A stretch of DNA of 64,000 nucleotides from assembly GCF_000027125.1 (NCBI RefSeq), contig NC_017626.1; one strand, 5' to 3'. The DNA is from Escherichia coli 042 (GTDB lineage Bacteria; Pseudomonadota; Gammaproteobacteria; Enterobacterales; Enterobacteriaceae). The number at the start of each line of letters is the position of its first letter. Within the stretch, counting starts at the first letter, position 1. Shown here in pieces: positions 1 to 64,000 of this stretch. Under the pieces are notes generated by a model. That model was not told the origin of the DNA, did not search any database, and was given only the letters and a program-made list of their open reading frames with translations. The position numbers were made by a program, and so were the translations under genes.

Positions 1-8311: not shown

Positions 8312-9769
8312 TTACTTCGCCGGAATTTCTTTCAGCAGTTCAGTCAGTAGTGTCCAGTAATGACCTACGCTTTCGATGTGAACTTGCTCATCCGGAGAGT
8401 GTGGACCGGTGATGGTTGGCCCGATAGAAACCATGTCCATTTCCGGATACGGTTTTTTAAACAGACCACATTCCAGGCCCGCGTGGATAATCTGGATGTT
8501 CGGCGTCTTGTTGAACAGACGCTGATAGGTTTCACGTACCAGATGCATCACCGGAGAATTAGCGTCTGGCTGCCAGCCAGGATATGCGCCTTTCGCTTCG
8601 GTTTTCGCGCCTGCCAGTTTACCCAGCGAATCCAGCATGCTCACCACGTAGTCTTTACCGCTGTCGATCAGAGAACGGATCAGGCAGTGAATTTCTACGT
8701 TATTGTCAGTCATGGTCACCACACCGACGTTCAGGGAGGTTTCGACCACACCTTTTGCCACGTCGGAGTTGCGGATCACACCGTTCGGGGTAGCGTTCAG
8801 CAGACGAATAAAGGTATCGCGAGATTTCGCAATCAGGGCAGCTTTATCGTTCGCAACAGAGTCCAGCAGCAATGCCAGATTTTTCTCTTTCTCTGCCAGC
8901 TCGTTTTTCAGGATCTCCTGATAGGTATTCACCAGAGATTTCAGTGCGTCGACTTTATCAGCTGCGACAGCAATCGTCGCAAAGGCTTCACGCGGGATGG
9001 CGTTACGCAGTGTGCCACCGTTGAAATCGATAAGGCGCAGGTCCAGCTCTTCCGCATGACCCGCCAGGAAGCGCACCAGCAGTTTGTTGGCATTACCCAG
9101 GCCAACGTGGATTTCACCGCCGGAGTGACCGCCTTTTAGACCTTTTAAGGTTAACTTGAAGGTTTCAAAACCAGCTGGAACCGCTTCACGATCTAAATGC
9201 AGGTTGGAGGTGAAGTCGATACCCCCCGCGCAACCCATGTAGATTTCACCTTCTTCTTCGGAGTCGGTGTTAATCAGAATATCAGCCTGCAACCAGTTGC
9301 TCTGTAAGCCGAACGCACCGTCCATACCGGCTTCTTCGGTCATGGTCAGCAGCACTTCCAGCGGGCCGTGAACCACGTTTTCGTCAGCCAGAACCGCCAG
9401 TGCAGAGGCCATACCAATACCGTTATCCGCACCCAGCGTGGTGCCGCGCGCTTTAACCCATTCGCCATCAATATAAGGCTGGATAGGATCTTTAGTGAAG
9501 TCATGCACGGTGTCGTTATTTTTCTGCGGCACCATATCGAGGTGGGCCTGCAAGACGACTGGTTTACGATTTTCCATACCTGCGGTAGCAGGTTTACGAA
9601 TCAGGATATTACCTACCTGATCGCGTTCGACATGGAAACCTTTCTCTTTTGCCCAACCAACAATGTATTCAGCGAGTTGCTCTTCATGATAGGACGGGTG
9701 AGGAATAGAACAGATTTTGGCAAAAATATCCCACAGCGGCTGTGGAGATAATTGAGACAGTTCAGACAC
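8312..9769 (-). CDS. pepD: Cytosol nonspecific dipeptidase (aminoacyl-histidine dipeptidase)
   Basis: 485 aa; M20-family metallopeptidase sequence, N-terminus MSELSQLSPQPLWDIFAKICSIPHPSYHEE. Confidence 0.95.
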   Translation of the reverse strand: MSELSQLSPQPLWDIFAKICSIPHPSYHEEQLAEYIVGWAKEKGFHVERDQVGNILIRKPATAGMENRKPVVLQAHLDMVPQKNNDTVHDFTKDPIQPYIDGEWVKARGTTLGADNGIGMASALAVLADENVVHGPLEVLLTMTEEAGMDGAFGLQSNWLQADILINTDSEEEGEIYMGCAGGIDFTSNLHLDREAVPAGFETFKLTLKGLKGGHSGGEIHVGLGNANKLLVRFLAGHAEELDLRLIDFNGGTLRNAIPREAFATIAVAADKVDALKSLVNTYQEILKNELAEKEKNLALLLDSVANDKAALIAKSRDTFIRLLNATPNGVIRNSDVAKGVVETSLNVGVVTMTDNNVEIHCLIRSLIDSGKDYVVSMLDSLGKLAGAKTEAKGAYPGWQPDANSPVMHLVRETYQRLFNKTPNIQIIHAGLECGLFKKPYPEMDMVSIGPTITGPHSPDEQVHIESVGHYWTLLTELLKEIPAK

Positions 9770-10029
9770 GTTAAGTCTCCTTGTCGATCACCCGCAAAAC
9801 AGTATTGCAGGTCACAGGGTTAGCAGAAAATGTTGTCAACACAAGACAGGCTTGCGAGATATGTTTGAGAATACCACTTTATCCCGCGTCAGGGAGAGGC
9901 AGTGCGTAAAAAGACGCGGACTCATGTGAAATACTGGTTTTTAGTGCGCCAGATCTCTATAATCTCGCGCAACCTATTTTCCCCTCGAACACATTTTAAG
10001 CCGTAGATAAACAGGCTGGGACACTTCAC

Positions 10030-10488
10030 ATGAGCGAAAAATACATCGTCACCTGGGACATGTTGCAGATCCATGCACGTAAACTCGCAAGCCGACTGAT
10101 GCCTTCTGAACAATGGAAAGGCATTATTGCCGTAAGCCGTGGCGGTCTGGTACCGGGTGCGTTACTGGCGCGTGAACTGGGTATTCGTCATGTCGATACC
10201 GTTTGTATTTCCAGCTACGATCACGACAACCAGCGCGAGCTTAAAGTGCTGAAACGTGCAGAAGGCGATGGCGAAGGCTTCATCGTTATTGATGACCTGG
10301 TGGATACCGGTGGTACTGCGGTTGCGATTCGTGAAATGTATCCAAAAGCGCACTTTGTCACCATCTTCGCAAAACCGGCCGGTCGCCCGCTGGTTGATGA
10401 TTATGTTGTTGATATCCCGCAAGATACCTGGATCGAACAGCCGTGGGATATGGGCGTCGTATTCGTCCCGCCAATCTCCGGTCGCTAA
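10030..10488 (+). CDS. gpt: Xanthine-guanine phosphoribosyltransferase
   Basis: 152 aa; PRPP-binding motif [12 protein letters not shown]. Confidence 0.95.
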
Positions 10489-10579
10489 TCTTTTCAACGC
10501 CTGGCACTGCCGGGCGTTGTTCTTTTTAACTTCAGGCAGGTTACAATAGTTTCCAGTAAGTATTCTGGAGGCTGCATCC

Positions 10580-11824
10580 ATGACACAGGCAAACCTGAGC
10601 GAAACCCTGTTCAAACCCCGCTTTAAACATCCTGAAACCTCGACGCTAGTCCGCCGCTTTAATCACGGCGCACAACCGCCTGTGCAGTCGGCCCTTGATG
10701 GTAAAACCATCCCTCACTGGTATCGCATGATTAACCGTCTGATGTGGATCTGGCGCGGCATTGACCCACGTGAAATCCTCGACGTCCAGGCACGTATTGT
10801 GATGAGCGATGCCGAACGTACCGACGATGATTTATACGATACGGTGATTGGCTACCGTGGTGGCAACTGGATTTATGAGTGGGCCACCCAGGCGATGGTG
10901 TGGCAACAAAAAGCCTGTGCAGAAGAAGATCCGCAACTCAGTGGTCGTCACTGGCTGCATGCGGCTACGTTGTACAACATTGCCGCCTATCCTCATCTGA
11001 AAGGAGATGACCTGGCCGAGCAAGCGCAGGCTTTGTCAAACCGCGCCTATGAAGAGGCCGCTCAGCGTCTGCCGGGCACCATGCGGCAGATGGAGTTTAC
11101 CGTACCCGGCGGTGCGCCCATCACCGGCTTTTTGCATATGCCGAAAGGCGATGGCCCGTTCCCGACAGTATTAATGTGTGGTGGTCTGGATGCGATGCAG
11201 ACGGACTATTACAGCCTGTATGAACGTTATTTTGCGCCGCGCGGCATTGCGATGCTGACTATTGATATGCCGTCGGTGGGCTTTTCTTCAAAATGGAAGC
11301 TCACCCAGGACTCCAGCCTGTTGCATCAGCACGTCTTAAAGGCGCTGCCTAACGTACCGTGGGTAGATCACACTCGCGTCGCGGCCTTTGGTTTCCGTTT
11401 CGGCGCTAACGTTGCCGTGCGTCTGGCATACCTTGAATCGCCGCGTCTGAAAGCGGTTGCCTGTCTTGGTCCGGTAGTTCATACCCTGTTGAGTGATTTT
11501 AAGTGCCAGCAACAGGTGCCGGAAATGTATCTTGACGTTCTGGCGAGCCGTTTGGGGATGCATGATGCTTCCGACGAAGCGTTGCGCGTGGAGCTGAATC
11601 GCTATTCATTAAAAGTGCAAGGATTGCTGGGACGTCGCTGCCCAACGCCAATGTTATCAGGCTACTGGAAGAACGATCCGTTCAGCCCGGAAGAGGACTC
11701 ACGCTTAATCACCTCATCATCTGCTGACGGTAAATTGTTAGAGATCCCATTTAACCCGGTGTATCGGAATTTTGACAAAGGTCTTCAGGAAATCACCGAC
11801 TGGATCGAAAAACGATTGTGTTAA
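10580..11824 (+). CDS. frsA: Esterase FrsA (fermentation/respiration switch protein)
   Basis: 414 aa alpha/beta hydrolase; conserved position between gpt and crl. Confidence 0.9.
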
Positions 11825-12283
<459 letters not shown>

Positions 12284-12321
12284 GTGAAATGTGCCGGATG
12301 CATCACATCCGGCAATATCCA

Positions 12322-13377
12322 TTAAAACTGATAGGTCATGCCAACCGCGACAATATCATCATTATTGATGTTCAGCTTATTATCGCTATCTAGTTGGTTT
12401 ATTTTATAATCAACAAATGCCGACATATTTTTGTTGAAATAATACGTAGCACCAACATCGATATAATTGACCAGATCTTCATCACCGATGCCTTCAATAT
12501 CTTTCCCTTTCGATAAGACATAACCCAGCGACGGACGCAGACCAAAGTCAAACTGGTATTGGGCGACCGCTTCAAAGTTCTGTGTCTTATTGGCAAAGCC
12601 GCCAGTTATTGGCGTCATTTTGCGTGTTTCAGAATAGAAAGTTGCCAGATAAATATTATTGGCATCGTATTTCAGACCTGTTGCCCATGCTTCTGCACGC
12701 TTGCCTGTGCCACGGCTTTGCAGATTCTGCTCGTTGGTGCGATCTGAGTTGGTATAGGCCCCACTAATGGCGAAATCGCTGCCGCCAAAGTCATATGTCA
12801 ATGACGTGCCGAAGCCATCGCCGTTTTGCTTTTTAACGTCGCGGTTTTCGTTTTTCCCTTGATATTGCAGGGTTAAGTTCAGACCATCGATAACGCCGAA
12901 GAAGTCAGTGTTACGGTAAGTGGCCAGACCGCTGGCGCGTTTGGTCATAAAGTTGTCGGTCTGCGCCGAGGAGTCGCCACCAAATTCCGGGAACATATCG
13001 GTCCAGGCTTCCACGTCATACAGCGCGCCCAGGTTACGACCATAATCGAAAGAACCCAAATCTTTATATTTCAACCCGGCAAAAGCGAGACGTGTTTTTT
13101 GCTGTGCAGTATCACTCTCTGCTTTATTACCGGCAAACTCTGCTTCCCAGCGACCATAACCGGTCAATTGATCGTTAATTTGTGTTTCGCCTTTAAAACC
13201 AAAACGGATATAACTCTGGTCGCCATCTTTACTGTCATTATCACTCATATAATGCATGGCTTTAACTTTGCCATAGACATCCAGTTTATTACCGTCTTTG
13301 TTATATATTTCTGCGGCCTGTACGGATGCAGATGCCACAATGCCCATCACCACTAATGCCAGAGTGCTCTTTTTCAT
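12322..13377 (-). CDS. phoE: Outer membrane phosphoporin PhoE
   Basis: Porin sequence with signal peptide [21 protein letters not shown]; start set at the second Met of the ORF; C-terminal F typical of OM porins. Confidence 0.9.
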
Positions 13378-13450
13378 TTTCATTCCTGATTTTAATTAAC
13401 GCGCGAATATTCAGCGGGAGAGTCCCGTTGAAAACAGGAAAGTTTTTAAC

Positions 13451-13476
13451 CTGAGATTGTTAAAGATATATTACAG
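13451..13476 (-). promoter_or_regulatory. Pho box (PhoB binding site) in the phoE promoter
   Basis: Minus-strand sequence CTGTAATATATCTTTAACAATCTCAG contains the CTGTMAT-type direct repeats, about 75 nt upstream of the phoE start; a second CTGTAATAAAAG lies further upstream. Confidence 0.5.
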
Positions 13477-13664
13477 ATTAATAATATTCTTAAAATGTGG
13501 TAATTTATTAAATCTGTAATAAAAGCGTAAACAACTGCCGCTACGCTTGCTGATCCCGCGCAACAAAACGCCATGCTTTGCTCGCAGAAGGTTGGCAACC
13601 GACGACAGTCCTGCTAAAACGTTCGTTTGATATCATTTTTCCTAAAATTGAATGGCAGAGAATC

Positions 13665-14768
13665 ATGAGTGACAGCCAGACGCTGGTGGTAAAACTCGGC
13701 ACCAGTGTGCTAACAGGCGGATCGCGCCGCCTGAACCGTGCCCATATTGTTGAACTCGTTCGCCAGTGCGCGCAGTTACATGCCGCCGGGCATCGGATTG
13801 TTATTGTGACGTCGGGCGCGATTGCCGCCGGACGTGAGCACCTGGGTTACCCAGAACTACCAGCGACTATCGCCTCGAAACAATTGCTGGCGGCGGTAGG
13901 GCAGAGTCGACTGATTCAACTGTGGGAACAGCTGTTTTCGATTTATGGCATTCACGTCGGGCAAATGCTGCTGACCCGTGCTGATATGGAAGACCGTGAA
14001 CGCTTCCTGAACGCCCGCGACACCCTGCGTGCGTTGCTCGATAACAATATCGTTCCGGTAATCAATGAGAACGATGCTGTCGCTACTGCAGAGATTAAGG
14101 TCGGCGATAACGATAACCTTTCTGCGCTGGCGGCGATTCTGGCGGGTGCCGATAAACTGTTGCTGCTGACCGATCAAAAAGGTTTGTACACCGCTGACCC
14201 GCGCAGCAATCCGCAGGCAGAACTGATTAAAGATGTTTACGGCATTGATGACGCACTGCGCGCGATTGCCGGTGACAGTGTTTCAGGCCTCGGAACTGGC
14301 GGCATGAGTACCAAATTGCAGGCCGCGGACGTGGCTTGCCGTGCGGGTATCGACACCATTATTGCCGCGGGCAGCAAGCCGGGCGTTATTGGTGATGTGA
14401 TGGAAGGCATTTCCGTGGGTACGCTGTTCCATGCCCAGGCGACTCCGCTTGAAAACCGTAAACGCTGGATTTTCGGTGCGCCGCCGGCGGGTGAAATCAC
14501 GGTAGATGAAGGGGCAACCGCCGCCATTCTTGAACGCGGCAGCTCCCTGTTGCCGAAAGGTATTAAAAGCGTGACTGGCAATTTCTCGCGTGGTGAAGTC
14601 ATCCGCATTTGCAACCTCGAAGGTCGCGATATCGCCCACGGCGTCAGTCGTTACAACAGCGATGCATTACGCCGTATTGCCGGACACCACTCGCAAGAAA
14701 TTGATGCAATACTGGGATATGAATATGGCCCGGTTGCCGTTCACCGTGATGACATGATTACCCGTTAA
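13665..14768 (+). CDS. proB: Glutamate 5-kinase
   Basis: Start set at [16 protein letters not shown] (ATG 13665), giving 367 aa; the longer upstream ORF extension is not supported. Confidence 0.95.
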
Positions 14769-14779
14769 GGAGCTGGCCG

Positions 14780-16033
14780 ATGCTGGAACAAATGGGCATT
14801 GCCGCAAAGCAAGCCTCGTATAAATTAGCGCAACTCTCCAGCCGCGAAAAAAATCGTGTGCTGGAAAAAATCGCCGATGAACTGGAAGCACAAAGCGAAA
14901 TCATCCTCAACGCTAACGCCCAGGATGTTGCTGACGCGCGTGCCAATGGCCTTAGCGAAGCGATGCTTGACCGTCTGGCACTGACGCCCGCACGGCTGAA
15001 AGGCATTGCTGACGATGTGCGCCAGGTGTGTAACCTTGCCGATCCGGTGGGGCAGGTAATCGATGGCGGCGTACTGGACAGCGGCCTGCGTCTTGAGCGT
15101 CGTCGCGTACCGCTGGGCGTGATTGGCGTGATTTATGAAGCGCGGCCGAACGTGACGGTTGATGTCGCTTCGCTGTGCCTGAAAACGGGTAACGCGGTGG
15201 TCCTGCGTGGCGGTAAAGAAACCTGCCGCACTAACGCTGCAACGGTGGCGGTGATTCAGGACGCCCTGAAATCCTGCGGCTTACCGGCGGGTGCCGTGCA
15301 GGCGATTGATAATCCTGACCGTGCGCTGGTCAGTGAAATGCTGCGTATGGATAAATACATCGACATGCTGATCCCGCGTGGTGGCGCTGGCCTGCATAAA
15401 CTGTGCCGCGAACAGTCGACGATCCCGGTGATCACAGGTGGTATAGGCGTATGCCATATTTATGTTGATGAAAGTGCAGAGATCGCTGAAGCCCTGAAAG
15501 TAATCGTCAACGCGAAAACCCAGCGTCCGAGCACATGTAATACGGTTGAAACGTTGCTGGTGAATAAAAACATCGCCGATAGCTTCCTGCCCGCATTAAG
15601 CAAACAAATGGCGGAAAGCGGCGTGACATTACACGCAGATGCAGCTGCGCTGGCGCAGTTGCAGACAGGCCCCGCGAAGGTGGTGGCTGTGAAAGCGGAA
15701 GAGTATGACGATGAGTTTCTGTCATTAGATTTGAACGTCAAAATCGTCAGCGATCTTGACGATGCCATCACCCATATTCGTGAACACGGCACACAACACT
15801 CCGATGCGATCCTGACCCGCGATATGCGCAACGCCCAGCGTTTTGTTAACGAAGTGGATTCGTCCGCTGTTTACGTTAACGCCTCTACGCGTTTTACCGA
15901 CGGCGGCCAGTTTGGTCTGGGTGCGGAAGTGGCGGTAAGCACACAAAAACTCCACGCGCGTGGCCCAATGGGGCTGGAAGCACTGACCACTTACAAGTGG
16001 ATCGGCATTGGTGATTACACCATTCGTGCGTAA
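14780..16033 (+). CDS. proA: Gamma-glutamyl phosphate reductase
   Basis: 417 aa; aldehyde dehydrogenase-family sequence directly after proB. Confidence 0.95.
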
Positions 16034-16147
16034 ATAAAACCGGGTGATGCAAAAGTAGCCATTTGATTCACAAGGCCATTGACGCATCGCCCGGTTAGTT
16101 TTAACCTTGTCCACCGTGATTCACGTTCGTGAACATGTCCTTTCAGG

Positions 16148-16223
16148 GCCGATATAGCTCAGTTGGTAGAGCAGCGCATTCGTAATGCGAAGGTCGTAGG
16201 TTCGACTCCTATTATCGGCACCA
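16148..16223 (+). tRNA. thrW: tRNA-Thr (anticodon CGU)
   Basis: 76-nt cloverleaf GCCGATATAGCTCAGTTGGTAGAGCAGCGCATTCGTAATGCG...GGTTCGACTCCTATTATCGGCACCA; anticodon loop TTCGTAA; encoded CCA. Confidence 0.9.
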
Positions 16224-16224
16224 T

Positions 16225-16503
16225 TTAAATCAATAAGTTACACATAATTAGTACCTTCCTTTTTTTTGACTGGGACAAATTTGGGACCGATGGGTTCAGG
16301 ACTGAGTCTATTTGCCGTGCGTGTTCGGTAAGGTGATTAGGCGCGAGGTGAGCATATCGACGAACCATTTCGATAGACTCCCAGCCTCCCATTTCTGAAA
16401 ATGCAAGAAGAGAAACACTGGACTGAACCAGCCTGCTTGCCTTTGCTATCAAAGTACCTTGAAGGCCAGATGATTTCTGGCGATATTTACAGCGCTTCCG
16501 CAA
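16225..16503 (-). pseudogene. C-terminal remnant of a tyrosine recombinase (phage-type integrase), 3' end abutting thrW
   Basis: Translation [26 protein letters not shown] carries the integrase C-terminal box with the catalytic Tyr; at most about 90 codons are available before the next gene, so the catalytic core is missing. Confidence 0.55.
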
Positions 16504-16585
16504 TGAGTTTTTCTCTGTGCCGCCAGAGGCGTTCCCCGCTTTTTCAGCACCGCAATAATGTCGGCGGAATGCCAGTCCTGTTGCA

Positions 16586-17056
16586 TCATGCGGCCACCTC
16601 GCTGATAAATTTTACGCCGTCGGCGGTACGCAGCCAGCGTGGGGCTTTGAGTCCTTCCGTGAAATACCAGACCAGCTCACACAGCAGCCCGGTCAGGGTT
16701 TGCTCCATTTTTGGTTCCGCCGGACGTTCCAGCAGAAGCTGGAGTAGTGCGAGGCAGTATTCGCACAAGGAATCAGGTTCGGAAATAAAGTGCTCTGGTG
16801 TGGCGGGAAGGGTATCCACGGTCAGGCTTTCGGTAAGATGCGGTGGGATGGGGTCGTGTAGTGTGGGTTGCAGTAGCGCAAGAGCCGCGTGAAGCCGCCC
16901 GCAGAGCGCCAGTCGTAGCGCTGGATCGTCGGTTTCAATCAGGGTTTCGGCAAAGCGGGCGCAGTAGTCAGCAAGGACAGTGAAATCCGTGGTGGCATTG
17001 AAGGGGACGGTCAATAGATCGAGTAAATCGCTGTCAGTGGTGAGGATTGTAGCCAT
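16586..17056 (-). CDS. Hypothetical acidic, Leu/Ala/Pro-rich protein (156 aa) of unknown function
   Basis: Clean GC-rich ORF with plausible composition; the overlapping plus-strand ORF is Ser/Arg/Gly-rich and looks like a shadow frame. No motif recognised. Confidence 0.45.
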
Positions 17057-17402
17057 AGGGCAACCTCCGATAAGTGGGTGTTCAAGCCACCACCGGAGAG
17101 GCTAATCTCGCGGGTGGTGGAACCGGGCAGGGTTAGCCTTACCAGCCTTATCGGACACTGGCGCGTCTTGCGACGCCCCCGCCCGGCCCACCATTGAGAT
17201 GTAACCGTGCGAACAACACAAAAAAAGACGCTGGCGCGTCATGTGTCGCCGATAAGATTTCTTCAGGAGGCTAATCCCGACGCCTGATTTTGCAGGCGCG
17301 GGAGAAAGATACTGCGATTGGTCATGAGTGGCAAGGGCTACATCATGTTTACCGACATCTCACGCAAAAATACCCTGATTATTAATAGCGAAAATCAGTT
17401 TC

Positions 17403-20400
17403 TTATTTTGGCGGTAGCTTTTTGCGGTTCTTTGCCAACTGGAATCCTTCAGGTAACGGTTTGAATTTATCGCCGCCTTTAGGCCAGCGTTTTGCCCTGC
17501 TCTGAAATGCCCTTAACGAGTCGATATCCAGCGTTGCAGCGACCACAAAGTCATTATCACCGCCCTTCACACGAGCAATATCACGCATAAAGGGTTCTTT
17601 TGCCGGGGAACGTACGCGACTATCGCCGTATTTTCGGTTATTCACTAAAATAGTATAGGCATGAATATCCAGCGCTGCTGATTCAATCAACGATGCAAAC
17701 GTATCTAGATCTTTATTCCAGCTCAATACCATTAATGCATCGAGTGCGCCCTGAAAACGGATCCTCGCTTTACTATTCTGGAGTTCAGAGCAAATCATAA
17801 CGCCAAAATTGACGCCGTGATGAATATATACCGGCTTACGTTGTTTAACATTAAGTGTCGAATCCCAAGACTTACCATAAGTTGAAAATAATGCCTCATC
17901 TTCACCTACGGCGGGTTCCAGCTTGGGTTGCCATATTTTGACACTCGCTGGATAGCCGAGTCTGTTATCTGAAAGGACAAGTACGGCCTCACTCTTCAGT
18001 TGATTATCGTCTAAGTGGCGGTATTCTGTTCCCGCAATTAGACTGATACCCGCCGAACTCAAACGATCAGCAATACTGTTAACCCAGCGTAACGGGATTG
18101 AAAGCTCAGGGAATAAAACATAATCAGGTTTAGGAGATAGTTTCAATGTTGCATTAACCAGTTCAGAAATCCGCTGGTACCTTGAACGGGACAAGTTAGA
18201 TTTATTGCAGGCCATTTTAGCCCAGTCGTCCTCCTCTGTTTTAATGCTGGTTAGCGCAACGACAACTTTATGTTTCCTGTCTGTGCCAATATGAATGAAT
18301 TTCTTAGGCCGAGCTTTTTTTGTCGCTTCATCTGAGTCCTGCTCCGATGCTAGCAACGTCGGTTTGATCCATACTCCGCGTAATGCTTGAGTATATTTTG
18401 CCCAAATGGTGGACGGTCTCTCATCTGGTTTTTTGTCGGATGTGGAGGGTAATCCAACACATTCGGGGGCCAGTTCTGATATTTCAGCGGGTGTTAAAGG
18501 ACGTGTAGGGAAAATGTAAGGTAGGTAACTTTCGTTCTTACGATTTCCTTTAGCCACTTTTTCCAGTCGGGTATTCTTGGTTGATTTCAAAAATAGCTTA
18601 ATAACGTCAATATCAATAAGCGATGAGTCGCTCATTAATTTCAGTATTTTAACTTCTTTTTTACTATCACGCTGATTAACAAGTTTTTCTGCCGACTGAC
18701 TCTTTACGATCTGTTTATAAGGTTCCTTTGCTAAATCAGCTCGAGCTACCAATGGCGCTTTTAAATAAAAATCTGCTGAATCAAAGCGAAGATCCAGTAA
18801 ATCCTTTAGATTCGTCAGACTTTGTGAAATATGATTAAAAAATGTATCCGCAAGGCACTCTTCTTTCTTTGAACGTTTATCAAGAAATAATCTGTCAGGA
18901 CTGTAATATCGTGTCGCTGCATCAACAAATAGCCAGCTTAATGTGCCTTTTATACAGCGCCAAAGATCATTTACTGCTCGAGTTTTGCAACCATTTATAT
19001 TCACTTCCTTACCTGAAGTAATCACCGATGCCAACAGGTTGATGGATTCGTAAGCTTTAAGTACAATTTTTTCCGCGTGCTGCCATTCATTCATACTGAT
19101 AGCAAAGCCAAGCAGCCTTGGCAGATAACTAAAATGTGCAAATAGATTATCAGCCCTAAGAATATGGTTGTAGGCAAACTGATAAAACTCTTCCCGCTGT
19201 TCTTTCCATTCACTTGGAGGCAGATCTCGTGCCAGTGTTTCAACGTAGCGTAATTGCAGTGACCAGCCCAAACGACGAATGGTTAATCCATCCGCACGGC
19301 GCAGAGTATCGGCATTTTCACCTACACTACCGGCAGCGGAAAGGACTTTAGCTGCGGTGGAGTGTTCCAGTTGATCCGGTGAAGGCATCAAGCGGTGTTC
19401 ACTAGAAAGCTCGTAGATCTCCTTTTCGATACTGTCGAGCAGGTCTATTCCAGCCCTCCCTTGAAGCACGAAAAGTTTTTGCTTATCGGATTGTAACTGG
19501 ATGGTGGTCTTACCCTGGAAATGCTCGCCCTGCTGTATTTGCCATATTTGTTTTTGCTCGTTTTTCAAATAAACGCAATCATTGCCAAGCCTATCTTGCA
19601 GCAATAACATAAATTCGTGATTATTAGTAATTGTCCCTGTATCGCGTATTACAAGGAACATATCATCGACATAACGACCGTAGTGAATTGGTGATAGTTT
19701 TTCAATGACTAATTTATCCCAATGGTGTAGCAATATATTTGAAATGATCCGACTGGCTGTTAATCCAATGACCAGACCACCATTAATAACAGGTGTTTTG
19801 TACGCTATTTTCTTTCCAAATGCCGCTGCGCCGTCAGACCAGTGCTTTAAGAATACTGCTAACTGTGCAGTAAACGCTTTTTCATCCTCAGTCAGTTTTA
19901 TGTTTAGTGTGTTATAGAGATCATCAGAGGTTATAGCCAGTGGATCAATAAAATGATAGTAACTTTTTAAATCCAGTGAGGCGGCGATAATGTCACGATC
20001 TTTTTCCAACTCGTCACGTATAGCTTTTAAGCCATCACCACGCCATTTTTGGTAGGGCTGGAAGTAGGGGCTAAAAGAACCCACGGCACTGATATGGAAT
20101 GGATTATCCTGCTCATTGCTAAATAATTCATCATTACGAATACGCTTTAGCCGCGCGCCATAGCAACAGTTATCTAAGCTGGCATCAAATTTATGCCCGA
20201 CCATGTTAATCCATAGTGCAGAGATAATGTGACTATCAACCGGGAAGTCACCAATAATACGAAACTCTGGTATCAGATCAAAATTATTAAATAAATGGTC
20301 GGCTGCTCGTTTAGGATTAGAAAAGTGGACGTGTCCATTTTGGGATTCATGTTTTTTCTTTGTGGTTAATTTTTTCGGTAACAAACGAAATTTGCCAATC

Positions 20401-20612
20401 AACTTCTTATTGCTACTGAATCCATCTTCGCTCTGCAAAAGATCTAAGAGTTTTTGCAGGTTTTCAAGTAATTCCTGCTCATACTCGGCAAATTTGATAG
20501 CAACAGGAAATGTATTCTCAAAGAAGCTATCGGCTTTTGCTTTCCGGTAAGCGACCAGAAGGTCTTCAATCGTCAGATCATCCCAGCCAGTGAAAATTGC
20601 CTGATATGTCAT
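17403..20612 (-). CDS. Reverse transcriptase fused to a C-terminal nitrilase (carbon-nitrogen hydrolase) domain; candidate anti-phage RT (DRT type 1 / UG1-like)
   Basis: 1069 aa. RT motifs: LDLKSYYHFID (motif A-like, aa 213-223), GGLVIGLTASRIISNIL (motif B-like), HYGRYVDDMFLVI (motif C YVDD, aa 314-317, nt 19662-19673). C-terminal nitrilase triad candidates: FPE (E836), VKIWQPK (K892), GVMICSE (C941). AT-rich relative to flanks. Confidence 0.85.
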   Translation of the reverse strand: MTYQAIFTGWDDLTIEDLLVAYRKAKADSFFENTFPVAIKFAEYEQELLENLQKLLDLLQSEDGFSSNKKLIGKFRLLPKKLTTKKKHESQNGHVHFSNPKRAADHLFNNFDLIPEFRIIGDFPVDSHIISALWINMVGHKFDASLDNCCYGARLKRIRNDELFSNEQDNPFHISAVGSFSPYFQPYQKWRGDGLKAIRDELEKDRDIIAASLDLKSYYHFIDPLAITSDDLYNTLNIKLTEDEKAFTAQLAVFLKHWSDGAAAFGKKIAYKTPVINGGLVIGLTASRIISNILLHHWDKLVIEKLSPIHYGRYVDDMFLVIRDTGTITNNHEFMLLLQDRLGNDCVYLKNEQKQIWQIQQGEHFQGKTTIQLQSDKQKLFVLQGRAGIDLLDSIEKEIYELSSEHRLMPSPDQLEHSTAAKVLSAAGSVGENADTLRRADGLTIRRLGWSLQLRYVETLARDLPPSEWKEQREEFYQFAYNHILRADNLFAHFSYLPRLLGFAISMNEWQHAEKIVLKAYESINLLASVITSGKEVNINGCKTRAVNDLWRCIKGTLSWLFVDAATRYYSPDRLFLDKRSKKEECLADTFFNHISQSLTNLKDLLDLRFDSADFYLKAPLVARADLAKEPYKQIVKSQSAEKLVNQRDSKKEVKILKLMSDSSLIDIDVIKLFLKSTKNTRLEKVAKGNRKNESYLPYIFPTRPLTPAEISELAPECVGLPSTSDKKPDERPSTIWAKYTQALRGVWIKPTLLASEQDSDEATKKARPKKFIHIGTDRKHKVVVALTSIKTEEDDWAKMACNKSNLSRSRYQRISELVNATLKLSPKPDYVLFPELSIPLRWVNSIADRLSSAGISLIAGTEYRHLDDNQLKSEAVLVLSDNRLGYPASVKIWQPKLEPAVGEDEALFSTYGKSWDSTLNVKQRKPVYIHHGVNFGVMICSELQNSKARIRFQGALDALMVLSWNKDLDTFASLIESAALDIHAYTILVNNRKYGDSRVRSPAKEPFMRDIARVKGGDNDFVVAATLDIDSLRAFQSRAKRWPKGGDKFKPLPEGFQLAKNRKKLPPK

Positions 20613-20906
20613 GCGTTATCGTCCTTAGATTACAGTCTGTACAGAATTAGCCAGCCGTTTCATGCCCGAAGGGGGGCTCTTGACACCAGTAATCCATCAG
20701 TGAGGCTGGCAATAATTTTGATTTGTATCCATGTTACACGCTCCCCGCAACCAGTCCGAGCATATATTTGTCACATTTTTCCCGAAAGTGATTAAGTTTG
20801 AATTTTTTGTTTAATGTCGATTTTTAGTCGACAAAATGAGGAATAAGTAAACTATTTCTTGCTGTGGCGTATCCCTGAATCTACACTGGTTTAAATATTT
20901 GTACTA

Positions 20907-21710
20907 ATGTCTATTCAGAGGCGACAGTTGCCAAACTATCTAAACTGGCTGATGCAGCACACGCTACCCGGCCAGGTGCTGCTCCAGTCATGGCTTACCC
21001 GCAACGGCATAGATCGTAAGCTCTCTTATCTCTATGTGAAGAATGGCTGGCTCAGGCGGATCGCTCACGGCGTATACTGCCGGACGGGCCGTGAGCCGGA
21101 TTGGGTAGACGCGGTTTACTGCCTTCAAACACAGTGGGAAAAGCCTGTTCGGGTGGCGGGGCTAACCAGCCTTGCGCTTCAGGGCCATGCGCACTATACC
21201 GAACCGGGTAAGCCGCAGGTCTGGCTCGCGCTTCCGGCTTACGTTAAGCTGCCGGGATGGTTTGCTGCCTTCGAACAATCTGCAACATTTATCACGCTGT
21301 ATACATCGGGGCTTACCGTAGATGTAACGTCATTGACTACGGAACTGAAAATTGGCGACCGCCAGTTAGCAGGCAGTGCCCCGGAACTGGCCGCGTATGA
21401 GATCGCCTGCGGCGTTCCTTCGTTGATATCGTTCGAACATGCCGATGCTCTGTTTCAGGGGATGAATCTTCTCAGCCCGCGTAAATTGCAGGCGTTACTC
21501 TGCGCCAGTCATTCGGTTAAAACCAACCGGGTGATGCTTTACCTTGCCCGGCGTAATGGACACCCTTATTTTCAGTATCTTGATCAAAGCGGTATAGAAA
21601 CAGGTACGGGAAAGCGGCAAATCATACCTGGTGGCTGGCTGGAGCCGGATTATCAAATTACTGTTCCACGCGAATTTAAACCGGAAGGAGTCGAAGATGG
21701 ATCTGCGTGA
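20907..21710 (+). CDS. AbiEi-family transcriptional regulator / type IV antitoxin
   Basis: 267 aa; N-terminal AbiEi-type winged-helix signature (YVKNGWLRRIAHGVYCRTG); overlaps and precedes a nucleotidyltransferase gene. Confidence 0.7.
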   Translation: MSIQRRQLPNYLNWLMQHTLPGQVLLQSWLTRNGIDRKLSYLYVKNGWLRRIAHGVYCRTGREPDWVDAVYCLQTQWEKPVRVAGLTSLALQGHAHYTEPGKPQVWLALPAYVKLPGWFAAFEQSATFITLYTSGLTVDVTSLTTELKIGDRQLAGSAPELAAYEIACGVPSLISFEHADALFQGMNLLSPRKLQALLCASHSVKTNRVMLYLARRNGHPYFQYLDQSGIETGTGKRQIIPGGWLEPDYQITVPREFKPEGVEDGSA

Positions 21711-22617
21711 TAGCTATACCCGGCAGGTCAAACTGTTGATGGACGCTCTGCCGCATGTGGCGAAGGAGTCCGGTTTCGCATTAAAAGGCGGCACCGCAAT
21801 CAATTTGTTTGTGCAGGATTTTCCCCGTCTGTCGGTGGATATCGATCTGGCGTATAAGACTTTTGCGGATCGCGATACCGATTTGACGGCGATCAACGAC
21901 GCTTTGAAGAGAATTACTGCATCGCTGAACAGTAAACCGGGGATTACCGCGATTCGGCAGGAAAATAAAACGGATGAAAAGCGCATCATTGTGAATACGG
22001 CTGATGCCCAGATTAAGATCGAGGTTAGTCCGGTCTGGCGTGGGCTATTGTTGCCTCCGGCAGAAATGTCGGTGTGCGAACGTGTGGAAATGGAGTATGG
22101 CTTCACCACTATGAGTGTCGTTTCGCTGGCGGATCTTTATGGCGGTAAAATCTGCGCAGCGCTTGATCGTCAGCACCCGCGCGATCTGTTTGATGTGCTG
22201 AATATGCTGGAGAAACCGGGACTGATGCGGGAGATCTTTGACGGTTTTCTTTGTTATCTGGCAGGCCATCCCCGCCCCATTGCCGAGTTGCTGGCTCCAA
22301 ACTGGGATACAGAGCGGATCACGACGCTGTATGCTCAGGAATTTTCGGGGATGACTCAGCAGGAAACGTCGCTGGAATCGCTGCTGTCAGTAACGACTTT
22401 GCTGCCGCAGGCGTTGAAGTCACATCTTACGGATCTGGATCGCGAGTTCTTGCTCAGTTTTAAGCAAAACAGCCCTGACTGGTCGCGGTATCGCTATCCT
22501 GAAATTCAGCATCTTCCGGCTATTCGCTGGAAGCAACGTAATCTGGCGGTGCTGAAAGATAAAAATCCGGCGAAGTATGTGGCGGCGGTGAATAAGCTAG
22601 AGAGGGTGCTGGCGTAA
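21697..22617 (+). CDS. AbiEii/AbiGii-family nucleotidyltransferase toxin (DUF1814)
   Basis: Start set at ATG 21697 (GGAAGGAG Shine-Dalgarno, 14-nt overlap with the upstream gene); nucleotidyltransferase motif ALKGGTAINLF...RLSVDIDLA. Confidence 0.75.
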   Translation: MDLRDSYTRQVKLLMDALPHVAKESGFALKGGTAINLFVQDFPRLSVDIDLAYKTFADRDTDLTAINDALKRITASLNSKPGITAIRQENKTDEKRIIVNTADAQIKIEVSPVWRGLLLPPAEMSVCERVEMEYGFTTMSVVSLADLYGGKICAALDRQHPRDLFDVLNMLEKPGLMREIFDGFLCYLAGHPRPIAELLAPNWDTERITTLYAQEFSGMTQQETSLESLLSVTTLLPQALKSHLTDLDREFLLSFKQNSPDWSRYRYPEIQHLPAIRWKQRNLAVLKDKNPAKYVAAVNKLERVLA

Positions 22618-22682
22618 TCAATAGACCAGCATTAATCACAGAAGATTACCAATCAGACAGAAATGGTTAAATCGTCGAATTC

Positions 22683-22850
22683 ATAATTAATACTTTTTCT
22701 TACGCCGCTGAACAGCTTGAAAAGGATACATATTTTAAATATCAGTGAAGTGAACAGTTTATTGCCGTTATTAATAGAGATGGAGGAATAAATACGCGTA
22801 TTCTACTATTGCAACAAAAAAAACGATGATGATCAGTTTTCATAATGAAG
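22683..22850 (-). repeat. Decayed paralogous copy of the ykgO 3' end plus ykgR region (duplicate of sequence at 41307-41340 and 42020-42176)
   Basis: 22683-22720 aligns to the rpmJ2 3' end at about 75% identity with a 1-nt frameshift (tail ...AVQRRKKKY vs ...AVQGRKKKR); 22723-22850 is about 90% identical to 42030-42160 but with a roughly 28-nt deletion in the ykgR-like frame. Confidence 0.5.
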
Positions 22851-23059
22851 TAACCTGACAGATATAAAAATGTTGATTGAGGCTCAATGCCCGAATGAAG
22901 GTTGTCGAGGGAGCCAGGTGGTTTTTTCTTTTGGGTGATCTCCATTGCTGGATAGTCCCCTCTTTCTCGCTCAAAGCAGGGTGTACAGACCCTGGAATTG
23001 AACGCAGAGGGACTACCTGACACAATTTTGCACAGTGAAGAGTCGGTCGTTATTAACGT

Positions 23060-23944
23060 TCAGATTTTCAATGTATCAATGACCATCCGCAGGGCGGGGG
23101 AGACGTTGCGATGAGGGTAATAGAGAAACAATCCCTCCATTCGCAGGCTGTAACGCTGCAACACCCTGATAAGCTTACCGTGTTCTAAATCATCCGCGAC
23201 CAGTTCAACAGGAACATAGGCCAATCCGAGGCCCAGCCGGGCTGCTTCTGCTTCCATATAGCTGTCGGATAAGGCCCATTGCCCTTCAGGGCGATGAGTG
23301 ATTTTTTTATCATCCTGATTGAGTTCCCACTGGTATACGCTGCCGTCGGCAAACTGATAGGCGATACAGGGATGCGCCTTTAAATCCGCCGGGGTTTGCG
23401 GAAAACCATAGCGACGAAAATGTTCCGGAGTCCCCACAATTGCCATCTCCATATCGGGCGTGATGCGTACCGCGACCATACCCTGGCCGACTTCAGGCCC
23501 CAGGCGGACACCTGCATCGAATCTTTCCTCGATGATATCGACGAACCGGCTCTCATTTATCAGTTCAAGCCGGATATCAGGATATCGCTGTTTAAATACC
23601 GCCAGATTTGGCAGCAGGCATTTATCAATCGCGTGCTGGCTGGCATTGATACGCACCGTGCCGGAGGGCGTCTCTCGATAGTGCGCCAGCGTGGCAAGCC
23701 CAAGATCTAACATTTCAAATCCAGATGCCGTCTTCTGGTAGAGCTGCTCGCCTGCTTGTGTCAGCGACAGTTTACGCGTGGTGCGCACTAGCAGCTGGAC
23801 ACCCAGCCTTTCTTCAAGCTCGCGAACAGAACGGCTGACTCCTGACTGAGCAAGACCCAGCCGCTGAGCCGCTGCGGTAAAGCTGCCTTCTCGCACCACC
23901 TGCATAAACAGGTACAGCTCGTTGTAGTTCTCCCTTTTCGCCAT
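23060..23944 (-). CDS. LysR-family transcriptional regulator
   Basis: 294 aa; N-terminal HTH (FTAAAQRLGLAQSGVSRSVRELEERLGVQLLVRTTR) and LysR substrate-binding domain; divergent from the hydrolase gene. Confidence 0.85.
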   Translation of the reverse strand: MAKRENYNELYLFMQVVREGSFTAAAQRLGLAQSGVSRSVRELEERLGVQLLVRTTRKLSLTQAGEQLYQKTASGFEMLDLGLATLAHYRETPSGTVRINASQHAIDKCLLPNLAVFKQRYPDIRLELINESRFVDIIEERFDAGVRLGPEVGQGMVAVRITPDMEMAIVGTPEHFRRYGFPQTPADLKAHPCIAYQFADGSVYQWELNQDDKKITHRPEGQWALSDSYMEAEAARLGLGLAYVPVELVADDLEHGKLIRVLQRYSLRMEGLFLYYPHRNVSPALRMVIDTLKI

Positions 23945-24109
23945 TGAAACATCCCCCCTTCATGCCGGCAATCTCCGCATTAATTTATAACAATATGGTA
24001 TTAATCTTAGCATTAATCGCCCCCTAATCAGCACTAATTCTGCTCACTATAATGACCCCATCAAAGCAAAGCACTGCAGCGTTGTCCGTCGGAAACCTGT
24101 ATCTCTCTG

Positions 24110-25267
24110 TTGTTTTTTATGGGGATTTTTATGAAAGCCTTCACCCGAACGCTAAAAACCGCGATGCCGACCATGCTGCTTTTCGCGTCATTATGTGGAG
24201 TCACGACAATGAGTTATGCTGATTCAACCAATCCTAATGCCCCTGTGTCCATGACAGATAAATGGGATAAAACGTTCGCCGAGAGCCAGAAAGTCGATCA
24301 CCGTAAAGTATCGTTCCCGAACCGATATGGCATCACCTTAGTGGGCGATCTTTACCTGCCTAAAGACCGTGGCGATCGCAAGCTGGCGGCGATTGCGGTC
24401 AGTGGGCCATTTGGCGCGGTGAAAGAGCAATCCAGCGGCCTGTATGCGCAGACGCTGGCGGAACGAGGGTTTGTTACCCTGGCGTTCGATCCTTCTTACA
24501 CCGGGGAAAGCGGCGGCTATCCGCGAAACGTCGCCTCACCGGATATCAACACTGAAGATTTCAGCGCGGCGGTGGATTTCTTAGGGCTGCAAAAAGAGGT
24601 AGATCGCAACCGTATCGGGCTGCTCGGTATTTGTGGCTGGGGCGGCATGGCGCTGAACGACGTGGCGATGGATACCCGCGTTAAAGCGGTAGCTACCAGC
24701 GTGATGTATGACATGAGCCGGGCGATGGGTCATGGTGTGGGGGATGGCAAAGACCGTTATTCTACCGCCGACCGTCGTGCCGTTCTGCAATATCTGAATG
24801 AACAGCGCTGGAAGGATGCGCAGAGCGGAACGTTCGCTCACGGTGGTCATGATATTAATGTCGACAGCAACGGCAAGGTCAGTGCGGGCGAGCGCATTCT
24901 GCCAGAAACGCTGCCGGCAAATCCTCATCCGGTACTGAAAGAGTTCTTTGACTACTATCGCATGCCGCGCGGCTTCCACGAACGTTCCGTTAACTCTACC
25001 GGGGCGTGGACGGCAACGATGCCGCTGTCATTTATGAATATGCCGCTGTTGAGCTACGCCAGTGAAATCACCATTCCGACGCTGATTGTGACCGGTGAGA
25101 AAGCGCATTCACGCTATTTTGCTGAAGATGCTTACAAGGCGGTTGGCAGTAAAGACAAAGAGTTGGTGGTGGTACCAGGGGCAAATCACGTGGACCTGTA
25201 CGATAACGTGGCCGGAAAAATACCTTTCGCGAAGTTCGAACAATTTTTCCAGACCAAACTGAAATAA
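24110..25267 (+). CDS. Alpha/beta-hydrolase (dienelactone-hydrolase-like) with N-terminal signal peptide
   Basis: Signal-like N-terminus (MKAFTRTLKTAMPTMLLFASLCGVTTMSYA; start could be ATG 24131); hydrolase core LGICGWGG; paralogous to the protein at 44037-44957. Confidence 0.8.
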   Translation: MFFMGIFMKAFTRTLKTAMPTMLLFASLCGVTTMSYADSTNPNAPVSMTDKWDKTFAESQKVDHRKVSFPNRYGITLVGDLYLPKDRGDRKLAAIAVSGPFGAVKEQSSGLYAQTLAERGFVTLAFDPSYTGESGGYPRNVASPDINTEDFSAAVDFLGLQKEVDRNRIGLLGICGWGGMALNDVAMDTRVKAVATSVMYDMSRAMGHGVGDGKDRYSTADRRAVLQYLNEQRWKDAQSGTFAHGGHDINVDSNGKVSAGERILPETLPANPHPVLKEFFDYYRMPRGFHERSVNSTGAWTATMPLSFMNMPLLSYASEITIPTLIVTGEKAHSRYFAEDAYKAVGSKDKELVVVPGANHVDLYDNVAGKIPFAKFEQFFQTKLK

Positions 25268-25342
25268 AACCTCTCCTGAATTGATGCAAAGCCACCGGTC
25301 TATGGCCGGTGGCTTTTATCCTGATCTTTGTGAAATTTCACT

Positions 25343-26536
25343 ATGTCGACACTAAGCCAAACACTATCACCTCATCATCAGCGCGCATACTGGGGCGGTA
25401 TTTTTGCCATGACCCTGTGCGTGTTTGTGCTGATTGCTTCTGAATTTATGCCCGTCAGCCTGCTCACGCCGATTACCCGCGATTTAGGCGTGACGGAGGG
25501 GCTGGCAGGGCAGGGGATTGCTATCTCCGGCGCGCTGGCGGTTCTGACCAGCCTGACGCTTTCAACGCTAGCTGGAAAGATGAATCGTAAGTTCCTGCTG
25601 CTGGGGATGACGGTTCTGATGGCCGTATCGGGGCTTATTATTGCGCTGGCTTCCAGTTATCTGATGTATATGGTCGGTCGTGCGATGATTGGTGTGGCCA
25701 TTGGCGGATTCTGGTCGATGTCAGCGGCAACGGCTATTCGTCTGGTACCGCAGCATCAGGTTACGCGTGCGCTGGCGATTTTCAACGCCGGTAATGCGCT
25801 GGCGACGGCCGTGGCCGCACCGCTGGGAAGCTATCTGGGGGCTAAGGTCGGATGGCGAGGCGCTTTCTTGTGCCTGGTGCCTATCGCGGTTGTCGCCTTT
25901 ATCTGGCAATGCATTAGTCTGCCAAGCATGGATGCGAATAAAAGCCACACGTCATGTGGCGCGGTATTCCGCTTATTTAGCCGCCGCATGGTTGTGGTCG
26001 GCATGATAGCCTGCGGCCTGTTTTTCATGGGGCAGTTTGCACTATTCACCTATGTGCGCCCGTTTCTGGAGTCGGTGACACGGGTTAATTCCTTAGGCTT
26101 GTCGTCGATTTTGTTGATTATCGGCGTGGCCGGTTTTATTGGCACGCTGGTTGTTTCGGCATTTCTCAACAGAAAATTCTACCCCACGCTGATGGCCATA
26201 CCCGGACTGATGGCCGTCATTGCCATCGGTCTGATGCTTACCGGGCATCACGTCTGGACGGTCTCGCTGCTGTTAGGACTCTGGGGCATGCTGGCCACCG
26301 CCGCGCCAACCGGATGGTGGACATGGATTGCGCGTACGTTGCCTGACAACGCCGAAGCTGGAGGCGGGCTCATGGTCGCGGTGATTCAGCTCGCCATCGC
26401 CCTTGGATCAACGGCAGGAGGCATCGTGTTTGACCGCCTTGGCTGGCAGAGCACGTTTGCTATGAGTAGCGTGCTGCTCCTTTGCGCTGGCGTACTGACC
26501 TTTGTTACCGCACGCCAGAAGGCCGGTGCGCTTTAG
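25343..26536 (+). CDS. MFS-family transporter
   Basis: 397 aa with about 12 predicted transmembrane segments; MFS-like composition. Confidence 0.85.
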   Translation: MSTLSQTLSPHHQRAYWGGIFAMTLCVFVLIASEFMPVSLLTPITRDLGVTEGLAGQGIAISGALAVLTSLTLSTLAGKMNRKFLLLGMTVLMAVSGLIIALASSYLMYMVGRAMIGVAIGGFWSMSAATAIRLVPQHQVTRALAIFNAGNALATAVAAPLGSYLGAKVGWRGAFLCLVPIAVVAFIWQCISLPSMDANKSHTSCGAVFRLFSRRMVVVGMIACGLFFMGQFALFTYVRPFLESVTRVNSLGLSSILLIIGVAGFIGTLVVSAFLNRKFYPTLMAIPGLMAVIAIGLMLTGHHVWTVSLLLGLWGMLATAAPTGWWTWIARTLPDNAEAGGGLMVAVIQLAIALGSTAGGIVFDRLGWQSTFAMSSVLLLCAGVLTFVTARQKAGAL

Positions 26537-26579
26537 TCCGGCGAGGGCGCGCGTTGCTGAATAAGTTACACAAGGCGAT

Positions 26580-26612
26580 GAGCGCCCACTATGGGTTGGG
26601 CGCTCTTTTAAA
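26580..26612 (+). terminator. Rho-independent terminator after the MFS gene
   Basis: 9-bp stem GAGCGCCCA / TGGGCGCTC with an 8-nt loop, followed by TTTTAAA; lies between convergent genes. Confidence 0.6.
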
Positions 26613-26661
26613 CGATTTAGGTGATTTTCTAAAACGGCTACTGCAGATTTTTTCTCTTAAT

Positions 26662-27672
26662 TTATGGGTATTTCCCCCGGAGGCGAGAAAGCGCTCTCCA
26701 CGCCCAGCCGCAAGGATCAGGACACGGGGGCAGGCATGAATCCTCCTCCTGATGGAGACGTACAGAGGCGACTTCTGCCAGCACGGAGAGTGCCAGAGTA
26801 TGCGCATCCCGGGCTTTGGGGAATATCCCGACGGGTGCCCGGATTTGCGCTGTCTCCTCCCTGGACCATCCCAGCTCGTGGAGCTTTTGCAGACGTAAAG
26901 TGTGGGTTCGATAGCTGCCCAATGCGCCGAGATAAAAGGGTTTTGCTTCTCGCGCGGCCTGCAACACTGGCAGCTCCCGGTTGAGATCATGGCACAGCAA
27001 AATGACCGCCGTATCGGTATCGATCTGAGCGCTGGCTGAGGCCGGAAAAAGATCGAAGATATGGCTGTCATAGCCTGTGGCTGCTGCAAGACTCGCGGTT
27101 GCCTGCGCCTCAAGAGAACGTCCGTAAATCATCAGCCTGACGCATGGCCTGAACCCCACCTCAAAGCCATTGAGATTCCAGCCCGTCCGGGTTTGCGTGG
27201 GCAGGCACACCAGCGATTGAGCTTGCGGATCGTAGCGCAGACCCGACGGTTTTCTCTGTTCCAGGCGGTTCAGCACGGCGAGCAGAGGCTGTGCCGAGCG
27301 TAGTTTATGGAGCGTCAGCGTGATCCCACCGCCGCAGGGCAGAACGATGTCAAACCACGGCGAACCTTCGCCATAGCGAATTTCGCGATCGCAGCCTGAG
27401 CCCATCACCTCCAGCGCTTCAAAAGCGGCAGCGGCCTCCACGCAGCCGCCAGAGACAAAACCGCAGTAACGACCATCTTCGCGCACTACCATCTGTGCTC
27501 CGAGCGGGCGCGCCGCGCCGCCGCGTATCTCCACCAGCGTCACCAGCACCGCTCCTTTACCGGACATTAGCGCCTCTACGGCGAAGCGCAGAATGGCCCG
27601 GTGGTCATCGGTGAGAAACGCCTGCTCTGGCTTATGCCAGTGCTCGTCTTTGTCAAAAAGTGGGTATGACAT
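26662..27672 (-). CDS. paoD: XdhC-like molybdenum-cofactor insertion chaperone for the periplasmic aldehyde oxidoreductase
   Basis: XdhC/CoxI-family sequence; last gene of the paoABCD operon order. Exact start uncertain. Confidence 0.8.
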   Translation of the reverse strand: MSYPLFDKDEHWHKPEQAFLTDDHRAILRFAVEALMSGKGAVLVTLVEIRGGAARPLGAQMVVREDGRYCGFVSGGCVEAAAAFEALEVMGSGCDREIRYGEGSPWFDIVLPCGGGITLTLHKLRSAQPLLAVLNRLEQRKPSGLRYDPQAQSLVCLPTQTRTGWNLNGFEVGFRPCVRLMIYGRSLEAQATASLAAATGYDSHIFDLFPASASAQIDTDTAVILLCHDLNRELPVLQAAREAKPFYLGALGSYRTHTLRLQKLHELGWSREETAQIRAPVGIFPKARDAHTLALSVLAEVASVRLHQEEDSCLPPCPDPCGWAWRALSRLRGKYP

Positions 27673-27681
27673 TGTTCCTCC

Positions 27682-29880
27682 TTAAACCACATCCGGCAGC
27701 TTATCGAGCAGCTTATCCAGAGTGATGGGATAATCCCGTACCCGAATACCGGTGGCGTTATACACCGCGTTGGCGATAGCCGCGCTCACGCCGCACAGGC
27801 CCAGCTCACCGACACCTTTGGCCTTCATCGGGGAGGAGATGGGGTCGGTATCATCCAGGAAAATCACCTCCTGTTTTGGGATATCCGCATGAACCGGCAC
27901 CTCATACCCCGCCATATCGTGATTAACGAAGTAGCCCAAACGGTCATCTACCGCCAGCTCCTCCATCAGTGCCGCGCCCATGCCCATAGTCATCGCGCCA
28001 ATGACCTGGCTGCGTGCAGTTTTCGGATTCAGGATGCGTCCTGCAGCACACACAGCGAGCATACGCCGGACCCGAACTTCTCCCGTCGCGCTATGCACGC
28101 CGACCTCCACAAAATGCCCGGCAAAGGTCGACTGCTGGTACTCCTTGCTCAGTGTTCCGAATTCAATGCTCTCTTCCGCTGTCAGTCTGCCGCCTGCGGT
28201 GGCCCCATGTAGCATGGCGCTTCGGGTACCGTTGGTAATCTTACCGTCGGCAAACTGCGACTGCTCAGGATCAAACCCGACTGCCGAGGCAATCATTTCG
28301 CGAAGCTTCACACAGGCGGCGTAAACGCCGGAGGTGGAGGTATTCGCGCCCCATTGTCCACCAGAACCCGCAGAAACCGGGAAACTGGAATCGCCGAGGT
28401 GAACCGCAACCTGCTCCAGCGGTACGCCAAGCATTTCCGCTGCCGTCTGGGCCAGAATGGTGTAGCTGCCAGTGCCAATATCGGTCATGTCCGTTTCCAC
28501 GGTAACGGTGCCGTTTTGCTCCAGGTGAACCCGCGCACCCGATTTTTCCAGCAGATTATTGCGAAAGCCCGCCGCAACACCGTGGCCGACTAGCCACTCC
28601 CCGTCGCGTACCTGTCCGGGTGTGGCGTTGCGCTGCTTCCAGCCAAATTTATCCGCTCCGGTGCGCAAGCACTCGATAAGCTGACGGCGAGAGAAGCGGC
28701 GCGTCGGGTCGGCGGGGTCAACCTGAGTGTCATTCAGGATGCGAAACTCGACGGGATCGATGCCCGCTTTTTCCGCCAGTTCGTCGATCGCGATTTCGAG
28801 CGCCATCAGACCGGGGGCTTCGCCGGGCGCACGCATGGCGTTCCCTTCCGGCAAATCAAGCGTGGCGAGCCGCAGGCCTGTATGACGGTTTGCCCCTGCG
28901 TAGAGTAATTCGCTTTGCTGTACCGCCGTTTCCGGCGTGCCACCGGGCAGGTTTCCGGACCAGCTTTCATGTGAGATAGCGGTGATTTTCCCGCTCTGGT
29001 CAGTACCGATACGCAAGTGCTGAAGGGTGGCGGGGCGGTGCGTGGTGTTATTGGGAATAGTGGGGCGGGGGAGCATCACTTTAACCGGACGTTTCACCGC
29101 ACGGGCGGCGAGGGCCGCCAGCAGCGCATCGCTTCTCAGGAACAGCTTGCCGCCAAACCCTCCGCCGATATACGGGGAGATAATACGCACATTCTCCACG
29201 GGCACTTTCAGCGTTTTTGCCAGATCGGTGCGGCACCAGTCAATCATCTGATTTGAGGTCCAGAGGGTAAGCTTATTCCCATCCCAGACGGCCATCGAGG
29301 CATGCGGCTCCATCGCCATATGGCTCTGGTCCGGGGTCGTGTAGGTAGCACCAATCTTTACCGCAGCGGAGGTGAAAGCCCCGTCAAAGTCACCAACGTT
29401 TTTATCGGGCGTGTCTTCCGGCGGCTGACTGACGGCCTGTTTTTCGTCCGCCAGGGAGTAAGCTCCTTTATTACGGCGATAGTGCGCCTGCACCAGCGAG
29501 GCCGCCGCTCGCGCCTGTTCGAAGGTCTCAGCCACTACCAGCGCAATGGCCTGATGATAGTGCTCAATAGTGGGGCCGCCTAACAGGCTGGCGGTGTTTT
29601 TGTCGCCTTTGCCGAGTGCCCCGGCGTTACTGGCGGTAATGACAGCCAGTACGCCCGGCGCTTTTTGCGCGGCGTCCGTATCGAGGGCGGTGAGGCGTCC
29701 TTTGGCAATGGCGGAACCGACGATATAGCCATAGGCGGCGTTGGGAGCTTCTTCATACCATTCGTAGGCGTAGCGTGCCGTGCCGGTAGTTTTCAGCGGT
29801 CCGTCGATGCGGTCATGGGGACGACCGACAACCTTCAGCTGATCGATCGGGTTTTCCCCTGCGGGTTTATCAAATTTCAT
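27682..29880 (-). CDS. paoC: Aldehyde oxidoreductase molybdopterin-binding subunit
   Basis: 732 aa xanthine dehydrogenase-family molybdopterin subunit. Confidence 0.9.
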
Positions 29881-30833
29881 GCCTGTGCCCTCGCTTCAGC
29901 CAGTACGGAGGCAAGCGTTCGCTTCGCCAACAGGAGTTTAAAGGTGTTTTCAGCGGTGGGATGGGCGCTGGCGAACAGCGCGTCATATACGGCCTGCGCC
30001 CCCTGGGATAGCTGAGCATCCGCAGCCTCAATGCGCCAGGGCTTATGTGCTACTCCGCCCAGCGCGACGCGCCCGCTGCCGTCAGGCTGAATAATCGCTG
30101 CGACCGATACCAGGGCAAAGGCGTAGGAGGCGCGATCGCGCACCTTACGGTAAATATGTTTTCCGCCGAGCGGCGGAGGTAACGTCACCGCAACGATAAG
30201 CTCACCGGGAAGCAGGTCGGTTTCAATGTGCGGCGTTTTTCCCGGAGGGTGATAAAAATCAGCCAGTGTGATACTGCGAGTCTTTCCCTCCGGCGTGATG
30301 GTTTCCACCACCGCATCCAGCAACCGCATTGCGACCGCCATATCGCTCGGATGGGTGGCAATGCAGGCTTCGCTTACGCCTACCACCGCGTGCTGACGGC
30401 TAAAGCCTTCAAGTGCCGCGCAGCCGCTCCCGGGCAGGCGCTTATTGCAGGGCTGATTGGTGTCGTAAAAATAGGGGCAGCGCGTGCGCTGGAGCAGATT
30501 ACCTGCGGTGGTTGCCTGATTACGTAACTGACCAGACGCGCCAGCGAGCAGGGCGCGGGAGAGTACCGCGTAATCACGACGCACGCGCTCGTGAGCTGCC
30601 AGGTCGGTGTTCCGTACCAGTGCGCCGATGCGCAGCCCACCCGCGTCGGTTACTTCAATCTTATCGAGCCCGAGCCCGTTCACATCGATAAGGTGGGTTG
30701 GCGTTTCAATTTCCAGCTTCATCAGGTCCAGCAGATTGGTCCCGCCAGCGATAAATTTTGCGCCAGGTACGCGCTGAGCGCTAAGTGCCGCCTCGGCCGG
30801 GGTGTTCACACGTTCATAGGTAAACGCCTTCAT
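29877..30833 (-). CDS. paoB: Aldehyde oxidoreductase FAD-binding subunit
   Basis: 318 aa; FAD-binding CO-dehydrogenase-like subunit; 4-nt overlaps with both neighbours. Confidence 0.9.
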
Positions 30834-31519
30834 GATTTTATCTCCCCCGCAGCGTCTTCAATGGCGGCAAGGATGTTAGCGTATGCACCACAGCGACAGA
30901 TGTTGCCGCTCATACGTTCACGGATCTCATCGGCAGTTCTTTCTGGAGGGGAAACCAAATCGACCGTGACGTGACTGGGAATGCCGTCCTGAATCTCTTT
31001 TAGCACCGCTACTGATGAGCAAATTTGCCCGGAGGTGCAGTAGCCGCACTGGAAGCCATCATGCTTGATAAAGGCCGCCTGCATGGGGTGAAGATTCTCT
31101 GGTGAACCCAGGCCTTCAATGGTGGTGATCTCGGCCCCCTGATGCATGACTGCAAGCGTCAGGCAGGCATTAAGCCTGCGACCATTGACCAGCACGGTAC
31201 AGGCTCCGCACTGTCCGTGATCGCAACCTTTCTTGGTACCGAACAGATGCAGATTTTCACGCAAAGCGTCCAGTAGCGTGGTTCGGGTATCAACGTCCAA
31301 CTGCTCGGTTTTGCCGTTCACCTTAAGTGTCAGGGGCATTATCTCTGGCGCGGGTGTAGCTGCCGGAACGCTTGCTGCAAGCGTAGAATGAGGATAAACC
31401 ACGGCGGTCGCCGCCGTTGCGGCGCTGACTTTAATCAGATCGCGACGGGTCAAACTAAAATCGTGCGGCTCGTGCTTCCCAACCCGATTATCTTCGGGGT
31501 ATTCGCCTTGGTTGCTCAT
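30830..31519 (-). CDS. paoA: Aldehyde oxidoreductase 2Fe-2S subunit with Tat signal
   Basis: 229 aa; twin-arginine motif ([18 protein letters not shown]) and two [2Fe-2S] cysteine clusters ([17 protein letters not shown]). Confidence 0.9.
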
Positions 31520-31925
31520 ACCAGGCCTCCGGTATTCTAAAGGGGAAAATAAGAGAGCGTTGCGAGAGTGCTGATGCTTTTTTAAATGTTAAGCATAGTC
31601 GGTGAGAGCAGGAGGATTATTCTTAAAACGCGAATGCAGCTATGAGCCCGGCTAATTAATTCATATTCGCCGATGACGGGAGCTCGTTTATTGCTTTAGT
31701 TGTGCGATGCAAAAAACGATAAGGAAACCTGTGATTGTCAGCTCTGCATCACCCTACAAATCTTTGTCACTTCTAACATAAAAATAGGGAGAAATGATGG
31801 TGCTTATATTCATTGGCGATTAAGAAACTATTTTGTTATACAAAACAATACAGTTCTTTACATTTGTCTTGTTTTATGAATACTCCTGAAGAGGTGTATA
31901 ACATAATGGTACAAGCAGGGTAGAT

Positions 31926-32540
31926 ATGAATATATTTGAACAAACTCCACCGAACCGCAGACGTTATGGTCTTGCTGCATTCATTGGGCTGATTGCTGGC
32001 GTTGTTTCCGCATTTGTGAAGTGGGGGGCTGAAGTTCCATTGCCGCCACGTAGCCCGGTGGATATGTTTAATGCAGCGTGTGGCCCGGAATCATTAATCA
32101 GGGCTGCTGGGCAAATTGATTGCTCCCGTAATTTTCTCAATCCTCCGTATATTTTTCTTCGAGACTGGCTAGGGCTGACAGATCCTAATGCGGCTGTTTA
32201 TACCTTTGCCGGGCATGTCTTTAACTGGGTTGGCGTTACGCACATTATCTTTTCGATAGTGTTTGCCGTTGGTTACTGTGTGGTCGCTGAAGTATTTCCA
32301 AAAATTAAACTCTGGCAGGGCTTACTGGCAGGTGCTTTAGCCCAACTTTTTGTTCATATGATTTCATTCCCTCTCATGGGACTGACGCCACCTCTGTTTG
32401 ATCTCCCGTGGTATGAGAATGTTTCTGAAATTTTTGGACATTTAGTCTGGTTCTGGTCCATTGAAATTATTCGCAGAGATTTACGAAACAGAATTACTCA
32501 TGAGCCAGACCCTGAGATCCCTTTAGGCTCAAACAGATAA
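31926..32540 (+). CDS. yagU: Inner membrane protein YagU (DUF1440)
   Basis: 204 aa; hydrophobic helices; conserved position next to the pao operon. Confidence 0.8.
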
Positions 32541-32788
32541 TGCATTGAATAATAAAAATGGCGCAAATGCAGCGCCATTTTTATAGGTTAAAAACATTGC
32601 TTTTTACTTTCTGAAGCAGATAGCCAGTGAGTACATCGCGCTACTTCAGGATGCTGTAGATCCGGAGAACACTATAGAGGAAGATGCATTGTTGCTGGCA
32701 GATGGAAGAAGTTTCGGGTTTTGTTATCCCTGAAAAACGAAGCCCCGCGGTTATAGCTGGCGGGGCAGTGCAATTAATTATTGCATAT

Positions 32789-33118
32789 TTATAACGGTGT
32801 CAGCCCGTATTTAGCTCTTGCACGATTGCAAGCCTCATTGACGACTCCGTTCTCACCAGACATGGCGAATTCTCTGCACGTGGACGATCGATTTTTATAT
32901 ATCGTGCAGCAGGCATTTTTGCCCGGGGTTCCTGCAAGGGCAATACATCGGGGGTTTTTCTGATTGGTACCGCTCATGCATCGGTGAAAAGGGGATATTT
33001 GTTCAGTGAGCCTGGCGGGAATGGTACCGCCAGCATCGTCGGCTTCGGCCCAGTAAAAAGAGACGCGGAAAAATGCACAACAGGCACCACACGTCATGCA
33101 TGGATTCAGATTGCTCAT
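32789..33118 (-). CDS. ykgJ: Cys-rich putative zinc/iron-chelating protein YkgJ
   Basis: 109 aa; CxxC motifs (CMTCGACC ... CREF); conserved position. Confidence 0.75.
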
Positions 33119-33430
33119 AATTCACCAGTACAGCTTTAAATCGTAAAGAGAACAGCGGTACATCGTATGTAAGAACGTACCGCGGTTGGCTGGTGTACTT
33201 TCGATAGTGTGAGTATTGAATGATTTCCAGCCTTTACCGATTTTACGTACTAATTCGTGAATAAACCACTCGTTAGCAGGCTGCCTGGTACCTTTCCGCG
33301 TCTCCTGAACACGATGGTGTACATATGAGAAAGCCCATCGTTACAGGTGACATTGACGATCGCTTCCACATTATTTAAACGATTTTTGAGTCTCTGAGGT
33401 GGAATTCTTCCCTCGTCCGATGGATAAGTC

Positions 33431-34141
33431 TTAGTCCGCCGAAGGGGGCTTAGCCGGACAGGAATCGCTAATCTTAATGAATTTGTCGTTATAGACCAGA
33501 TAATGATTCCCCGGCTGACGTAACTCAGGCTGATGAACCACGTCTCCCGGACGTAGATACCAGGCGTCGCCTTCCTCTTCGGTCGAATCACATCCTGGTT
33601 TAATCAGTAGCTTAAACCACGTGTTGCCGGTGTTACTTACCGTTCCTGTCACCTGGTCGAAGGACCATCTAAACTGAACCTGACGAGGTCGTACTACCAG
33701 AATGGTATCCATCACCACCACCGGCTCCGTGCTGACCTCGCCGCCGGTTGGGCTGCGACTTGTCTGGTTGCGAGTGGGGACCTCGCGAAATGAGACCCGG
33801 TAGTAGCGCTCGCGGTTATCCTGTGGCCCATGATAGTAAAATTTAAAATACTCGCTCTCACCAGCCTGCAACGCCAGCTGGCGGGGGGCGAAAAGCAGTT
33901 CACCATCCACCGGTCGGGTGCGCAATTCACTGCTGCCTGGGCTATCAATTGCACTGATGGCAATACGGTATATCCGCGCGCTTTTGTTGTTATTCACTAC
34001 ACGTTTGCTGACAAAGTCAGTCTCGGACGGCAGTGAAAAAGTCAGATTGCCGACCGAAATCGCCTGTGTCAAAGGTGCCGCCAGCATACAGACCACTGTC
34101 AGCAGGGCCTTAGTTAATGTTACGCCACGTCGCCTGAACAT
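33431..34141 (-). CDS. ecpE: E. coli common pilus chaperone-like protein EcpE
   Basis: Start set at [27 protein letters not shown], 236 aa; overlaps the ecpD 3' end. Confidence 0.85.
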
Positions 34142-35753
34142 GAATTTCTCCTGAAGCGCTGACTTCGCCAAACCAGCCGTTATCATCTACCGTACGCAGC
34201 GAAATGGCGTTATCCATTGGAATCGAAAATTTGACAGTAGTCTTATCCATCTGCCCCACTTCGCCAGAGATATCAGTCCACGGTGTAGTCAGCCACAGCG
34301 CATCGGTCATATCCCGCCAGCTATCATCGCACCCGGCATCGTAGGTTTTTGTAGCTCCGTTGCGGGCAATAAAGGAAAGTGTCGCCGGGAACGGTACTTT
34401 CGCCTTACCGTCATCGGAGCTGAAGACACAATAGGAGCGCCCGCCAATCACCTGCGCGGGTCCGGTCACCTTGATCAGCACTTCGTCGGCAGCTGTTTTA
34501 CCGCTGGTGGTTACGATATAACCGAAATCGAGTGCCGACTCGCCGCTACCAACATATCCCTCCCGCGACGGTGTCTGAGTATATTCATCGGAGATAATAC
34601 TGATGCTGAAATCACGGGGTTTGATAATCAGCGTGTTGGAGGTAGAAAATTCATACCAGCCAGACTCCGGTGATGTGGTGTTCTGAAAGCGAAAGTTGAA
34701 TAGATCTTTGGTGTTGATATCGCTGATCCCGAGGTTCACCATCTGCTTAAAGAAGTTGCTCGAGAAGAAAACATAGATCGAGTCTGCGCTCTTCATCTCG
34801 TTGAAGGTGTAGTAATAGGCAGTATTGCTCACCGGTTTCCATGAACTGCCATTCAGACTGAACTGCATATCGTACGCCCCGACGGCCGAGGCTAACGACG
34901 AGTTGGCGATCGCCGGGAATATATGGATTGAGGTGTTGCTGAGTCCGTTTGTTTGCAGGGTATAGTTAACCATCTTACAACTTAATCCTGAACGGCTGCC
35001 GATGGTTTGCGTCCGGCAGTCGGCGTTCCCTTCGCCCAGAGTCGGTACTCCGTCGCTGTTGATAAATACTTCCGCCAGCGAGTGGGTATTTATCAACCGT
35101 AGATTTGCTGCTTTCGTATGGGTGACGTTGCGAACATACCAGTTGCCGGAGGCCTGATCCTTACAGCGTGCGCCGCTGCTGGCGTCATAGTTCACAGAGG
35201 TCTGGCAGGCATTGATGGTCATTGTAAAGCTGCTGCCGACGGGCATTTGTTGCAGATACTGGTAAAACGCGTCTGACAACATGCCGTGCATCCACTTCGC
35301 GCCGCCGCTGGTCACCGTCGCGCCATAAAATCCACTGGCGTCGGTGGTTTGCGGCAGGATAAGACTGGTGGTCATATTACACCCTGCGTACCAGTTGATG
35401 CAGCGCAAGCCAGTTAAAGGAGATGAAACTGGTGAATTTTCCAGCCACATATCAAACTTCCAGTTGGTATAAAGGCCGGTGTTGTAACCGTTATCAATGT
35501 AGCCGAGGCTTTGCTGATAGATGGTTCCTGAACCATTGTATTTTAAACCGGTCCAGCGGTTGGCACCGGTCAGGCGCGGATCCAGCGCCCCGCCAGGCGT
35601 GACGAAAAAGTTGTCGTCTGAGTTGTTTTCGACAAACACAAACTCGCGTGCCGGAGCATCCGCCCAGGTTGTTTTGCTCACTGCCGCTCTGAGCGCGGTT
35701 GCAGGCCAGATTAGCGCAAAGATTATCATCGCTATCAGTAGGTTAACTCTCAT
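34110..35753 (-). CDS. ecpD: E. coli common pilus tip adhesin EcpD
   Basis: 547 aa with signal peptide [23 protein letters not shown]; position in the ecp operon. Confidence 0.9.
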
Positions 35754-38268
35754 TCTCTTCTCCTGTCTGCGTCACCGCCGCCCACGATGAGAGGCCGCTG
35801 CAGACCACATCACCGACCCAGACGGCACCGCGCGCCTGGTTGAGTTCCAGTGCCACTTCGCAGGTTTTATTGCCACTGTAGCGAAAATCGATAGTGGGGT
35901 ATTTCTTGTCCACGTCCATGACAAACTCGCCGTTTTCATCGGTTCGGGTTCGGCCGATATGGTTGTTAATCCGTGCGTTAGCCAGCAGTGTGCCGTCTTC
36001 CGCACGGATACGACCGGAGACGGTAACCATCTGCTTCACCTCTGGCTCAATGACAGCGACATTGCCTGGATAGAGAGTCAGATGGCTTTTGCGACCGCTG
36101 ACGATATCGTAACTGTCGAGTGAGTTTTTGCTGTTCTGTAACTCCACCTCATATCTTCCATAGGGAGAGAGCGGGAGATAGTTACGCTTGCCGTTAAGCG
36201 GGAAAATCCGCCCGTTGATTTTGGCGCTGATCTGACCATCGTTCTCCAGGCCAGTGTCGAATATCACCCCAGCATTGCCATCGGTCCGCCCGCTGGCAGC
36301 AATGTTTTTACCCTGCCAGCCGACGCTGCCATTGGCGGTCAAGTTGGTATTGATGTAGCCGTCCGCCGCGCTATTGATGTTCAGCGTTCCGCTGGCGTAA
36401 CGAGCGTCGAACTGTGCATACGCCCCACCGCTGAGGGTTTTGTCATCACCGGTATCGCCGGAGATGGCTCGTGACAGATTGGCACCAACAGTGCGAATGG
36501 TCCCTTCATCAAACTGCTTGCGTGCTGACAGGTTTGCCATGGTGTAGCCGTTTTGATGAGTCATCCCTGCGCTAAACCAGTTGCCCAGTGGTAGCGAGAG
36601 ATCGAGAGCGATATATTTCCCTGTATTGGCGTTGCTGTCGCCGTTGTTATAGCGCTGAATACCGGCCCGCAGGCCAAGCGAACCAAAGGGACCGCTGTAG
36701 ACATTTTGATAGTAATCTGCCGTGTAATAATGGCTGTTGTAACGGCGGTCATCATTGTAGCTGATGCTGAATGTGCCCAGCTTCGACCACAGTGAGTTCA
36801 GGTTGAGTGTGCCGCCGATTGCACGGTTGTCGGCATCGCTACGTCGCAATTGATTGCCAATGCGGGTTTTTTCCTGGTTAACCCACAGCGAACTAAAGCC
36901 TCCCGGTAGAGTGGCGCTGATGCTGGCGATGTTGCTCCATGAGCTGTCACTGGCCAGCATATTTTGCAGGTTAACGTTGATCGCTCCCCCAAGCGGCAGC
37001 GTCAGACGGGTTTCACCCACCGCCTGATTATCGTATCCATATCCCGTTGCCGCCCAGCTAAGCGTACTCAGTGAGCCGGAGGTCGAGGCACCTGCCAGCC
37101 AACTCTCTTTAGCTGGTCGCGTCTTTTTCCCGTTTTCCGACCAGCGATCCATATGAAAGCTACCGCCCCATATCTGCCACGCCAGTGGTGCACCGACGCC
37201 GCGCCCCCGGCTAAACAGCTTATTGACCCGTTGAGTGCGTTTGCTGATCACGCGACCGTTAACGATGACCTCAACTTCCACATCGTAAATACCGTACGGT
37301 AGACCCCGGGTATCCACTTCATGATTGCCCATGGTGAAGTTCTGAACGCTTAGTAGCCGCCCATCACGGGTGAGATGTACTTCGCCCGCCGCCGGTAAAA
37401 AGGCGATCACTGGCGTGGCCGACTGGCTGCTGTCGAAGATGGTGGAGCTGGCCTGGTTTCCCCAGGAAAGGCCGTAAATCTTCCCTGCTGAAATGGCGGT
37501 CATCGGCCCTAAGGACTGCAAGTTCCAGGTGTCGAGCATTCCACCGGCAAATCGGTGACCGGCAAAATCGCGTTCATACATCGCTTTATATAATTCACTG
37601 TCCTGTTGACCGCTACCGATCCCGTACAGCGAGCCGTCGAGCACCACATGATGTTCGCGCAGTGCAGTAACGTTATTCAGCGACAGATAGCTGGATGTGT
37701 TGTTCCCGCCGTTACGCAACTGGTTATTATAGATGCCGAAGTTATAGCTCAGATTACTGCTGAGGGTGTTAACACTGGACTGCCCGATGTCTTCGCTACG
37801 TGAGCGTAGTACAGTGCCCAGCGCTTCGCGCTTGACCACCAGCTGCAGCAGCAGTTGGCGCAAGCTGAGATCCAGCTGCGCGTTGTCAGTCAGGGGGATG
37901 GTAAGGGCCTCATTGAACGGGGCGTTCGCCAGAGCCATCAGCTGCTGTCGAGTTTGTTCGCTGACACTGGCGTTATCTTCACTCTCTTCCAGCTGTATTT
38001 TCCGGATGCGTAGCTGTCCATCATCCAACCAGATAAAAGCGCTGCCGATTCGCTGATCGTCCTGGCGACCCTGGCTACCGGCAAGATGAATATAGAGCGG
38101 GACGCTCATGCCGTCCTGAAGCGCCTGACTGAAGGCCTGCGGAATAATCACCCCACCTATTTGCTGCGCACTTATGTCAGCAGCGCTGGCATCGGGTTGA
38201 ACGAACAAAAAGACCATGCCGAAGGCAAACTGGGCTTTCAGTCCTGGGGAGAACCGTCGTAAAGGCAT
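35743..38268 (-). CDS. ecpC: E. coli common pilus outer-membrane usher EcpC
   Basis: 841 aa usher-like beta-barrel protein with signal peptide. Confidence 0.9.
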
Positions 38269-38293
38269 TGTCGTTATCCATCTGCACAGCTAT

Positions 38294-38962
38294 CTATTTC
38301 ACGGGAATGAACTTATCACCCTGCCAAAGTGCAACCCGTCCTTTGTTATCCGCCGTGTCCACGCGGGTAAAACGACGCGACTTGCCCGGCATCAGGTAGT
38401 AATTCTCTTTACACTCCTTACCATTGGCGGCTTTCAGGCAGGGGCCATAGGCGAGGATCCGCAGCGTCGCATTTCCTGTATTTGTCAGGGAGCCGTTGGC
38501 GTACTGAAAGCGGTAGTTCGCCTGGCGGGGGGCGACGACCAGAATGGTGCCGATGCGGGCGGAAGCAGTGGCCACAGCGCTGCGGTTGGCATTCTCGCGC
38601 TGCGCATCACTGAGGGCCTGATCGAACCAGACAATGCGGTAATAGCGCTCTTTCTCATCTACTGGTCCCTTATAGAAGAAGCGGATCACTTCGCTGGCTT
38701 GGGCGGGTAGCAGCAAGCTGGCGGGAGTGAGTAGCAACTCATCCGGCTTGTCCATTGCGATAACCTGCCCGTCGTCAAGCGGTGAAGAGAGCCGTTCGAG
38801 ACGGATATTGATGAGGCGGCCACTGTCGGTACTGTTTTGGATCGTTTTGCTCAGCGTGCTGCTGTCACTGTTCATAAACGATGATATATCGCCGACATCC
38901 AGCGCCTGGGCCGGAGATATTCCGGAAAACAGCAGAGTGAGAGGCAGAAGGTGCTTTTTCAT
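38294..38962 (-). CDS. ecpB: E. coli common pilus periplasmic chaperone EcpB
   Basis: Start set at [20 protein letters not shown], 222 aa. Confidence 0.85.
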
Positions 38963-39018
38963 AACAATTCCGTCCAGGAATAAAGCAGGGGGGTACCCCT
39001 GCTGGTACATCAGAGAGA

Positions 39019-39606
39019 TTAACTGGTCCAGGTCGCGTCGAACTGTACGCTAACGTCGCCGCTCCAGATGCCTTCCGGTAGAGTGCTGTAATCGGTTACT
39101 GCGGTGGTACCATTGGTGGTGCCGCTGATGATGGAGAAAGTGAAACCATCCTGTGCGGTGGTACGATTGCTGGCATTGTAACCGTTAGCCAGTGGGCTAA
39201 GGTTGCCGCCCAGTACGCCGTTGGCGGTATCGATCATCACGGTATCGCCAGTTTTTTCGACTGCCGCGCCGTTATAATCCACGCCCACATTCAGTGTGGA
39301 ACCTGAGGTATCCAACTGGGTTAAGGTGTTGGTGATAAGACGTGAGGTCAGTTTAAAGGCGGTAGCCGTTGAGTCACCCTCGATAGCTACGTCAAATAGA
39401 CCTTTCTGTGAGTTAAAACCTTTAATGCCTTCGGCATACTGGAACGCCAGGCTACCGAGTGGCGTCACAACCAGTTTACTGGTGGTGTCTTTTTTGGCTG
39501 TTGCCGACCAGGTCGCTACAGCCTGAGCCGTTACGTCAGCAGCCTGCGCCACACCCATGCCGGTAAACACCGTTACCAGAGCTATTGCCAGAACCTTTTT
39601 TTTCAT
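39019..39606 (-). CDS. ecpA: E. coli common pilus major subunit EcpA (MatB)
   Basis: 195 aa; signal peptide [22 protein letters not shown]; Thr/Ser/Gly-rich pilin. Confidence 0.9.
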
Positions 39607-39680
39607 TGCATTTCTTCCCGAGTTGAATTGAGGACGTGATGTCCCTGTGAGTCATTTTTTAAAACTAACTTGCCTGGAGT

Positions 39681-40292
<612 letters not shown>

Positions 40293-41306
40293 TTACAGGT
40301 ACATTCAGTTTCTTTAGTAAATCGGAAGTAAATAAGATACGTAGCACATATCAATATAGGTTAAACGAGATTAAGTTTTAATTATTTCGATTAGGTTTAA
40401 ATTTATGTTTTTTTCCTGATGAGTGTCAATATGTGAACAGAAAAGGAATTCCATGGTTAAGTCAATATTTACAAAAAATGAAAATATTGCTTTTTTGATA
40501 AGAAGAAAAAGACATTCAGTTTCATAAGGTTATTGGCAATATAACGTTCAATTCTTACTTGCATTTTATATTAGCCAGGAACTTTGCCCTGAGGTGTTAG
40601 GAATAGTCTTAATGTGTTGTGTAATGGACTAGTAAAAAAACAAGTTTAAATGATAAGAAATAGAATATAAAACTATCATGAGTCATAATTAAAGATGATT
40701 TGCCAATCAGTAAGGTGTTTTAATGGATTAACATGCCGCACAAAATGGTTATGGGTGTTCATCCCAATAAGTGATGAAAAATTAAACAGGTGTAAGTACG
40801 TCATCTGTCCGGTAAGCCCCCTAAGAGCCAAATTAAGTGAAGTTAAACGAAGACTGCCAGTTGTCACAGGAACGATGGCCTCTTTGCCAGGGCACTGGAT
40901 TCAGTCATCTGTGCGCGTTACTCTAACTGGCACTCGAACGTCGGCGATGGGGTTACCGGTGGATCAGGCCGTTCCTGTGGCGTAAACGTTTTTATGTCAG
41001 TACCAACAGATTTACCACATTTATCATCTTAACAGTTTGAGTGTAAATGCAGGCTGCGTCGCAAAGGGAGGAAACTGAGTGGCGTGTTCAGTCTAAAAGA
41101 GGGTTGATGCCAGCATACAGGGCGAAGCTGGTCAACAAGTCAACATTAAGATAATGGAATATTCGGAGAGAAACGTCAGGCAGTTGACCTTAAATGAAGA
41201 GGAAGATATATCCCCAGGAAAATTAATGCTGGTGTAATAAATACACCAACATTAATCAGGTCTGATTATTAATCAGACAAATATCGTTAATCCGGCGAAT
41301 TATGAA

Positions 41307-41447
41307 TCAACGTTTTTTCTTACGCCCCTGAACGGCCTTAAAACGTGGATTAGATTTACAAATCACATACAGCCGTCCTTTTCGCTTCACAATCTGACAG
41401 TCTGGATGGCGTTCTTTTGCGGTACGCAGAGAGTTAAGGACTTTCAT
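41307..41447 (-). CDS. rpmJ2: Zinc-independent paralog of ribosomal protein L36
   Basis: Not in the ORF track (46 aa). Manual translation [46 protein letters not shown]; start overlaps the rpmE2 stop by 1 nt. Confidence 0.85.
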
Positions 41448-41713
41448 CACGCCCCCTTTTTCGTGCTAACAAAACGACCAAAACGTTGGGTGAACCGTGC
41501 AACATTTCCTTCTGATGCTACTGTTCTCAGCTTCCCTGTATAGAACGGGTGCGATTTCGAAGAGACATCAATTGTCACGTACGGATACGTTACGCCATCC
41601 AGCTCAATCTCACGGTCTGTTTTGATAGTCGAGCCGATTTTAAAGTACTCATCAACACTGGTGTCATGGAACACCACAGTACGATACTCAGGATGGATAT
41701 TGGGTTTCATCAT
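41447..41713 (-). CDS. rpmE2: Zinc-independent paralog of ribosomal protein L31
   Basis: 88 aa, [33 protein letters not shown]...; no CxxC zinc ribbon. Confidence 0.9.
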
Positions 41714-41720
41714 TTTTACC

Positions 41721-41741
41721 CGTTATGTTATAACATAACCG
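41721..41741 (-). promoter_or_regulatory. Zur box in the rpmE2-rpmJ2 promoter
   Basis: Near-perfect palindrome CGTTATGTTATAACATAACCG, 8 nt upstream of the rpmE2 start codon. Confidence 0.7.
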
Positions 41742-42074
41742 TAAAGATACATGCTCATCCGGATCATTTCAACACCCAATCCCTGTGACCATTTGTGGTA
41801 TGTGGAATTTCCTCAACGGGGAAGTCTGGCATTGTTAACAGCCATTGGCTGACGCTCCCATAAACGCCTGGATGAGTGATTGATGATGGTTTCGCTGAGA
41901 GTATGGATTTTTCGAGAATGGAGGTTATCTCCACTTTACTGGCCGATGATTTATCGCAGTATGATTGATTACCTGACAGCGTGTATTCCTCTCCCACGGA
42001 TATAATAATTACTTACAAAAAGGGAGAGGATGCATATTTTAAATATCACTGAAGTGAACAGTTTATTGCCGTTA

Positions 42075-42176
42075 TTAATAGAAATGGAAAAATAAATAGG
42101 CGTATTCTACAATTGCGACAAAAACAACGATATTAATCAGTTTATGACTGATTTGTTGTACTTTATTCTCTTTCAT
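42075..42176 (-). CDS. ykgR: Small hydrophobic protein YkgR (33 aa)
   Basis: Manual translation MKENKVQQISHKLINIVVFVAIVEYAYLFFHFY; below the ORF-track length cut-off; matches my recollection of YkgR. Confidence 0.6.
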   Translation of the reverse strand: MKENKVQQISHKLINIVVFVAIVEYAYLFFHFY

Positions 42177-42649
42177 TGGTACTTCCTCGCTTTAAAAAAG
42201 AGTGCACTTCGTAAGTGCCCTTATATAAATAACGAGTTTGGTCAACCAATTTTTTGACATGTATCACAAATTTGAATAGATGTATTACATCAACTATCTT
42301 TTATTGCCCCAACGTCATTGATATATGTCGCCTGAAGTCAGTTCCGGGAATGAGTCTGATCTCAAGACAGGCCCAGTCCTGGCGTTGATTAGCGCTGAGG
42401 AGCATATCGCATCTCATCATAATGTCGTATCTCCTGGGGTGTTATACAAGATATCGTTGTTGGTGACCTGGGAGAGGAATTGAGTTCTATTAAACCGTCA
42501 ACTATGCCGGATACATACTGGATTACACAGCAGGCACGCCTTATGAGAGAACGTGCCGCAGTGACGGGTTAATTATCTGAAAGAATTTGCGAGGCTGTAT
42601 CGGTTACTCATTGGTTTGATAGTTTTACTCTCGGGAGAGTAATAGATAT

Positions 42650-43792
42650 TTAATCCATTAACGGAAACCAGCCAGTTCCTTTCGATGCCTGAATTTGATC
42701 CCATAGTTTATCCGGAATGGTTAATTCAGGAACAAGTTGTGGATTAAGGGTTGTTTGAATTTCATGGCTTCTACCTGATTCAGCTAAAGTCACCCATTCT
42801 GGATTTATCACCAGCCCTTTACCGATCGCAACAAGTGGCAGGCCAGTGGAAATTGCTTCTTGAGCCTGAGACGGTGTGCGTATTTTACCTGCGGCGATTA
42901 CCGGCACTCTGCCTGCAATATGATTTAAAATCAATTCAATAGTTCGGGGGCCATTTGGCGACTCAACAGGGTAGCTATCGTTAATACTGACCAGCGAGGT
43001 ATGTATATACGAAATACCGGATGAAATGAGCCGATCAAGGAGTTTATAAGTATCCTCTATCCGCAGCCCCCCTGTTGCAGATTCTTCAGGAGATATTTTG
43101 TAACCGATGGCAAAGGGCTTTGTCGCATATTCATAGACTACATTTTTTACTTCCTGTAATACGGCCAGCGGGAAGCGCATACGTCCTTCGAGATCTCCTC
43201 CCCATCGGTCATTACGCTGGTTAAATAGAGGGGAGAAGAAATTCTGTAGAAGGAATCCGTGCGCACCATGAAGTTCAATGCCATCAAAACCTGCTTTAAT
43301 CGCCCTTTTTGTGACATCTCCGAATGCTCTAATGGTTTCCTGAATTTCGTTTTCAGTCATTTCCCTGCTTTTTACCACTCTCTTCATAAAGTCACCAGAT
43401 TTTACGCTTGATGCGCTGGCACTAATAACATCGTTATTTGGTACAAGCTCCGGGATGGCTTTATTACCGGCGTGGAAAATCTGCAAAATAGCCGGAGCAC
43501 CGCCACTTTTGGCTGCCGCTGCTAACTTTTCAAGGCTGTTAATGAAACGGTCGTCATACGCGGCAAATTCATGAGTAAACCCAATGCCGTTTGGCGTGAC
43601 ATAGGTACATCCTGTTATTACTAAACCAACATTTTGTGAGCGACGTTTATAAAATTCGAGTTCTTGCTCAGAGATGGTTCCATCAGGATTCGCTGACCAG
43701 GTCGTCATAGGAGCCATAACGATACGATTACGTAGCTTTATTTTTTCTGTCAGCATAAAAGGAGAAAACAATGATGGGTGTTTATTTGTCAT
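42650..43792 (-). CDS. NADH:flavin oxidoreductase (Old Yellow Enzyme family)
   Basis: 380 aa; OYE-like TIM-barrel motifs (RIVMAPMTT, IFHAGNKA). Confidence 0.85.
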   Translation of the reverse strand: MTNKHPSLFSPFMLTEKIKLRNRIVMAPMTTWSANPDGTISEQELEFYKRRSQNVGLVITGCTYVTPNGIGFTHEFAAYDDRFINSLEKLAAAAKSGGAPAILQIFHAGNKAIPELVPNNDVISASASSVKSGDFMKRVVKSREMTENEIQETIRAFGDVTKRAIKAGFDGIELHGAHGFLLQNFFSPLFNQRNDRWGGDLEGRMRFPLAVLQEVKNVVYEYATKPFAIGYKISPEESATGGLRIEDTYKLLDRLISSGISYIHTSLVSINDSYPVESPNGPRTIELILNHIAGRVPVIAAGKIRTPSQAQEAISTGLPLVAIGKGLVINPEWVTLAESGRSHEIQTTLNPQLVPELTIPDKLWDQIQASKGTGWFPLMD

Positions 43793-44036
43793 AACAATAC
43801 CTCAAATGTTTATCTGATTTTGATGCGTATGTTTTAACTGGTTAGTTGTTGCCAGCTTTGGAACCAAGGTTTATGGCTTTATTTATAATTCCTTCAAAGG
43901 GTTTCTAATAATCTTAATAATTGAGTTGCTGCTTTTTTGTTTCTTTAATGAAATTTCTTTTTGAGTAATTTTATTATTGTTGTGTAGTCAATAAAGGATA
44001 AATGTCAGGGAGATAAGGAATCTCCCTGTAAGATTA

Positions 44037-44957
44037 TTACAAATGTGTTTTATAAAAAGGAATTAATTTATCGAGTGCCTGTTTCACAGGTTCTGGCTTA
44101 TCATACAGGTCGTAATGTGAATAACCTTCAACCACGACCAGCTCTTTATGTTTTGAGGCAGCGCGGCCAATAATTTCGCAGCCGTCACGGTAGGCACCAA
44201 ATGCGCCCACTCTATCGCCCACCACAACCATTATTGGTTGAGTTAACAGGACTTCTGCAAGATGAAATGCATCCCAACCCACGGCAACAGTCTGATGTGA
44301 GAATAGCGAACGATTTACCCCATTAGGTGCACAGCCTCGTGGCGAACGATAATATTCTGTGGCTTCAAAAAGGTCTATTTCTGTTAATCCCGCTTCAAGA
44401 GCTGCATCCGGAGAAGAGGGGAGTAAATCATCTACGCGAAGTTTTGCGCCGTTAGCTTCGTCTGTTCTTTGTTGCGCCATTGCTTCGAGTGCTCCGATAG
44501 GATTAAACGCTGTAAATCCCTCACGCATAAGACGCCCGTAGTTTGCACCCGTGACAGTACCAATAGCTTTAATTCGACGTTCTGTCATTGCGGCATTAAT
44601 GGCATATCCACCTCCACCACAAATACCCAGTACACCAATACGCCCGGCATCAACGTAAGGTAAGGTGGTAAGGTAATCAACGACAATGCTGAAGTCTTTT
44701 ACTCGCATTGTTGGATCTTCCAGATAACGCGGTTCTCCACCGCTGCTTCCCTGAAAACTGGCATCAAAAGCAATGACGATAAAGCCAGCTTTTGCCAGGG
44801 CGGCACCATACACACTACCCGATGTTTGTTCTTTGCAGCTTCCAATTGGATGGGCGCTGATAATGGCAGGATACTTTTTTTCACTATTAAAATCGTCAGG
44901 GAAATAGATATCAGCAGCTATATCCCAGTAAGTATGTTTTATCGAAACAGTTTTCAT
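44037..44957 (-). CDS. Alpha/beta-hydrolase (dienelactone-hydrolase-like), cytoplasmic paralog of 24110-25267
   Basis: 306 aa; hydrolase core LGICGGGG; shares a conserved block with the 24110 protein (AFDASFQGSSGGEPR vs AFDPSYTGESGGYPR). Confidence 0.8.
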   Translation of the reverse strand: MKTVSIKHTYWDIAADIYFPDDFNSEKKYPAIISAHPIGSCKEQTSGSVYGAALAKAGFIVIAFDASFQGSSGGEPRYLEDPTMRVKDFSIVVDYLTTLPYVDAGRIGVLGICGGGGYAINAAMTERRIKAIGTVTGANYGRLMREGFTAFNPIGALEAMAQQRTDEANGAKLRVDDLLPSSPDAALEAGLTEIDLFEATEYYRSPRGCAPNGVNRSLFSHQTVAVGWDAFHLAEVLLTQPIMVVVGDRVGAFGAYRDGCEIIGRAASKHKELVVVEGYSHYDLYDKPEPVKQALDKLIPFYKTHL

Positions 44958-45113
44958 TTCAAGCTCCGGGGAATTGCCTAAACAGATTTAAATATCATTT
45001 CTATTATCCGCAACTGGCATTCGTGTTCATGTCGAGAACGGCGTAATAGTATGACTTGTATTGGTTATCATCAATGGTCTAATATCTATCACAGTGTTAA
45101 GTTAAGGTTTACA

Positions 45114-46040
45114 ATGATGAAAATAGAGCCTTCAATTTTGCCTTCTCTTGCCTGGTTTGCGCTGATTGTTCGTGCCGGCAGTTTTTCCAGAGCCGCTTCT
45201 GAAATGGGTATTACGCGGGCCGCATTGTCCCAGAATTTAAAATCTCTTGAGGAACGTCTTAACACCAAGCTGATATACCGTACGACCCGCAATATGTCGC
45301 TTACTGAGGAAGGACAGCGTCTGTATGAAGTGCTGGTGTCGGCTTTGGGGCAAATTGATGATGCTTTGAAAGATGTTGGTGATACCCAACTTGAACCTAC
45401 AGGCCTGTTGAGAATAAATTCCTCCCGTGTTGCAGCACGGATGCTTGTTGAGCCTCATATTGGCGAGTTTCTTACTCGTTACCCCAAAACAAAGATAGAA
45501 CTCATTATGGATGACGGTTTATCTAACATTATTGCGGACGGCTGTGATGTGGGCATACGTCTTGAGCAAGGACTGGATGAGCATATGACTGCCATTCCTG
45601 TTTCTCCGCTTATTAAACTGGTTACTGTGGCATCGCCAGATTATTTAAAAGAGCACGGTATTCCTGAAACGCCTCAGGAACTGAGTAACCATAATTGCCT
45701 TCGGTTGCGGCATAAAAGTAGTGGTGCACTCTCTGCATGGGAGTTTTCTAATGTTGCGGGGGGTAATGAAGAGTTCGAAATAGAGGTTTCAGGTAAGTAT
45801 ATTTCTAATGATGACGAAAGCATGATACGAATGGCGCTGAATGGAACGGGTATCATTCAACATCTGGATTTTGCAATCGCTGAACATATCAATGCGGGCA
45901 AGTTACAGCCGATTCTTGAGGATTGGGCTGTTTCATTTCCTGGATTTTATATTTATGTTTCATCACGGGTGAGAATGCCCTCTAAAGTTCGTGCTTTTAT
46001 TGATTTTATGGTGGAGAAAAGAGTAAAACTCGAAAATTGA
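45114..46040 (+). CDS. LysR-family transcriptional regulator
   Basis: Start set at MMKIEPS; HTH (FSRAASEMGITRAALSQNLKSLEERLNTKLIYRTTR); divergent from the hydrolase gene. Confidence 0.85.
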   Translation: MMKIEPSILPSLAWFALIVRAGSFSRAASEMGITRAALSQNLKSLEERLNTKLIYRTTRNMSLTEEGQRLYEVLVSALGQIDDALKDVGDTQLEPTGLLRINSSRVAARMLVEPHIGEFLTRYPKTKIELIMDDGLSNIIADGCDVGIRLEQGLDEHMTAIPVSPLIKLVTVASPDYLKEHGIPETPQELSNHNCLRLRHKSSGALSAWEFSNVAGGNEEFEIEVSGKYISNDDESMIRMALNGTGIIQHLDFAIAEHINAGKLQPILEDWAVSFPGFYIYVSSRVRMPSKVRAFIDFMVEKRVKLEN

Positions 46041-46195
46041 TGATATGTGTAATTGATGGTTGCTCTGGGCGAATATCGGTAAGAGGAATAACGTAATCAT
46101 TAGGACGCGTTTACATAATAAACTTTCTGATAATTAATACTTATTTTCTATACGGCCATAATATCAATTATCATTATCACCGGTAATGTGGTTAA

Positions 46196-49071
<2,876 letters not shown>

Positions 49072-49621
49072 TTATCGTTCATGAGAAGCATAACGTAAAG
49101 GGAAGAGCTCGATTAGACGGCAGGATTTGTCAGGGGTTATGAACGAAATTCATAAATCTGCTTGAGTGTTGCGATGAGTCGTGCAAGTTCGATATCCCTG
49201 CAATTCACAGTCTGATGAAGAAAAATGAATATCCATAAAAAATATATTGGTTTATCCTGGTGTATATACCTACTTCGACGTATTCCCAATAGCGATTAAT
49301 TAAAGACAGGTCATTATTATTCACTCTTAATAATGAATTATTCACTGCCCGCAGAGTAAGAAATATAACTTAAGTATCTATTTAATAACTTGCACAAAAA
49401 GCTAAATTTTTACCCATAAATAAAAATATAATCCCGCGCCCAACCACCTGATGAGTGGCTACAGACACTGGATATATTAGGTGGCGGTGTACTTTCTTAC
49501 ATAAAGGTATTTCCTTTTCTGCGGAAAAGGAAACCGGGAAATCCCCGGTTTTTCTGACAAGCAGACGCCATTATTTGTGTCTGCCTATGTTCGTTAATTC
49601 GTTCATCAGGAAATTATCTCA

Positions 49622-52600
49622 ATGTCACGTTATAAAACAGGTCATAAACAACCACGATTTCGTTATTCAGTTCTGGCCCGCTGCGTGGCGTGGGCAAATA
49701 TCTCTGTTCAGGTTCTTTTCCCACTCGCTGTCACCTTTACCCCAGTAATGGCAGCACGCGCGCAGCATGCGGTTCAGCCACGTTTGAGCATGGAAAATAC
49801 CACAGTAGCTGCTGATAATAATGTGGAGAAAAATGTCGCGTCGTTTGCCGCAAATGCCGGGACATTTTTAAGCAGTCAGCCAGATAGCGATGCGACACGT
49901 AACTTTATTACCGGAATGGCCACAGCTAAAGCTAACCAGGAAATACAGGAGTGGCTCGGGAAATATGGTACTGCGCGCGTCAAACTGAATGTCGATAAAG
50001 AATTCTCGCTGAAGGATTCTTCGCTGGAAATGCTTTATCCGATTTATGATACGCCGACAAATATGTTGTTCACTCAGGGAGCAATACATCGTACCGACGA
50101 TCGTACTCAGTCAAATATTGGTTTTGGCTGGCGTCATTTTTCAGGAAATGACTGGATGGCGGGGGTGAACACCTTTATCGACCATGATTTATCCCGTAGT
50201 CATACCCGCATTGGTGTTGGTGCGGAATACTGGCGTGATTATTTGAAATTGAGCGCCAATGGTTATATCCGGGCTTCTGGCTGGAAAAAATCGCCGGATG
50301 TTGAGGATTATCAGGAACGCCCGGCGAATGGCTGGGATATTCGTGCTGAGGGCTATTTACCTGCCTGGCCGCAGCTTGGCGCAAGCCTGATGTATGAACA
50401 GTATTATGGCGATGAAGTCGGGCTGTTTGGTAAAGATAAACGCCAGAAAGATCCACATGCGATTACCGCTGAAGTGAATTACACGCCAGTGCCTCTTCTG
50501 ACCCTGAGTGCCGGGCATAAGCAGGGCAAGAGTGGTGAGAATGACACTCGCTTTGGCCTGGAAGTTAATTATCGGATTGGCGAACCTCTGGAAAAACAAC
50601 TCGATACAGACAGCATTCGCGAGCGTCGAATGCTGGCAGGCAGCCGCTATGACCTGGTTGAGCGTAATAACAATATCGTTCTTGAGTATCGCAAATCTGA
50701 AGTGATCCGTATTGCTCTGCCTGAGCGGATTGAAGGTAAGGGCGGTCAGACACTTTCCCTGGGACTTGTGGTCAGCAAAGCAACTCACGGACTGAAAAAT
50801 GTGCAGTGGGAAGCGCCGTCATTACTGGCTGAAGGTGGCAAAATTACCGGTCAGGGTAGTCAGTGGCAAGTAACGCTCCCGGCTTATCGTCCAGGCAAAG
50901 ACAATTATTATGCGGTTTCAGCGATTGCCTACGATAACAAAGGCAATGCCTCGAAACGTGTGCAGACAGAAGTGGTTATTAGCGGAGCTGGTATGAGCGC
51001 CGATCGTACGGCGTTAACGCTTGACGGTCAGAGCCGTATTCAAATGCTTGCTAACGGTAATGAGCAAAAGCCGCTGGTGCTGTCTCTGCGCGACGCCGAG
51101 GGCCAGCCAGTCACGGGCATGAAAGATCAGATCAAGACTGAACTAACCTTCAAACCGGCTGGAAATATTGTGACTCGTACCCTGAAGGCCACTAAATCAC
51201 AGGCAAAGCCAACACTGGGTGAGTTCACCGAAACTGAAGCAGGGGTGTATCAGTCTGTCTTTACTACCGGCACGCAGTCAGGTGAGGCAACGATTACTGT
51301 TAGCGTTGATGGCATGAGCAAAACCGTCACTGCAGAACTGCGGGCCACGATGATGGATGTGGCAAACTCCACCCTGAGCGCTAACGAGCCATCAGGTGAC
51401 GTGGTTGCTGATGGTCAGCAAGCCTACACGCTGACACTGACAGCGGTGGACTCCGAGGGTAATCCGGTGACGGGAGAAGCCAGCCGCCTGCGACTTGTTC
51501 CGCAAGACACTAATGGTGTAACCGTTGGTGCCATTTCGGAAATAAAACCAGGGGTTTACAGCGCCACGGTTTCTTCGACCCGTGCCGGAAACGTTGTTGT
51601 GCGTGCCTTCAGCGAGCAGTATCAGCTGGGCACATTACAACAAACGCTGAAGTTTGTTGCCGGGCCGCTTGATGCAGCACATTCGTCCATCACCCTGAAT
51701 CCGGATAAACCGGTGGTCGGCGGTACAGTTACGGCAATCTGGACGGCAAAAGATGCCAATGACAACCCTGTAACAGGCCTCAATCCGGATGCACCGTCAT
51801 TATCGGGCGCAGCAGCTGCTGGTTCTACGGCATCTGGCTGGACAAATAATGGTGATGGGACGTGGACTGCGCAGATTACTCTCGGCTCTACGGCGGGTGA
51901 ATTAGAAGTTATGCCGAAGCTAAATGGACAGGATGCGGCAGCAAATGCGGCAAAAGTAACCGTGGTGGCTGATGCATTATCTTCAAACCAGTCGAAAGTC
52001 TCTGTCGCAGAAGATCACGTAAAAGCCGGTGAAAGCACAACCGTAACGCTTATTGCAAAAGATGCGCATGGCAACGCTATCAGTGGTCTTTCGTTGTCGG
52101 CAAGTTTGACGGGGACCGCCTCTGAAGGGGCGACCATTTCCAGTTGGACCGAAAAAGGTGACGGTTCCTATGTTGCTACGTTGACCACAGGCGGAAAGAC
52201 GGGCGAGCTTCGTGTCATGCCTCTCTTCAACGGCCAGCCAGCAGCCACCGAAGCCGCGCAGTTGACGGTCATCGCCGGAGAGATGTCATCAGCGAACTCT
52301 ACGCTTGTTGCGGACAATAAGACTCCAACGGTTAAAACGACGACGGAACTCACCTTCACCGTGAAGGATGCGTACGGGAACCCGGTCACCGGGCTGAAGC
52401 CAGATGCACCAGTGTTTAGCGGTGCCGCCAGCACGGGATCAGCGCGACCTTCAGCAGGAAGCTGGACAGAGCAAAGTAATGGGGTCTACGTGGCGACCTT
52501 AACGCTGGGATCGGCTGCAGGTCAGTTGTCTGTGATGCCGCGAGTGAACGGCCAAAATGCCGTTGCTCAGCCACTGGTGCTGAATGTTGCAGGCGACGCT

Positions 52601-53875
52601 TCCCGGGCAGTGATCAGTGATATGGCGGTGAAGGTGAATAACCAACTGGCAAATGGACAGTCTGCTAACCAGGTAACCCTGACCGTCGTGGACAGCTATG
52701 GTAACCCGTTGCAGGGGCAAGAAGTTACGCTGACTTTACCGCAGGGTGTGACTAGCAAGACGGGGAATACAGTAACAACCAATGCGGCAGGTAAGGCGGA
52801 TATTGAGTTGATATCAACCGTTGCAGGGGAACTTGAAATCGCGGCCGCGGTGAAAAACTCTCAGAAGACGGTCACGGTGAAATTCAACGCGGATGCCAGC
52901 ACCGGTCAGGCAAACCTGCAGGTAGACACCGCCGTTCAAAAAGTGGCAAACGGCAAAGATGCCTTTACGCTGACGGCGACCGTTGAGGATAAAAACGGTA
53001 ACCCTGTTCCAGGCACTCTGGTGACCTTTAATCTGCCCCGGGGTGTCAAGCCGCTTACTGGCGATAATGTCTGGGTGAAAGCCAACGATGAGGGGAAAGC
53101 AGAGTTGCAGGTGGTTTCCGTGACTGCCGGAACCTATGAGATCACGGCGTCGGCAGGAAATGACCAGCCTTCAGATGCGCAGACTATAACGTTTGTAGCC
53201 GATAAGGCTACCGCAACCGTCTCCGGTATTGAGGTGATTGGCAACTATGCACTGGCGGACGGCAAAGCCAAACAGACGTATAAAGTTACGGTGACTGATG
53301 CCAATAACAACCTGTTGAAAGATAGCGACGTGACGCTGACTGCCAGCCCGGCTTCGTTAAACCTGGAACCGAATGGCACTGCGACAACGAATGAGCAAGG
53401 GCAGGCTATTTTCACCGCTACCACTACTGTTGCGGCGACATACACACTCAAGGCGCAAGTGAGTCAGACCAACGGTCAGGTATCAACGAAAACTGCCGAA
53501 TCTAAATTCGTCGCGGATGATAAAAACGCGGAGCTCACCGCATCATCTGATGTGCAATCGCTGGTGGCGGATGGGAAATCGACTGCGAAGCTGGAGGTTA
53601 CCCTGTTCTCGGCAAATAACCCTGTTGGGGGGAATGTGTGGGTCGACATTGAGGCTCCGGAAGGAGTGACGGAGAAGGATTATCAATTCCTGCCGTCGAA
53701 AAATGACCATTTCGTGAGCGGAAAAATCACGCGTACATTTAGTACCAGCAAGCCTGGTGTCTATACGTTCACATTTAACGCCCTGACCTATGGCGGGTAC
53801 GAAATGAAGCCAGTGACGGTGACCATAACCGCGGTGGATGCCGATACGGCAAAGGGCGAGGAGGCGATGAAGTAA
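49622..53875 (+). CDS. eaeH: Intimin/invasin-family outer-membrane adhesin with tandem bacterial Ig-like domains (EaeH/FdeC-like), uninterrupted
   Basis: 1417 aa; N-terminal inverse-autotransporter-like region followed by repeated Big-domain blocks (LTLTAVDSEGNPVTG, VTLIAKDAHGNAISG, TFTVKDAYGNPVTG, LTVVDSYGNPLQG, TATVEDKNGNPVPG). Confidence 0.85.
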   Translation: MSRYKTGHKQPRFRYSVLARCVAWANISVQVLFPLAVTFTPVMAARAQHAVQPRLSMENTTVAADNNVEKNVASFAANAGTFLSSQPDSDATRNFITGMATAKANQEIQEWLGKYGTARVKLNVDKEFSLKDSSLEMLYPIYDTPTNMLFTQGAIHRTDDRTQSNIGFGWRHFSGNDWMAGVNTFIDHDLSRSHTRIGVGAEYWRDYLKLSANGYIRASGWKKSPDVEDYQERPANGWDIRAEGYLPAWPQLGASLMYEQYYGDEVGLFGKDKRQKDPHAITAEVNYTPVPLLTLSAGHKQGKSGENDTRFGLEVNYRIGEPLEKQLDTDSIRERRMLAGSRYDLVERNNNIVLEYRKSEVIRIALPERIEGKGGQTLSLGLVVSKATHGLKNVQWEAPSLLAEGGKITGQGSQWQVTLPAYRPGKDNYYAVSAIAYDNKGNASKRVQTEVVISGAGMSADRTALTLDGQSRIQMLANGNEQKPLVLSLRDAEGQPVTGMKDQIKTELTFKPAGNIVTRTLKATKSQAKPTLGEFTETEAGVYQSVFTTGTQSGEATITVSVDGMSKTVTAELRATMMDVANSTLSANEPSGDVVADGQQAYTLTLTAVDSEGNPVTGEASRLRLVPQDTNGVTVGAISEIKPGVYSATVSSTRAGNVVVRAFSEQYQLGTLQQTLKFVAGPLDAAHSSITLNPDKPVVGGTVTAIWTAKDANDNPVTGLNPDAPSLSGAAAAGSTASGWTNNGDGTWTAQITLGSTAGELEVMPKLNGQDAAANAAKVTVVADALSSNQSKVSVAEDHVKAGESTTVTLIAKDAHGNAISGLSLSASLTGTASEGATISSWTEKGDGSYVATLTTGGKTGELRVMPLFNGQPAATEAAQLTVIAGEMSSANSTLVADNKTPTVKTTTELTFTVKDAYGNPVTGLKPDAPVFSGAASTGSARPSAGSWTEQSNGVYVATLTLGSAAGQLSVMPRVNGQNAVAQPLVLNVAGDASRAVISDMAVKVNNQLANGQSANQVTLTVVDSYGNPLQGQEVTLTLPQGVTSKTGNTVTTNAAGKADIELISTVAGELEIAAAVKNSQKTVTVKFNADASTGQANLQVDTAVQKVANGKDAFTLTATVEDKNGNPVPGTLVTFNLPRGVKPLTGDNVWVKANDEGKAELQVVSVTAGTYEITASAGNDQPSDAQTITFVADKATATVSGIEVIGNYALADGKAKQTYKVTVTDANNNLLKDSDVTLTASPASLNLEPNGTATTNEQGQAIFTATTTVAATYTLKAQVSQTNGQVSTKTAESKFVADDKNAELTASSDVQSLVADGKSTAKLEVTLFSANNPVGGNVWVDIEAPEGVTEKDYQFLPSKNDHFVSGKITRTFSTSKPGVYTFTFNALTYGGYEMKPVTVTITAVDADTAKGEEAMK

Positions 53876-53995
53876 TATTAAGAATATGAAAGTAACATTC
53901 TAATAAACAATAATGGCGTTGACATCTTCAACGCCATTATTTATTGAATTGCCTGACAGTAGTCTCGTTATAAATTCATGTAAACATCGCTACAG

Positions 53996-54886
53996 CTAAA
54001 CCGGGCGAACGGGGATAAAAATTTCGCAAACAATGTTATTGCTATCAATTTCGACGAAGTTTTCATTGTAATAAAATCGCTCAATATCACTGCCGTTCAC
54101 TCTGGCTAACCCCCTGGCAGGTAATTCCATCAGATAGAGGTTTCGCGCCCATTCAGGGTAGTGCTCCCACTCACCTTCATAGCGGAAAGAGGCATACAGT
54201 CCTCGGTTAATTGTCCACTCTTTCGACATCTCTGAATCGGTTTGTTTGCATACCGTACCGGCAAAAGTTTCAACTGTGAGCAAATCGACCGATTTTGTTG
54301 ACGGTTCGAATGTGGAGACGAAATAGATATCCGTCTTAAAACTCTTCATACATCTGGCTAAATGATGACGTCGCAGTTTGACTTCTTCATCCGGTGATTT
54401 ATTCGACACTTCAATGTCATATTTAAATGAATCGCCAAAAATAGGTGTCTCAGGAAAGTTGACTAATCTACACTCCGTCTTTTGCTGTTGACGTATTAAA
54501 AAAGAAGGGAAGATATTTGCGAGATCCCAATAATCACGGTGGCGGTATTCACGGGGAGAGCAGCCGAATAACTTTTTAAATTCGCGGCTGAATGACTGCT
54601 GTGAGTCAAAATGCAAAGAGAGTGCAATATCAAGCATAGATTTCGCGGTGAGTCGGACAAGAATGGCGGCACGACAAAGCCTTCGTTTGCGAATGTATTC
54701 TCCTAAAGGCACATGCATGAAATTTCGGAACAGAAGCTGGATGTTGCGCCTGCTGTAGCCAGATTTCTGTGCGATATCTTCGATTGAAATAGGGTGCTCA
54801 AGATTGCACTCAATCCACTCCAGGAGCTGCTGTAGAATCTTCTGCCTGATCATCACATTCTCCGTTAATTCTTTGTCATATCGCAC
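53996..54886 (-). CDS. ykgA: AraC-family transcriptional regulator with GyrI-like effector domain
   Basis: 296 aa; N-terminal AraC-type HTH and C-terminal GyrI-like region; position next to eaeH. Confidence 0.7.
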   Translation of the reverse strand: MRYDKELTENVMIRQKILQQLLEWIECNLEHPISIEDIAQKSGYSRRNIQLLFRNFMHVPLGEYIRKRRLCRAAILVRLTAKSMLDIALSLHFDSQQSFSREFKKLFGCSPREYRHRDYWDLANIFPSFLIRQQQKTECRLVNFPETPIFGDSFKYDIEVSNKSPDEEVKLRRHHLARCMKSFKTDIYFVSTFEPSTKSVDLLTVETFAGTVCKQTDSEMSKEWTINRGLYASFRYEGEWEHYPEWARNLYLMELPARGLARVNGSDIERFYYNENFVEIDSNNIVCEIFIPVRPV

Positions 54887-55085
54887 ATTTTCGTTATGTC
54901 CTGGGCCCTAAGTGTATCAAAAATAGCAAGTCCCAAGGCAAAAGCACTGATAGCGTCTGCTTCATTGCCCCAAAAATAGAGAGGTTTCAGTCCTACATTA
55001 TTAATGAATTTTTTGCATAAGTGATATCAAAATCCACATACTAATTTGAGGTTACGTTTTAACGTAGACTCATTGTTCATACCTA

Positions 55086-55970
55086 ATGGAGGGACTGACA
55101 GTGGAATTTTCCGTATTAAGTAACAATCTGAAAATGCCGATGATGGGATTTGGTGTTTTTCAGGTTACCGATAAAGACGTGTGCAAACAGTCAGTGTTGA
55201 ATGCTATCCGCACGGGTTATCGACTCATCGACACTGCAGCGGTATACGGTAATGAAGATGCCGTCGGTGAAGCCGTTCGTGAAGCCATATCTGAAGGTTT
55301 ATGTACCCGAGAAGAGTTATTTATAACGTCTAAATTGTGGGTGCAGGATATGTTGAATCAGGATATTGCAGCAGCAGGTATTGAAGCATCATTAAAAAAA
55401 TCGGGACTGGAATACTTCGATCTCTTTTTATTGCACCAGGCCATGCGCGATTATTTCAGTGCGTGGCGTGCACTCGAAGATGCCTATGAAGAGGGCAAAT
55501 TAAAAGCGATTGGGGTTTCCAATTTCTACCCTCATGTTCTGGCGAACTTTTGTGAAACGGTAAGAGTTAAACCGATGGTCAACCAGGTCGAGTTGCATCC
55601 CTATTTTGCCCAACCAGAGGCGCTGGCAACCATGAAGTATTATAACGTGCAGCCTGAAGCATGGGCTCCGTTAGGTGGTGGACGACATAAACCCTTTGAA
55701 AATAATCTGCTTCAGAGTATTGCAGATGCCCATCAAAAATCGATTTCTCAGGTCATTCTGCGTTGGAATATTCAACGGGGAGTGGTCGTTATTCCGAAAT
55801 CGACACATCAACAGCGTATCGAAGAAAATTTTGCTATTTGGGATTTCTCACTGACAGAGAAAGAAATGGCGCAAATTAGTTCGCTTGATTTGGGTTATGT
55901 TGGGGAATCGGTAAAACATTTTAATCCTGAGTTTGTTCGTGGTTGTCTTGCTGTAAAAATACATGATTGA
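55086..55970 (+). CDS. Aldo-keto reductase (2,5-diketo-D-gluconate reductase-like)
   Basis: 294 aa; AKR motifs (MGFGVFQV, RLIDTAAVYGNE, LHQAMRDY). Confidence 0.85.
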   Translation: MEGLTVEFSVLSNNLKMPMMGFGVFQVTDKDVCKQSVLNAIRTGYRLIDTAAVYGNEDAVGEAVREAISEGLCTREELFITSKLWVQDMLNQDIAAAGIEASLKKSGLEYFDLFLLHQAMRDYFSAWRALEDAYEEGKLKAIGVSNFYPHVLANFCETVRVKPMVNQVELHPYFAQPEALATMKYYNVQPEAWAPLGGGRHKPFENNLLQSIADAHQKSISQVILRWNIQRGVVVIPKSTHQQRIEENFAIWDFSLTEKEMAQISSLDLGYVGESVKHFNPEFVRGCLAVKIHD

Positions 55971-56129
55971 TATTAATCACTTATTTTACCTGAGACGACA
56001 AGAATCTTTTAACAGGGGAGTGATATTGATCTTCACTCTGTCATATCTCCGGTAATATGGCGTCAGGCTTCATCATCAGAAAGGGGGCCTGACGCCTGAA
56101 AAAGTGAACAACAGACAGTGTTCGGATTA

Positions 56130-56723
56130 TCAATATTCAGTTTTTAACGTTGAACTGGATTCATTACTGCGTTGTTTAAGAATTTCCCGCGCCGAATCTG
56201 CCATTATCATGACAGCACCTGCCAGCATCAGAGTATCTTTCAATACCAGGCGACCAGCACCGGATAAATAAGGGAAACCATGATGAGCGTCACCCAATGC
56301 GGGTACCCATGCCTCCGGGGTGGTGATTAAAAATGAGAGTGTTACCAACGGTGTGGTAAATGCCATCAGCCCTCCCAATAAACCTAACCAGCGATTGACA
56401 GGATTAGCCAAAACCAGCAGAGCAATAATCACCTCCACGACGCCAAGACCGTTGGAAAAACCATAGGTATTATTGGCCGTTTGCCATGCCCTTGCTTCTG
56501 GTTTGTATTCGCCTTCGTGAGTCAGATACTGTTTATAGTCTTCCGGGTGTTCATAAAAGAACGACATTAGTGGACTGTTTGCGACGAATGGTGTAATGCT
56601 GTCTGCCTCGTAAGGGACAAACTTTAATAACCCAATCCACATAAAAACAATCGCAATACTCAGACGAATCAATGTCAGGCCAATTTTATCTCCCCGACTT
56701 AACAGGTGCAGGTATTTCTCCAT
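56130..56723 (-). CDS. rclC: Reactive chlorine resistance membrane protein RclC (DUF417)
   Basis: Start set at MEKYLHLLSRGDK, 197 aa; polytopic membrane protein; third gene of the rclABC order. Confidence 0.8.
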   Translation of the reverse strand: MEKYLHLLSRGDKIGLTLIRLSIAIVFMWIGLLKFVPYEADSITPFVANSPLMSFFYEHPEDYKQYLTHEGEYKPEARAWQTANNTYGFSNGLGVVEVIIALLVLANPVNRWLGLLGGLMAFTTPLVTLSFLITTPEAWVPALGDAHHGFPYLSGAGRLVLKDTLMLAGAVMIMADSAREILKQRSNESSSTLKTEY

Positions 56724-56734
56724 TGTAAACATCC

Positions 56735-56971
56735 TTATCTATACAATACTGCTGTTGCGGTTGAATTATTATCAATTCGCATCGATGTGACTTTCCAGGA
56801 TGAAGCATTATATTTTCTGGCCATATCAGCAATGGCATCCTCCAGAACTGTCGGTGATGCTGATACTGACGAGACGCTGATATGTTTCAGAATTATTTTA
56901 TCATCTGCATTGGTGGAAAATGCCATAACGCCAGATAATAGTGTTGCAAATAAAACAGATTTTTTAAACAT
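56735..56971 (-). CDS. rclB: Periplasmic DUF1471 protein RclB
   Basis: Start set at MFKKSVLFATLLSGVMAFSTNA (signal peptide), 78 aa. Confidence 0.8.
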   Translation of the reverse strand: MFKKSVLFATLLSGVMAFSTNADDKIILKHISVSSVSASPTVLEDAIADMARKYNASSWKVTSMRIDNNSTATAVLYR

Positions 56972-57079
56972 ATAAAATACCATCAATGAAGTGATTAAGA
57001 AGTTATAGAGTAACAGAGAATTAATGAGATTCTTTTCTCTGAGACGCCAGAATATTTGTTCTGGCGTCTGATTTTGAGT

Positions 57080-58405
57080 TTATTTGACTAATGAAAATAG
57101 ATCATTGAGTGATTCGCTCATCGACGGATGAGTAAATATCTGATCGCGTAATATGCTATAAGGCAGCCCGGCATCCATCACCATTTTCACTATATTAATC
57201 ATCTCGTGGGAGTCAACACACAGCAGTGATGCCCCTAATATACGTTGGGTTTTATTATCAACAATCGCTTTTAATACCCCACGGGTATCGTTCATCACTC
57301 TTGCGCGCGGAATTGCAGCTACAGGCAATATCACCACCTGAATATCAGCACCACTCTCTTTGGCTTGTTCTTCTGTCATACCAACCCTGGACAGGGGCGG
57401 TGTCATAAATACGGAATAAGGCACATTTTTCCGATCATCAGTACTACGTTTGCCTTCACCCAGTAACTCATCACGTACAATGCGGTAATCATCCAGTGAT
57501 ATGTAAGTAAATTGCAGCCCGCCGGTAACATCTCCCATCGCCCAAATATTGTCTGCGGTGGTATGTAATCGCTTGTCAACGACAATTGCCCCGCGCTCGT
57601 TTACTGCGATACCTGCATTTTCTGGATGTAACGAAGCGGTAGCCGGTTGACGACCGGAAGCTATTAACAGTGCATCCACCGCCAGTTGGGCGTGCTCGCT
57701 ATGCACTTGCACTTGATTTTCATGGTGACTGATTCGCTCCACATGGGCATTGAGGATTATATCGACGCCCTGATCGCGTAAAATCGTCGCGATATTATCA
57801 GCAATATCCCGATCTTCCCGAGGCAAAAACAGCGAAGCTGCTTCTAAAATGGTTACCTTGCTGCCAAAATTAGCGAACATAGAGGCGAACTCAACGCCAA
57901 TATATCCGCCGCCCAAAATACCTAAATGCCCAGGCAATTCTTTTAGATTAAGTAATCCGGTGCTGTCATATACTCCTGGCGTGGTGGTAATTCCAGGAAT
58001 TGGCGGAACCACGGTTTGTGCACCGGTATTAATAAAAATTTTCTCGCCATGAATTTCCAGATTTCCCTCAGGCCGATGAACACGCAGGCTATGATTATTG
58101 ATAAACTCCGCCTGGCCGTCGATCACGTCGATATTGGGCATATCCGCAAGATTATGAAAATTCTTATTACGTAAAAAATTAACCACTTCATTTTTACGCT
58201 GTATGGCACGGACAAAATCTGTGTGCTGCTGTGCGTCATGAACCAATGTTTTGGTTGGGATGCAGCCGATATTAATACAGGTCCCGCCATACATTGCATT
58301 TGATTGTTCGATGAGAGCCACACGCCAACCTGCTTTTGCCAGCGTGACGGCTAATGTTTTTCCAGCCTTGCCAAAACCAATAATAACTGCCTGATATTTA
58401 TTCAT
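57080..58405 (-). CDS. rclA: Reactive chlorine resistance flavoprotein disulfide reductase RclA
   Basis: Start set at MNKYQAVIIGFGKAGKTLA, 441 aa; FAD motif GxGxxG and redox-active CINIGC. Confidence 0.9.
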   Translation of the reverse strand: MNKYQAVIIGFGKAGKTLAVTLAKAGWRVALIEQSNAMYGGTCINIGCIPTKTLVHDAQQHTDFVRAIQRKNEVVNFLRNKNFHNLADMPNIDVIDGQAEFINNHSLRVHRPEGNLEIHGEKIFINTGAQTVVPPIPGITTTPGVYDSTGLLNLKELPGHLGILGGGYIGVEFASMFANFGSKVTILEAASLFLPREDRDIADNIATILRDQGVDIILNAHVERISHHENQVQVHSEHAQLAVDALLIASGRQPATASLHPENAGIAVNERGAIVVDKRLHTTADNIWAMGDVTGGLQFTYISLDDYRIVRDELLGEGKRSTDDRKNVPYSVFMTPPLSRVGMTEEQAKESGADIQVVILPVAAIPRARVMNDTRGVLKAIVDNKTQRILGASLLCVDSHEMINIVKMVMDAGLPYSILRDQIFTHPSMSESLNDLFSLVK

Positions 58406-58631
58406 GATGATTTCCTGTCGAAACGCGTTCATTTGACATCATGACTATAGACGCAAAAGAGCAAATAACATTTCTTCACAACGCTTGATATTTTGTCTTA
58501 TCGTCTGGTATTTTCTTTTTCTTAATCAGAATCACAAAACAAAAATCATGATTAACTATTTGATGGTATTAGATTAATTATTGACTAAGATTGTTGGTGT
58601 TTGTAATCAAAAAACCACTCAGGAGTCTGAT

Positions 58632-59486
58632 ATGGATGCTCTTAGCCGTTTGTTGATGCTTAACGCTCCACAAGGAACGATCGATAAGAATTGCGTGTTA
58701 GGAAGTGACTGGCAACTTCCACATGGTGCCGGGGAATTGTCGGTTATTCGTTGGCATGCGTTAACGCAAGGAGCGGCGAAGCTGGAAATGCCGACGGGAG
58801 AGATTTTTACATTACGCCCGGGAAATGTGGTCCTGCTACCACAAAATTCAGCTCATCGCCTGAGTCATGTCGATAATGAATCGACCTATATTGTCTGTGG
58901 CACTCTTCGGCTGCAACATTCGGCGCGTTATTTTTTAACGTCTTTGCCGGAAACGCTGTTTGTAGCACCAGTGAACCATAGCGTGGAATATAACTGGCTG
59001 AGGGAGGCGATCCCGTTTTTACAACAGGAATCCAGATCGGCAATGCCGGGAGTGGATGCACTGTGTAGCCAGATCTGCGCTACATTCTTTATCCTCGCGG
59101 TGCGTGAGTGGATTGCACAGGTTAATACAGAGAAAAACATTCTCAGTTTGCTTCTGCATCCACGTCTTGGTGCGGTAATACAGCAAATGCTGGAAATGCC
59201 AGGACACGCCTGGACCGTCGAATCGCTGGCCAGCATCGCCCACATGTCCCGGGCAAGTTTTGCCCAGCTTTTCCGTGATGTTTCCGGAACCACGCCGCTG
59301 GCTGTATTAACAAAGTTGCGTCTACAAATAGCGGCCCAGATGTTTTCCCGGGAAACGCTCCCTGTTGTGGTGATCGCTGAGTCAGTAGGCTATGCCAGTG
59401 AATCATCTTTTCACAAGGCGTTTGTTCGCGAGTTTGGTTGTACCCCGGGAGAATATCGGGAAAGGGTCAGACAGCTTGCACCCTGA
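58632..59486 (+). CDS. rclR: Redox-sensing AraC-family activator RclR
   Basis: Start set at MDALSRLLMLNAPQGTIDKNCVLG, 284 aa; conserved Cys21 and Cys89 (YIVCGTL); C-terminal AraC HTH; divergent from rclA. Confidence 0.85.
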   Translation: MDALSRLLMLNAPQGTIDKNCVLGSDWQLPHGAGELSVIRWHALTQGAAKLEMPTGEIFTLRPGNVVLLPQNSAHRLSHVDNESTYIVCGTLRLQHSARYFLTSLPETLFVAPVNHSVEYNWLREAIPFLQQESRSAMPGVDALCSQICATFFILAVREWIAQVNTEKNILSLLLHPRLGAVIQQMLEMPGHAWTVESLASIAHMSRASFAQLFRDVSGTTPLAVLTKLRLQIAAQMFSRETLPVVVIAESVGYASESSFHKAFVREFGCTPGEYRERVRQLAP

Positions 59487-60004
59487 ATAAAACCGCCAGA
59501 AATCAGGGCAAAGATAATCCGCATTCCGGGAGTTGTGAGCCTTTCAACTATTTCTATTTCCAAGTTTTTTATATATTTTTTTGAAGTGGTCTGGCTTAGT
59601 AATTAAATAAAAGATACAAACTAAATTGCTTCAATTAAATAAAATGCCGATTATTACTTGATACGTAATTATTGTTGGTGATTTTGTTTGTACACCATCA
59701 GTGTATATCTCAATAACCCCTGAATAAGTAGCACTGAATAGGTATAAGGGATGTGGCCATTTTTAAATGGATTTCTTATGCCAAAAATGATCGTCGATCT
59801 CCCCATAAAATGTGAGCGATGCCGAAAGAAATAAAATTAGTTATTGCATTTGAAGTTTGGATGAAAGATTATCATTTGTCATACAAATGAGGGGTGGTAT
59901 GTTGCTAGCCAATTAAAAAAGAACGCCATATTTATTGATGATTGCTCCCCCGGAAGGGGGGAACCATCGGGCATAAATGGGCATGAAGTAATGGAGTATT
60001 AGTT

Positions 60005-60724
60005 GTGAATGTCAATTTCTTTGTCACCTGTATTGGTGACGCCCTGAAATCAAGAATGGCACGAGACTCCGTGCTGCTACTGGAAAAACTCGGCTGTCGC
60101 GTAAATTTCCCAGAGAAACAGGGATGCTGCGGTCAGCCTGCGATCAATAGTGGTTATATCAAAGAAGCGATTCCAGGGATGAAAAATCTGATCGCCGCAC
60201 TGGAGGATAACGACGATCCCATTATTTCACCGGCTGGCTCCTGTACCTATGCCGTAAAAAGTTACCCAACGTATCTGGCGGATGAGCCTGAATGGGCATC
60301 ACGTGCCGAAAGGGTTGCCGCGCGTATGCAGGATCTCACCTCTTTTATTGTTAATACATTAGGGGTAGTCGATGTAGGTGCCAGTTTGCAAGGGAGAGCG
60401 GTGTATCACCCATCTTGTAGCCTGGCCCGTAAGCTGGGGGTGAAGGACGAGCCACTTACGTTGCTGAAAAATGTGCGTGGACTGGAGCTGTTGACCTTTG
60501 CTGAACAGGATACCTGCTGCGGATTTGGCGGCACGTTCTCGGTCAAAATGGCCGAAATATCCGGCGAGATGGTGAAAGAAAAGGTTGTGCACCTGATGGA
60601 AGTCCGCCCTGAGTATTTAATTGGTGCTGACGTGAGTTGCCTGCTGAACATCAGTGGGCGATTACAACGGGAAGGGCAGAAAGTCAAAGTGATGCATATT
60701 GCTGAAGTGCTGATGAGCCGCTGA
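60005..60724 (+). CDS. ykgE: Cysteine-rich (CCG-domain) Fe-S oxidoreductase subunit, LutA-like
   Basis: 239 aa; Cys-rich motifs (CCGQPA, CCGFGG). Confidence 0.85.
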   Translation: MNVNFFVTCIGDALKSRMARDSVLLLEKLGCRVNFPEKQGCCGQPAINSGYIKEAIPGMKNLIAALEDNDDPIISPAGSCTYAVKSYPTYLADEPEWASRAERVAARMQDLTSFIVNTLGVVDVGASLQGRAVYHPSCSLARKLGVKDEPLTLLKNVRGLELLTFAEQDTCCGFGGTFSVKMAEISGEMVKEKVVHLMEVRPEYLIGADVSCLLNISGRLQREGQKVKVMHIAEVLMSR

Positions 60725-60734
60725 GGATATAAAG

Positions 60735-62162
60735 ATGTCGATCAAAACCAGTAATACAGATTTTAAGACACGCATCCGTCAGCAAATTGAAGATCCGATC
60801 ATGCGCAAAGCGGTGGCAAACGCGCAGCAGCGTATTGGGGCAAATCGGCAAAAAATGGTCGATGAATTGGGGCACTGGGAGGAGTGGCGCGATCGGGCCG
60901 CCCAGATACGTGATCATGTTCTGAGTAATCTCGACGCTTATCTGTACCAGCTCTCAGAAAAAGTGACGCAAAACTGCGGTCACGTCTATTTTGCAAAAAC
61001 CAAAGAAGACGCTACCCGCTACATTTTACAGGTTGCCCAACGCAAAAATGCCCGGAAGGTGGTGAAATCTAAATCGATGGTGACCGAAGAGATTGGTGTC
61101 AATCATGTGTTGCAGGATGCTGGCATTCAGGTGATTGAAACCGATCTGGGTGAATACATTCTCCAGCTGGATCAAGATCCGCCCTCTCATGTTGTGGTCC
61201 CGGCAATTCATAAAGATCGCCATCAGATCCGTCGGGTGCTACACGAACGTCTGGGCTATGAGGGGGCGGAAACGCCTGAAGCAATGACCTTATTCATCCG
61301 GCAAAAAATCCGCGAAGATTTCCTCAGTGCTGAAATAGGTATTACCGGCTGTAATTTCGCGGTGGCAGAGACCGGTTCGGTATGCCTGGTGACCAATGAA
61401 GGTAATGCGCGAATGTGTACCACGCTGCCTAAAACGCATATTGCAGTGATGGGAATGGAGCGTATTGCCCCCACGTTTGCCGAGGTAGATGTATTGATCA
61501 CCATGCTGGCGCGCAGTGCCGTTGGTGCACGTTTGACGGGATACAACACCTGGCTGACAGGACCGCGCGAAGCGGGGCACGTTGATGGTCCTGAAGAGTT
61601 TCATCTGGTTATTGTCGATAACGGGCGTTCTGAGGTGCTGGCCTCTGAATTTCGGGATGTGCTGCGCTGTATTCGCTGCGGGGCTTGTATGAATACTTGT
61701 CCGGCATATCGCCATATTGGCGGTCATGGATATGGCTCTATTTATCCAGGGCCAATTGGTGCGGTGATTTCTCCGCTACTTGGCGGCTATAAAGATTTTA
61801 AAGATTTACCCTACGCCTGCTCTTTATGCACTGCTTGTGACAACGTGTGTCCGGTGCGTATTCCGCTGTCAAAACTGATTTTGCGTCATCGTCGGGTGAT
61901 GGCTGAAAAAGGGATCACCGCAAAAGCAGAGCAACGGGCGATAAAAATGTTCGCTTATGCCAATAGTCATCCAGGATTGTGGAAAGTCGGGATGATGGCT
62001 GGTGCTCATGCGGCAAGCTGGTTTATCAATGGCGGCAAAACACCACTCAAATTTGGCGCGATTAGCGACTGGATGGAAGCACGCGATCTTCCTGAAGCTG
62101 ACGGAGAGAGTTTCCGTAGTTGGTTTAAGAAACATCAGGCGCAGGAGAAAAAGAATGGATAA
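60735..62162 (+). CDS. ykgF: Iron-sulfur electron-transport protein, LutB-like
   Basis: 475 aa; two 4Fe-4S ferredoxin-type motifs (CIRCGACMNTCP, CSLCTACDNVCP). Confidence 0.9.
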   Translation: MSIKTSNTDFKTRIRQQIEDPIMRKAVANAQQRIGANRQKMVDELGHWEEWRDRAAQIRDHVLSNLDAYLYQLSEKVTQNCGHVYFAKTKEDATRYILQVAQRKNARKVVKSKSMVTEEIGVNHVLQDAGIQVIETDLGEYILQLDQDPPSHVVVPAIHKDRHQIRRVLHERLGYEGAETPEAMTLFIRQKIREDFLSAEIGITGCNFAVAETGSVCLVTNEGNARMCTTLPKTHIAVMGMERIAPTFAEVDVLITMLARSAVGARLTGYNTWLTGPREAGHVDGPEEFHLVIVDNGRSEVLASEFRDVLRCIRCGACMNTCPAYRHIGGHGYGSIYPGPIGAVISPLLGGYKDFKDLPYACSLCTACDNVCPVRIPLSKLILRHRRVMAEKGITAKAEQRAIKMFAYANSHPGLWKVGMMAGAHAASWFINGGKTPLKFGAISDWMEARDLPEADGESFRSWFKKHQAQEKKNG

Positions 62163-62850
62163 TCGGAGCGAATTTTTGAATAACGTTGCTCAGGCACTGG
62201 GTCGCCCGCTGCGACTTGAACCGCAAGCAGAAGATGCGCCGCTTAACAACTATGCTAACGAGCGGCTTACCGAACTTAACCAACAGCAGCGCTGTGACGC
62301 GTTTATTCAGTTTGCCAGCGATGTTATGTTGACGCGCTGTGAGCTGACCAGCGAGGCGAAGGCGGCAGAAGCTGCAATACGTCTGTGTAAAGAGCTGGGA
62401 GAGCAGTCGGTCGTGATTAGCGGTGACACGAGGTTGGAGGAATTGGGGATTAGCGAACGTTTGCAGCAGGAATGCAATGCCGTTGTTTGGGATCCGGCGA
62501 AAGGTGCCGAGAATATCTCGCAGGCAGAGCAGGCTAAAGTGGGTGTCGTGTATGCTGAATATGGTTTAACCGAATCGGGAGGCGTGGTTCTTTTTTCCGC
62601 CGCCGAGCGCGGGCGTTCATTGAGCCTGCTCCCGGAATCTTCTCTTTTTATCCTGCGTAAAAGCACAATCCTGCCGCGTGTAGCGCAACTCGCAGAAAAA
62701 TTGCATCAGAAAGCGCAGGCCGGTGAACGAATGCCGTCCTGCATTAACATCATTAGCGGCCCTAGTTCAACGGCGGATATTGAGCTTATCAAAGTCGTCG
62801 GGGTTCATGGTCCGGTGAAAGCGGTGTATCTGATTATTGAGGATTGCTGA
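62155..62850 (+). CDS. ykgG: LutC-like protein
   Basis: Start set at ATG 62155 (MDNRSEFLNNVAQALG), overlapping the ykgF stop by 8 nt; 231 aa. Confidence 0.8.
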   Translation: MDNRSEFLNNVAQALGRPLRLEPQAEDAPLNNYANERLTELNQQQRCDAFIQFASDVMLTRCELTSEAKAAEAAIRLCKELGEQSVVISGDTRLEELGISERLQQECNAVVWDPAKGAENISQAEQAKVGVVYAEYGLTESGGVVLFSAAERGRSLSLLPESSLFILRKSTILPRVAQLAEKLHQKAQAGERMPSCINIISGPSSTADIELIKVVGVHGPVKAVYLIIEDC

Positions 62851-63092
62851 GAGAGATATGAAGTCTGGACATAAACCTGAAGGCGGCATACGAGGTTGTG
62901 AATAGCGTTAAGGACAACCTGACTTAACCCCGTTCCGTCATGGTTATGCTGCTCTTCTGTAAATATCCTGACATTAATAATGCCAGGATATTTACAGTGA
63001 AAAAGACAGGAATCCATTCCTGAAGACGGGCTCCCTTCCCGGTCATTGTCACTTCAGTTTTATACAGGCACTCTCTATCAGAATGCTGTTTA

Positions 63093-63761
63093 TTACTGCC
63101 CAGAGTTTTGTTGGTATTCATCTACCATTTTTTTGACAAGACAAAACATTACAGAAATTACAATGCTTAGAAAAAATCCCAGAATCAGGCAAATGGCAGC
63201 AGGGTATTTATTTTTTATTTCTGGTGAGCTTATAGTGACACAGTCATCACCGTTCGGATACAATGACCAGTTCCTGGTCAGGTATATCATTTTTGTATAA
63301 AGCTCACTGTTAATTGCTGAAGGCGTTTGTATCTCATCAAGAACTTGCCTGCCATTATGGTATTCTGACGCATACCATTTGATAATAGACGCATGCACGC
63401 GAGATATTTCCACTTCAGCAGTTGGTAAATCTCTCTTATCTCCTGACCATTCCAGCTTTATTTCTCTGTTCTTGACATCTGGGCTGGTGTGAAAAAATGT
63501 AGTAATTCGCTGTATAACATCTTCAGTCATTGTGGTCTGACAGGCAAAGTTATTATTGCTATCACAGTTAACAAGTATGCCTGGTGTTGTCTGATTTATT
63601 TTTAGGCTGTAACTCACTTTTATATTATCTTTATTGATATACAGAAATAAAAGCACCATTGCCATACAGATGGCTATAATAAAAAGGATAACACGAATCT
63701 TTTTCTTCAGATAAAATAAAATCTCAATCAGATCGATATCCTGTTTGATTTGTTCATTCAT
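63093..63761 (-). CDS. ykgH: Inner membrane protein YkgH
   Basis: 222 aa; single N-terminal TM helix (ILFIIAICMAMVLLFLYI); conserved position after ykgEFG. Confidence 0.75.
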   Translation of the reverse strand: MNEQIKQDIDLIEILFYLKKKIRVILFIIAICMAMVLLFLYINKDNIKVSYSLKINQTTPGILVNCDSNNNFACQTTMTEDVIQRITTFFHTSPDVKNREIKLEWSGDKRDLPTAEVEISRVHASIIKWYASEYHNGRQVLDEIQTPSAINSELYTKMIYLTRNWSLYPNGDDCVTISSPEIKNKYPAAICLILGFFLSIVISVMFCLVKKMVDEYQQNSGQ

Positions 63762-64000
63762 AATATATCCAGAAAATGAAATCTGTCGCAGATAAGGTTG
63801 TATTAATAGTCTGTATCAGGAATGTTCAGGGTAAATATCAGCAAAAAGCCAGCATCATGAATACTGGATATGAAGCATGAGAGTTACCTCAGTGTTTTAT
63901 ATAAGGATTCGGTCCTCATAGTAGAACGGTAACTCTCAATCTGATAGGTTCCTGAGTTAGTTCAAATCACGACTCATTTTTTTCGCTCTTACTGGCATCC

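What the first reader, a model, noticed from the sequence alone, without database searches (positions are those of the whole stretch)
20907..22617. AbiEi/AbiEii (type IV toxin-antitoxin / abortive infection) pair with 14-nt translational overlap, divergent from the RT gene
The upstream protein has the AbiEi N-terminal signature (YVKNGWLRRIAHGVYCRTG) and the downstream one a DUF1814 nucleotidyltransferase motif (ALKGGTAINLF…RLSVDIDLA). The downstream ATG (21697) lies inside the upstream gene's last codons and is preceded by GGAAGGAG, indicating coupled translation. AbiE systems are established abortive-infection modules in which AbiEi autoregulates the operon. The pair shares a 294-bp divergent control region (20613-20906) with the RT-nitrilase gene, so coordinated regulation is possible but unproven.
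Basis: partly seen in the sequence, partly recalled or inferred. Interest (0 to 1): 0.5.

Follow-up and report, generated by a model that had tools for sequence, protein, structure and literature searches.

The report
Ordinary AbiE toxin-antitoxin gene pair
This is a correctly recognised and already annotated AbiEi/AbiEii toxin-antitoxin pair, sitting at the edge of an E. coli tRNA-Thr island; it works as a self-contained module, and the reverse-transcriptase gene next to it is an interchangeable neighbour, not a partner.

Summary
Two same-strand genes overlap by 14 nt (21697-21710), and GGAAGGAG lies 6 nt before the second ATG. The proteins match AbiEi (Pfam AbiEi_3_N + AbiEi_3; PADLOC 1.6e-79) and AbiEii (PF08843; PADLOC 7.9e-116).

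Corrections:
- The antitoxin belongs to AbiEi_3 (DUF2893), not AbiEi_4.
- Its start is most likely TTG 20928 (260 aa), not ATG 20907.
- A 2026 preprint reassigns AbiE from type IV to type VII (antitoxin-induced toxin autophosphorylation).
- Coupling to the RT is not supported. Of 832 E. coli genomes with this abiE lineage, 259 have the RT beside it and 549 have a type I restriction-modification system. None of 85 non-E. coli loci has an RT.

New detail: two palindromic sites (TGTCnA-N7-nCGACA, at 20815-20833 and 20908-20926) flank a conserved promoter and are candidate AbiEi operators.

Identical proteins are already annotated in public databases. Verdict: already known, low interest.

The parts
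20928..21710 (+). abiEi antitoxin gene (260 aa from TTG 20928; an in-frame ATG at 20907 would give 267 aa). N-terminal winged-helix DNA-binding domain plus C-terminal antitoxin domain.
   Evidence: Pfam AbiEi_3_N 4.5e-29 and AbiEi_3 5.7e-35. PADLOC AbiEi 1.6e-79. The AlphaFold model (pLDDT 89.9) matches Rv2827c 1ZEL (E 1.6e-9) and S. agalactiae AbiEi 6Y8Q (E 1.6e-6). Homologue N-termini and the invariant TTG support the start. RefSeq annotates 260 aa.
21697..22617 (+). abiEii toxin gene (306 aa), a DUF1814/COG2253 nucleotidyltransferase
21697..21710 (+). 14-nt overlap between the abiEi stop (TGA 21708-21710) and the abiEii start (ATG 21697-21699)
   Evidence: Read directly from the sequence. 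An overlap is present in 67 of 75 related loci.
21683..21690 (+). Shine-Dalgarno-like GGAAGGAG, 6 nt upstream of the abiEii ATG and inside abiEi coding sequence
   Evidence: It is conserved in 8 of 9 other alleles from 6 genera.
20908..20926 (.). IR2, a candidate AbiEi operator: TGTCTA-N7-GCGACA. It covers the abiEi Shine-Dalgarno AGAGG (20917-20921) and ends 1 nt before TTG 20928.
   Evidence: The half-sites are invariant across six genera even though synonymous sites are saturated (dS about 1 to Pectobacterium). Function is inferred, not shown.
20815..20833 (.). IR1, a candidate AbiEi operator: the perfect palindrome TGTCGA-N7-TCGACA, 93 bp upstream of IR2 and 25 bp upstream of the -35 element
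   Evidence: The same 93-bp spacing is found in E. coli, Pectobacterium and K. aerogenes. The motif occurs nowhere else in the 64-kb window (0.13 matches expected by chance). Function is inferred.
20859..20887 (+). Putative abiE promoter: -35 TTGCTG (20859-20864), a 17-nt spacer, -10 TACACT (20882-20887). The predicted transcription start is near 20894, inside the conserved GTTTAAnnATT block (20889-20899).
   Evidence: TG of the -35 element and A2 and T6 of the -10 element are invariant in the 8-sequence alignment. The match to consensus is weak (7 of 12), so the tool's scan did not report it. Inferred.
17403..20612 (-). Neighbouring RT_UG5-nitrilase gene (1069 aa). It is context only and not part of the abiE module.
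   Evidence: PADLOC RT_UG5-nitrilase E = 0. It is present beside abiE in only 259 of 832 E. coli carriers and is absent from 85 non-E. coli abiE loci.

Best explanation
This is an autonomous, intact AbiE module of the AbiEi_3 (DUF2893) / AbiEii (DUF1814, COG2253) subfamily.

**Expression.** abiEi and abiEii form one operon. It is probably transcribed from a weak sigma-70 promoter at 20859-20887. abiEii translation is probably coupled to abiEi through the 14-nt overlap and an internal Shine-Dalgarno sequence.

**Toxin.** AbiEii is a pol-beta-fold nucleotidyltransferase. By analogy with MenT toxins and Serratia AbiE-T2, it most likely adds nucleotides to tRNA 3' ends and arrests translation and growth.

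**Antitoxin.** AbiEi has two inferred roles. Its winged-helix domain represses the operon, probably at two palindromic sites (IR1 20815-20833, IR2 20908-20926) on either side of the promoter. Its C-terminal domain neutralises AbiEii, plausibly by inducing autophosphorylation of Ser46, as shown for S. agalactiae AbiEii T65 and MenT3 S78.

**Setting.** The pair sits at the distal edge of a decayed element integrated at tRNA-Thr (thrW). It is the constant partner of a slot that holds either an RT-nitrilase or a type I R-M system. Its biological role is abortive-infection defence, stabilisation of the island, or both.

**Shown here:** family identity, fold, intact motifs, operon architecture, purifying selection, modular distribution, and conservation of the repeats.
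**Inferred:** toxicity, the tRNA target, phosphorylation, operator binding and the phage phenotype.
For: **Family and fold**
- Pfam and PADLOC hits.
- The toxin model matches MenT4, MenT3 and MenT1.
- The antitoxin model matches Rv2827c and S. agalactiae AbiEi.

**Catalytic motifs**
- Motifs I-IV as defined by Dy et al. 2014 (PMC3985639) are all present and invariant.
- S46 sits 2 residues before the DxD. This is the position of the phospho-acceptors T65 (S. agalactiae) and S46 (Serratia AbiE-T2).

**Architecture**
- The antitoxin-then-toxin order is found in 80 of 80 related loci, and the genes overlap in 67 of 75.

**Selection**
- dN/dS is 0.07-0.17 for both genes against 7 alleles.

**Functional relatives**
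- Serratia sp. ATCC 39006 AbiE-2 has an AbiEi_3-type antitoxin. Its toxin cuts E. coli viability 10^6-fold, is rescued only by the cognate antitoxin, and perturbs tRNAs. Its primer-encoded termini place it in this roughly 305-aa subfamily.
- AbiEi_3 antitoxin genes are essential in two Pectobacterium species by Tn-seq.

**Candidate operators**
- The motif is unique in the window.
- It is 118-fold enriched upstream of abiEi compared with the rest of the loci.
- It is conserved across genera.

**Autonomy**
- Neighbours vary between genomes.
Against: - No experiment exists on this locus.
- Neither protein nor its profile finds any solved structure by sequence. The link to characterised AbiE and MenT proteins therefore rests on Pfam/PADLOC profiles and on predicted folds at 13-18% identity.
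- Phage defence has never been shown for the AbiEi_3 subfamily. S. agalactiae AbiE gave no protection against 32 coliphages in E. coli.
- The proposed promoter matches consensus at only 7 of 12 positions, and the scan tool did not call it.
- The candidate operators (two 19-bp palindromes 93 bp apart) are arranged differently from the mapped AbiEi and Rv2827c operators, which are 23-bp repeats 3-13 bp apart.
- The equivalent of the antitoxin loop needed for phosphorylation in S. agalactiae AbiEi (D85-E86-I87) was not mapped here.
Confidence: 0.85

Rival explanations
1. abiE and the RT-nitrilase form one co-regulated, two-part defence system. AbiEi bound in the shared intergenic region would control both divergent promoters, or the two modules would depend on each other.
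For: - The two are divergent neighbours 294-315 bp apart.
- IR1 lies between the two genes.
- A UG5-large RT-nitrilase in S. meliloti also lies next to an AbiEii-like toxin module.
- In the three RT-carrying E. coli genomes compared with the window, the RT side and the abiE promoter are almost identical to it, which suggests they spread together recently.
Against: - Only 259 of 832 E. coli genomes with this abiE lineage have the RT junction. In 549 genomes hsdR of a type I R-M system takes its place.
- Homology between the two island types begins only at about 20704, so the 90 bp nearest the RT belong to the RT.
- No RT homologue lies within 8 kb of abiE in 80 GTDB loci or in 5 enterobacterial loci.
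- K. aerogenes carries the pair on its own among housekeeping genes.
- UG5-large needs only its RT and nitrilase domains for defence.
- Recombination breakpoints fall inside abiE. The RT and the abiE coding region therefore do not share one history.
Confidence: 0.07
2. The pair's main role is as an addiction or stabilisation module, not as an abortive-infection system. It would keep the thrW island and whatever cargo lies beside it from being lost.
For: - abiE is the constant element at the edge of a variable region whose integrase is decayed. Its cargo alternates between an RT and an R-M system.
- AbiE stabilises an ICE in S. suis (PMC11062541; title and abstract only).
- Antitoxin genes of this type are essential in Pectobacterium and Serratia in the absence of phage.
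- S. agalactiae AbiE gave no coliphage protection.
Against: - L. lactis AbiE is an abortive-infection system, as stated.
- The locus sits among defence genes here and in other genera: type I R-M, Lamassu-like genes and integrases.
- PADLOC classes it as a defence system.
- The two roles are not mutually exclusive.
Confidence: 0.35
3. The pair is an inactive remnant, carried along in a decaying island.
For: - The island's integrase and HTH genes are pseudogenes.
- The RT is split in strain MEI003.
- E. coli AbiEii ends 3 residues earlier than homologues in other genera.
Against: - Both ORFs are full length and every catalytic motif is intact.
- dN/dS is 0.07-0.17.
- The start codons, Shine-Dalgarno sites and upstream palindromes are conserved.
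- Identical proteins occur on about 100 public contigs.
Confidence: 0.04

Closest known systems
Serratia sp. ATCC 39006 AbiE-2 (AbiE-A2 / AbiE-T2; Hampton et al. 2020, PMC7725324)
   Same: - It has the same antitoxin Pfam family (AbiEi_3).
- The toxin belongs to the same roughly 305-aa subfamily. Its primers encode MDKHSPYY... and ...LAEWIE*, which fit the alignment termini.
- Ser46 is at the same position.
- The operon layout is the same.
- It was shown to be a toxin-antitoxin pair with tRNA dysregulation.
   Different: - Its genomic site is different.
- No operator has been mapped in either system.
M. tuberculosis Rv2827c-Rv2826c (MenA4-MenT4)
   Same: - The antitoxin has two domains and autorepresses through repeats in the promoter.
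   Different: - Sequence identity is only 13-18%, with no sequence-level hit.
- Rv2827c binds four tandem 23-bp repeats. Here there are two 19-bp palindromes 93 bp apart.
S. agalactiae AbiEi-AbiEii (Dy et al. 2014; Arrowsmith et al. 2026 preprint)
   Same: - The operon is bicistronic and overlapping (4 nt there, 14 nt here).
- NTase motifs I-IV are shared.
- A Ser/Thr lies 2 residues before the DxD motif.
- The antitoxin combines a winged-helix domain with a C-terminal domain.
   Different: - Its antitoxin is the shorter DUF4095/COG5340 type (195 aa, against 260 aa here).
- Its operators are two 23-bp repeats 3 bp apart that overlap the promoter.
- Toxicity, phosphorylation and pyrimidine-specific NTase activity were shown there but not here.
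E. coli CFT073 c3681-c3682, the capsule-linked AbiE (PMC12488582)
   Same: It is an AbiEi/AbiEii pair in E. coli and was reported to alter susceptibility to some phages.
   Different: It sits at a different locus, upstream of the kps capsule genes. It probably belongs to the roughly 45-55% identity paralogue group seen. This was not checked directly.

Membership tests
AbiE (AbiEi/AbiEii) toxin-antitoxin / abortive infection family | The toxin is a DUF1814 (PF08843, COG2253) protein. | tested here: met
   Pfam PF08843 8.8e-35 over residues 14-221. PADLOC AbiEii 7.9e-116, full length.
AbiE (AbiEi/AbiEii) toxin-antitoxin / abortive infection family | NTase motifs I (hG[G/S]), II (x15, R...DhD), III (KhxAxxxR) and IV (+DxxD), as defined in Dy et al. 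2014 | tested here: met
   G31-G32; 15 residues to D48-I49-D50, with R44; K151...R158; R162-D163-L-F-D166. All are invariant in 16 homologues.
AbiE (AbiEi/AbiEii) toxin-antitoxin / abortive infection family | The toxin has the MenT/AbiEii fold. | tested here: met
   [not shown]
AbiE (AbiEi/AbiEii) toxin-antitoxin / abortive infection family | The upstream gene encodes a two-domain AbiEi-type antitoxin: an N-terminal winged helix plus a C-terminal domain. | tested here: met
   AbiEi_3_N 4.5e-29 and AbiEi_3 5.7e-35. The model matches Rv2827c and S. agalactiae AbiEi at probability 1.00. DUF2893 is listed as an AbiEi family in Dy et al. 2014.
AbiE (AbiEi/AbiEii) toxin-antitoxin / abortive infection family | Bicistronic antitoxin-then-toxin operon with overlapping or abutting genes | tested here: met
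   The genes overlap by 14 nt on the same strand. The same order is found in 80 of 80 related loci and an overlap in 67 of 75. Co-transcription itself was not measured.
AbiE (AbiEi/AbiEii) toxin-antitoxin / abortive infection family | The toxin arrests growth and the cognate antitoxin neutralises it. | not testable with these tools
   Indirect evidence only: Serratia AbiE-2 and the essentiality of AbiEi_3 genes in Pectobacterium.
AbiE (AbiEi/AbiEii) toxin-antitoxin / abortive infection family | AbiEi negatively autoregulates by binding repeats in its own promoter. | tested here: inconclusive
   Two conserved palindromes (IR1, IR2) flank a conserved -35/-10 pair. Binding and repression could not be tested. 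The layout differs from the mapped operators.
AbiE (AbiEi/AbiEii) toxin-antitoxin / abortive infection family | Confers abortive-infection phage resistance. | not testable with these tools
   No data exist for this locus or for the AbiEi_3 subfamily. S. agalactiae AbiE was negative against 32 coliphages.
Type VII (phosphorylation-neutralised) DUF1814 systems (MenA3-MenT3, S. agalactiae AbiE) | A Ser/Thr phospho-acceptor lies 2 residues before the catalytic DxD of the toxin. | tested here: met
   S46 in R44-L-S46-V-D48-I-D50 is invariant in 16 homologues. The equivalent residues are T65 (S. agalactiae, 2 residues before D67), S78 (MenT3) and S46 (Serratia AbiE-T2). Phosphorylation itself was not tested.
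   E = 0.0046 and 17.5 bits over residues 43-59 only. The significant matches are to AbiEi_3_N and AbiEi_3.
Composite RT-nitrilase + AbiE system | The RT gene and abiE co-occur consistently across genomes. | tested here: not met
   Of 832 E. coli carriers, 259 have the RT junction and 549 have the hsdR junction. None of 85 non-E. coli loci has an RT homologue within 8 kb.

The most novel reading that the evidence does not exclude
The abiE module may be the fixed anchor of a cargo-exchange slot at the thrW island. Its roughly 205-bp upstream region (conserved block 20704-20800 plus IR1) travels with it. Through that region AbiEi might also set the expression of whichever defence gene is inserted divergently, either the RT-nitrilase or hsdR. 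Meanwhile the toxin would penalise deletion of the slot. On this reading a toxin-antitoxin pair would act as both regulator and guardian of interchangeable defence cargo.
Probability: 0.1. Interest if true: 0.45.

Novelty: already known. Interest (0 to 1): 0.18.

Why it matters
It matters little as a discovery. The family was defined in 2014, a same-subfamily pair has been shown to work in Serratia, and NCBI already names these exact proteins.

Three modest points are useful:
- The locus gives a clean, testable operator and promoter prediction for the AbiEi_3 class of antitoxins, for which no operator has been mapped.
- It shows that the RT-nitrilase and abiE should be scored as two independent systems when defence islands are annotated.
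- It is a well-populated natural example of alternative cargo beside a constant toxin-antitoxin pair: 259 genomes with the RT and 549 with type I R-M.

Tried and rejected
- **NCBIfam.** No model matches either protein.
- **PDB sequence searches.** Single proteins and profiles of 16-18 homologues gave nothing below E = 0.5. Only predicted-structure comparison links the pair to solved AbiE and MenT structures.
- **Promoter and terminator scan.** It found no promoter in the intergenic region at its 9-of-12 threshold and no terminator after abiEii. The promoter I propose rests on cross-genus conservation alone.
- **An RNA-level role for IR2.** The predicted leader (20894-20960) folds no better than shuffled sequence (z = 0.49). 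Rfam finds no family in 20600-22700.
- **The 38-nt direct repeat with a 10-codon mini-ORF at its first copy.** I reinterpret it as two copies of the palindromic site. The mini-ORF is not conserved as a reading frame in ST131.
- **A tRNA-derived attR at the right end of the island.** None was found; the best match is 9 nt.
- **RT-abiE coupling.** Rejected on distribution.
- **ATG 20907 as the start codon.** Considered and judged less likely:
  - No Shine-Dalgarno sequence precedes it.
  - It lies about 13 nt from the predicted transcription start.
  - Residues 1-6 have pLDDT below 50.
  - Homologues start 7 codons later.
  - It cannot be excluded, because an in-frame ATG or TTG is kept at that position in all genera.
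Full report
**1. Observation**

The window contains ORF 20907-21710 (+, 267 aa from the first ATG) and an ORF on the same strand whose conserved start is ATG 21697, ending at 22617 (306 aa).

- The upstream stop (TGA 21708-21710) lies 14 nt past the downstream ATG.
- GGAAGGAG occupies 21683-21690, 6 nt before that ATG.
- The RT gene (17403-20612, minus strand) is divergent, and 294 bp separate it from ATG 20907.

**2. Identity**

*Profiles.*
- Pfam assigns the upstream protein to AbiEi_3_N (4.5e-29) plus AbiEi_3 (5.7e-35).
- The downstream protein is AbiEii, PF08843 (8.8e-35).
- PADLOC models agree: AbiEi 1.6e-79 and AbiEii 7.9e-116. The neighbour is RT_UG5-nitrilase.
- NCBIfam has no model for either protein.
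- Sequence and profile searches of the PDB find nothing.

*Predicted structures.*
- The AbiEi model (pLDDT 89.9) matches Rv2827c (1ZEL, E 1.6e-9) and S. agalactiae AbiEi (6Y8Q, E 1.6e-6).
- Structurally, the pair is closest to the M. tuberculosis Rv2827c-Rv2826c pair.

*Catalytic motifs.* Dy et al. 2014 defined four AbiEii motifs and showed each to be needed for toxicity. All four are present and invariant among 16 homologues:

| Motif | Residues here |
|---|---|
| I | G31-G32 |
| II | 15-residue spacer, then R44 and D48-I-D50 |
| III | K151...R158 |
| IV | R162-D163-x-x-D166 |

Ser46 lies two residues before the DxD. This is the position of the phospho-acceptor T65 in S. agalactiae AbiEii and of S78 in MenT3. 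Serratia AbiE-T2 has S46 with the same numbering.

**3. Start codon of the antitoxin**

Homologues of 31-97% identity begin at the residue that aligns with Leu8 of the 267-aa ORF. That codon, TTG 20928-20930, has the following support:

- It is invariant in an alignment of eight upstream regions from six genera.
- It is preceded by AGAGG (20917-20921) at a 6-nt spacing.
- All nine alleles I extracted start with TTG there.
- RefSeq annotates 260 aa.
- Residues 1-6 of the longer form have pLDDT below 50.

ATG 20907 is TTG in the other genera, so an upstream in-frame start cannot be formally excluded. It has no Shine-Dalgarno sequence.

**4. Architecture is a family trait**

A pattern scan of one genome per GTDB species returned 80 loci from Proteobacteria, Bacteroidota, Chlorobi, Melainabacteria, Nitrospirales and others.

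- In all 80 an AbiEi_3-like ORF lies directly upstream on the same strand.
- Among the 75 loci whose start could be scored, 67 overlap by 1-43 nt. All but two of these overlap by 4-26 nt; the modes are 8, 11, 14, 4 and 20, and 14 nt occurs in 11.
- The other 8 loci have gaps of 3-22 nt.
- The internal Shine-Dalgarno sequence before abiEii is conserved in the close relatives.
- dN/dS against seven alleles is 0.07-0.17 for both genes, which points to function.

**5. Regulatory region**

The repeat finder reported a 38-nt direct repeat, 20796-20833 and 20889-20926. Cross-genus alignment resolves this into two copies of a palindromic site:

- IR1: TGTCGA-N7-TCGACA, 20815-20833.
- IR2: TGTCTA-N7-GCGACA, 20908-20926.

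The two sites are 93 bp apart.

- The pattern TGTCNA-N8-CGACA occurs nowhere else in the 64-kb window, where 0.13 matches are expected by chance.
- Across 84 loci, TGTC-N11-GACA is 118 times denser in the 250 bp before abiEi than elsewhere.
- The 93-bp spacing recurs in Pectobacterium and K. aerogenes, even though synonymous sites are saturated (dS about 1).

Between the two sites lie TTGCTG (20859-20864), a 17-nt spacer and TACACT (20882-20887). The TG of the -35 element and A2 and T6 of the -10 element are invariant. The match to consensus is only 7 of 12, so the scan tool did not report it.

IR2 covers the abiEi Shine-Dalgarno sequence and would lie at about +15 to +33. The predicted leader has no significant RNA structure (z = 0.49) and no Rfam match. 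I therefore read the palindromes as DNA operators.

Mapped AbiEi and Rv2827c operators are 23-bp repeats 3-13 bp apart that overlap the promoter. The principle is the same here, but the layout differs. Binding is inferred, not shown.

**6. Context and the RT question**

The locus sits 4.7 kb from tRNA-Thr (16148-16223). The surrounding island is annotated in E. coli genomes as follows: integrase fragment, HTH fragment, hypothetical gene, ash gene, RT, AbiEi, AbiEii, then core genes (ykgR fragment, LysR regulator, pao operon).

Counts among 5,426 complete E. coli genomes:

| Feature | Genomes |
|---|---|
| This abiE lineage | 832 |
| RT-abiEi junction | 259 |
| hsdR-abiEi junction (type I R-M, e.g. 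ST131) | 549 |

- Homology between the two island types starts at about 20704.
- Pectobacterium has the R-M arrangement. Photorhabdus has integrases and Lamassu-like genes nearby. K. aerogenes carries the pair alone. Buttiauxella has other candidate defence genes beside it.
- No RT homologue lies near abiE in 85 non-E. coli loci. Type I R-M genes lie near abiE in 9 of them.
- The window is identical to strain 7/2 from 16500 to 21000, then 5-6% divergent up to 22600. It is identical to MEI003 up to 21500. Recombination breakpoints therefore lie inside the operon.
- A UG5-large RT-nitrilase works on its own in S. meliloti, where it also happens to have an AbiEii-like neighbour.

Taken together, abiE is autonomous and the RT is one of two alternative neighbours.

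**7. Mechanism, with its basis**

*Shown here:* family, fold, motifs, operon layout, selection and modularity.

*From the literature:*
- Same-subfamily Serratia AbiE-T2 reduces E. coli viability 10^6-fold, is rescued only by its own AbiEi_3-type antitoxin, and perturbs tRNA levels (subfamily assignment from primer-encoded termini).
- AbiEi_3 genes are essential in two Pectobacterium species.
- MenT3 adds pyrimidines to tRNA 3'-CCA ends (as cited).
- S. agalactiae AbiEi binds AbiEii and induces autophosphorylation of T65, which abolishes NTase activity.

*Inferred for this locus:* a tRNA-directed NTase toxin, neutralisation through S46 phosphorylation, autorepression through IR1 and IR2, and translational coupling.

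The phage-defence role is unproven. S. agalactiae AbiE gave no protection against 32 coliphages. A different, capsule-linked AbiE in CFT073 modestly alters phage susceptibility.

**8. Novelty**

- The identical AbiEii (for example accession CBG33141.1) is on 111 public contigs, and the identical 260-aa AbiEi is on 96. Both are named as AbiE proteins.
- DUF2893-DUF1814 pairs were described as AbiE systems in 2014.
- AbiEii is listed among the systems at E. coli defence hotspots.

The finding is correct and already known. The operator prediction and the RT versus R-M cargo alternation are the only additions.

Noticed in passing
window 17110-17312 (- strand): Rfam finds C4 antisense RNA (17110-17198, 71 bits), isrK Hfq-binding RNA (17221-17299, 69 bits) and the c4-a1b1 target element (17260-17312). 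They lie next to the 'ash family' ORF, between the RT gene and tRNA-Thr. These are immunity-RNA elements of a P1/P4-like mobile element, which fits a decayed integrative element.
   Followed up: no
window 17403-20612 (- strand): The RT gene is a UG5-large RT-nitrilase (PADLOC E = 0). It is essentially identical (>=99%, 100% in the listed hits) in about 259 complete E. coli genomes, and it is split into two ORFs in strain MEI003. No transmembrane-protein gene follows it, although the literature describes one as typical for UG5-large. In this it resembles the S. meliloti DRT11 variant.
   Followed up: partly
window 21000-22600, compared with L001, L002, L003 and L004: E. coli abiE alleles differ at dS 0.09-0.21, well above the flanking core genes. 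Breakpoints fall inside the operon: about 21000 against strain 7/2 and about 21500 against MEI003. The RT side is identical in these comparisons. No complete RefSeq E. coli genome matches 20613-22700 at better than 98.1%, although the exact proteins exist in public draft data.
   Followed up: partly
window 20704-20800: A non-coding block upstream of IR1 (including ATGTTACACG) travels with abiE in ST131, Pectobacterium and K. aerogenes, whatever the neighbouring gene. Its function is unknown. The short ORF that starts in it is not frame-conserved.
   Followed up: partly
window 22607-22700: The variable region ends at about 22607, right at the abiEii stop. The next 94 bp are shared with E. coli genomes that lack the island, such as O157:H7. 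No tRNA-derived direct repeat (attR) was found.
   Followed up: partly
loci L011, L074, L044, L052 and others: In several distant species the abiE pair lies beside, or between, type I R-M genes (hsdM ... abiE ... hsdR). This suggests a recurrent association between abiE and type I R-M that extends beyond E. coli and Pectobacterium.
   Followed up: no
NZ_CP146678.1 (E. coli MS 69-1, a 64,057-bp record typed as a plasmid): This strain carries a second copy of the RT-less abiE region on a 64-kb record labelled as a plasmid, in addition to the chromosomal copy. This could be a misassembly or a real mobilised segment.
   Followed up: no
window 22600-22617: E. coli AbiEii alleles end ...KLERVLA* (306 aa). 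Homologues in the other genera continue ...LEQYF* (309 aa). This is a small, lineage-specific C-terminal difference.
   Followed up: no

Follow-up and report, generated by a model that had tools for sequence, protein, structure and literature searches.

Positions 22607-22839 of the DNA analysed here, which align in two pieces with the ykgO-ykgM-ykgR locus further along the same stretch, very probably are a second copy of the E. coli ykgL'-ykgO-ykgM-ykgR segment, lying in direct orientation and reduced to a remnant without function. The analysed DNA, hereafter the window, is a stretch of 64,000 nucleotides from Escherichia coli 042; the remnant (233 bases) is referred to as copy A, and the intact ykgO-ykgM-ykgR locus (41227-42176) as copy B. 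A BLAST comparison of window positions 22500-23100 against 40800-42600 gave two ungapped matches. Patch 1 of copy A (22607-22723) matched 41227-41343 with 89/117 identical positions (76%; E=1e-20), and patch 2 (22723-22839) matched 42027-42143 with 105/117 identical positions (90%; E=3e-42). Both copies have the same orientation and are collinear. The patches abut in copy A, where they share one base (22723), whereas they are 683 bp apart in copy B; therefore, copy A corresponds to copy B minus 683 bp (Table 1). A third copy of the patch sequences was not found within the window, which holds copies A and B only.

Table 1. Features of the remnant (copy A) and of the intact locus (copy B), in window coordinates
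Feature	Position	Strand	Description
Copy A patch 1, non-coding	22607..22686		Equivalent of the ykgL-ykgO hairpin region (copy B 41227-41306)
ykgO (type B L36) 3' fragment	22687..22723	-	Last 11 codons and stop, FQAVQRRKKKY
Deletion junction	22723		Equivalent of copy B 41344-42026 absent (683 bp: ykgO body, ykgM, Zur box, upstream sequence)
Copy A patch 2, non-coding	22723..22770		48 nt downstream of the ykgR stop; 2 differences from copy B
ykgR 3' fragment	22771..22839	-	Last 22 codons and stop, KLIIIVFFVAIVEYAYLFLHLY
Spacer, remnant to 3' end of LysR module	22840..22985		Present in all A alleles; no similarity to copy B or IS2
Copy B patch 1	41227..41343		Hairpins between ykgL and ykgO, and ykgO 3' end
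Segment missing from copy A	41344..42026	-	Most of ykgO, ykgM, Zur box, upstream non-coding DNA
Copy B patch 2	42027..42143	-	48 nt downstream of ykgR, and ykgR codons 12-33 with stop
Intact copy B genes	ykgO 41307-41450, ykgM 41447-41713, ykgR 42075-42176	all -	Zur box 41722-41739; 18.6 kb right of copy A

These alignments bear out the homology between the edge of the thrW island and the ykgO-ykgR region that had been reported in an initial annotation of this DNA, and they revise several of its details. Patch 1 had been correctly recognized as the 3' end of rpmJ2 (ykgO), but with a start at 22683; the match begins at 22607 and also covers the ykgL-ykgO hairpin region. A 1-nt frameshift described for the rpmJ2 fragment was not seen, since the alignment is ungapped and the fragment keeps the frame and the stop position of the parent's C-terminal 11 codons. 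For patch 2, the identity of about 90% to the ykgR region holds, but its extent to 22850 does not, as the similarity stops at 22839/42143, which is the boundary between ykgR codons 11 and 12. A 28-nt deletion within ykgR had been proposed as well. Nevertheless, the next 146 nt (22840-22985) aligned to copy B no better than shuffled sequence (local score of 9 versus a shuffle mean of 9.1, with 307/500 shuffles at least as good), and neither did 22840-23060, so that the proposed deletion finds no support. Just past the boundary, copies A and B have ATGAAA in common, a match of six bases only, and no remnant of IS2 was found in the spacer. The YkgR frame, described as destroyed, is kept and open over the 22 retained codons, which read KLIIIVFFVAIVEYAYLFLHLY in copy A and KLINIVVFVAIVEYAYLFFHFY in intact ykgR, each followed by the stop. 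What is absent is the start codon together with the first 11 codons: a TGA lies directly upstream of codon 12, and there is no in-frame ATG, GTG or TTG. The absence of the rpmE2 (ykgM) body and of the Zur box from copy A was confirmed, the single Zur-box match within the window being that of copy B.

The coding capacity of copy A was evaluated for each of the three products. It has neither a complete YkgR open reading frame with start codon and ribosome-binding site nor the full 46-codon frame of type B L36 (YkgO/RpmJ2), of which the last 11 codons and the stop remain, and it does not constitute a Zur-regulated ykgMO operon, with neither a Zur box nor similarity to ykgM. Against the NCBIfam equivalog model NF041474, the ykgR fragment scored 31.9 bits over profile positions 12-33 of 33, below the cutoff of 40, whereas intact YkgR (42075-42176) scored 74.9 bits. 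Copy A shows the homology, collinearity and orientation of a decayed segmental duplicate, and also its loss of coding capacity and expression signals, given the 683-bp internal deletion and the lack of a start codon, promoter-like site or Zur box. An Rfam search gave no match for copy A; for copy B it gave one weak, sub-threshold folP match (E=0.4), which was disregarded. Moreover, the ykgR fragment of O157-type alleles (KPINTVVFVATVEYAYLSLHFY) carries the non-conservative changes L to P, I to T and F to S, and substitutions accumulate on both strands of copy A. Since there is no promoter-like site, Rfam family, start codon or Zur box, and since the O157-type changes are non-conservative, copy A is, as judged from its sequence, an ordinary, non-functional pseudogene remnant that would be unable to encode any of the three products.

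Among 5,426 complete E. coli genomes, the remnant and its right-hand spacer occur in 910 (~17%), and 907 of these 910 also carry the adjacent LysR gene. The complete genome closest to the window is that of VCSW5 (~99%). K-12 lacks the remnant and has ptwF and a different yagP fragment at the site, and in UTI89, which also lacks it, islands reach yagU. The remnant could thus be used as a marker that travels with the LysR gene of the LysR-hydrolase-MFS module, and is itself of little functional importance. We also observed that window-type and O157-type alleles differ at 8/69 positions of the ykgR fragment and are only ~92% identical over 22607-23300, compared with 97% over the 5.7 kb compared, which represents a deep local haplotype divergence. 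Indels of 18 nt and 9 nt separate the two allele types near 22946 and 22977.

In every PGAP-annotated genome inspected (VCSW5, O157:H7, O145, A10 and UID2309220033), RefSeq/PGAP lists these 69 nt of ykgR among the pseudogenes ("small membrane protein YkgR; incomplete; missing N-terminus"), and an older annotation of CFIAFB20140388 gives it as a partial hypothetical protein. The PGAP feature, K7X33_RS23370 in VCSW5 and E4U08_RS29105 in O157:H7 TX 265-1, is the same 69 nt as window positions 22771-22839. However, it spans the ykgR piece only, leaving unannotated the ykgO fragment, the hairpin region and the link to the deleted ykgM, and annotators could widen it to take in the ykgO fragment. No paper describing the remnant was found in a literature search. 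The known counterpart is the intact ykgO-ykgM (rpmJ2-rpmE2) and ykgR locus of E. coli (b4506, b0296 and b4671), to which copy A corresponds in order and orientation, with a homologous ykgO 3' end and hairpins, and a homologous ykgR 3' end and adjoining 48 nt. It differs from this locus in lacking the 683 bp, the ykgR promoter and the first 11 ykgR codons.

Next, the origin of copy A was considered from its alleles and from outgroup sequences. The junction is the same in all 30 A alleles examined (24 metagenome contigs and 6 genomes), which points to a single origin. At this junction, three alleles (L095, L108 and L110) are longer by 9 nt (GAAAAGCAG), and 6 nt are thereby added to the match with copy B. 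This longer form is probably the older state of the deletion junction, and the common allele may have derived from it by slippage between GAAAAG repeats. Outgroups were taken from members of the YkgM cluster and comprise a single E. marmotae and a single E. albertii genome. Neighbor-joining trees of both patches (117 nt each) had the same topology, (albertii,(marmotae,(A,B_coli))). A block of roughly 1.1 kb (window ~41222-42292), from ~150 nt upstream of ykgR to ~85 nt past ykgO, is common to E. coli copy B, E. marmotae and E. albertii. In A alleles without adjoining AbiE genes, patch 1 runs 37 nt further left, into sequence homologous with the 3' portion of ykgL, a doubtful ORF; to the left of these 37 nt, no significant homology to copy B was found in the island-free alleles. 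This 37-nt flank is E. coli-specific and lies outside the boundary of the inter-species block. Because the trees pair A with the E. coli copy B, and because A and B have this E. coli-specific flank in common, an intragenomic origin is indicated. The fixed A/B differences of patch 1 comprise 7 A-derived, 7 B-derived and 6 ambiguous changes, a symmetric pattern, as would be expected under neutrality, on small counts, and the presence of fixed changes on both branches supports a copying event that preceded the divergence of the sampled E. coli alleles. Overall, these comparisons, on small counts, indicate that copy A arose in the E. coli lineage from copy B, at a time when E. marmotae had already split off and the sampled E. 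coli alleles had not yet diverged. The old decayed duplicate of ykgO-ykgM-ykgR that the initial annotation had suggested is in agreement with the adjacent patches, the single junction and the sister position of A to the E. coli copy B. Judging by the remnant, the Zur-regulated ykgO-ykgM-ykgR block would have been duplicated at the base of the E. coli lineage.

Regarding the mechanism, the original event may have been a segmental duplication, possibly tandem and of about 19 kb, followed by deletions. The direct orientation fits a tandem duplication of ~19 kb in which most of the left copy was subsequently lost, and so does the exact coincidence between the end of the similarity and the start of the sequence that leads into the present 18.4-kb interval. 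A dispersed copy with later trimming is just as possible, because neither outer flank of A is related to B. Copy A has lost 683 bp internally (the ykgO body, ykgM and the Zur box) and, on its right, the ykgR promoter and the first 11 codons. An intact A-type copy was looked for with an A-specific 19-mer in metagenomes and near the LysR gene in a single genome of each species, and none was found. The 19-mer gave 24 real matches, all to the same remnant, and none of 78 loci from other species had ykgM, ykgO or ykgR within 10 kb of the LysR gene. The intact second ykgMO-like copy that might have been expected in other genomes at the thrW-proximal position was thus not encountered.

The two patches have diverged unevenly. 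In patch 1, A differs from B at 28/117 positions, and B from E. marmotae at 23/117. In the non-coding part of patch 2, the corresponding counts are 2/48 and 11/48, and in its ykgR-coding part 10/69 and 6/69. The contrast between patch 1 and non-coding patch 2 is significant (Fisher p=0.013), and at the patch 1 rate ~11 A-B differences would be expected in the 48 nt where 2 are seen (binomial P=2.5e-4). In the ykgR-coding part, 3/4 polarizable fixed changes fall on the A branch, again on small counts. Constraint is unlikely to be the cause of the likeness between A and B in the 48 nt, because these are not conserved between species. The simplest explanation, with the counts being small, would be gene conversion over a short tract at a later time, by which the left half of patch 2 may have been homogenized with copy B.

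The same counts bear on two alternatives to a decayed, intragenomic duplicate. It is quite improbable, in our view, that copy A is an independent horizontal import of a relocatable ykgR-ykgM-ykgO block from another Escherichia lineage into the thrW-proximal variable region, with later decay. The site of this block does differ by species, E. albertii having it elsewhere than E. coli and E. marmotae (near yagU and AKR genes), ykgM paralogs are carried on an integrative and conjugative element (ICE) and on an O157 urease island, and in patch 1, copy A differs from the E. coli copy B at 28 positions and from E. marmotae at a similar number (26). Against an import stand the E. coli-specific 37 nt that A has beyond the inter-species block boundary and the sister relationship of A and E. 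coli B in both patch trees; in non-coding patch 2, copy A shares with B many E. coli-specific states (2 differences, versus 11 to E. marmotae). Even less likely, to the point of being very improbable, is that selection has kept the remnant, or at least the left half of patch 2 with its high conservation, as a functional element in both copies, whether a regulatory site, a small RNA or a small ORF. Such an element could be suspected from the paucity of A-B differences in the 48 nt, from a plus-strand ORF of 21-24 codons in patch 2 that is open in both A and B, and from the ykgR frame, which is open through 22 codons in every A allele and which, over 69 nt, may be so by chance or by weak constraint. 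Nevertheless, the 48 nt vary between species (11/48 between E. coli and E. marmotae, and 9/48 between E. marmotae and E. albertii), and the plus-strand ORF was rejected as a candidate, having an early stop in E. marmotae and having lost its ATG in the window allele. Copy A shows no Rfam match or promoter-like site, and it is missing from 83% of E. coli genomes, K-12 and UTI89 included.

A third alternative, in which the patches would be a scar left by the attachment site or the integration of the thrW island, has to be weighed against the setting of the remnant. In the window, thrW (16148-16223) is followed by the island, with an integrase remnant, an ash-family gene, a 1,069-aa ORF and AbiEi/AbiEii, which extends up to ~22607, and the remnant does adjoin AbiEii, the last island gene, with a 12-nt overlap. 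In O145 RM8988, however, there is no island at thrW, and the order is thrW, LysR2, SDR, DUF1471-like, remnant, LysR, alpha/beta hydrolase, MFS and paoD, so that the remnant is present without the island and is separated from the tRNA gene by the LysR2-SDR-DUF1471-like genes. No repeat derived from thrW and longer than 15 nt was found between 16300 and 24000, hence no attR was recognized there, and the attR of K-12 (ptwF) is a different sequence in a genome that lacks the remnant. The island-free allele refutes a scar of integration, which had also been raised initially as a recombination scar, and we assign it practically no likelihood. Because it is present in the island-free O145 RM8988, the remnant is part of the flanking backbone and not of the thrW island.

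In the window lineage, the first 12 nt of patch 1 also belong to the AbiEii stop region (GTGCTGGCGTAAT, 22605-22618), whereas in some metagenome contigs (loci L099, L108 and L111 were examined) the 3' end of AbiEii lies ~2.8 kb upstream of the remnant. The overlap, together with the separation seen elsewhere, suggests that a microhomology-mediated deletion trimmed the left end of the remnant in the window lineage. By this step, a deletion of ~2.8 kb through the 12-nt microhomology would have fused the AbiEii stop region to patch 1, with loss of the LysR2-SDR-DUF1471-like genes. The DUF1471-like neighbor was also considered as part of the duplicated segment, and was rejected as it has no counterpart near copy B. 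On the other side of the remnant, the LysR, alpha/beta hydrolase and MFS genes (window 23060-26536) form a three-gene module conserved in >40 Enterobacterales species, with LysR identities of 80-98% across the module's occurrences, for example 98% to Citrobacter amalonaticus. The similarity to C. amalonaticus ends at about window position 22986. Beside copy B, ykgL (41046-41273) is frameshifted in the window by two 1-nt deletions relative to K-12, and annotations of UTI89 and UID2309220033 likewise mark it as frameshifted. This ORF is unlikely to be a genuine gene.

Two homologous patches in direct orientation might mediate rearrangements, as the initial annotation had anticipated; an A×B deletion would span 19.3 kb, and the longest run of identity between the copies is 33 nt. 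The predicted A×B deletion junction, used as a chimeric query, was covered at ≥80% in 0/5,426 complete E. coli genomes, which gives no support to such rearrangements. In strain PO06101 (L117), ykgMO was lost through an IS1-bounded deletion instead, which extends between the thrW island and the equivalent of window position 41980 and has taken out pao, ecp and ykgMO while sparing ykgR.

Finally, the position of the intact locus was compared among species. In E. marmotae, the flank on the ykgR side (AKR genes and LysR) is syntenic with E. coli, which places copy B at the ancestral site of the two species. In E. albertii (locus L128, 9319-11094), both flanks of the block differ from those of E. 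coli, with EspG and an autotransporter on one side and a tRNA gene and csiD-gab on the other. The E. albertii block lies ~520 nt from this tRNA gene, which has a CAT anticodon (tRNA-Met by ARAGORN), and its position resembles that of a tRNA-linked island. In Salmonella, Klebsiella and Enterobacter, ykgO-ykgM is found downstream of acrAB-tomB-hha-maa-ylaC, with unrecognizable ykgR/ykgL flanks and, in Salmonella and Enterobacter, an EAL-domain gene on the other side. Since ykgO-ykgM lies beside ylaC in these three genera, the thrW-proximal position in E. coli is derived. The remnant, along with the differing positions of the block in Salmonella, Klebsiella, Enterobacter, E. albertii and E. marmotae, shows that zinc-sparing ribosomal paralogs have been repeatedly moved and copied.

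A broader reading, which we advance tentatively and hold to be rather unlikely, is that the ~1.1-kb ykgR-ykgM-ykgO block is relocatable in Escherichia within tRNA-linked variable regions (near thrW in E. coli, next to the tRNA gene with the CAT anticodon in E. albertii), that the remnant is the footprint of one copy event, and that A and B are still converting by short tracts. If this were true, the zinc-starvation ribosomal paralogs would be accessory, mobile cargo and not fixed core genes. Parts of the locus have also been copied elsewhere in E. coli. There are ~950 extra ykgMO matches in E. coli genomes, and the two that were examined are ykgM paralogs, neither of them at this locus. These extra ykgM (type B L31) paralogs are intact, with ~78-80% DNA identity. 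One lies beside hok and urease genes (8002-8265 of a 212-kb record labeled as a plasmid of O157:H7 EDL933; locus L082), and the second is inside an ICE with TraC/TraU/TraG. Unlike the remnant, which has no ykgM, the copies of the O157 urease/tellurite island and of the ICE have an intact ykgM with its own upstream region, without ykgO or ykgR flanks.

A search for relatives of YkgR among 1.84 billion representative proteins gave eight matches; most of these run into assembly or adapter sequence at their ends, and IS2 disrupts the gene of one. In GCA_002809875.1 (L119, 1-100), an IS2-family end breaks ykgR within 1-2 nt of the limit of the A/B similarity (window ~42144), which may reflect a preferred insertion spot or a coincidence.

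Follow-up and report, generated by a model that had tools for sequence, protein, structure and literature searches.

The window analysed here, a 64,000-nucleotide stretch of Escherichia coli 042, carries two modules in which a gene for an alpha/beta hydrolase is divergently paired with a gene for a LysR-type regulator, which raises the question whether the two are copies of one ancestral module. Module 1 consists of LysR1 (23060-23944, minus strand; 294 amino acids with HTH_1 and LysR_substrate domains) and Hyd1 (24131-25267, plus strand, within an open reading frame of 24110-25267), the 378-residue precursor of a putatively exported cysteine-nucleophile hydrolase. Module 2 consists of Hyd2 (44037-44957, minus strand), a 306-residue putatively cytoplasmic cysteine-nucleophile hydrolase, and LysR2 (45114-46040 from the RefSeq start, open reading frame 45051-46040, plus strand; 308 amino acids). 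Both pairings had been proposed in a sequence-only reading of the window, and the reading frames lie where it had placed them. These are ordinary accessory genes, whose existing annotations read "alpha/beta hydrolase" and "LysR family regulator". Our answer is that two distant YcjY relatives arrived separately, without local duplication, so that the finding is real yet fairly ordinary. We consider it quite probable that the account below holds as to homology and family signature, as to fold and export-signal features, and as to gene linkage, mobility and separate origin.

The two hydrolases align over their full length (32% identity in 323 columns, BLASTP E 7e-35) and are thus true homologs. 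The conserved blocks from which this had been supposed, LGICGWGG/LGICGGGG and AFDPSYTGESGGYPR/AFDASFQGSSGGEPR, were both found in the sequences, and the similarity appears far greater than the level for unrelated alpha/beta hydrolases. Judged from their sequences, Hyd1 and Hyd2 are anciently diverged members of the YcjY/PA2218 family, which comprises at least 905 sequence clusters at a threshold of E<=1e-30 and has three members in E. coli: YcjY, Hyd2 and Hyd1. YcjY of K-12 (5XB6) has the same fold and the motifs G-I-C-x-x-x-G and N-H-x-D-L-Y-D, and is 41% identical to Hyd2 over the full length (E 8e-78) and 34% identical to Hyd1, but it belongs to a different orthologous group (200/200 bootstraps) and its gene is located outside the window. 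PA2218 of P. aeruginosa (2HDW, a structural-genomics entry) shares with Hyd1 the GICGWGG motif and an extra N-terminal WDKTF segment. Hyd1 matched 2HDW with E 2e-125 and Hyd2 matched 5XB6 with E 4e-67, while the cross matches gave E 1e-43 to 1e-44. The WDKxF motif was rejected as a clade divider, for it gave no clean split (0/100 bootstraps), and the earlier test based on it was replaced by ortholog-based groups. The literature searched for YcjY, PA2218, 5XB6/2HDW, DcsB and PgrR yielded no substrate for the family and no paper on either structure.

The family nucleophile elbow, G-[IV]-C-x-x-G-G, in which cysteine stands in place of the catalytic serine, puts this residue at Cys168 in Hyd1 (codon 24632-24634) and Cys113 in Hyd2 (codon 44619-44621), and a conserved histidine stands in H-x-D-L-Y-D after the last strand (His353, codon 25187-25189, and His281, codon 44115-44117). 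Among 78 full-length cluster representatives, the cysteine was present in 73 and the histidine in 69. Both proteins adopt the alpha/beta-hydrolase fold and carry the lid typical of the family, which is about 100 residues in size. In the structure model the cysteine follows strand 127-137 and precedes helix 139-148, which is the nucleophile-elbow position, and Cys113 of Hyd2 aligned with the catalytic serine motif GLSMGG of PET46 (8B4U). A GESGG block was rejected as a second nucleophile motif, because the same alignment places the serine equivalent at GICG; we take this block to be the D-x-x-G-x-G-x-S-x-G loop that commonly follows strand 4 in alpha/beta hydrolases. No conserved acid was found at the canonical triad position after strand 7 among 69 representatives (E in 21, S in 18, D in 13, T in 6), so hydrolase activity is presumed only from conservation. 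The Asp two residues after the histidine is acidic in 81% of the representatives.

The description of both enzymes as dienelactone-hydrolase-like stood only in part. With dienelactone hydrolase (PF01738; Cys-His-Asp) they have in common the alpha/beta fold and the nucleophile-elbow cysteine. However, Hyd1 had no match to this Pfam family and Hyd2 a marginal one (25.0 bits against a cut-off of 21, covering only profile positions 12-123 of 217), so that neither matched above the gathering threshold across most of the domain. Hyd1 and Hyd2 are also 70-110 residues longer, with a large lid, and the position of the triad acid after strand 7 is not conserved in their family. By structure, esterases and thioesterases are the closest relatives. 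Weak sequence matches (E 1e-9 to 1e-7) were obtained to the fungal polyketide alpha/beta hydrolases DcsB (7D78, a thioesterase) and GrgF (6LZH), which carry out thioester and lactone chemistry with a serine nucleophile; they differ from Hyd1 and Hyd2 in being eukaryotic biosynthetic enzymes of about 20% identity without LysR or MFS linkage.

A signal-peptide-like extension had been claimed for the first copy only, and this was borne out. Hyd1 likely starts at ATG 24131, with GGGGA six bases upstream, and its residues 1-30 (24131-24220), MKAFTRTLKTAMPTMLLFASLCGVTTMSYA followed by D, have the features of a Sec signal under rule-based criteria: a charge of +3, a hydrophobic core (best 12-residue hydropathy 1.83) and S-Y-A before the predicted cut. 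The same features were present in 14 orthologs from other genera, in which the signal segment is 72% identical, with in-frame indels, compared with 88% for the mature part. Codons 2-26 varied 8/8/17 by codon position across seven loci, a pattern that points to coding sequence. The RefSeq start is Met27, which also has GGAG upstream, and the signal peptide is often cut off in RefSeq. No N-terminal hydrophobic segment is present in Hyd2 or YcjY. The conserved 30-residue signal in Hyd1 and its absence from Hyd2 support the proposal of one exported and one cytoplasmic enzyme, as predicted locations. Of the distant loci with a hydrolase most like Hyd1, the majority carry Sec or twin-arginine signals. 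Mature Hyd1 contains a single cysteine; a free catalytic cysteine is unusual in the oxidising periplasm.

Downstream of Hyd1 lies a gene for a DHA1-type, NepI/SotB-like MFS transporter (25343-26536, plus strand; Pfam MFS_1 E 6e-38). It is probably co-transcribed with Hyd1, the 75-nt gap holding no terminator-like site. The protein is not NepI itself, because it scored 287.7 bits against a cut-off of 584 for the NCBIfam NepI model (NF007578); a phage record names its copy of the gene nepI. Linkage of the transporter to a Hyd1 ortholog is retained in Serratia, Klebsiella, Marinomonas, Pseudomonas, Brevundimonas and phages. The DNA match to Serratia (86.5% identity) runs from the LysR stop codon (23060) to 26470 and ends about 66 bp before the MFS stop. 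The genes stand in differing genomic contexts in Klebsiella, Citrobacter and others, and were found as cargo of a lambdoid prophage and a P2-like Yersinia phage and also on plasmids, where the one copy read (Leclercia) is without the MFS gene. LysR1, Hyd1 and the transporter thus form a mobile three-gene cassette, and the exported hydrolase travels with regulator and transporter on phages and at least with the regulator on plasmids.

Module 2 has a different character. Downstream of Hyd2 is a gene for an OYE-type NADH:flavin oxidoreductase (42650-43792, minus strand; Pfam Oxidored_FMN E 4e-76), which adjoins Hyd2-type genes also in E. albertii, Cedecea and Paraburkholderia and has a low GC3, as do Hyd2 and LysR2. 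Co-transcription with Hyd2 is uncertain because of the 244-nt gap, in which no remnant of an NAD(P)-binding partner was found. Since E. albertii has module 2 at 99% protein identity and the segment 42742-49070 is absent from K-12, module 2 is best described as a low-GC block ancestral to Escherichia and lost by deletion in K-12. The neighbouring LysR3 (46265-47158, plus strand) and two aldo/keto reductase genes (47189-48178 and 48205-49056, minus strand) make up a separate block (46265-49056) with a GC3 of about 50%. Elsewhere, Hyd2 orthologs are usually in tandem with a YcjY ortholog as upstream partner. These tandem operons adjoin NAD(P)H-dependent reductases (NAD_binding_10, OYE, flavodoxin-like quinone reductase, SDR) and have a divergent regulator of PgrR or LysR2 type. 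By comparison with them, ymjD and ymjC of K-12 are relics of a YcjY/Hyd2/reductase operon that is intact elsewhere.

The regulators had been assigned to the same LysR subfamily, which is correct in the broad sense only. LysR1 and LysR2 are 29% identical (286 columns, E 9e-48), LysR1, LysR2 and LysR3 each matched HTH_1 and LysR_substrate (E 1e-19 to 1e-39), and the best NCBIfam model for both LysR1 and LysR2 was YafC-like, below its cut-off in either case. However, LysR1 has nearer relatives than LysR2, namely LysR3 (42%) and PgrR (41%). PgrR (YcjZ) is encoded divergently to ycjY, the arrangement seen in both modules, and shares 41-47% identity with LysR1 and LysR3 but only 32% with LysR2. It is known to bind between ycjY and ycjZ and to control ycjY (PMC5934670; Shimada et al. 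2013, cited in PMC4797297). A LysR1 ortholog (87% identity) adjoins a Hyd1 ortholog in Enterobacter, and LysR2 orthologs (50-54%) are the regulators at the head of YcjY-like/Hyd2-like operons in Paraburkholderia, Rudaea, Pseudomonas, Stenotrophomonas and Bowmanella. K-12 yagP was rejected as a LysR1 stub, as it showed no DNA match and 28% protein identity and is closer to LysR3 (35%).

The divergent control region of module 1 (23945-24130, 186 bp) contains an imperfect candidate dyad, ATAAC-N5-GGTAT at 23987-24001, and a TATAAT hexamer at 24048-24053; the leader is about 70 nt long. In an alignment of five loci (from four named genera and one further organism, L010) the dyad is conserved and the hexamer identical in all five; mean column identity in this region (84%) is no greater than in the coding regions (77-88%). 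We infer that LysR1 binds the dyad and that this promoter is used. A structured RNA leader upstream of Hyd1 was rejected, the fold being no better than shuffles (z 0.37), and Rfam families gave no match in modules 1 and 2. In the control region of module 2 (44958-45113, 156 nt, 63% A+T), two promoter-like sites were found on the plus strand, and no LysR box or clear dyad could be defined. Enrichment of TAATC/CTAAT-type repeats was seen in two intergenic regions, those of module 1 and of ycjY (P 0.007-0.02), and longer six-base variants reached P 0.0004-0.0008 in the ycjY region only; a shared LysR box of this type is a lead only, because the motif was picked post hoc and is absent from module 2.

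The sequence-only reading had taken the ykgO/ykgR-type sequence beside both modules as a hint of an old segmental duplication. The adjacency itself was confirmed: 22607-22723, which holds the 3' end of ykgL, a terminator and the final ~12 ykgO codons, is 76% identical to 41227-41343, and 22723-22839 (minus strand), the last 23 codons of ykgR with downstream DNA, is 90% identical to 42027-42143. The source sequence of this remnant is the intact set ykgO (41307-41447), ykgM (41447-41710) and ykgR (42075-42176), all on the minus strand; the annotation is that of RefSeq, transferred from an identical genome, with translations checked. In the remnant, the ykgR piece is joined directly to the ykgO piece and translates as KLIIIVFFVAIVEYAYLFLHLY followed by a stop; 684 bp, corresponding to the 5' part of ykgO, ykgM and the promoter, are deleted, and RefSeq annotates 22723-22839 as a partial ykgR. 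The ykgO piece is the left edge of a 4-kb block common to E. coli genomes with module 1, and a source of the remnant was not found in the non-E. coli loci examined.

That one old chromosomal duplication gave rise to both modules and copied ykgO/ykgR along with them is very improbable. It is true that the ykg sequences are in direct orientation, that the remnant was present at every module 1 locus examined and occurs in 908 genomes as against 912 for module 1, and that in L010 the LysR3-AKR-AKR block, a flank of module 2 here, directly adjoins the module 1 cassette, both with ~85% DNA identity to the window. But the DNA of the two modules showed no similarity except the 233 bp of ykg sequence, which leaves no trace of a duplicated block, and this remnant, decayed as it is, is far younger at 76-90% DNA identity than the split between hydrolases of 32% and regulators of 29% protein identity. 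Gene order with respect to ykgR is inverted between the modules, and the homology to Serratia, which sets in at the LysR stop codon 220 bp further right, excludes the remnant. GC3 is 58-65% in module 1 versus 33-38% in module 2. Hyd1, Hyd2 and YcjY each fall into an orthologous group of their own (200/200 bootstraps in every case), and the much closer relatives of each hydrolase lie outside E. coli, in other orders or phyla: orthologs are 57-95% identical in other genera and classes and, for Hyd2, with a patchy distribution, in other phyla. Hyd1 is 62% identical to PA2218, and the orthologs of Hyd2 include proteins from Rhizobium (77% identity) and Streptomyces (65%). The trees of hydrolases and regulators disagree, since Hyd2 is nearer to the unlinked ycjY of K-12 (41%) than to Hyd1, and LysR1 nearer to LysR3 and PgrR. 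Colinear blocks of comparable divergence with congruent trees were not found. The claim of a duplication was therefore given up, and the two modules appear to have reached E. coli independently by horizontal transfer.

As to function, our tentative reading, which we hold to be possible but on balance doubtful, is that the substrates are electrophilic or quinone-related compounds in which the enzymes hydrolyse an ester, lactone or thioester bond; such hydrolysis would be one step of inducible detoxification or catabolism. Three other readings seem less likely still. An unlikely one, though the least so of the three, is that module 1 is a mobile resistance cassette of the AmpR-AmpC kind, in which LysR induces a periplasmic hydrolase of a toxic ester or lactone that the MFS transporter expels. 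The divergent LysR gene, the predicted exported hydrolase and the DHA1-type efflux-like transporter would suit it, as would the cargo positions on temperate phages, the plasmid copies and the 84-95% protein identity over many Enterobacterales genera. However, the transporter could be an importer, the Leclercia plasmid copy lacks it, and 17% of E. coli genomes also have the cassette as a stable part of the chromosome. The likeness to AmpR-AmpC lies in architecture only; AmpC is a serine beta-lactamase with a fold unrelated to Hyd1. An antibiotic or a plant or fungal toxin would be an example of the toxin.

We think it improbable that the hydrolases serve as peptidases or amidases in the recycling of cell-wall peptides. 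PgrR is described as regulating peptidoglycan recycling, with both ycjY and mpaA under its control (PMC5934670), YcjY overexpression causes filamentation (PMC3614548), murein peptides would be accessible to a periplasmic copy, and Pfam matches to S15, S9 and S33 peptidases were obtained, Peptidase_S15 being the best for Hyd2. Yet these matches span the generic N-terminal half only, up to the nucleophile, the structural relatives are esterases and thioesterases, the operon partners elsewhere are NAD(P)H reductases and not murein enzymes, and the adjacency of ycjY and mpaA in K-12 arose by deletions that left the ymjD and ymjC stubs. The regulon cited for this reading is ycjY-ymjDC-mpaA, ycjG and mppA. 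Hardly credible is a role as polymerases or depolymerases of short-chain poly-3-hydroxybutyrate (cPHB): Rychlewski et al., as reported in a review (PMC3709699), named ycjY a candidate cPHB polymerase from a GXCXG motif and fold similarity, but that match ranks 52nd, well under esterases and thioesterases, no PHA-synthase family was detected with Pfam or NCBIfam, and the operon partners are reductases.

In the proposed working of module 1, LysR1 would probably bind the dyad conserved within the 186 bp between the divergent genes and, on sensing a small molecule, activate a promoter whose -10 is perfect but whose -35 is poor. Hyd1 would be exported by Sec, cut after S-Y-A30 and act in the periplasm through its sole cysteine, while the MFS transporter would carry substrate or product across the inner membrane; Hyd2 would act in the cytoplasm from a presumed Hyd2-OYE operon. 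A wider proposal, which we regard as rather unlikely, is that YcjY/PA2218 proteins are a distinct Cys-His class that, in inducible pathways shared with NAD(P)H ene- and quinone-reductases, destroys electrophilic lactones, esters and quinone-derived compounds, with YcjY and Hyd2 as an obligate pair and Hyd1-MFS as a spreading, envelope-protecting arm. If true, the YcjY/Hyd2 pair would perform sequential steps or form a hetero-oligomer, and the Hyd1-MFS cassette on phages and plasmids would amount to a new determinant of lysogenic conversion or resistance. The recurrence of tandem paralogs beside NAD(P)H reductases, controlled by a LysR switch, offers a handle for finding the substrates of a family with two orphan structures.

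We showed that Hyd1 (24131-25267, + strand) and Hyd2 (44037-44957, − strand) both belong to the YcjY/PA2218 family of cysteine-histidine alpha/beta hydrolases. Their open reading frames and those of the neighbouring regulators LysR1 (23060-23944, − strand) and LysR2 (45114-46040, + strand) were confirmed at the places assigned by the sequence-only reading, and the homology of the two hydrolases was borne out by pairwise alignment (32% identity, 323 columns, E 7e-35). The linkage of each hydrolase to a divergent LysR regulator likewise held, LysR1 and LysR2 both carrying HTH_1 and LysR_substrate domains and sharing 29% identity over 286 columns (E 9e-48). The conserved blocks that had been quoted were found in both hydrolases; the AFD-x-S-x-x-G-x-S-G-G-x-P-R block corresponds to the D-x-x-G-x-G-x-S-x-G loop that alpha/beta hydrolases commonly have, and the informative block is G-I-C-G-x-G-G. 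No specific Pfam or NCBIfam family was found for Hyd1 or Hyd2, only partial matches to generic alpha/beta-hydrolase models, which end at the nucleophile and leave the region beyond uncovered. Compared with solved structures, Hyd1 is 62% identical to 2HDW (P. aeruginosa PA2218, E 2e-125) and Hyd2 is 41% identical to 5XB6 (E. coli YcjY, E 4e-67).

A profile search against 1.84 billion cluster representatives yielded 905 clusters at E<=1e-30. The nucleophile column was cysteine in 73 of the 78 full-length representatives, and the histidine of H-x-D-L-Y-D was retained in 69. The cysteine aligned to GLSMGG, the catalytic-serine motif of the esterase PET46, and dienelactone hydrolase also uses a cysteine nucleophile. 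Since the position after strand 7, where the acid is expected, is not conserved (E/S/D/T), the predicted catalytic set of the family could be a Cys-His dyad or include an unusual acid. In MAGs of Gastranaerophilales, non-photosynthetic relatives of cyanobacteria, Hyd2-like and Hyd1-like genes stand in tandem (L039 3932-5921; L042 793-2830), indicating that tandem paralogs recur in the family beyond the YcjY/Hyd2 pair. No substrate for any family member was found in the literature searched. YcjY has been named as a candidate cPHB polymerase containing GXCXG (PMC3709699), filamentation results from its overexpression (PMC3614548), and it is a PgrR target (PMC5934670).

The prediction that one hydrolase is secreted and the other cytoplasmic is well supported by the N-terminal sequences. 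The Hyd1 frame most likely begins at ATG 24131, preceded by GGGGA, and residues 1-30 carry a charge of +3 and a hydrophobic core, with S-Y-A ahead of the predicted cut. These features are retained, with in-frame indels, in Hyd1 orthologs of 14 genera, and a signal-like segment is absent from the N-termini of Hyd2 and YcjY. Identity among Hyd1 orthologs is 72% in the signal segment versus 88% in the mature part, and variation in codons 2-26 across seven loci is distributed 8/8/17 by codon position, which indicates that these codons are translated. The only cysteine of mature Hyd1 is the predicted catalytic one. Export signals were also found in most distant loci whose hydrolase most resembles Hyd1, being of Sec type in Bacteroidota and others, while the Hyd1-type orthologs of Microvirga, Rhizobium, Marinomonas, Brevundimonas and Arthrobacter (L073, L075, L079, L083, L086, L087) carry twin-arginine (Tat) signals and not the enterobacterial-style Sec signal. 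In many E. coli genomes the RefSeq/PGAP start is placed at Met27 (352 aa) and the signal peptide is lost from the annotation (window 24131-24208; L002 21301; L009 10613); in these strains the frame continues unbroken upstream of Met27, and that stretch varies in the manner of a coding region.

Modules 1 and 2, i.e. each hydrolase with its regulator and co-oriented partner gene, were acquired independently, and several lines of evidence agree on this. An old segmental duplication had been proposed on the grounds that both modules lie next to ykgO/ykgR sequences, but the closest relatives of their genes are mismatched. Hyd2 is 41% identical to the unlinked ycjY product versus 32% to Hyd1, and LysR1 is 42% identical to LysR3 (46265-47158, + strand), 41% to PgrR and 29% to LysR2, so the hydrolases and regulators were not duplicated as pairs. 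In a scan of one genome per species, Hyd2 orthologs with 57-77% identity were found in Rhizobium, Paracoccus, Paraburkholderia, Chryseobacterium, Streptomyces, Gordonia, Vibrio and others; Hyd1 orthologs occur across Enterobacterales at up to 84-95%. The Hyd1, Hyd2 and YcjY groups were each recovered in 200/200 neighbour-joining bootstraps, which gauge how cleanly groups set by best BLAST hit separate and do not discover them. Mean distances were 0.3-0.5 within and 1.1-1.5 between these groups, and midpoint rooting of the cluster-representative tree puts Hyd1 apart from Hyd2 and YcjY. Module 1 has a GC3 of 58-65%, against 33-38% for the module 2 genes, which encode Hyd2, LysR2 and an OYE-type flavin oxidoreductase (42650-43792, − strand). 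Thus the paired arrangement is real and two of the three claims made for it hold, the duplication being the one that fails.

The only DNA common to both loci is a 233-bp ykg remnant, in which window 22607-22723 matches the ykgL end, terminator and ykgO end at 76% identity and 22723-22839 matches the ykgR end at 90%, with 684 bp missing between the pieces. Being far less diverged than the hydrolases, it is unusable for dating their split. The remnant is present in 908 genomes versus 912 for module 1 and at every module-1 locus examined, where it forms the left edge of a common 4-kb block; the DNA further left varies by strain. It lies outside the portion of the cassette homologous to other genera and was absent from every non-E. 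coli locus fetched. Our guess is that it could be flanking DNA that came with the cassette from a site next to ykg genes in a close relative. In strain C325, an additional LysR/SDR pair stands left of the remnant.

Module 1 (23060-26536) is a mobile cassette, which 912 of 5426 complete E. coli genomes carry. The genes for LysR (294 aa), Hyd1 (378 aa) and the MFS protein (25343-26536, + strand) recur as one unit, with copies in Serratia marcescens (86.5% DNA identity over 3413 bp, from the LysR stop codon onward) and Klebsiella michiganensis (79%), and in Citrobacter and further enterobacteria in unrelated neighbourhoods. A 77%-identical trio is cargo beside the integrase of an E. coli lambdoid prophage (L096-L098 6946-10508), and another lies between the tail genes and the sheath gene of the P2-like Yersinia phage vB_YpM_115 (L099 2946-6508), whose record labels the cassette genes pgrR and nepI by similarity. 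Plasmid copies with 87% identity were found in Leclercia, Pantoea, Kosakonia, Enterobacter and Klebsiella, and the MFS gene is missing from the cassette on the one plasmid examined in detail. Hyd1-MFS linkage also occurs in Marinomonas, Pseudomonas and Brevundimonas, and no terminator-like site was found between hyd1 and the MFS gene. In each of the five aligned loci (four named genera and L010, GCA_032671725.1), the 186-bp divergent region retains an ATAAC-N5-GGTAT dyad together with a TATAAT hexamer; its overall identity of 84% is similar to that of coding DNA, which suggests constraint, short of proof. At L010 1770-8390, the LysR3-AKR-AKR block (LysR3 with two aldo/keto reductases) stands directly beside the cassette, each sharing about 85% DNA identity with the window, indicating that the two were once neighbours elsewhere.

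Module 2 (42650-46040) occurs in full in 1782 genomes and is also carried by E. albertii, whose hydrolase is 99% identical in protein sequence. Window 42742-49070 (6.3 kb, with OYE, Hyd2, LysR2, LysR3 and the two aldo/keto reductases) is absent from K-12 by a clean deletion, which left the 3' end of the OYE gene behind as the pseudogene ykgP. Among loci with a Hyd2 ortholog, 13 have an adjoining YcjY ortholog. In 11 of them it directly precedes the Hyd2 gene, and in two (Rudaea, Lysobacter) it lies downstream at a distance of a few hundred bases. Identity of these partners to E. coli YcjY is 70-82% in the proteobacterial loci, against 45-70% in those of Chryseobacterium and Streptomyces. The proteobacterial pairs are headed by a divergent regulator, PgrR-like in Agrobacterium, Nitratireductor and Pleomorphomonas (61-73% identity) and LysR2-like in Paraburkholderia, Rudaea, Pseudomonas, Stenotrophomonas and Bowmanella (50-54%), and NAD(P)H enzymes recur downstream (a 212-aa NAD_binding_10 protein, OYE, flavodoxin-like quinone reductases, SDR).

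The K-12 genes ymjD and ymjC look like relics of such an operon. Within NC_000913.3 1386000-1394000, ymjD (4869-4934, 21 aa) aligns at 61% (E 2e-6) with residues 1-18 of the Hyd2-type hydrolase encoded after ycjY orthologs in Rhizobiales and lies exactly where synteny would place it. The product of ymjC (4681-4863) aligns with residues 1-47 of the NAD_binding_10 partner (53-57%, E 1e-13). These matches suggest that ycjY-ymjD-ymjC-mpaA is a decayed form of the YcjY/Hyd2/reductase operon, which weakens the placing of YcjY in murein recycling merely by its present adjacency to mpaA.

The hydrolase and LysR genes are already-annotated accessory genes of a known, uncharacterised family; they stand out slightly in that the exported cassette moves on phages and plasmids, that YcjY and Hyd2 genes form a conserved tandem and that relics remain in ymjD and ymjC. 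Each hydrolase is linked to a LysR regulator; a gene for an MFS transporter accompanies Hyd1, and reductase genes accompany Hyd2. LysR regulators usually activate a divergent promoter on sensing a small molecule, and LysR1 and LysR2 may switch on the hydrolase promoters in this way, for which the reported control of ycjY by PgrR would be a precedent. Hyd1 would act in the periplasm on a compound moved across the inner membrane by the MFS protein, and the cytoplasmic step of Hyd2 would come either ahead of reduction by OYE or after it. From the cysteine nucleophile, the closest relatives by structure and a gene context rich in reductases, we tentatively propose as substrates electrophilic or quinone-related compounds in the form of esters, lactones or thioesters.

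The window is E. coli chromosome; it starts with proA and tRNA-Thr, continues with paoABCD, yagU, ykgJ, the ecp operon and ykgL-ykgO-ykgM-ykgR, and extends as far as fdeC and rclABC. Left of module 1 lies a tRNA-Thr island (16148-22617), which includes tRNA-Thr (16148-16220) and a P4-type C4 antisense RNA with isrK (17110-17299). Strain 7/2 (98% identical) has in the same island a gene for a reverse transcriptase of about 1069 aa and an AbiEi/AbiEii pair ending at 22617, a content suggestive of a defence island. Downstream of paoD, the site 26537-26661 is variable; K-12 has there yagP (L008 4382-4792), a LysR fragment of the same broad group, 35% identical in protein to LysR3 and 28% to LysR1. 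An IS009 match (Rfam RF02111, 190.7 bits) was found at 32546-32746, between the pao and ecp regions.

What the first reader, a model, noticed from the sequence alone, without database searches (positions are those of the whole stretch)
49513..49555. Two adjacent stem-loops ending in a T-tract in the eaeH 5' region: orphan terminator or attenuator
CCTTTTC-TGCG-GAAAAGG (49513-49530) is immediately followed by AAACCGGG-AAATC-CCCGGTTT (49531-49551) and TTCT. The second looks like an intrinsic terminator on the plus strand, yet no plus-strand gene lies upstream (the nearest genes are on the minus strand) and the eaeH start is 70 nt downstream. It could be the 3' end of a small RNA, a 5'-leader attenuator of eaeH, or a remnant.
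Basis: seen in the sequence. Interest (0 to 1): 0.25.

Follow-up and report, generated by a model that had tools for sequence, protein, structure and literature searches.

The report
Terminator-like hairpin in fdeC leader
The two hairpins and the T-run are real and belong to a strongly conserved, folded RNA leader in front of the E. coli adhesin gene fdeC, where the second hairpin most likely stops part of transcription early; this is a known kind of control and has not been shown experimentally here.

Summary
HP1 (49510-49533) and HP2 (49531-49551) plus TTTTTCT lie 70 nt upstream of the fdeC/eaeH ATG. The region is single-copy and present in about 5035 of 5426 complete E. coli genomes.

They are not orphans. 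They sit in a 233-nt block (49389-49621) that travels with fdeC and is 3-30 times less diverse than fdeC 4-fold sites. Across 122 natural leaders the HP2 stem changes almost only by C>U, which keeps G.U pairs. HP3 and HP0 show compensatory changes. Pairing is kept only on the plus strand, so this is a transcribed plus-strand RNA. That rules out a remnant or a minus-strand element.

In a terminator scan of the whole window, HP2 ranks 6th of 11 sites. It is the only site above d=4 that does not follow a gene.

Best reading: an intrinsic terminator (attenuator) in a roughly 183-nt structured fdeC 5' UTR, probably leaky, with no built-in antiterminator. The hairpin is weaker in about half of the sampled leaders, including K-12.

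The transcription start, the 3' ends and any regulation are inferred. K-12 Term-seq tables list no 3' end here, but the locus is silenced there.

U-tract pairing with the Shine-Dalgarno (a fourU-like thermometer) is predicted, but it is not above chance.

The parts
49389..49408 (+). Left edge of the fdeC-linked conserved block (CTTGCACAAAAAGCTAAATT); a candidate promoter-upstream or activator element
   Evidence: Homology with the divergent E69 lineage starts exactly here, although its upstream neighbour gene differs. The stretch is invariant in 122 leaders apart from single indels.
49427..49432 (+). Perfect TATAAT, the putative -10 of the fdeC promoter; the inferred start is about 49439
   Evidence: No substitution in any of 122 leaders, including the E69-like ones. 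No acceptable -35 was found (and inspection). The start site is inferred, not mapped.
49444..49484 (+). HP0, a 5'-proximal stem-loop of the leader
   Evidence: RNAalifold consensus. Three pairs carry changes on both sides. 98.3% of cells pair on the plus strand against 84.2% on the minus strand.
49489..49510 (+). HPa, a weak hairpin (-2.7 kcal/mol) seen only in the truncated (terminated) RNA
   Evidence: There is no covariation evidence.
49510..49533 (+). HP1: TTTCCTTTTC / TGCG / GAAAAGGAAA, 9-10 bp, -10.6 to -11.5 kcal/mol
   Evidence: The stem is nearly invariant and the loop is polymorphic (UGCG, UGUG, UACG).
49531..49551 (+). HP2: AAACCGGG / AAATC / CCCGGTTT, the terminator-like hairpin (core -8.1, extended -11.6 kcal/mol)
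   Evidence: Four of six pairs vary on one side only, always keeping G.U. The loop is variable. Predicted pairing probability is 0.8-1.0 in all 33 variants.
49549..49555 (+). U-tract TTTTTCT, the terminator tail; in read-through RNA it is predicted to pair with the Shine-Dalgarno region
   Evidence: Positions 49550-49559 are invariant in 122 leaders, diversity 0.008. The helix 49550-49557 with 49606-49613 has probability about 0.68 at 37 C and appears in the RNAalifold consensus.
49561..49584 (+). HP3: GCAGACGC / 8-nt loop / GTGTCTGC, downstream of the terminator
   Evidence: G-C to A-U compensatory change at 49564/49581, and G.U to G-C or A-U at 49567/49578. 99.2% of cells pair on the plus strand against 87.5% on the minus strand.
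49585..49607 (+). Invariant linker containing the repeat UUCGUU-AA-UUCGUU; function unknown
   Evidence: Diversity is 0.003 over 49585-49601, which lies outside the retrieval anchor.
49608..49613 (+). Shine-Dalgarno AGGAAA of fdeC
   Evidence: It is invariant in the five genome-derived sequences.
49622..53875 (+). fdeC (eaeH) coding sequence, 1417 aa, an inverse autotransporter adhesin
   Evidence: ORF; RefSeq annotation of identical DNA.

Best explanation
HP1, HP2 and the T-run are part of the 5' untranslated leader RNA of fdeC. A promoter whose -10 is probably the invariant TATAAT at 49427-49432 would start transcription near 49439, giving a leader of about 183 nt. The leader folds into HP0, HPa, HP1, HP2, HP3 and a linker that carries the Shine-Dalgarno. 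HP2 is a GC-rich 5-8 bp stem with a 5-nt loop, followed directly by UUUUUCU. It has the anatomy of an intrinsic (Rho-independent) terminator. As soon as it is transcribed, it should release a fraction of RNA polymerases around 49553-49558, yielding a short leader RNA of about 115-120 nt and lowering transcription into fdeC. Only read-through transcripts carry HP3 and the ribosome-binding site. Termination is probably partial and on by default, because no competing antiterminator fold or leader peptide is evident. Any modulation would need a trans factor or a change in polymerase or elongation state.

Shown here: the sequence, its conservation, selection for plus-strand RNA pairing, and a terminator-grade score.

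Inferred: the position of the start site, that termination actually occurs, and how efficient it is.
For: - **Anatomy:** the coordinates are as described, and the fold is stable.
- **Terminator grade:** HP2 ranks 6th of 11 sites with d>0 in 128 kb scanned. All the other sites with d>4 lie on gene-end hairpins.
- **Ubiquity:** the region is single-copy and present in 5035 of 5426 complete E. coli genomes. It is also conserved in Escherichia sp. E1V33, E. whittamii and the divergent E69 lineage.
- **Purifying selection:** diversity is 0.003-0.03 in most of 49389-49601, against 0.108 at fdeC 4-fold sites and 0.10 in the distal intergenic region.
- **RNA-level, plus-strand constraint:** HP2 stem variants are C>U and keep G.U pairs. 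HP3 and HP0 show compensatory double changes. Four pairs have changes on both sides, against 0.4 in shuffles (0 of 500 shuffles reach it). 99% of cells pair on the plus strand, against 84-91% for HP0, HP2 and HP3 on the minus strand.
- **U-tract:** invariant in 122 leaders.
- **Read-through:** covariation in HP3, downstream of the terminator, implies that read-through transcripts are made and are under selection. This fits an attenuator rather than a full stop.
- **Module boundary:** homology to the E69 lineage begins at 49389, although the upstream gene differs. Promoter, leader and fdeC therefore behave as one unit.
Against: - **No mapped ends.** No transcript 5' or 3' end has been mapped here. 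The curated K-12 Term-seq tables list no 3' end near these coordinates. This is weak evidence, because eaeH is a disrupted gene in K-12 (annotated pseudogene beside IS3) that I recall being H-NS-silenced, and K-12 carries the weaker HP2 variant.
- **Variable strength.** In about half of the leaders C49534 is T, which lowers the d-score to -3.6 (borderline). Rarer variants score lower still. Terminator strength is therefore not strictly maintained.
- **Short tail.** The U-run is only five U, then C and U.
- **Weak promoter call.** The promoter rests on a -10 hexamer with no recognisable -35.
- **No switch.** No antiterminator alternative was found (5.7 kcal/mol worse), so 'regulated attenuator' is unsupported.
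- **Other roles fit too.** The same conservation would also be expected if HP2 served only as a structural or stability element of the leader.
Confidence: 0.5

Rival explanations
1. Translational riboregulator or RNA thermometer. In full-length leaders the U-tract (UUUUCUGA, 49550-49557) pairs with the Shine-Dalgarno region (UCAGGAAA, 49606-49613). HP3 acts as a clamp, and the outer helices cover the AUG. Melting at 39-42 C would then open the ribosome-binding site and explain heat-induced FdeC. On this reading HP2 is scaffold and the T-run is an anti-SD, not primarily a terminator tail.
For: This helix appears in the single-sequence MFE at 25-42 C, with probability 0.68 at 37 C, and in the RNAalifold consensus. 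Both sides are invariant. The Shine-Dalgarno GGA is predicted 78-98% paired in all 33 variants. HP3 is maintained by covariation, and a pure terminator model gives it no role. FdeC protein expressed from its native promoter and leader is induced at 42 C compared with 37 C in APEC, and only at 39 C or above in EHEC according to the work cited there (PMC11143625).
Against: The complementarity is not above chance. A duplex of -7.5 kcal/mol or better with the SD region occurs in 43% of shuffled leaders, and SD occlusion as strong as observed occurs in 13% of shuffles. The predicted opening between 37 and 42 C is gradual (mean unpaired AGGA 0.107 to 0.144). The probability of this specific helix ranges from 0.0 to 0.88 among natural variants. 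There is no covariation, because nothing varies. The reported thermoregulation is attributed to H-NS in the title of the cited study, which I could not read.
Confidence: 0.13
2. The prematurely terminated leader RNA of about 115-120 nt (49439 to about 49556) is itself a trans-acting small RNA, and HP2 is its terminator.
For: The terminated product would be a compact, structured RNA ending in a terminator hairpin, like the 5'-UTR-derived sRNAs described in E. coli (PMC7815308). The leader is conserved well beyond what a terminator alone needs.
Against: No gene at this locus is named in the held supplements of the K-12 Term-seq study or the EPEC Hfq RIL-seq study, and the Term-seq tables list no 3' end at these coordinates. 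There is no Rfam match. The RNA would be almost fully base-paired, with no obvious single-stranded seed. The U-tail is short for Hfq binding (my knowledge). The strongest conservation lies downstream of the terminator (49585-49601), which an sRNA would not include.
Confidence: 0.1
3. The hairpins stabilise the mRNA or shape the leader (like the ompA 5'-UTR hairpins), and the T-run is incidental.
For: HP0 begins about 5 nt from the inferred 5' end. All hairpins are kept by selection on the plus-strand RNA. Selection tolerates weakening of HP2 to a borderline terminator score.
Against: This does not explain the invariant U-run placed directly after a GC-rich stem. In the rest of the window that combination is found only at gene ends.
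Confidence: 0.12
4. The palindromes act at the DNA level as protein-binding sites, or on the minus strand as a terminator or insulator that shields the aldo/keto reductase promoter from antisense transcription.
For: HP1 is a perfect 10+10 palindrome. The built-in scanner flags HP1 on the minus strand as terminator-like. The minus-strand fold is nearly as stable as the plus-strand fold.
Against: The polymorphism pattern is strand-specific. The common C49534T gives U.G on the plus strand but an A.C mismatch on the minus strand. HP2 and HP3 pair in 99% of cells on the plus strand against 91% and 87.5% on the minus strand. The minus-strand tails are poor, and no minus-strand site here reaches d>0. 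No gene on the minus strand ends here.
Confidence: 0.05
5. An evolutionary remnant of a former gene-end terminator with no present function.
For: There is no plus-strand gene upstream.
Against: Diversity is 3-30 times lower than at neutral sites, substitutions keep the pairing, and the element is retained in four Escherichia lineages, including one with a different upstream neighbour.
Confidence: 0.03

Closest known systems
Premature intrinsic termination in E. coli 5' UTRs (3' ends in leaders mapped by Term-seq; Adams et al. 2021, PMC7815308)
   Same: A GC-rich hairpin plus U-tract lies between a promoter and the start codon of the gene it precedes. The expected outcome is a short leader RNA plus a fraction of read-through mRNA.
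   Different: That study lists no 3' end at this locus. Here termination is predicted from sequence and conservation only.
Classical regulated attenuators (trp and pyrBI leader-peptide attenuation; bgl and sac protein-mediated antitermination)
   Same: A terminator in a leader upstream of the regulated gene.
   Different: There is no conserved leader ORF: the 9-codon ATG at 49451 is lost in the E69 lineage. No mutually exclusive antiterminator was found (5.7 kcal/mol worse), and no RAT-like or ops element.
FourU RNA thermometers (Salmonella agsA, Yersinia lcrF; from my knowledge)
   Same: A run of U is predicted to pair with the AGGA of the Shine-Dalgarno, with a G.U pair in the helix. The gene product is reported to be heat-induced.
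   Different: Known fourU elements are short local hairpins. Here the helix is long-range and encloses 48 nt, its complementarity is not above chance, and the predicted melting is gradual.
ompA-type 5'-UTR stabilising hairpins of outer-membrane protein mRNAs (from my knowledge)
   Same: A long structured leader of an outer-membrane protein gene, with a hairpin near the 5' end.
   Different: The ompA hairpins are not followed by a U-tract. No half-life data exist for fdeC.
H-NS and temperature control of fdeC (Easton et al. 2014, known here only through citations in PMC11143625 and PMC6714894)
   Same: It concerns the same gene and the same regulatory region. The AT-rich DNA (31.5% GC over 49137-49438) fits H-NS silencing.
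   Different: That mechanism acts on DNA and initiation. The element described here is an RNA structure downstream of the putative start. I could not read the paper, so I do not know whether it mapped the start site.

Membership tests
Intrinsic (Rho-independent) terminator | GC-rich stem-loop with a short loop | tested here: met
   The CCGGG/CCCGG core has a 5-nt loop (-8.1 kcal/mol). It extends to 8 bp with A/U pairs (-11.6 kcal/mol).
Intrinsic (Rho-independent) terminator | U-rich tract directly after the stem | tested here: met
   UUUUUCU follows the GC core directly. It is invariant in 122 leaders. d = 8.0, ranking 6th of 11 in the window, and the other high scorers are gene-end terminators. 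The score falls to borderline (d = -3.6) in the common C49534T variant.
Intrinsic (Rho-independent) terminator | Lies in a transcribed region on the strand that forms the hairpin | tested here: met
   This is indirect evidence. G.U-preserving and compensatory substitutions fit the plus-strand RNA only. No transcript data were available.
Intrinsic (Rho-independent) terminator | RNA 3' ends map to the U-tract | not testable with these tools
   The K-12 Term-seq supplement has no entry at these coordinates. The locus is not expected to be expressed in K-12, so this is uninformative.
Regulated transcription attenuator | An alternative antiterminator structure, a leader peptide, or a factor-binding site that competes with the terminator | tested here: not met
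   The best fold without HP2 is 5.7 kcal/mol less stable. HP2 pairing probability is 0.8-1.0 in all variants. The only mini-ORF is not conserved. A trans factor cannot be excluded.
FourU RNA thermometer | Four U pairing with the Shine-Dalgarno in a temperature-labile helix | tested here: inconclusive
   The helix is predicted (p = 0.68 at 37 C; consensus fold). It is long-range, not above chance, variable among strains, and predicted to open only gradually.
Hfq-dependent small RNA | A discrete short transcript with terminator and U-tail, bound by Hfq, with a single-stranded seed | tested here: inconclusive
   There is no entry in the held EPEC RIL-seq supplements. The fold leaves no evident single-stranded seed. 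The transcript itself was not observable.
Any curated Rfam family (riboswitches, leaders, sRNAs) | A covariance-model match at or near the gathering score | tested here: not met
   The only hit on the element is DUF2815 RNA on the minus strand, at 18.5 bits against a gathering score of 41.2, E = 5.1. Nothing reaches gathering score at this locus in the whole window.
CsrA-repressed leader (pgaA or glgC type) | Several GGA motifs, one overlapping the Shine-Dalgarno, bound by CsrA | tested here: inconclusive
   Four GGA motifs (49523, 49529, 37 and 49609) are seen by eye, but none sits in a hairpin loop. The locus does not appear in the held supplements of a K-12 CsrA CLIP-seq study or an EPEC csrA transcriptome.
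Repeated or mobile element (REP, ERIC, MITE) | Multiple copies per genome | tested here: not met
   The median is one place per genome. There is no second copy in the window. nhmmer finds nothing in 75 loci of related adhesin genes from other genera.

The most novel reading that the evidence does not exclude
The T-run has two jobs. It is the tail of a leaky intrinsic terminator. In transcripts that read through, it is also the anti-Shine-Dalgarno strand of a three-way-junction leader (HP2, HP3 and the anti-SD helix). That leader would open at 39-42 C or on binding of a factor. Such an RNA switch, specific to Escherichia, would contribute to the unexplained heat- and host-contact-induced expression of the vaccine-candidate adhesin FdeC, on top of H-NS silencing.
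Probability: 0.12. Interest if true: 0.55.

Novelty: new member of a known kind. Interest (0 to 1): 0.33.

Why it matters
FdeC is a widely conserved E. coli adhesin that has been studied as a vaccine antigen. It is almost silent in the laboratory and comes on at 39-42 C or on host contact, and the accessible literature explains this only through H-NS. A conserved, structured leader with a terminator-grade hairpin is an unannotated second layer of control. It could help explain why fdeC stays off even when its promoter fires, and it offers simple mutations (HP2 stem, U-tract) to test. It also matters for anyone building fdeC reporter or expression constructs, because including or omitting 49439-49621 should change the output. 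In kind it is an ordinary bacterial device, so the value is local to fdeC biology.

Tried and rejected
- **Rfam.** A permissive scan of 48000-51000 and a gathering-score scan of the whole window found nothing at the element.
- **Repeated element.** Rejected, because the element is single-copy.
- **Leaders of distant fdeC homologues.** Citrobacter, Cedecea, Salmonella arizonae, Yersinia, Pantoea and others have unrelated upstream sequences. blastn and nhmmer find no homology, so no deep comparison was possible.
- **E69-like variants in the complete-genome collection.** None were found.
- **Literature and supplements.**
  - The Easton 2014 and Thomason 2015 papers are not held.
  - The Conway 2014, Melamed 2016 and Sy 2020 papers have no held supplements.
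  - The Adams 2021 Term-seq, EPEC RIL-seq, CsrA CLIP-seq and EPEC csrA tables contain no entry for the locus.
  - One literature search was wasted on terms that were too broad.
- **Anti-SD significance.** The U-tract/SD duplex is matched in 43% of shuffles. The best duplex, CCUGAUG at 49447-53, occurs in 2.5% of shuffles but is not conserved in the E69 lineage. SD occlusion as strong as observed occurs in 13% of shuffles.
- **Built-in antiterminator.** None is competitive.
- **Leader peptide.** The 9-codon ORF at 49451 is not conserved, and the 97-aa GTG ORF at 49455 has no support.
- **RfaH ops element.** By inspection only 6 of 12 bases match, and the match is not conserved.
- **Sigma-54 and sigma-32 promoter look-alikes.** By inspection the spacing is wrong or the match is not conserved. 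The sigma-32-like match is kept as a note only.
- **C>T versus G>A asymmetry across the three stems.** The trend is right (7 of 13 against 3 of 14 positions) but not significant (p = 0.12).

Full report
**Where the finding lies.** The window is E. coli chromosome. The finding sits in the 565-nt intergenic region between a minus-strand aldo/keto reductase gene (48205-49056) and the full-length inverse-autotransporter adhesin gene fdeC, also called eaeH (49622-53875, plus strand). Identical DNA in RefSeq genomes carries these annotations. In K-12 the same region lies between the ykgP and eaeH pseudogenes.

- HP1 is CCTTTTC-TGCG-GAAAAGG and can extend to 10 bp (49510-49533).
- HP2 is AAACCGGG-AAATC-CCCGGTTT (49531-49551).
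- The T-run is 49549-49553, followed by C and T.
- The 61-nt stretch folds at -22 kcal/mol as plus-strand RNA (z = -3.1) and at -20.2 kcal/mol as minus-strand RNA.

To judge how terminator-like HP2 is, I scanned both strands of the 64-kb window. The scan used my own implementation of the d'Aubenton-Carafa d-score with ViennaRNA energies, so the threshold is approximate.
- Only 11 sites score above zero.
- HP2 ranks sixth, with d = 8.0.
- All the other sites above d = 4 lie on hairpins just downstream of an ORF. One of them is the minus arm of a bidirectional hairpin at 32559-32577, whose plus arm follows an ORF by 19 nt.
- The built-in scanner missed it, because it counts the A/T pairs as stem and then finds too few T in the tail.

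**Distribution.** The proximal 186 nt is single-copy and present in 5035 of 5426 complete E. coli genomes at 95-100% identity. There is no second copy in the window. A protein-anchored scan of one genome per species found true orthologues with the same leader only in three other lineages: Escherichia sp. E1V33, E. whittamii and a divergent lineage labelled E. coli E69.

In E69 the upstream neighbour is a different gene. Homology with the window starts abruptly at CTTGCACAAAAAGC (49389). The block 49389-49621 therefore travels with fdeC as one module. More distant inverse-autotransporter genes in other genera have unrelated upstream sequences.

**Selection.** An exact-match scan of metagenome contigs, anchored on the Shine-Dalgarno-to-ATG 23-mer, was combined with the genome loci. 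This gave 122 leaders, 49 of them distinct. The table compares nucleotide diversity across 87 loci with long flanks.

| Segment | Diversity |
|---|---|
| fdeC 4-fold degenerate sites | 0.108 |
| Distal intergenic region | about 0.10 |
| 49389-49509 | 0.029 |
| HP1 | 0.019 |
| HP2 | 0.078 |
| U-tract (49550-49560) | 0.008 |
| HP3 | 0.024 |
| 49585-49601 | 0.003 |

The higher value in HP2 comes from its loop and from one stem position, C49534T.

**Strand and RNA level.** On an alignment of 33 distinct leaders (A2), RNAalifold recovers HP0 (49444-49484), HP1, HP2, HP3 (49561-49584) and a long-range helix.
- **Pair counts:** 99.2% of cells are paired. Four pairs have changes on both sides, against 0.4 expected from shuffles (0 of 500 shuffles reach it). 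Sliding the partners drops pairing to 38-49%.
- **HP2:** four of six pairs vary on one side only, and every one of those changes is C>U, which keeps a G.U pair. The loop varies freely.
- **HP3:** it shows G-C to A-U at 49564/49581, and G.U to G-C or A-U at 49567/49578.
- **Minus-strand control:** read as minus-strand RNA, the same variants would be A.C mismatches. Pairing falls from 98-99% to 84% (HP0), 91% (HP2) and 87.5% (HP3).
- **What this excludes:** the selected object is a plus-strand RNA. This removes the 'remnant', 'minus-strand terminator' and 'DNA palindrome' readings as main explanations.
- **Caveats:** a pooled test of C>T against G>A positions across the three stems goes the right way but is not significant (p = 0.12). 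The sequences are closely related, so cell counts overstate the number of independent events.

**Transcription unit.**
- HP0 also shows plus-strand-specific pairing, so the transcript must start at or before about 49444.
- The only strong promoter element is a perfect TATAAT at 49427-49432. It carries no substitution in 122 leaders. It is followed by a GC-rich discriminator, which would place the start near 49439.
- No acceptable -35 exists (and inspection), so the start site is an inference.
- The DNA upstream is AT-rich: 31.5% GC over 49137-49438. This fits the H-NS silencing named in the title of Easton et al. 2014, which I could not read.

**Mechanism.** HP2 with its U-tract has the anatomy and the score of an intrinsic terminator placed about 95-118 nt into a 183-nt leader.
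- HP3 and the invariant linker lie downstream and are under selection. Some transcripts must therefore read through.
- The element is thus best described as a leaky leader terminator, that is, an attenuator in the broad sense.
- I found no sign of a built-in switch. The best fold lacking HP2 is 5.7 kcal/mol worse. HP2 forms with probability 0.8-1.0 in all 33 variants. The only mini-ORF is not conserved.
- Terminator strength is not rigidly maintained. Of 122 leaders, 46 carry the window allele, 46 carry T49534 (d = -3.6), and 15 carry T49534 together with a flipped loop.

**The alternative I looked at hardest.** In full-length leaders the U-tract UUUUCUGA (49550-49557) is predicted to pair with UCAGGAAA (49606-49613), which covers the Shine-Dalgarno.
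- *Prediction.* HP3 sits inside the junction, and outer helices reach the AUG. This resembles a fourU thermometer.
- *Supporting observation.* FdeC made from its native promoter and leader is induced at 42 C compared with 37 C in APEC, and at 39 C or above in EHEC according to the work cited there (PMC11143625).
- *Controls do not support specificity.* A duplex this good occurs in 43% of shuffled leaders. Equal SD occlusion occurs in 13% of shuffles. Predicted opening from 37 to 42 C is small. The probability of the helix varies from 0 to 0.88 among natural variants.
- I keep it as the most novel reading that is not excluded, at about 0.12.

**Experimental record.**
- The curated K-12 Term-seq tables (PMC7815308) list no 3' end near K-12 coordinates 314,1xx-314,3xx and no entry for eaeH, ykgP or ykgR.
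- The held supplements of an EPEC Hfq RIL-seq study, a K-12 CsrA CLIP-seq study and an EPEC csrA transcriptome do not mention the locus.
- These negatives are weak, because eaeH is a disrupted gene in K-12 that I recall being H-NS-silenced, and fdeC is poorly expressed in laboratory culture.
- No Rfam family matches.

**Verdict.** It is part of a conserved, structured, plus-strand fdeC leader RNA, in which HP2 and the U-tract most probably act as a partial intrinsic terminator.

This is a new, unannotated example of a familiar kind of control. Whether it is regulated, and whether the U-tract also masks the ribosome-binding site, needs transcript-end mapping and reporter mutagenesis.

Noticed in passing
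window 49536-49546 (variants in L082, L083, L086, L126 and others): 15 of 122 leaders carry GGGGATTTCCC instead of GGGAAATCCCC. This is the exact reverse complement of the hairpin tip, so three substitutions arose at once. It looks like a quasi-palindrome template-switch 'loop flip', and it leaves the hairpin intact.
   Followed up: partly
window 49585-49607: This is the most conserved stretch of the whole intergenic region (diversity 0.003 in 87 loci). It contains the direct repeat UUCGUU-AA-UUCGUU just upstream of the Shine-Dalgarno. Neither the terminator reading nor the anti-SD reading explains it; it may be a binding site for a protein or sRNA.
   Followed up: no
window 49389-49419: CTTGCAC-N16-ACCCATAA (CCCCCATAA in K-12) resembles the sigma-32 heat-shock promoter consensus as I recall it (CTTGAAA-N13/14-CCCCATNT). 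That would be interesting given FdeC heat induction. However, the spacer is 2-3 nt too long and the -10-like part is lost in the E69 lineage.
   Followed up: partly
L161 (metagenome contig), equivalent to window 49496-49525: One contig has a 30-nt deletion that removes the 3' half of HPa and the 5' arm of HP1 but keeps HP2 and the U-tract. This is a single observation and could be an assembly error.
   Followed up: no
L004 2300-3010 (lineage labelled E. coli E69), against window 49300-49640: In this lineage (91% FdeC identity) the upstream neighbour is a different 476-aa minus-strand ORF. Similarity to the window starts exactly at CTTGCACAAAAAGC (49389), which marks the left border of the fdeC module.
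   Followed up: partly
window 16148-16220, 17110-17198, 17221-17299: Rfam gathering-score hits: a tRNA (plus strand), C4 antisense RNA and isrK Hfq-binding RNA (both minus strand). They lie next to the strongest terminator-like site in the window (17227-17240, minus, d = 29.2), which suggests a P4- or P2-like prophage region beside a tRNA gene.
   Followed up: no
window 32546-32746 and 32559-32577: An Rfam IS009 RNA hit (190.7 bits) overlaps a hairpin that scores as a terminator on both strands (d = 18.8 minus, 6.8 plus), so it is a likely bidirectional terminator.
   Followed up: no
window 49447-49453 against 49604-49610: CCUGAUG in the 5' arm of HP0 is a perfect 7-nt complement of CAUCAGG at the Shine-Dalgarno (-11.2 kcal/mol; 2.5% of shuffles do as well). 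It is not conserved in the E69 lineage.
   Followed up: partly
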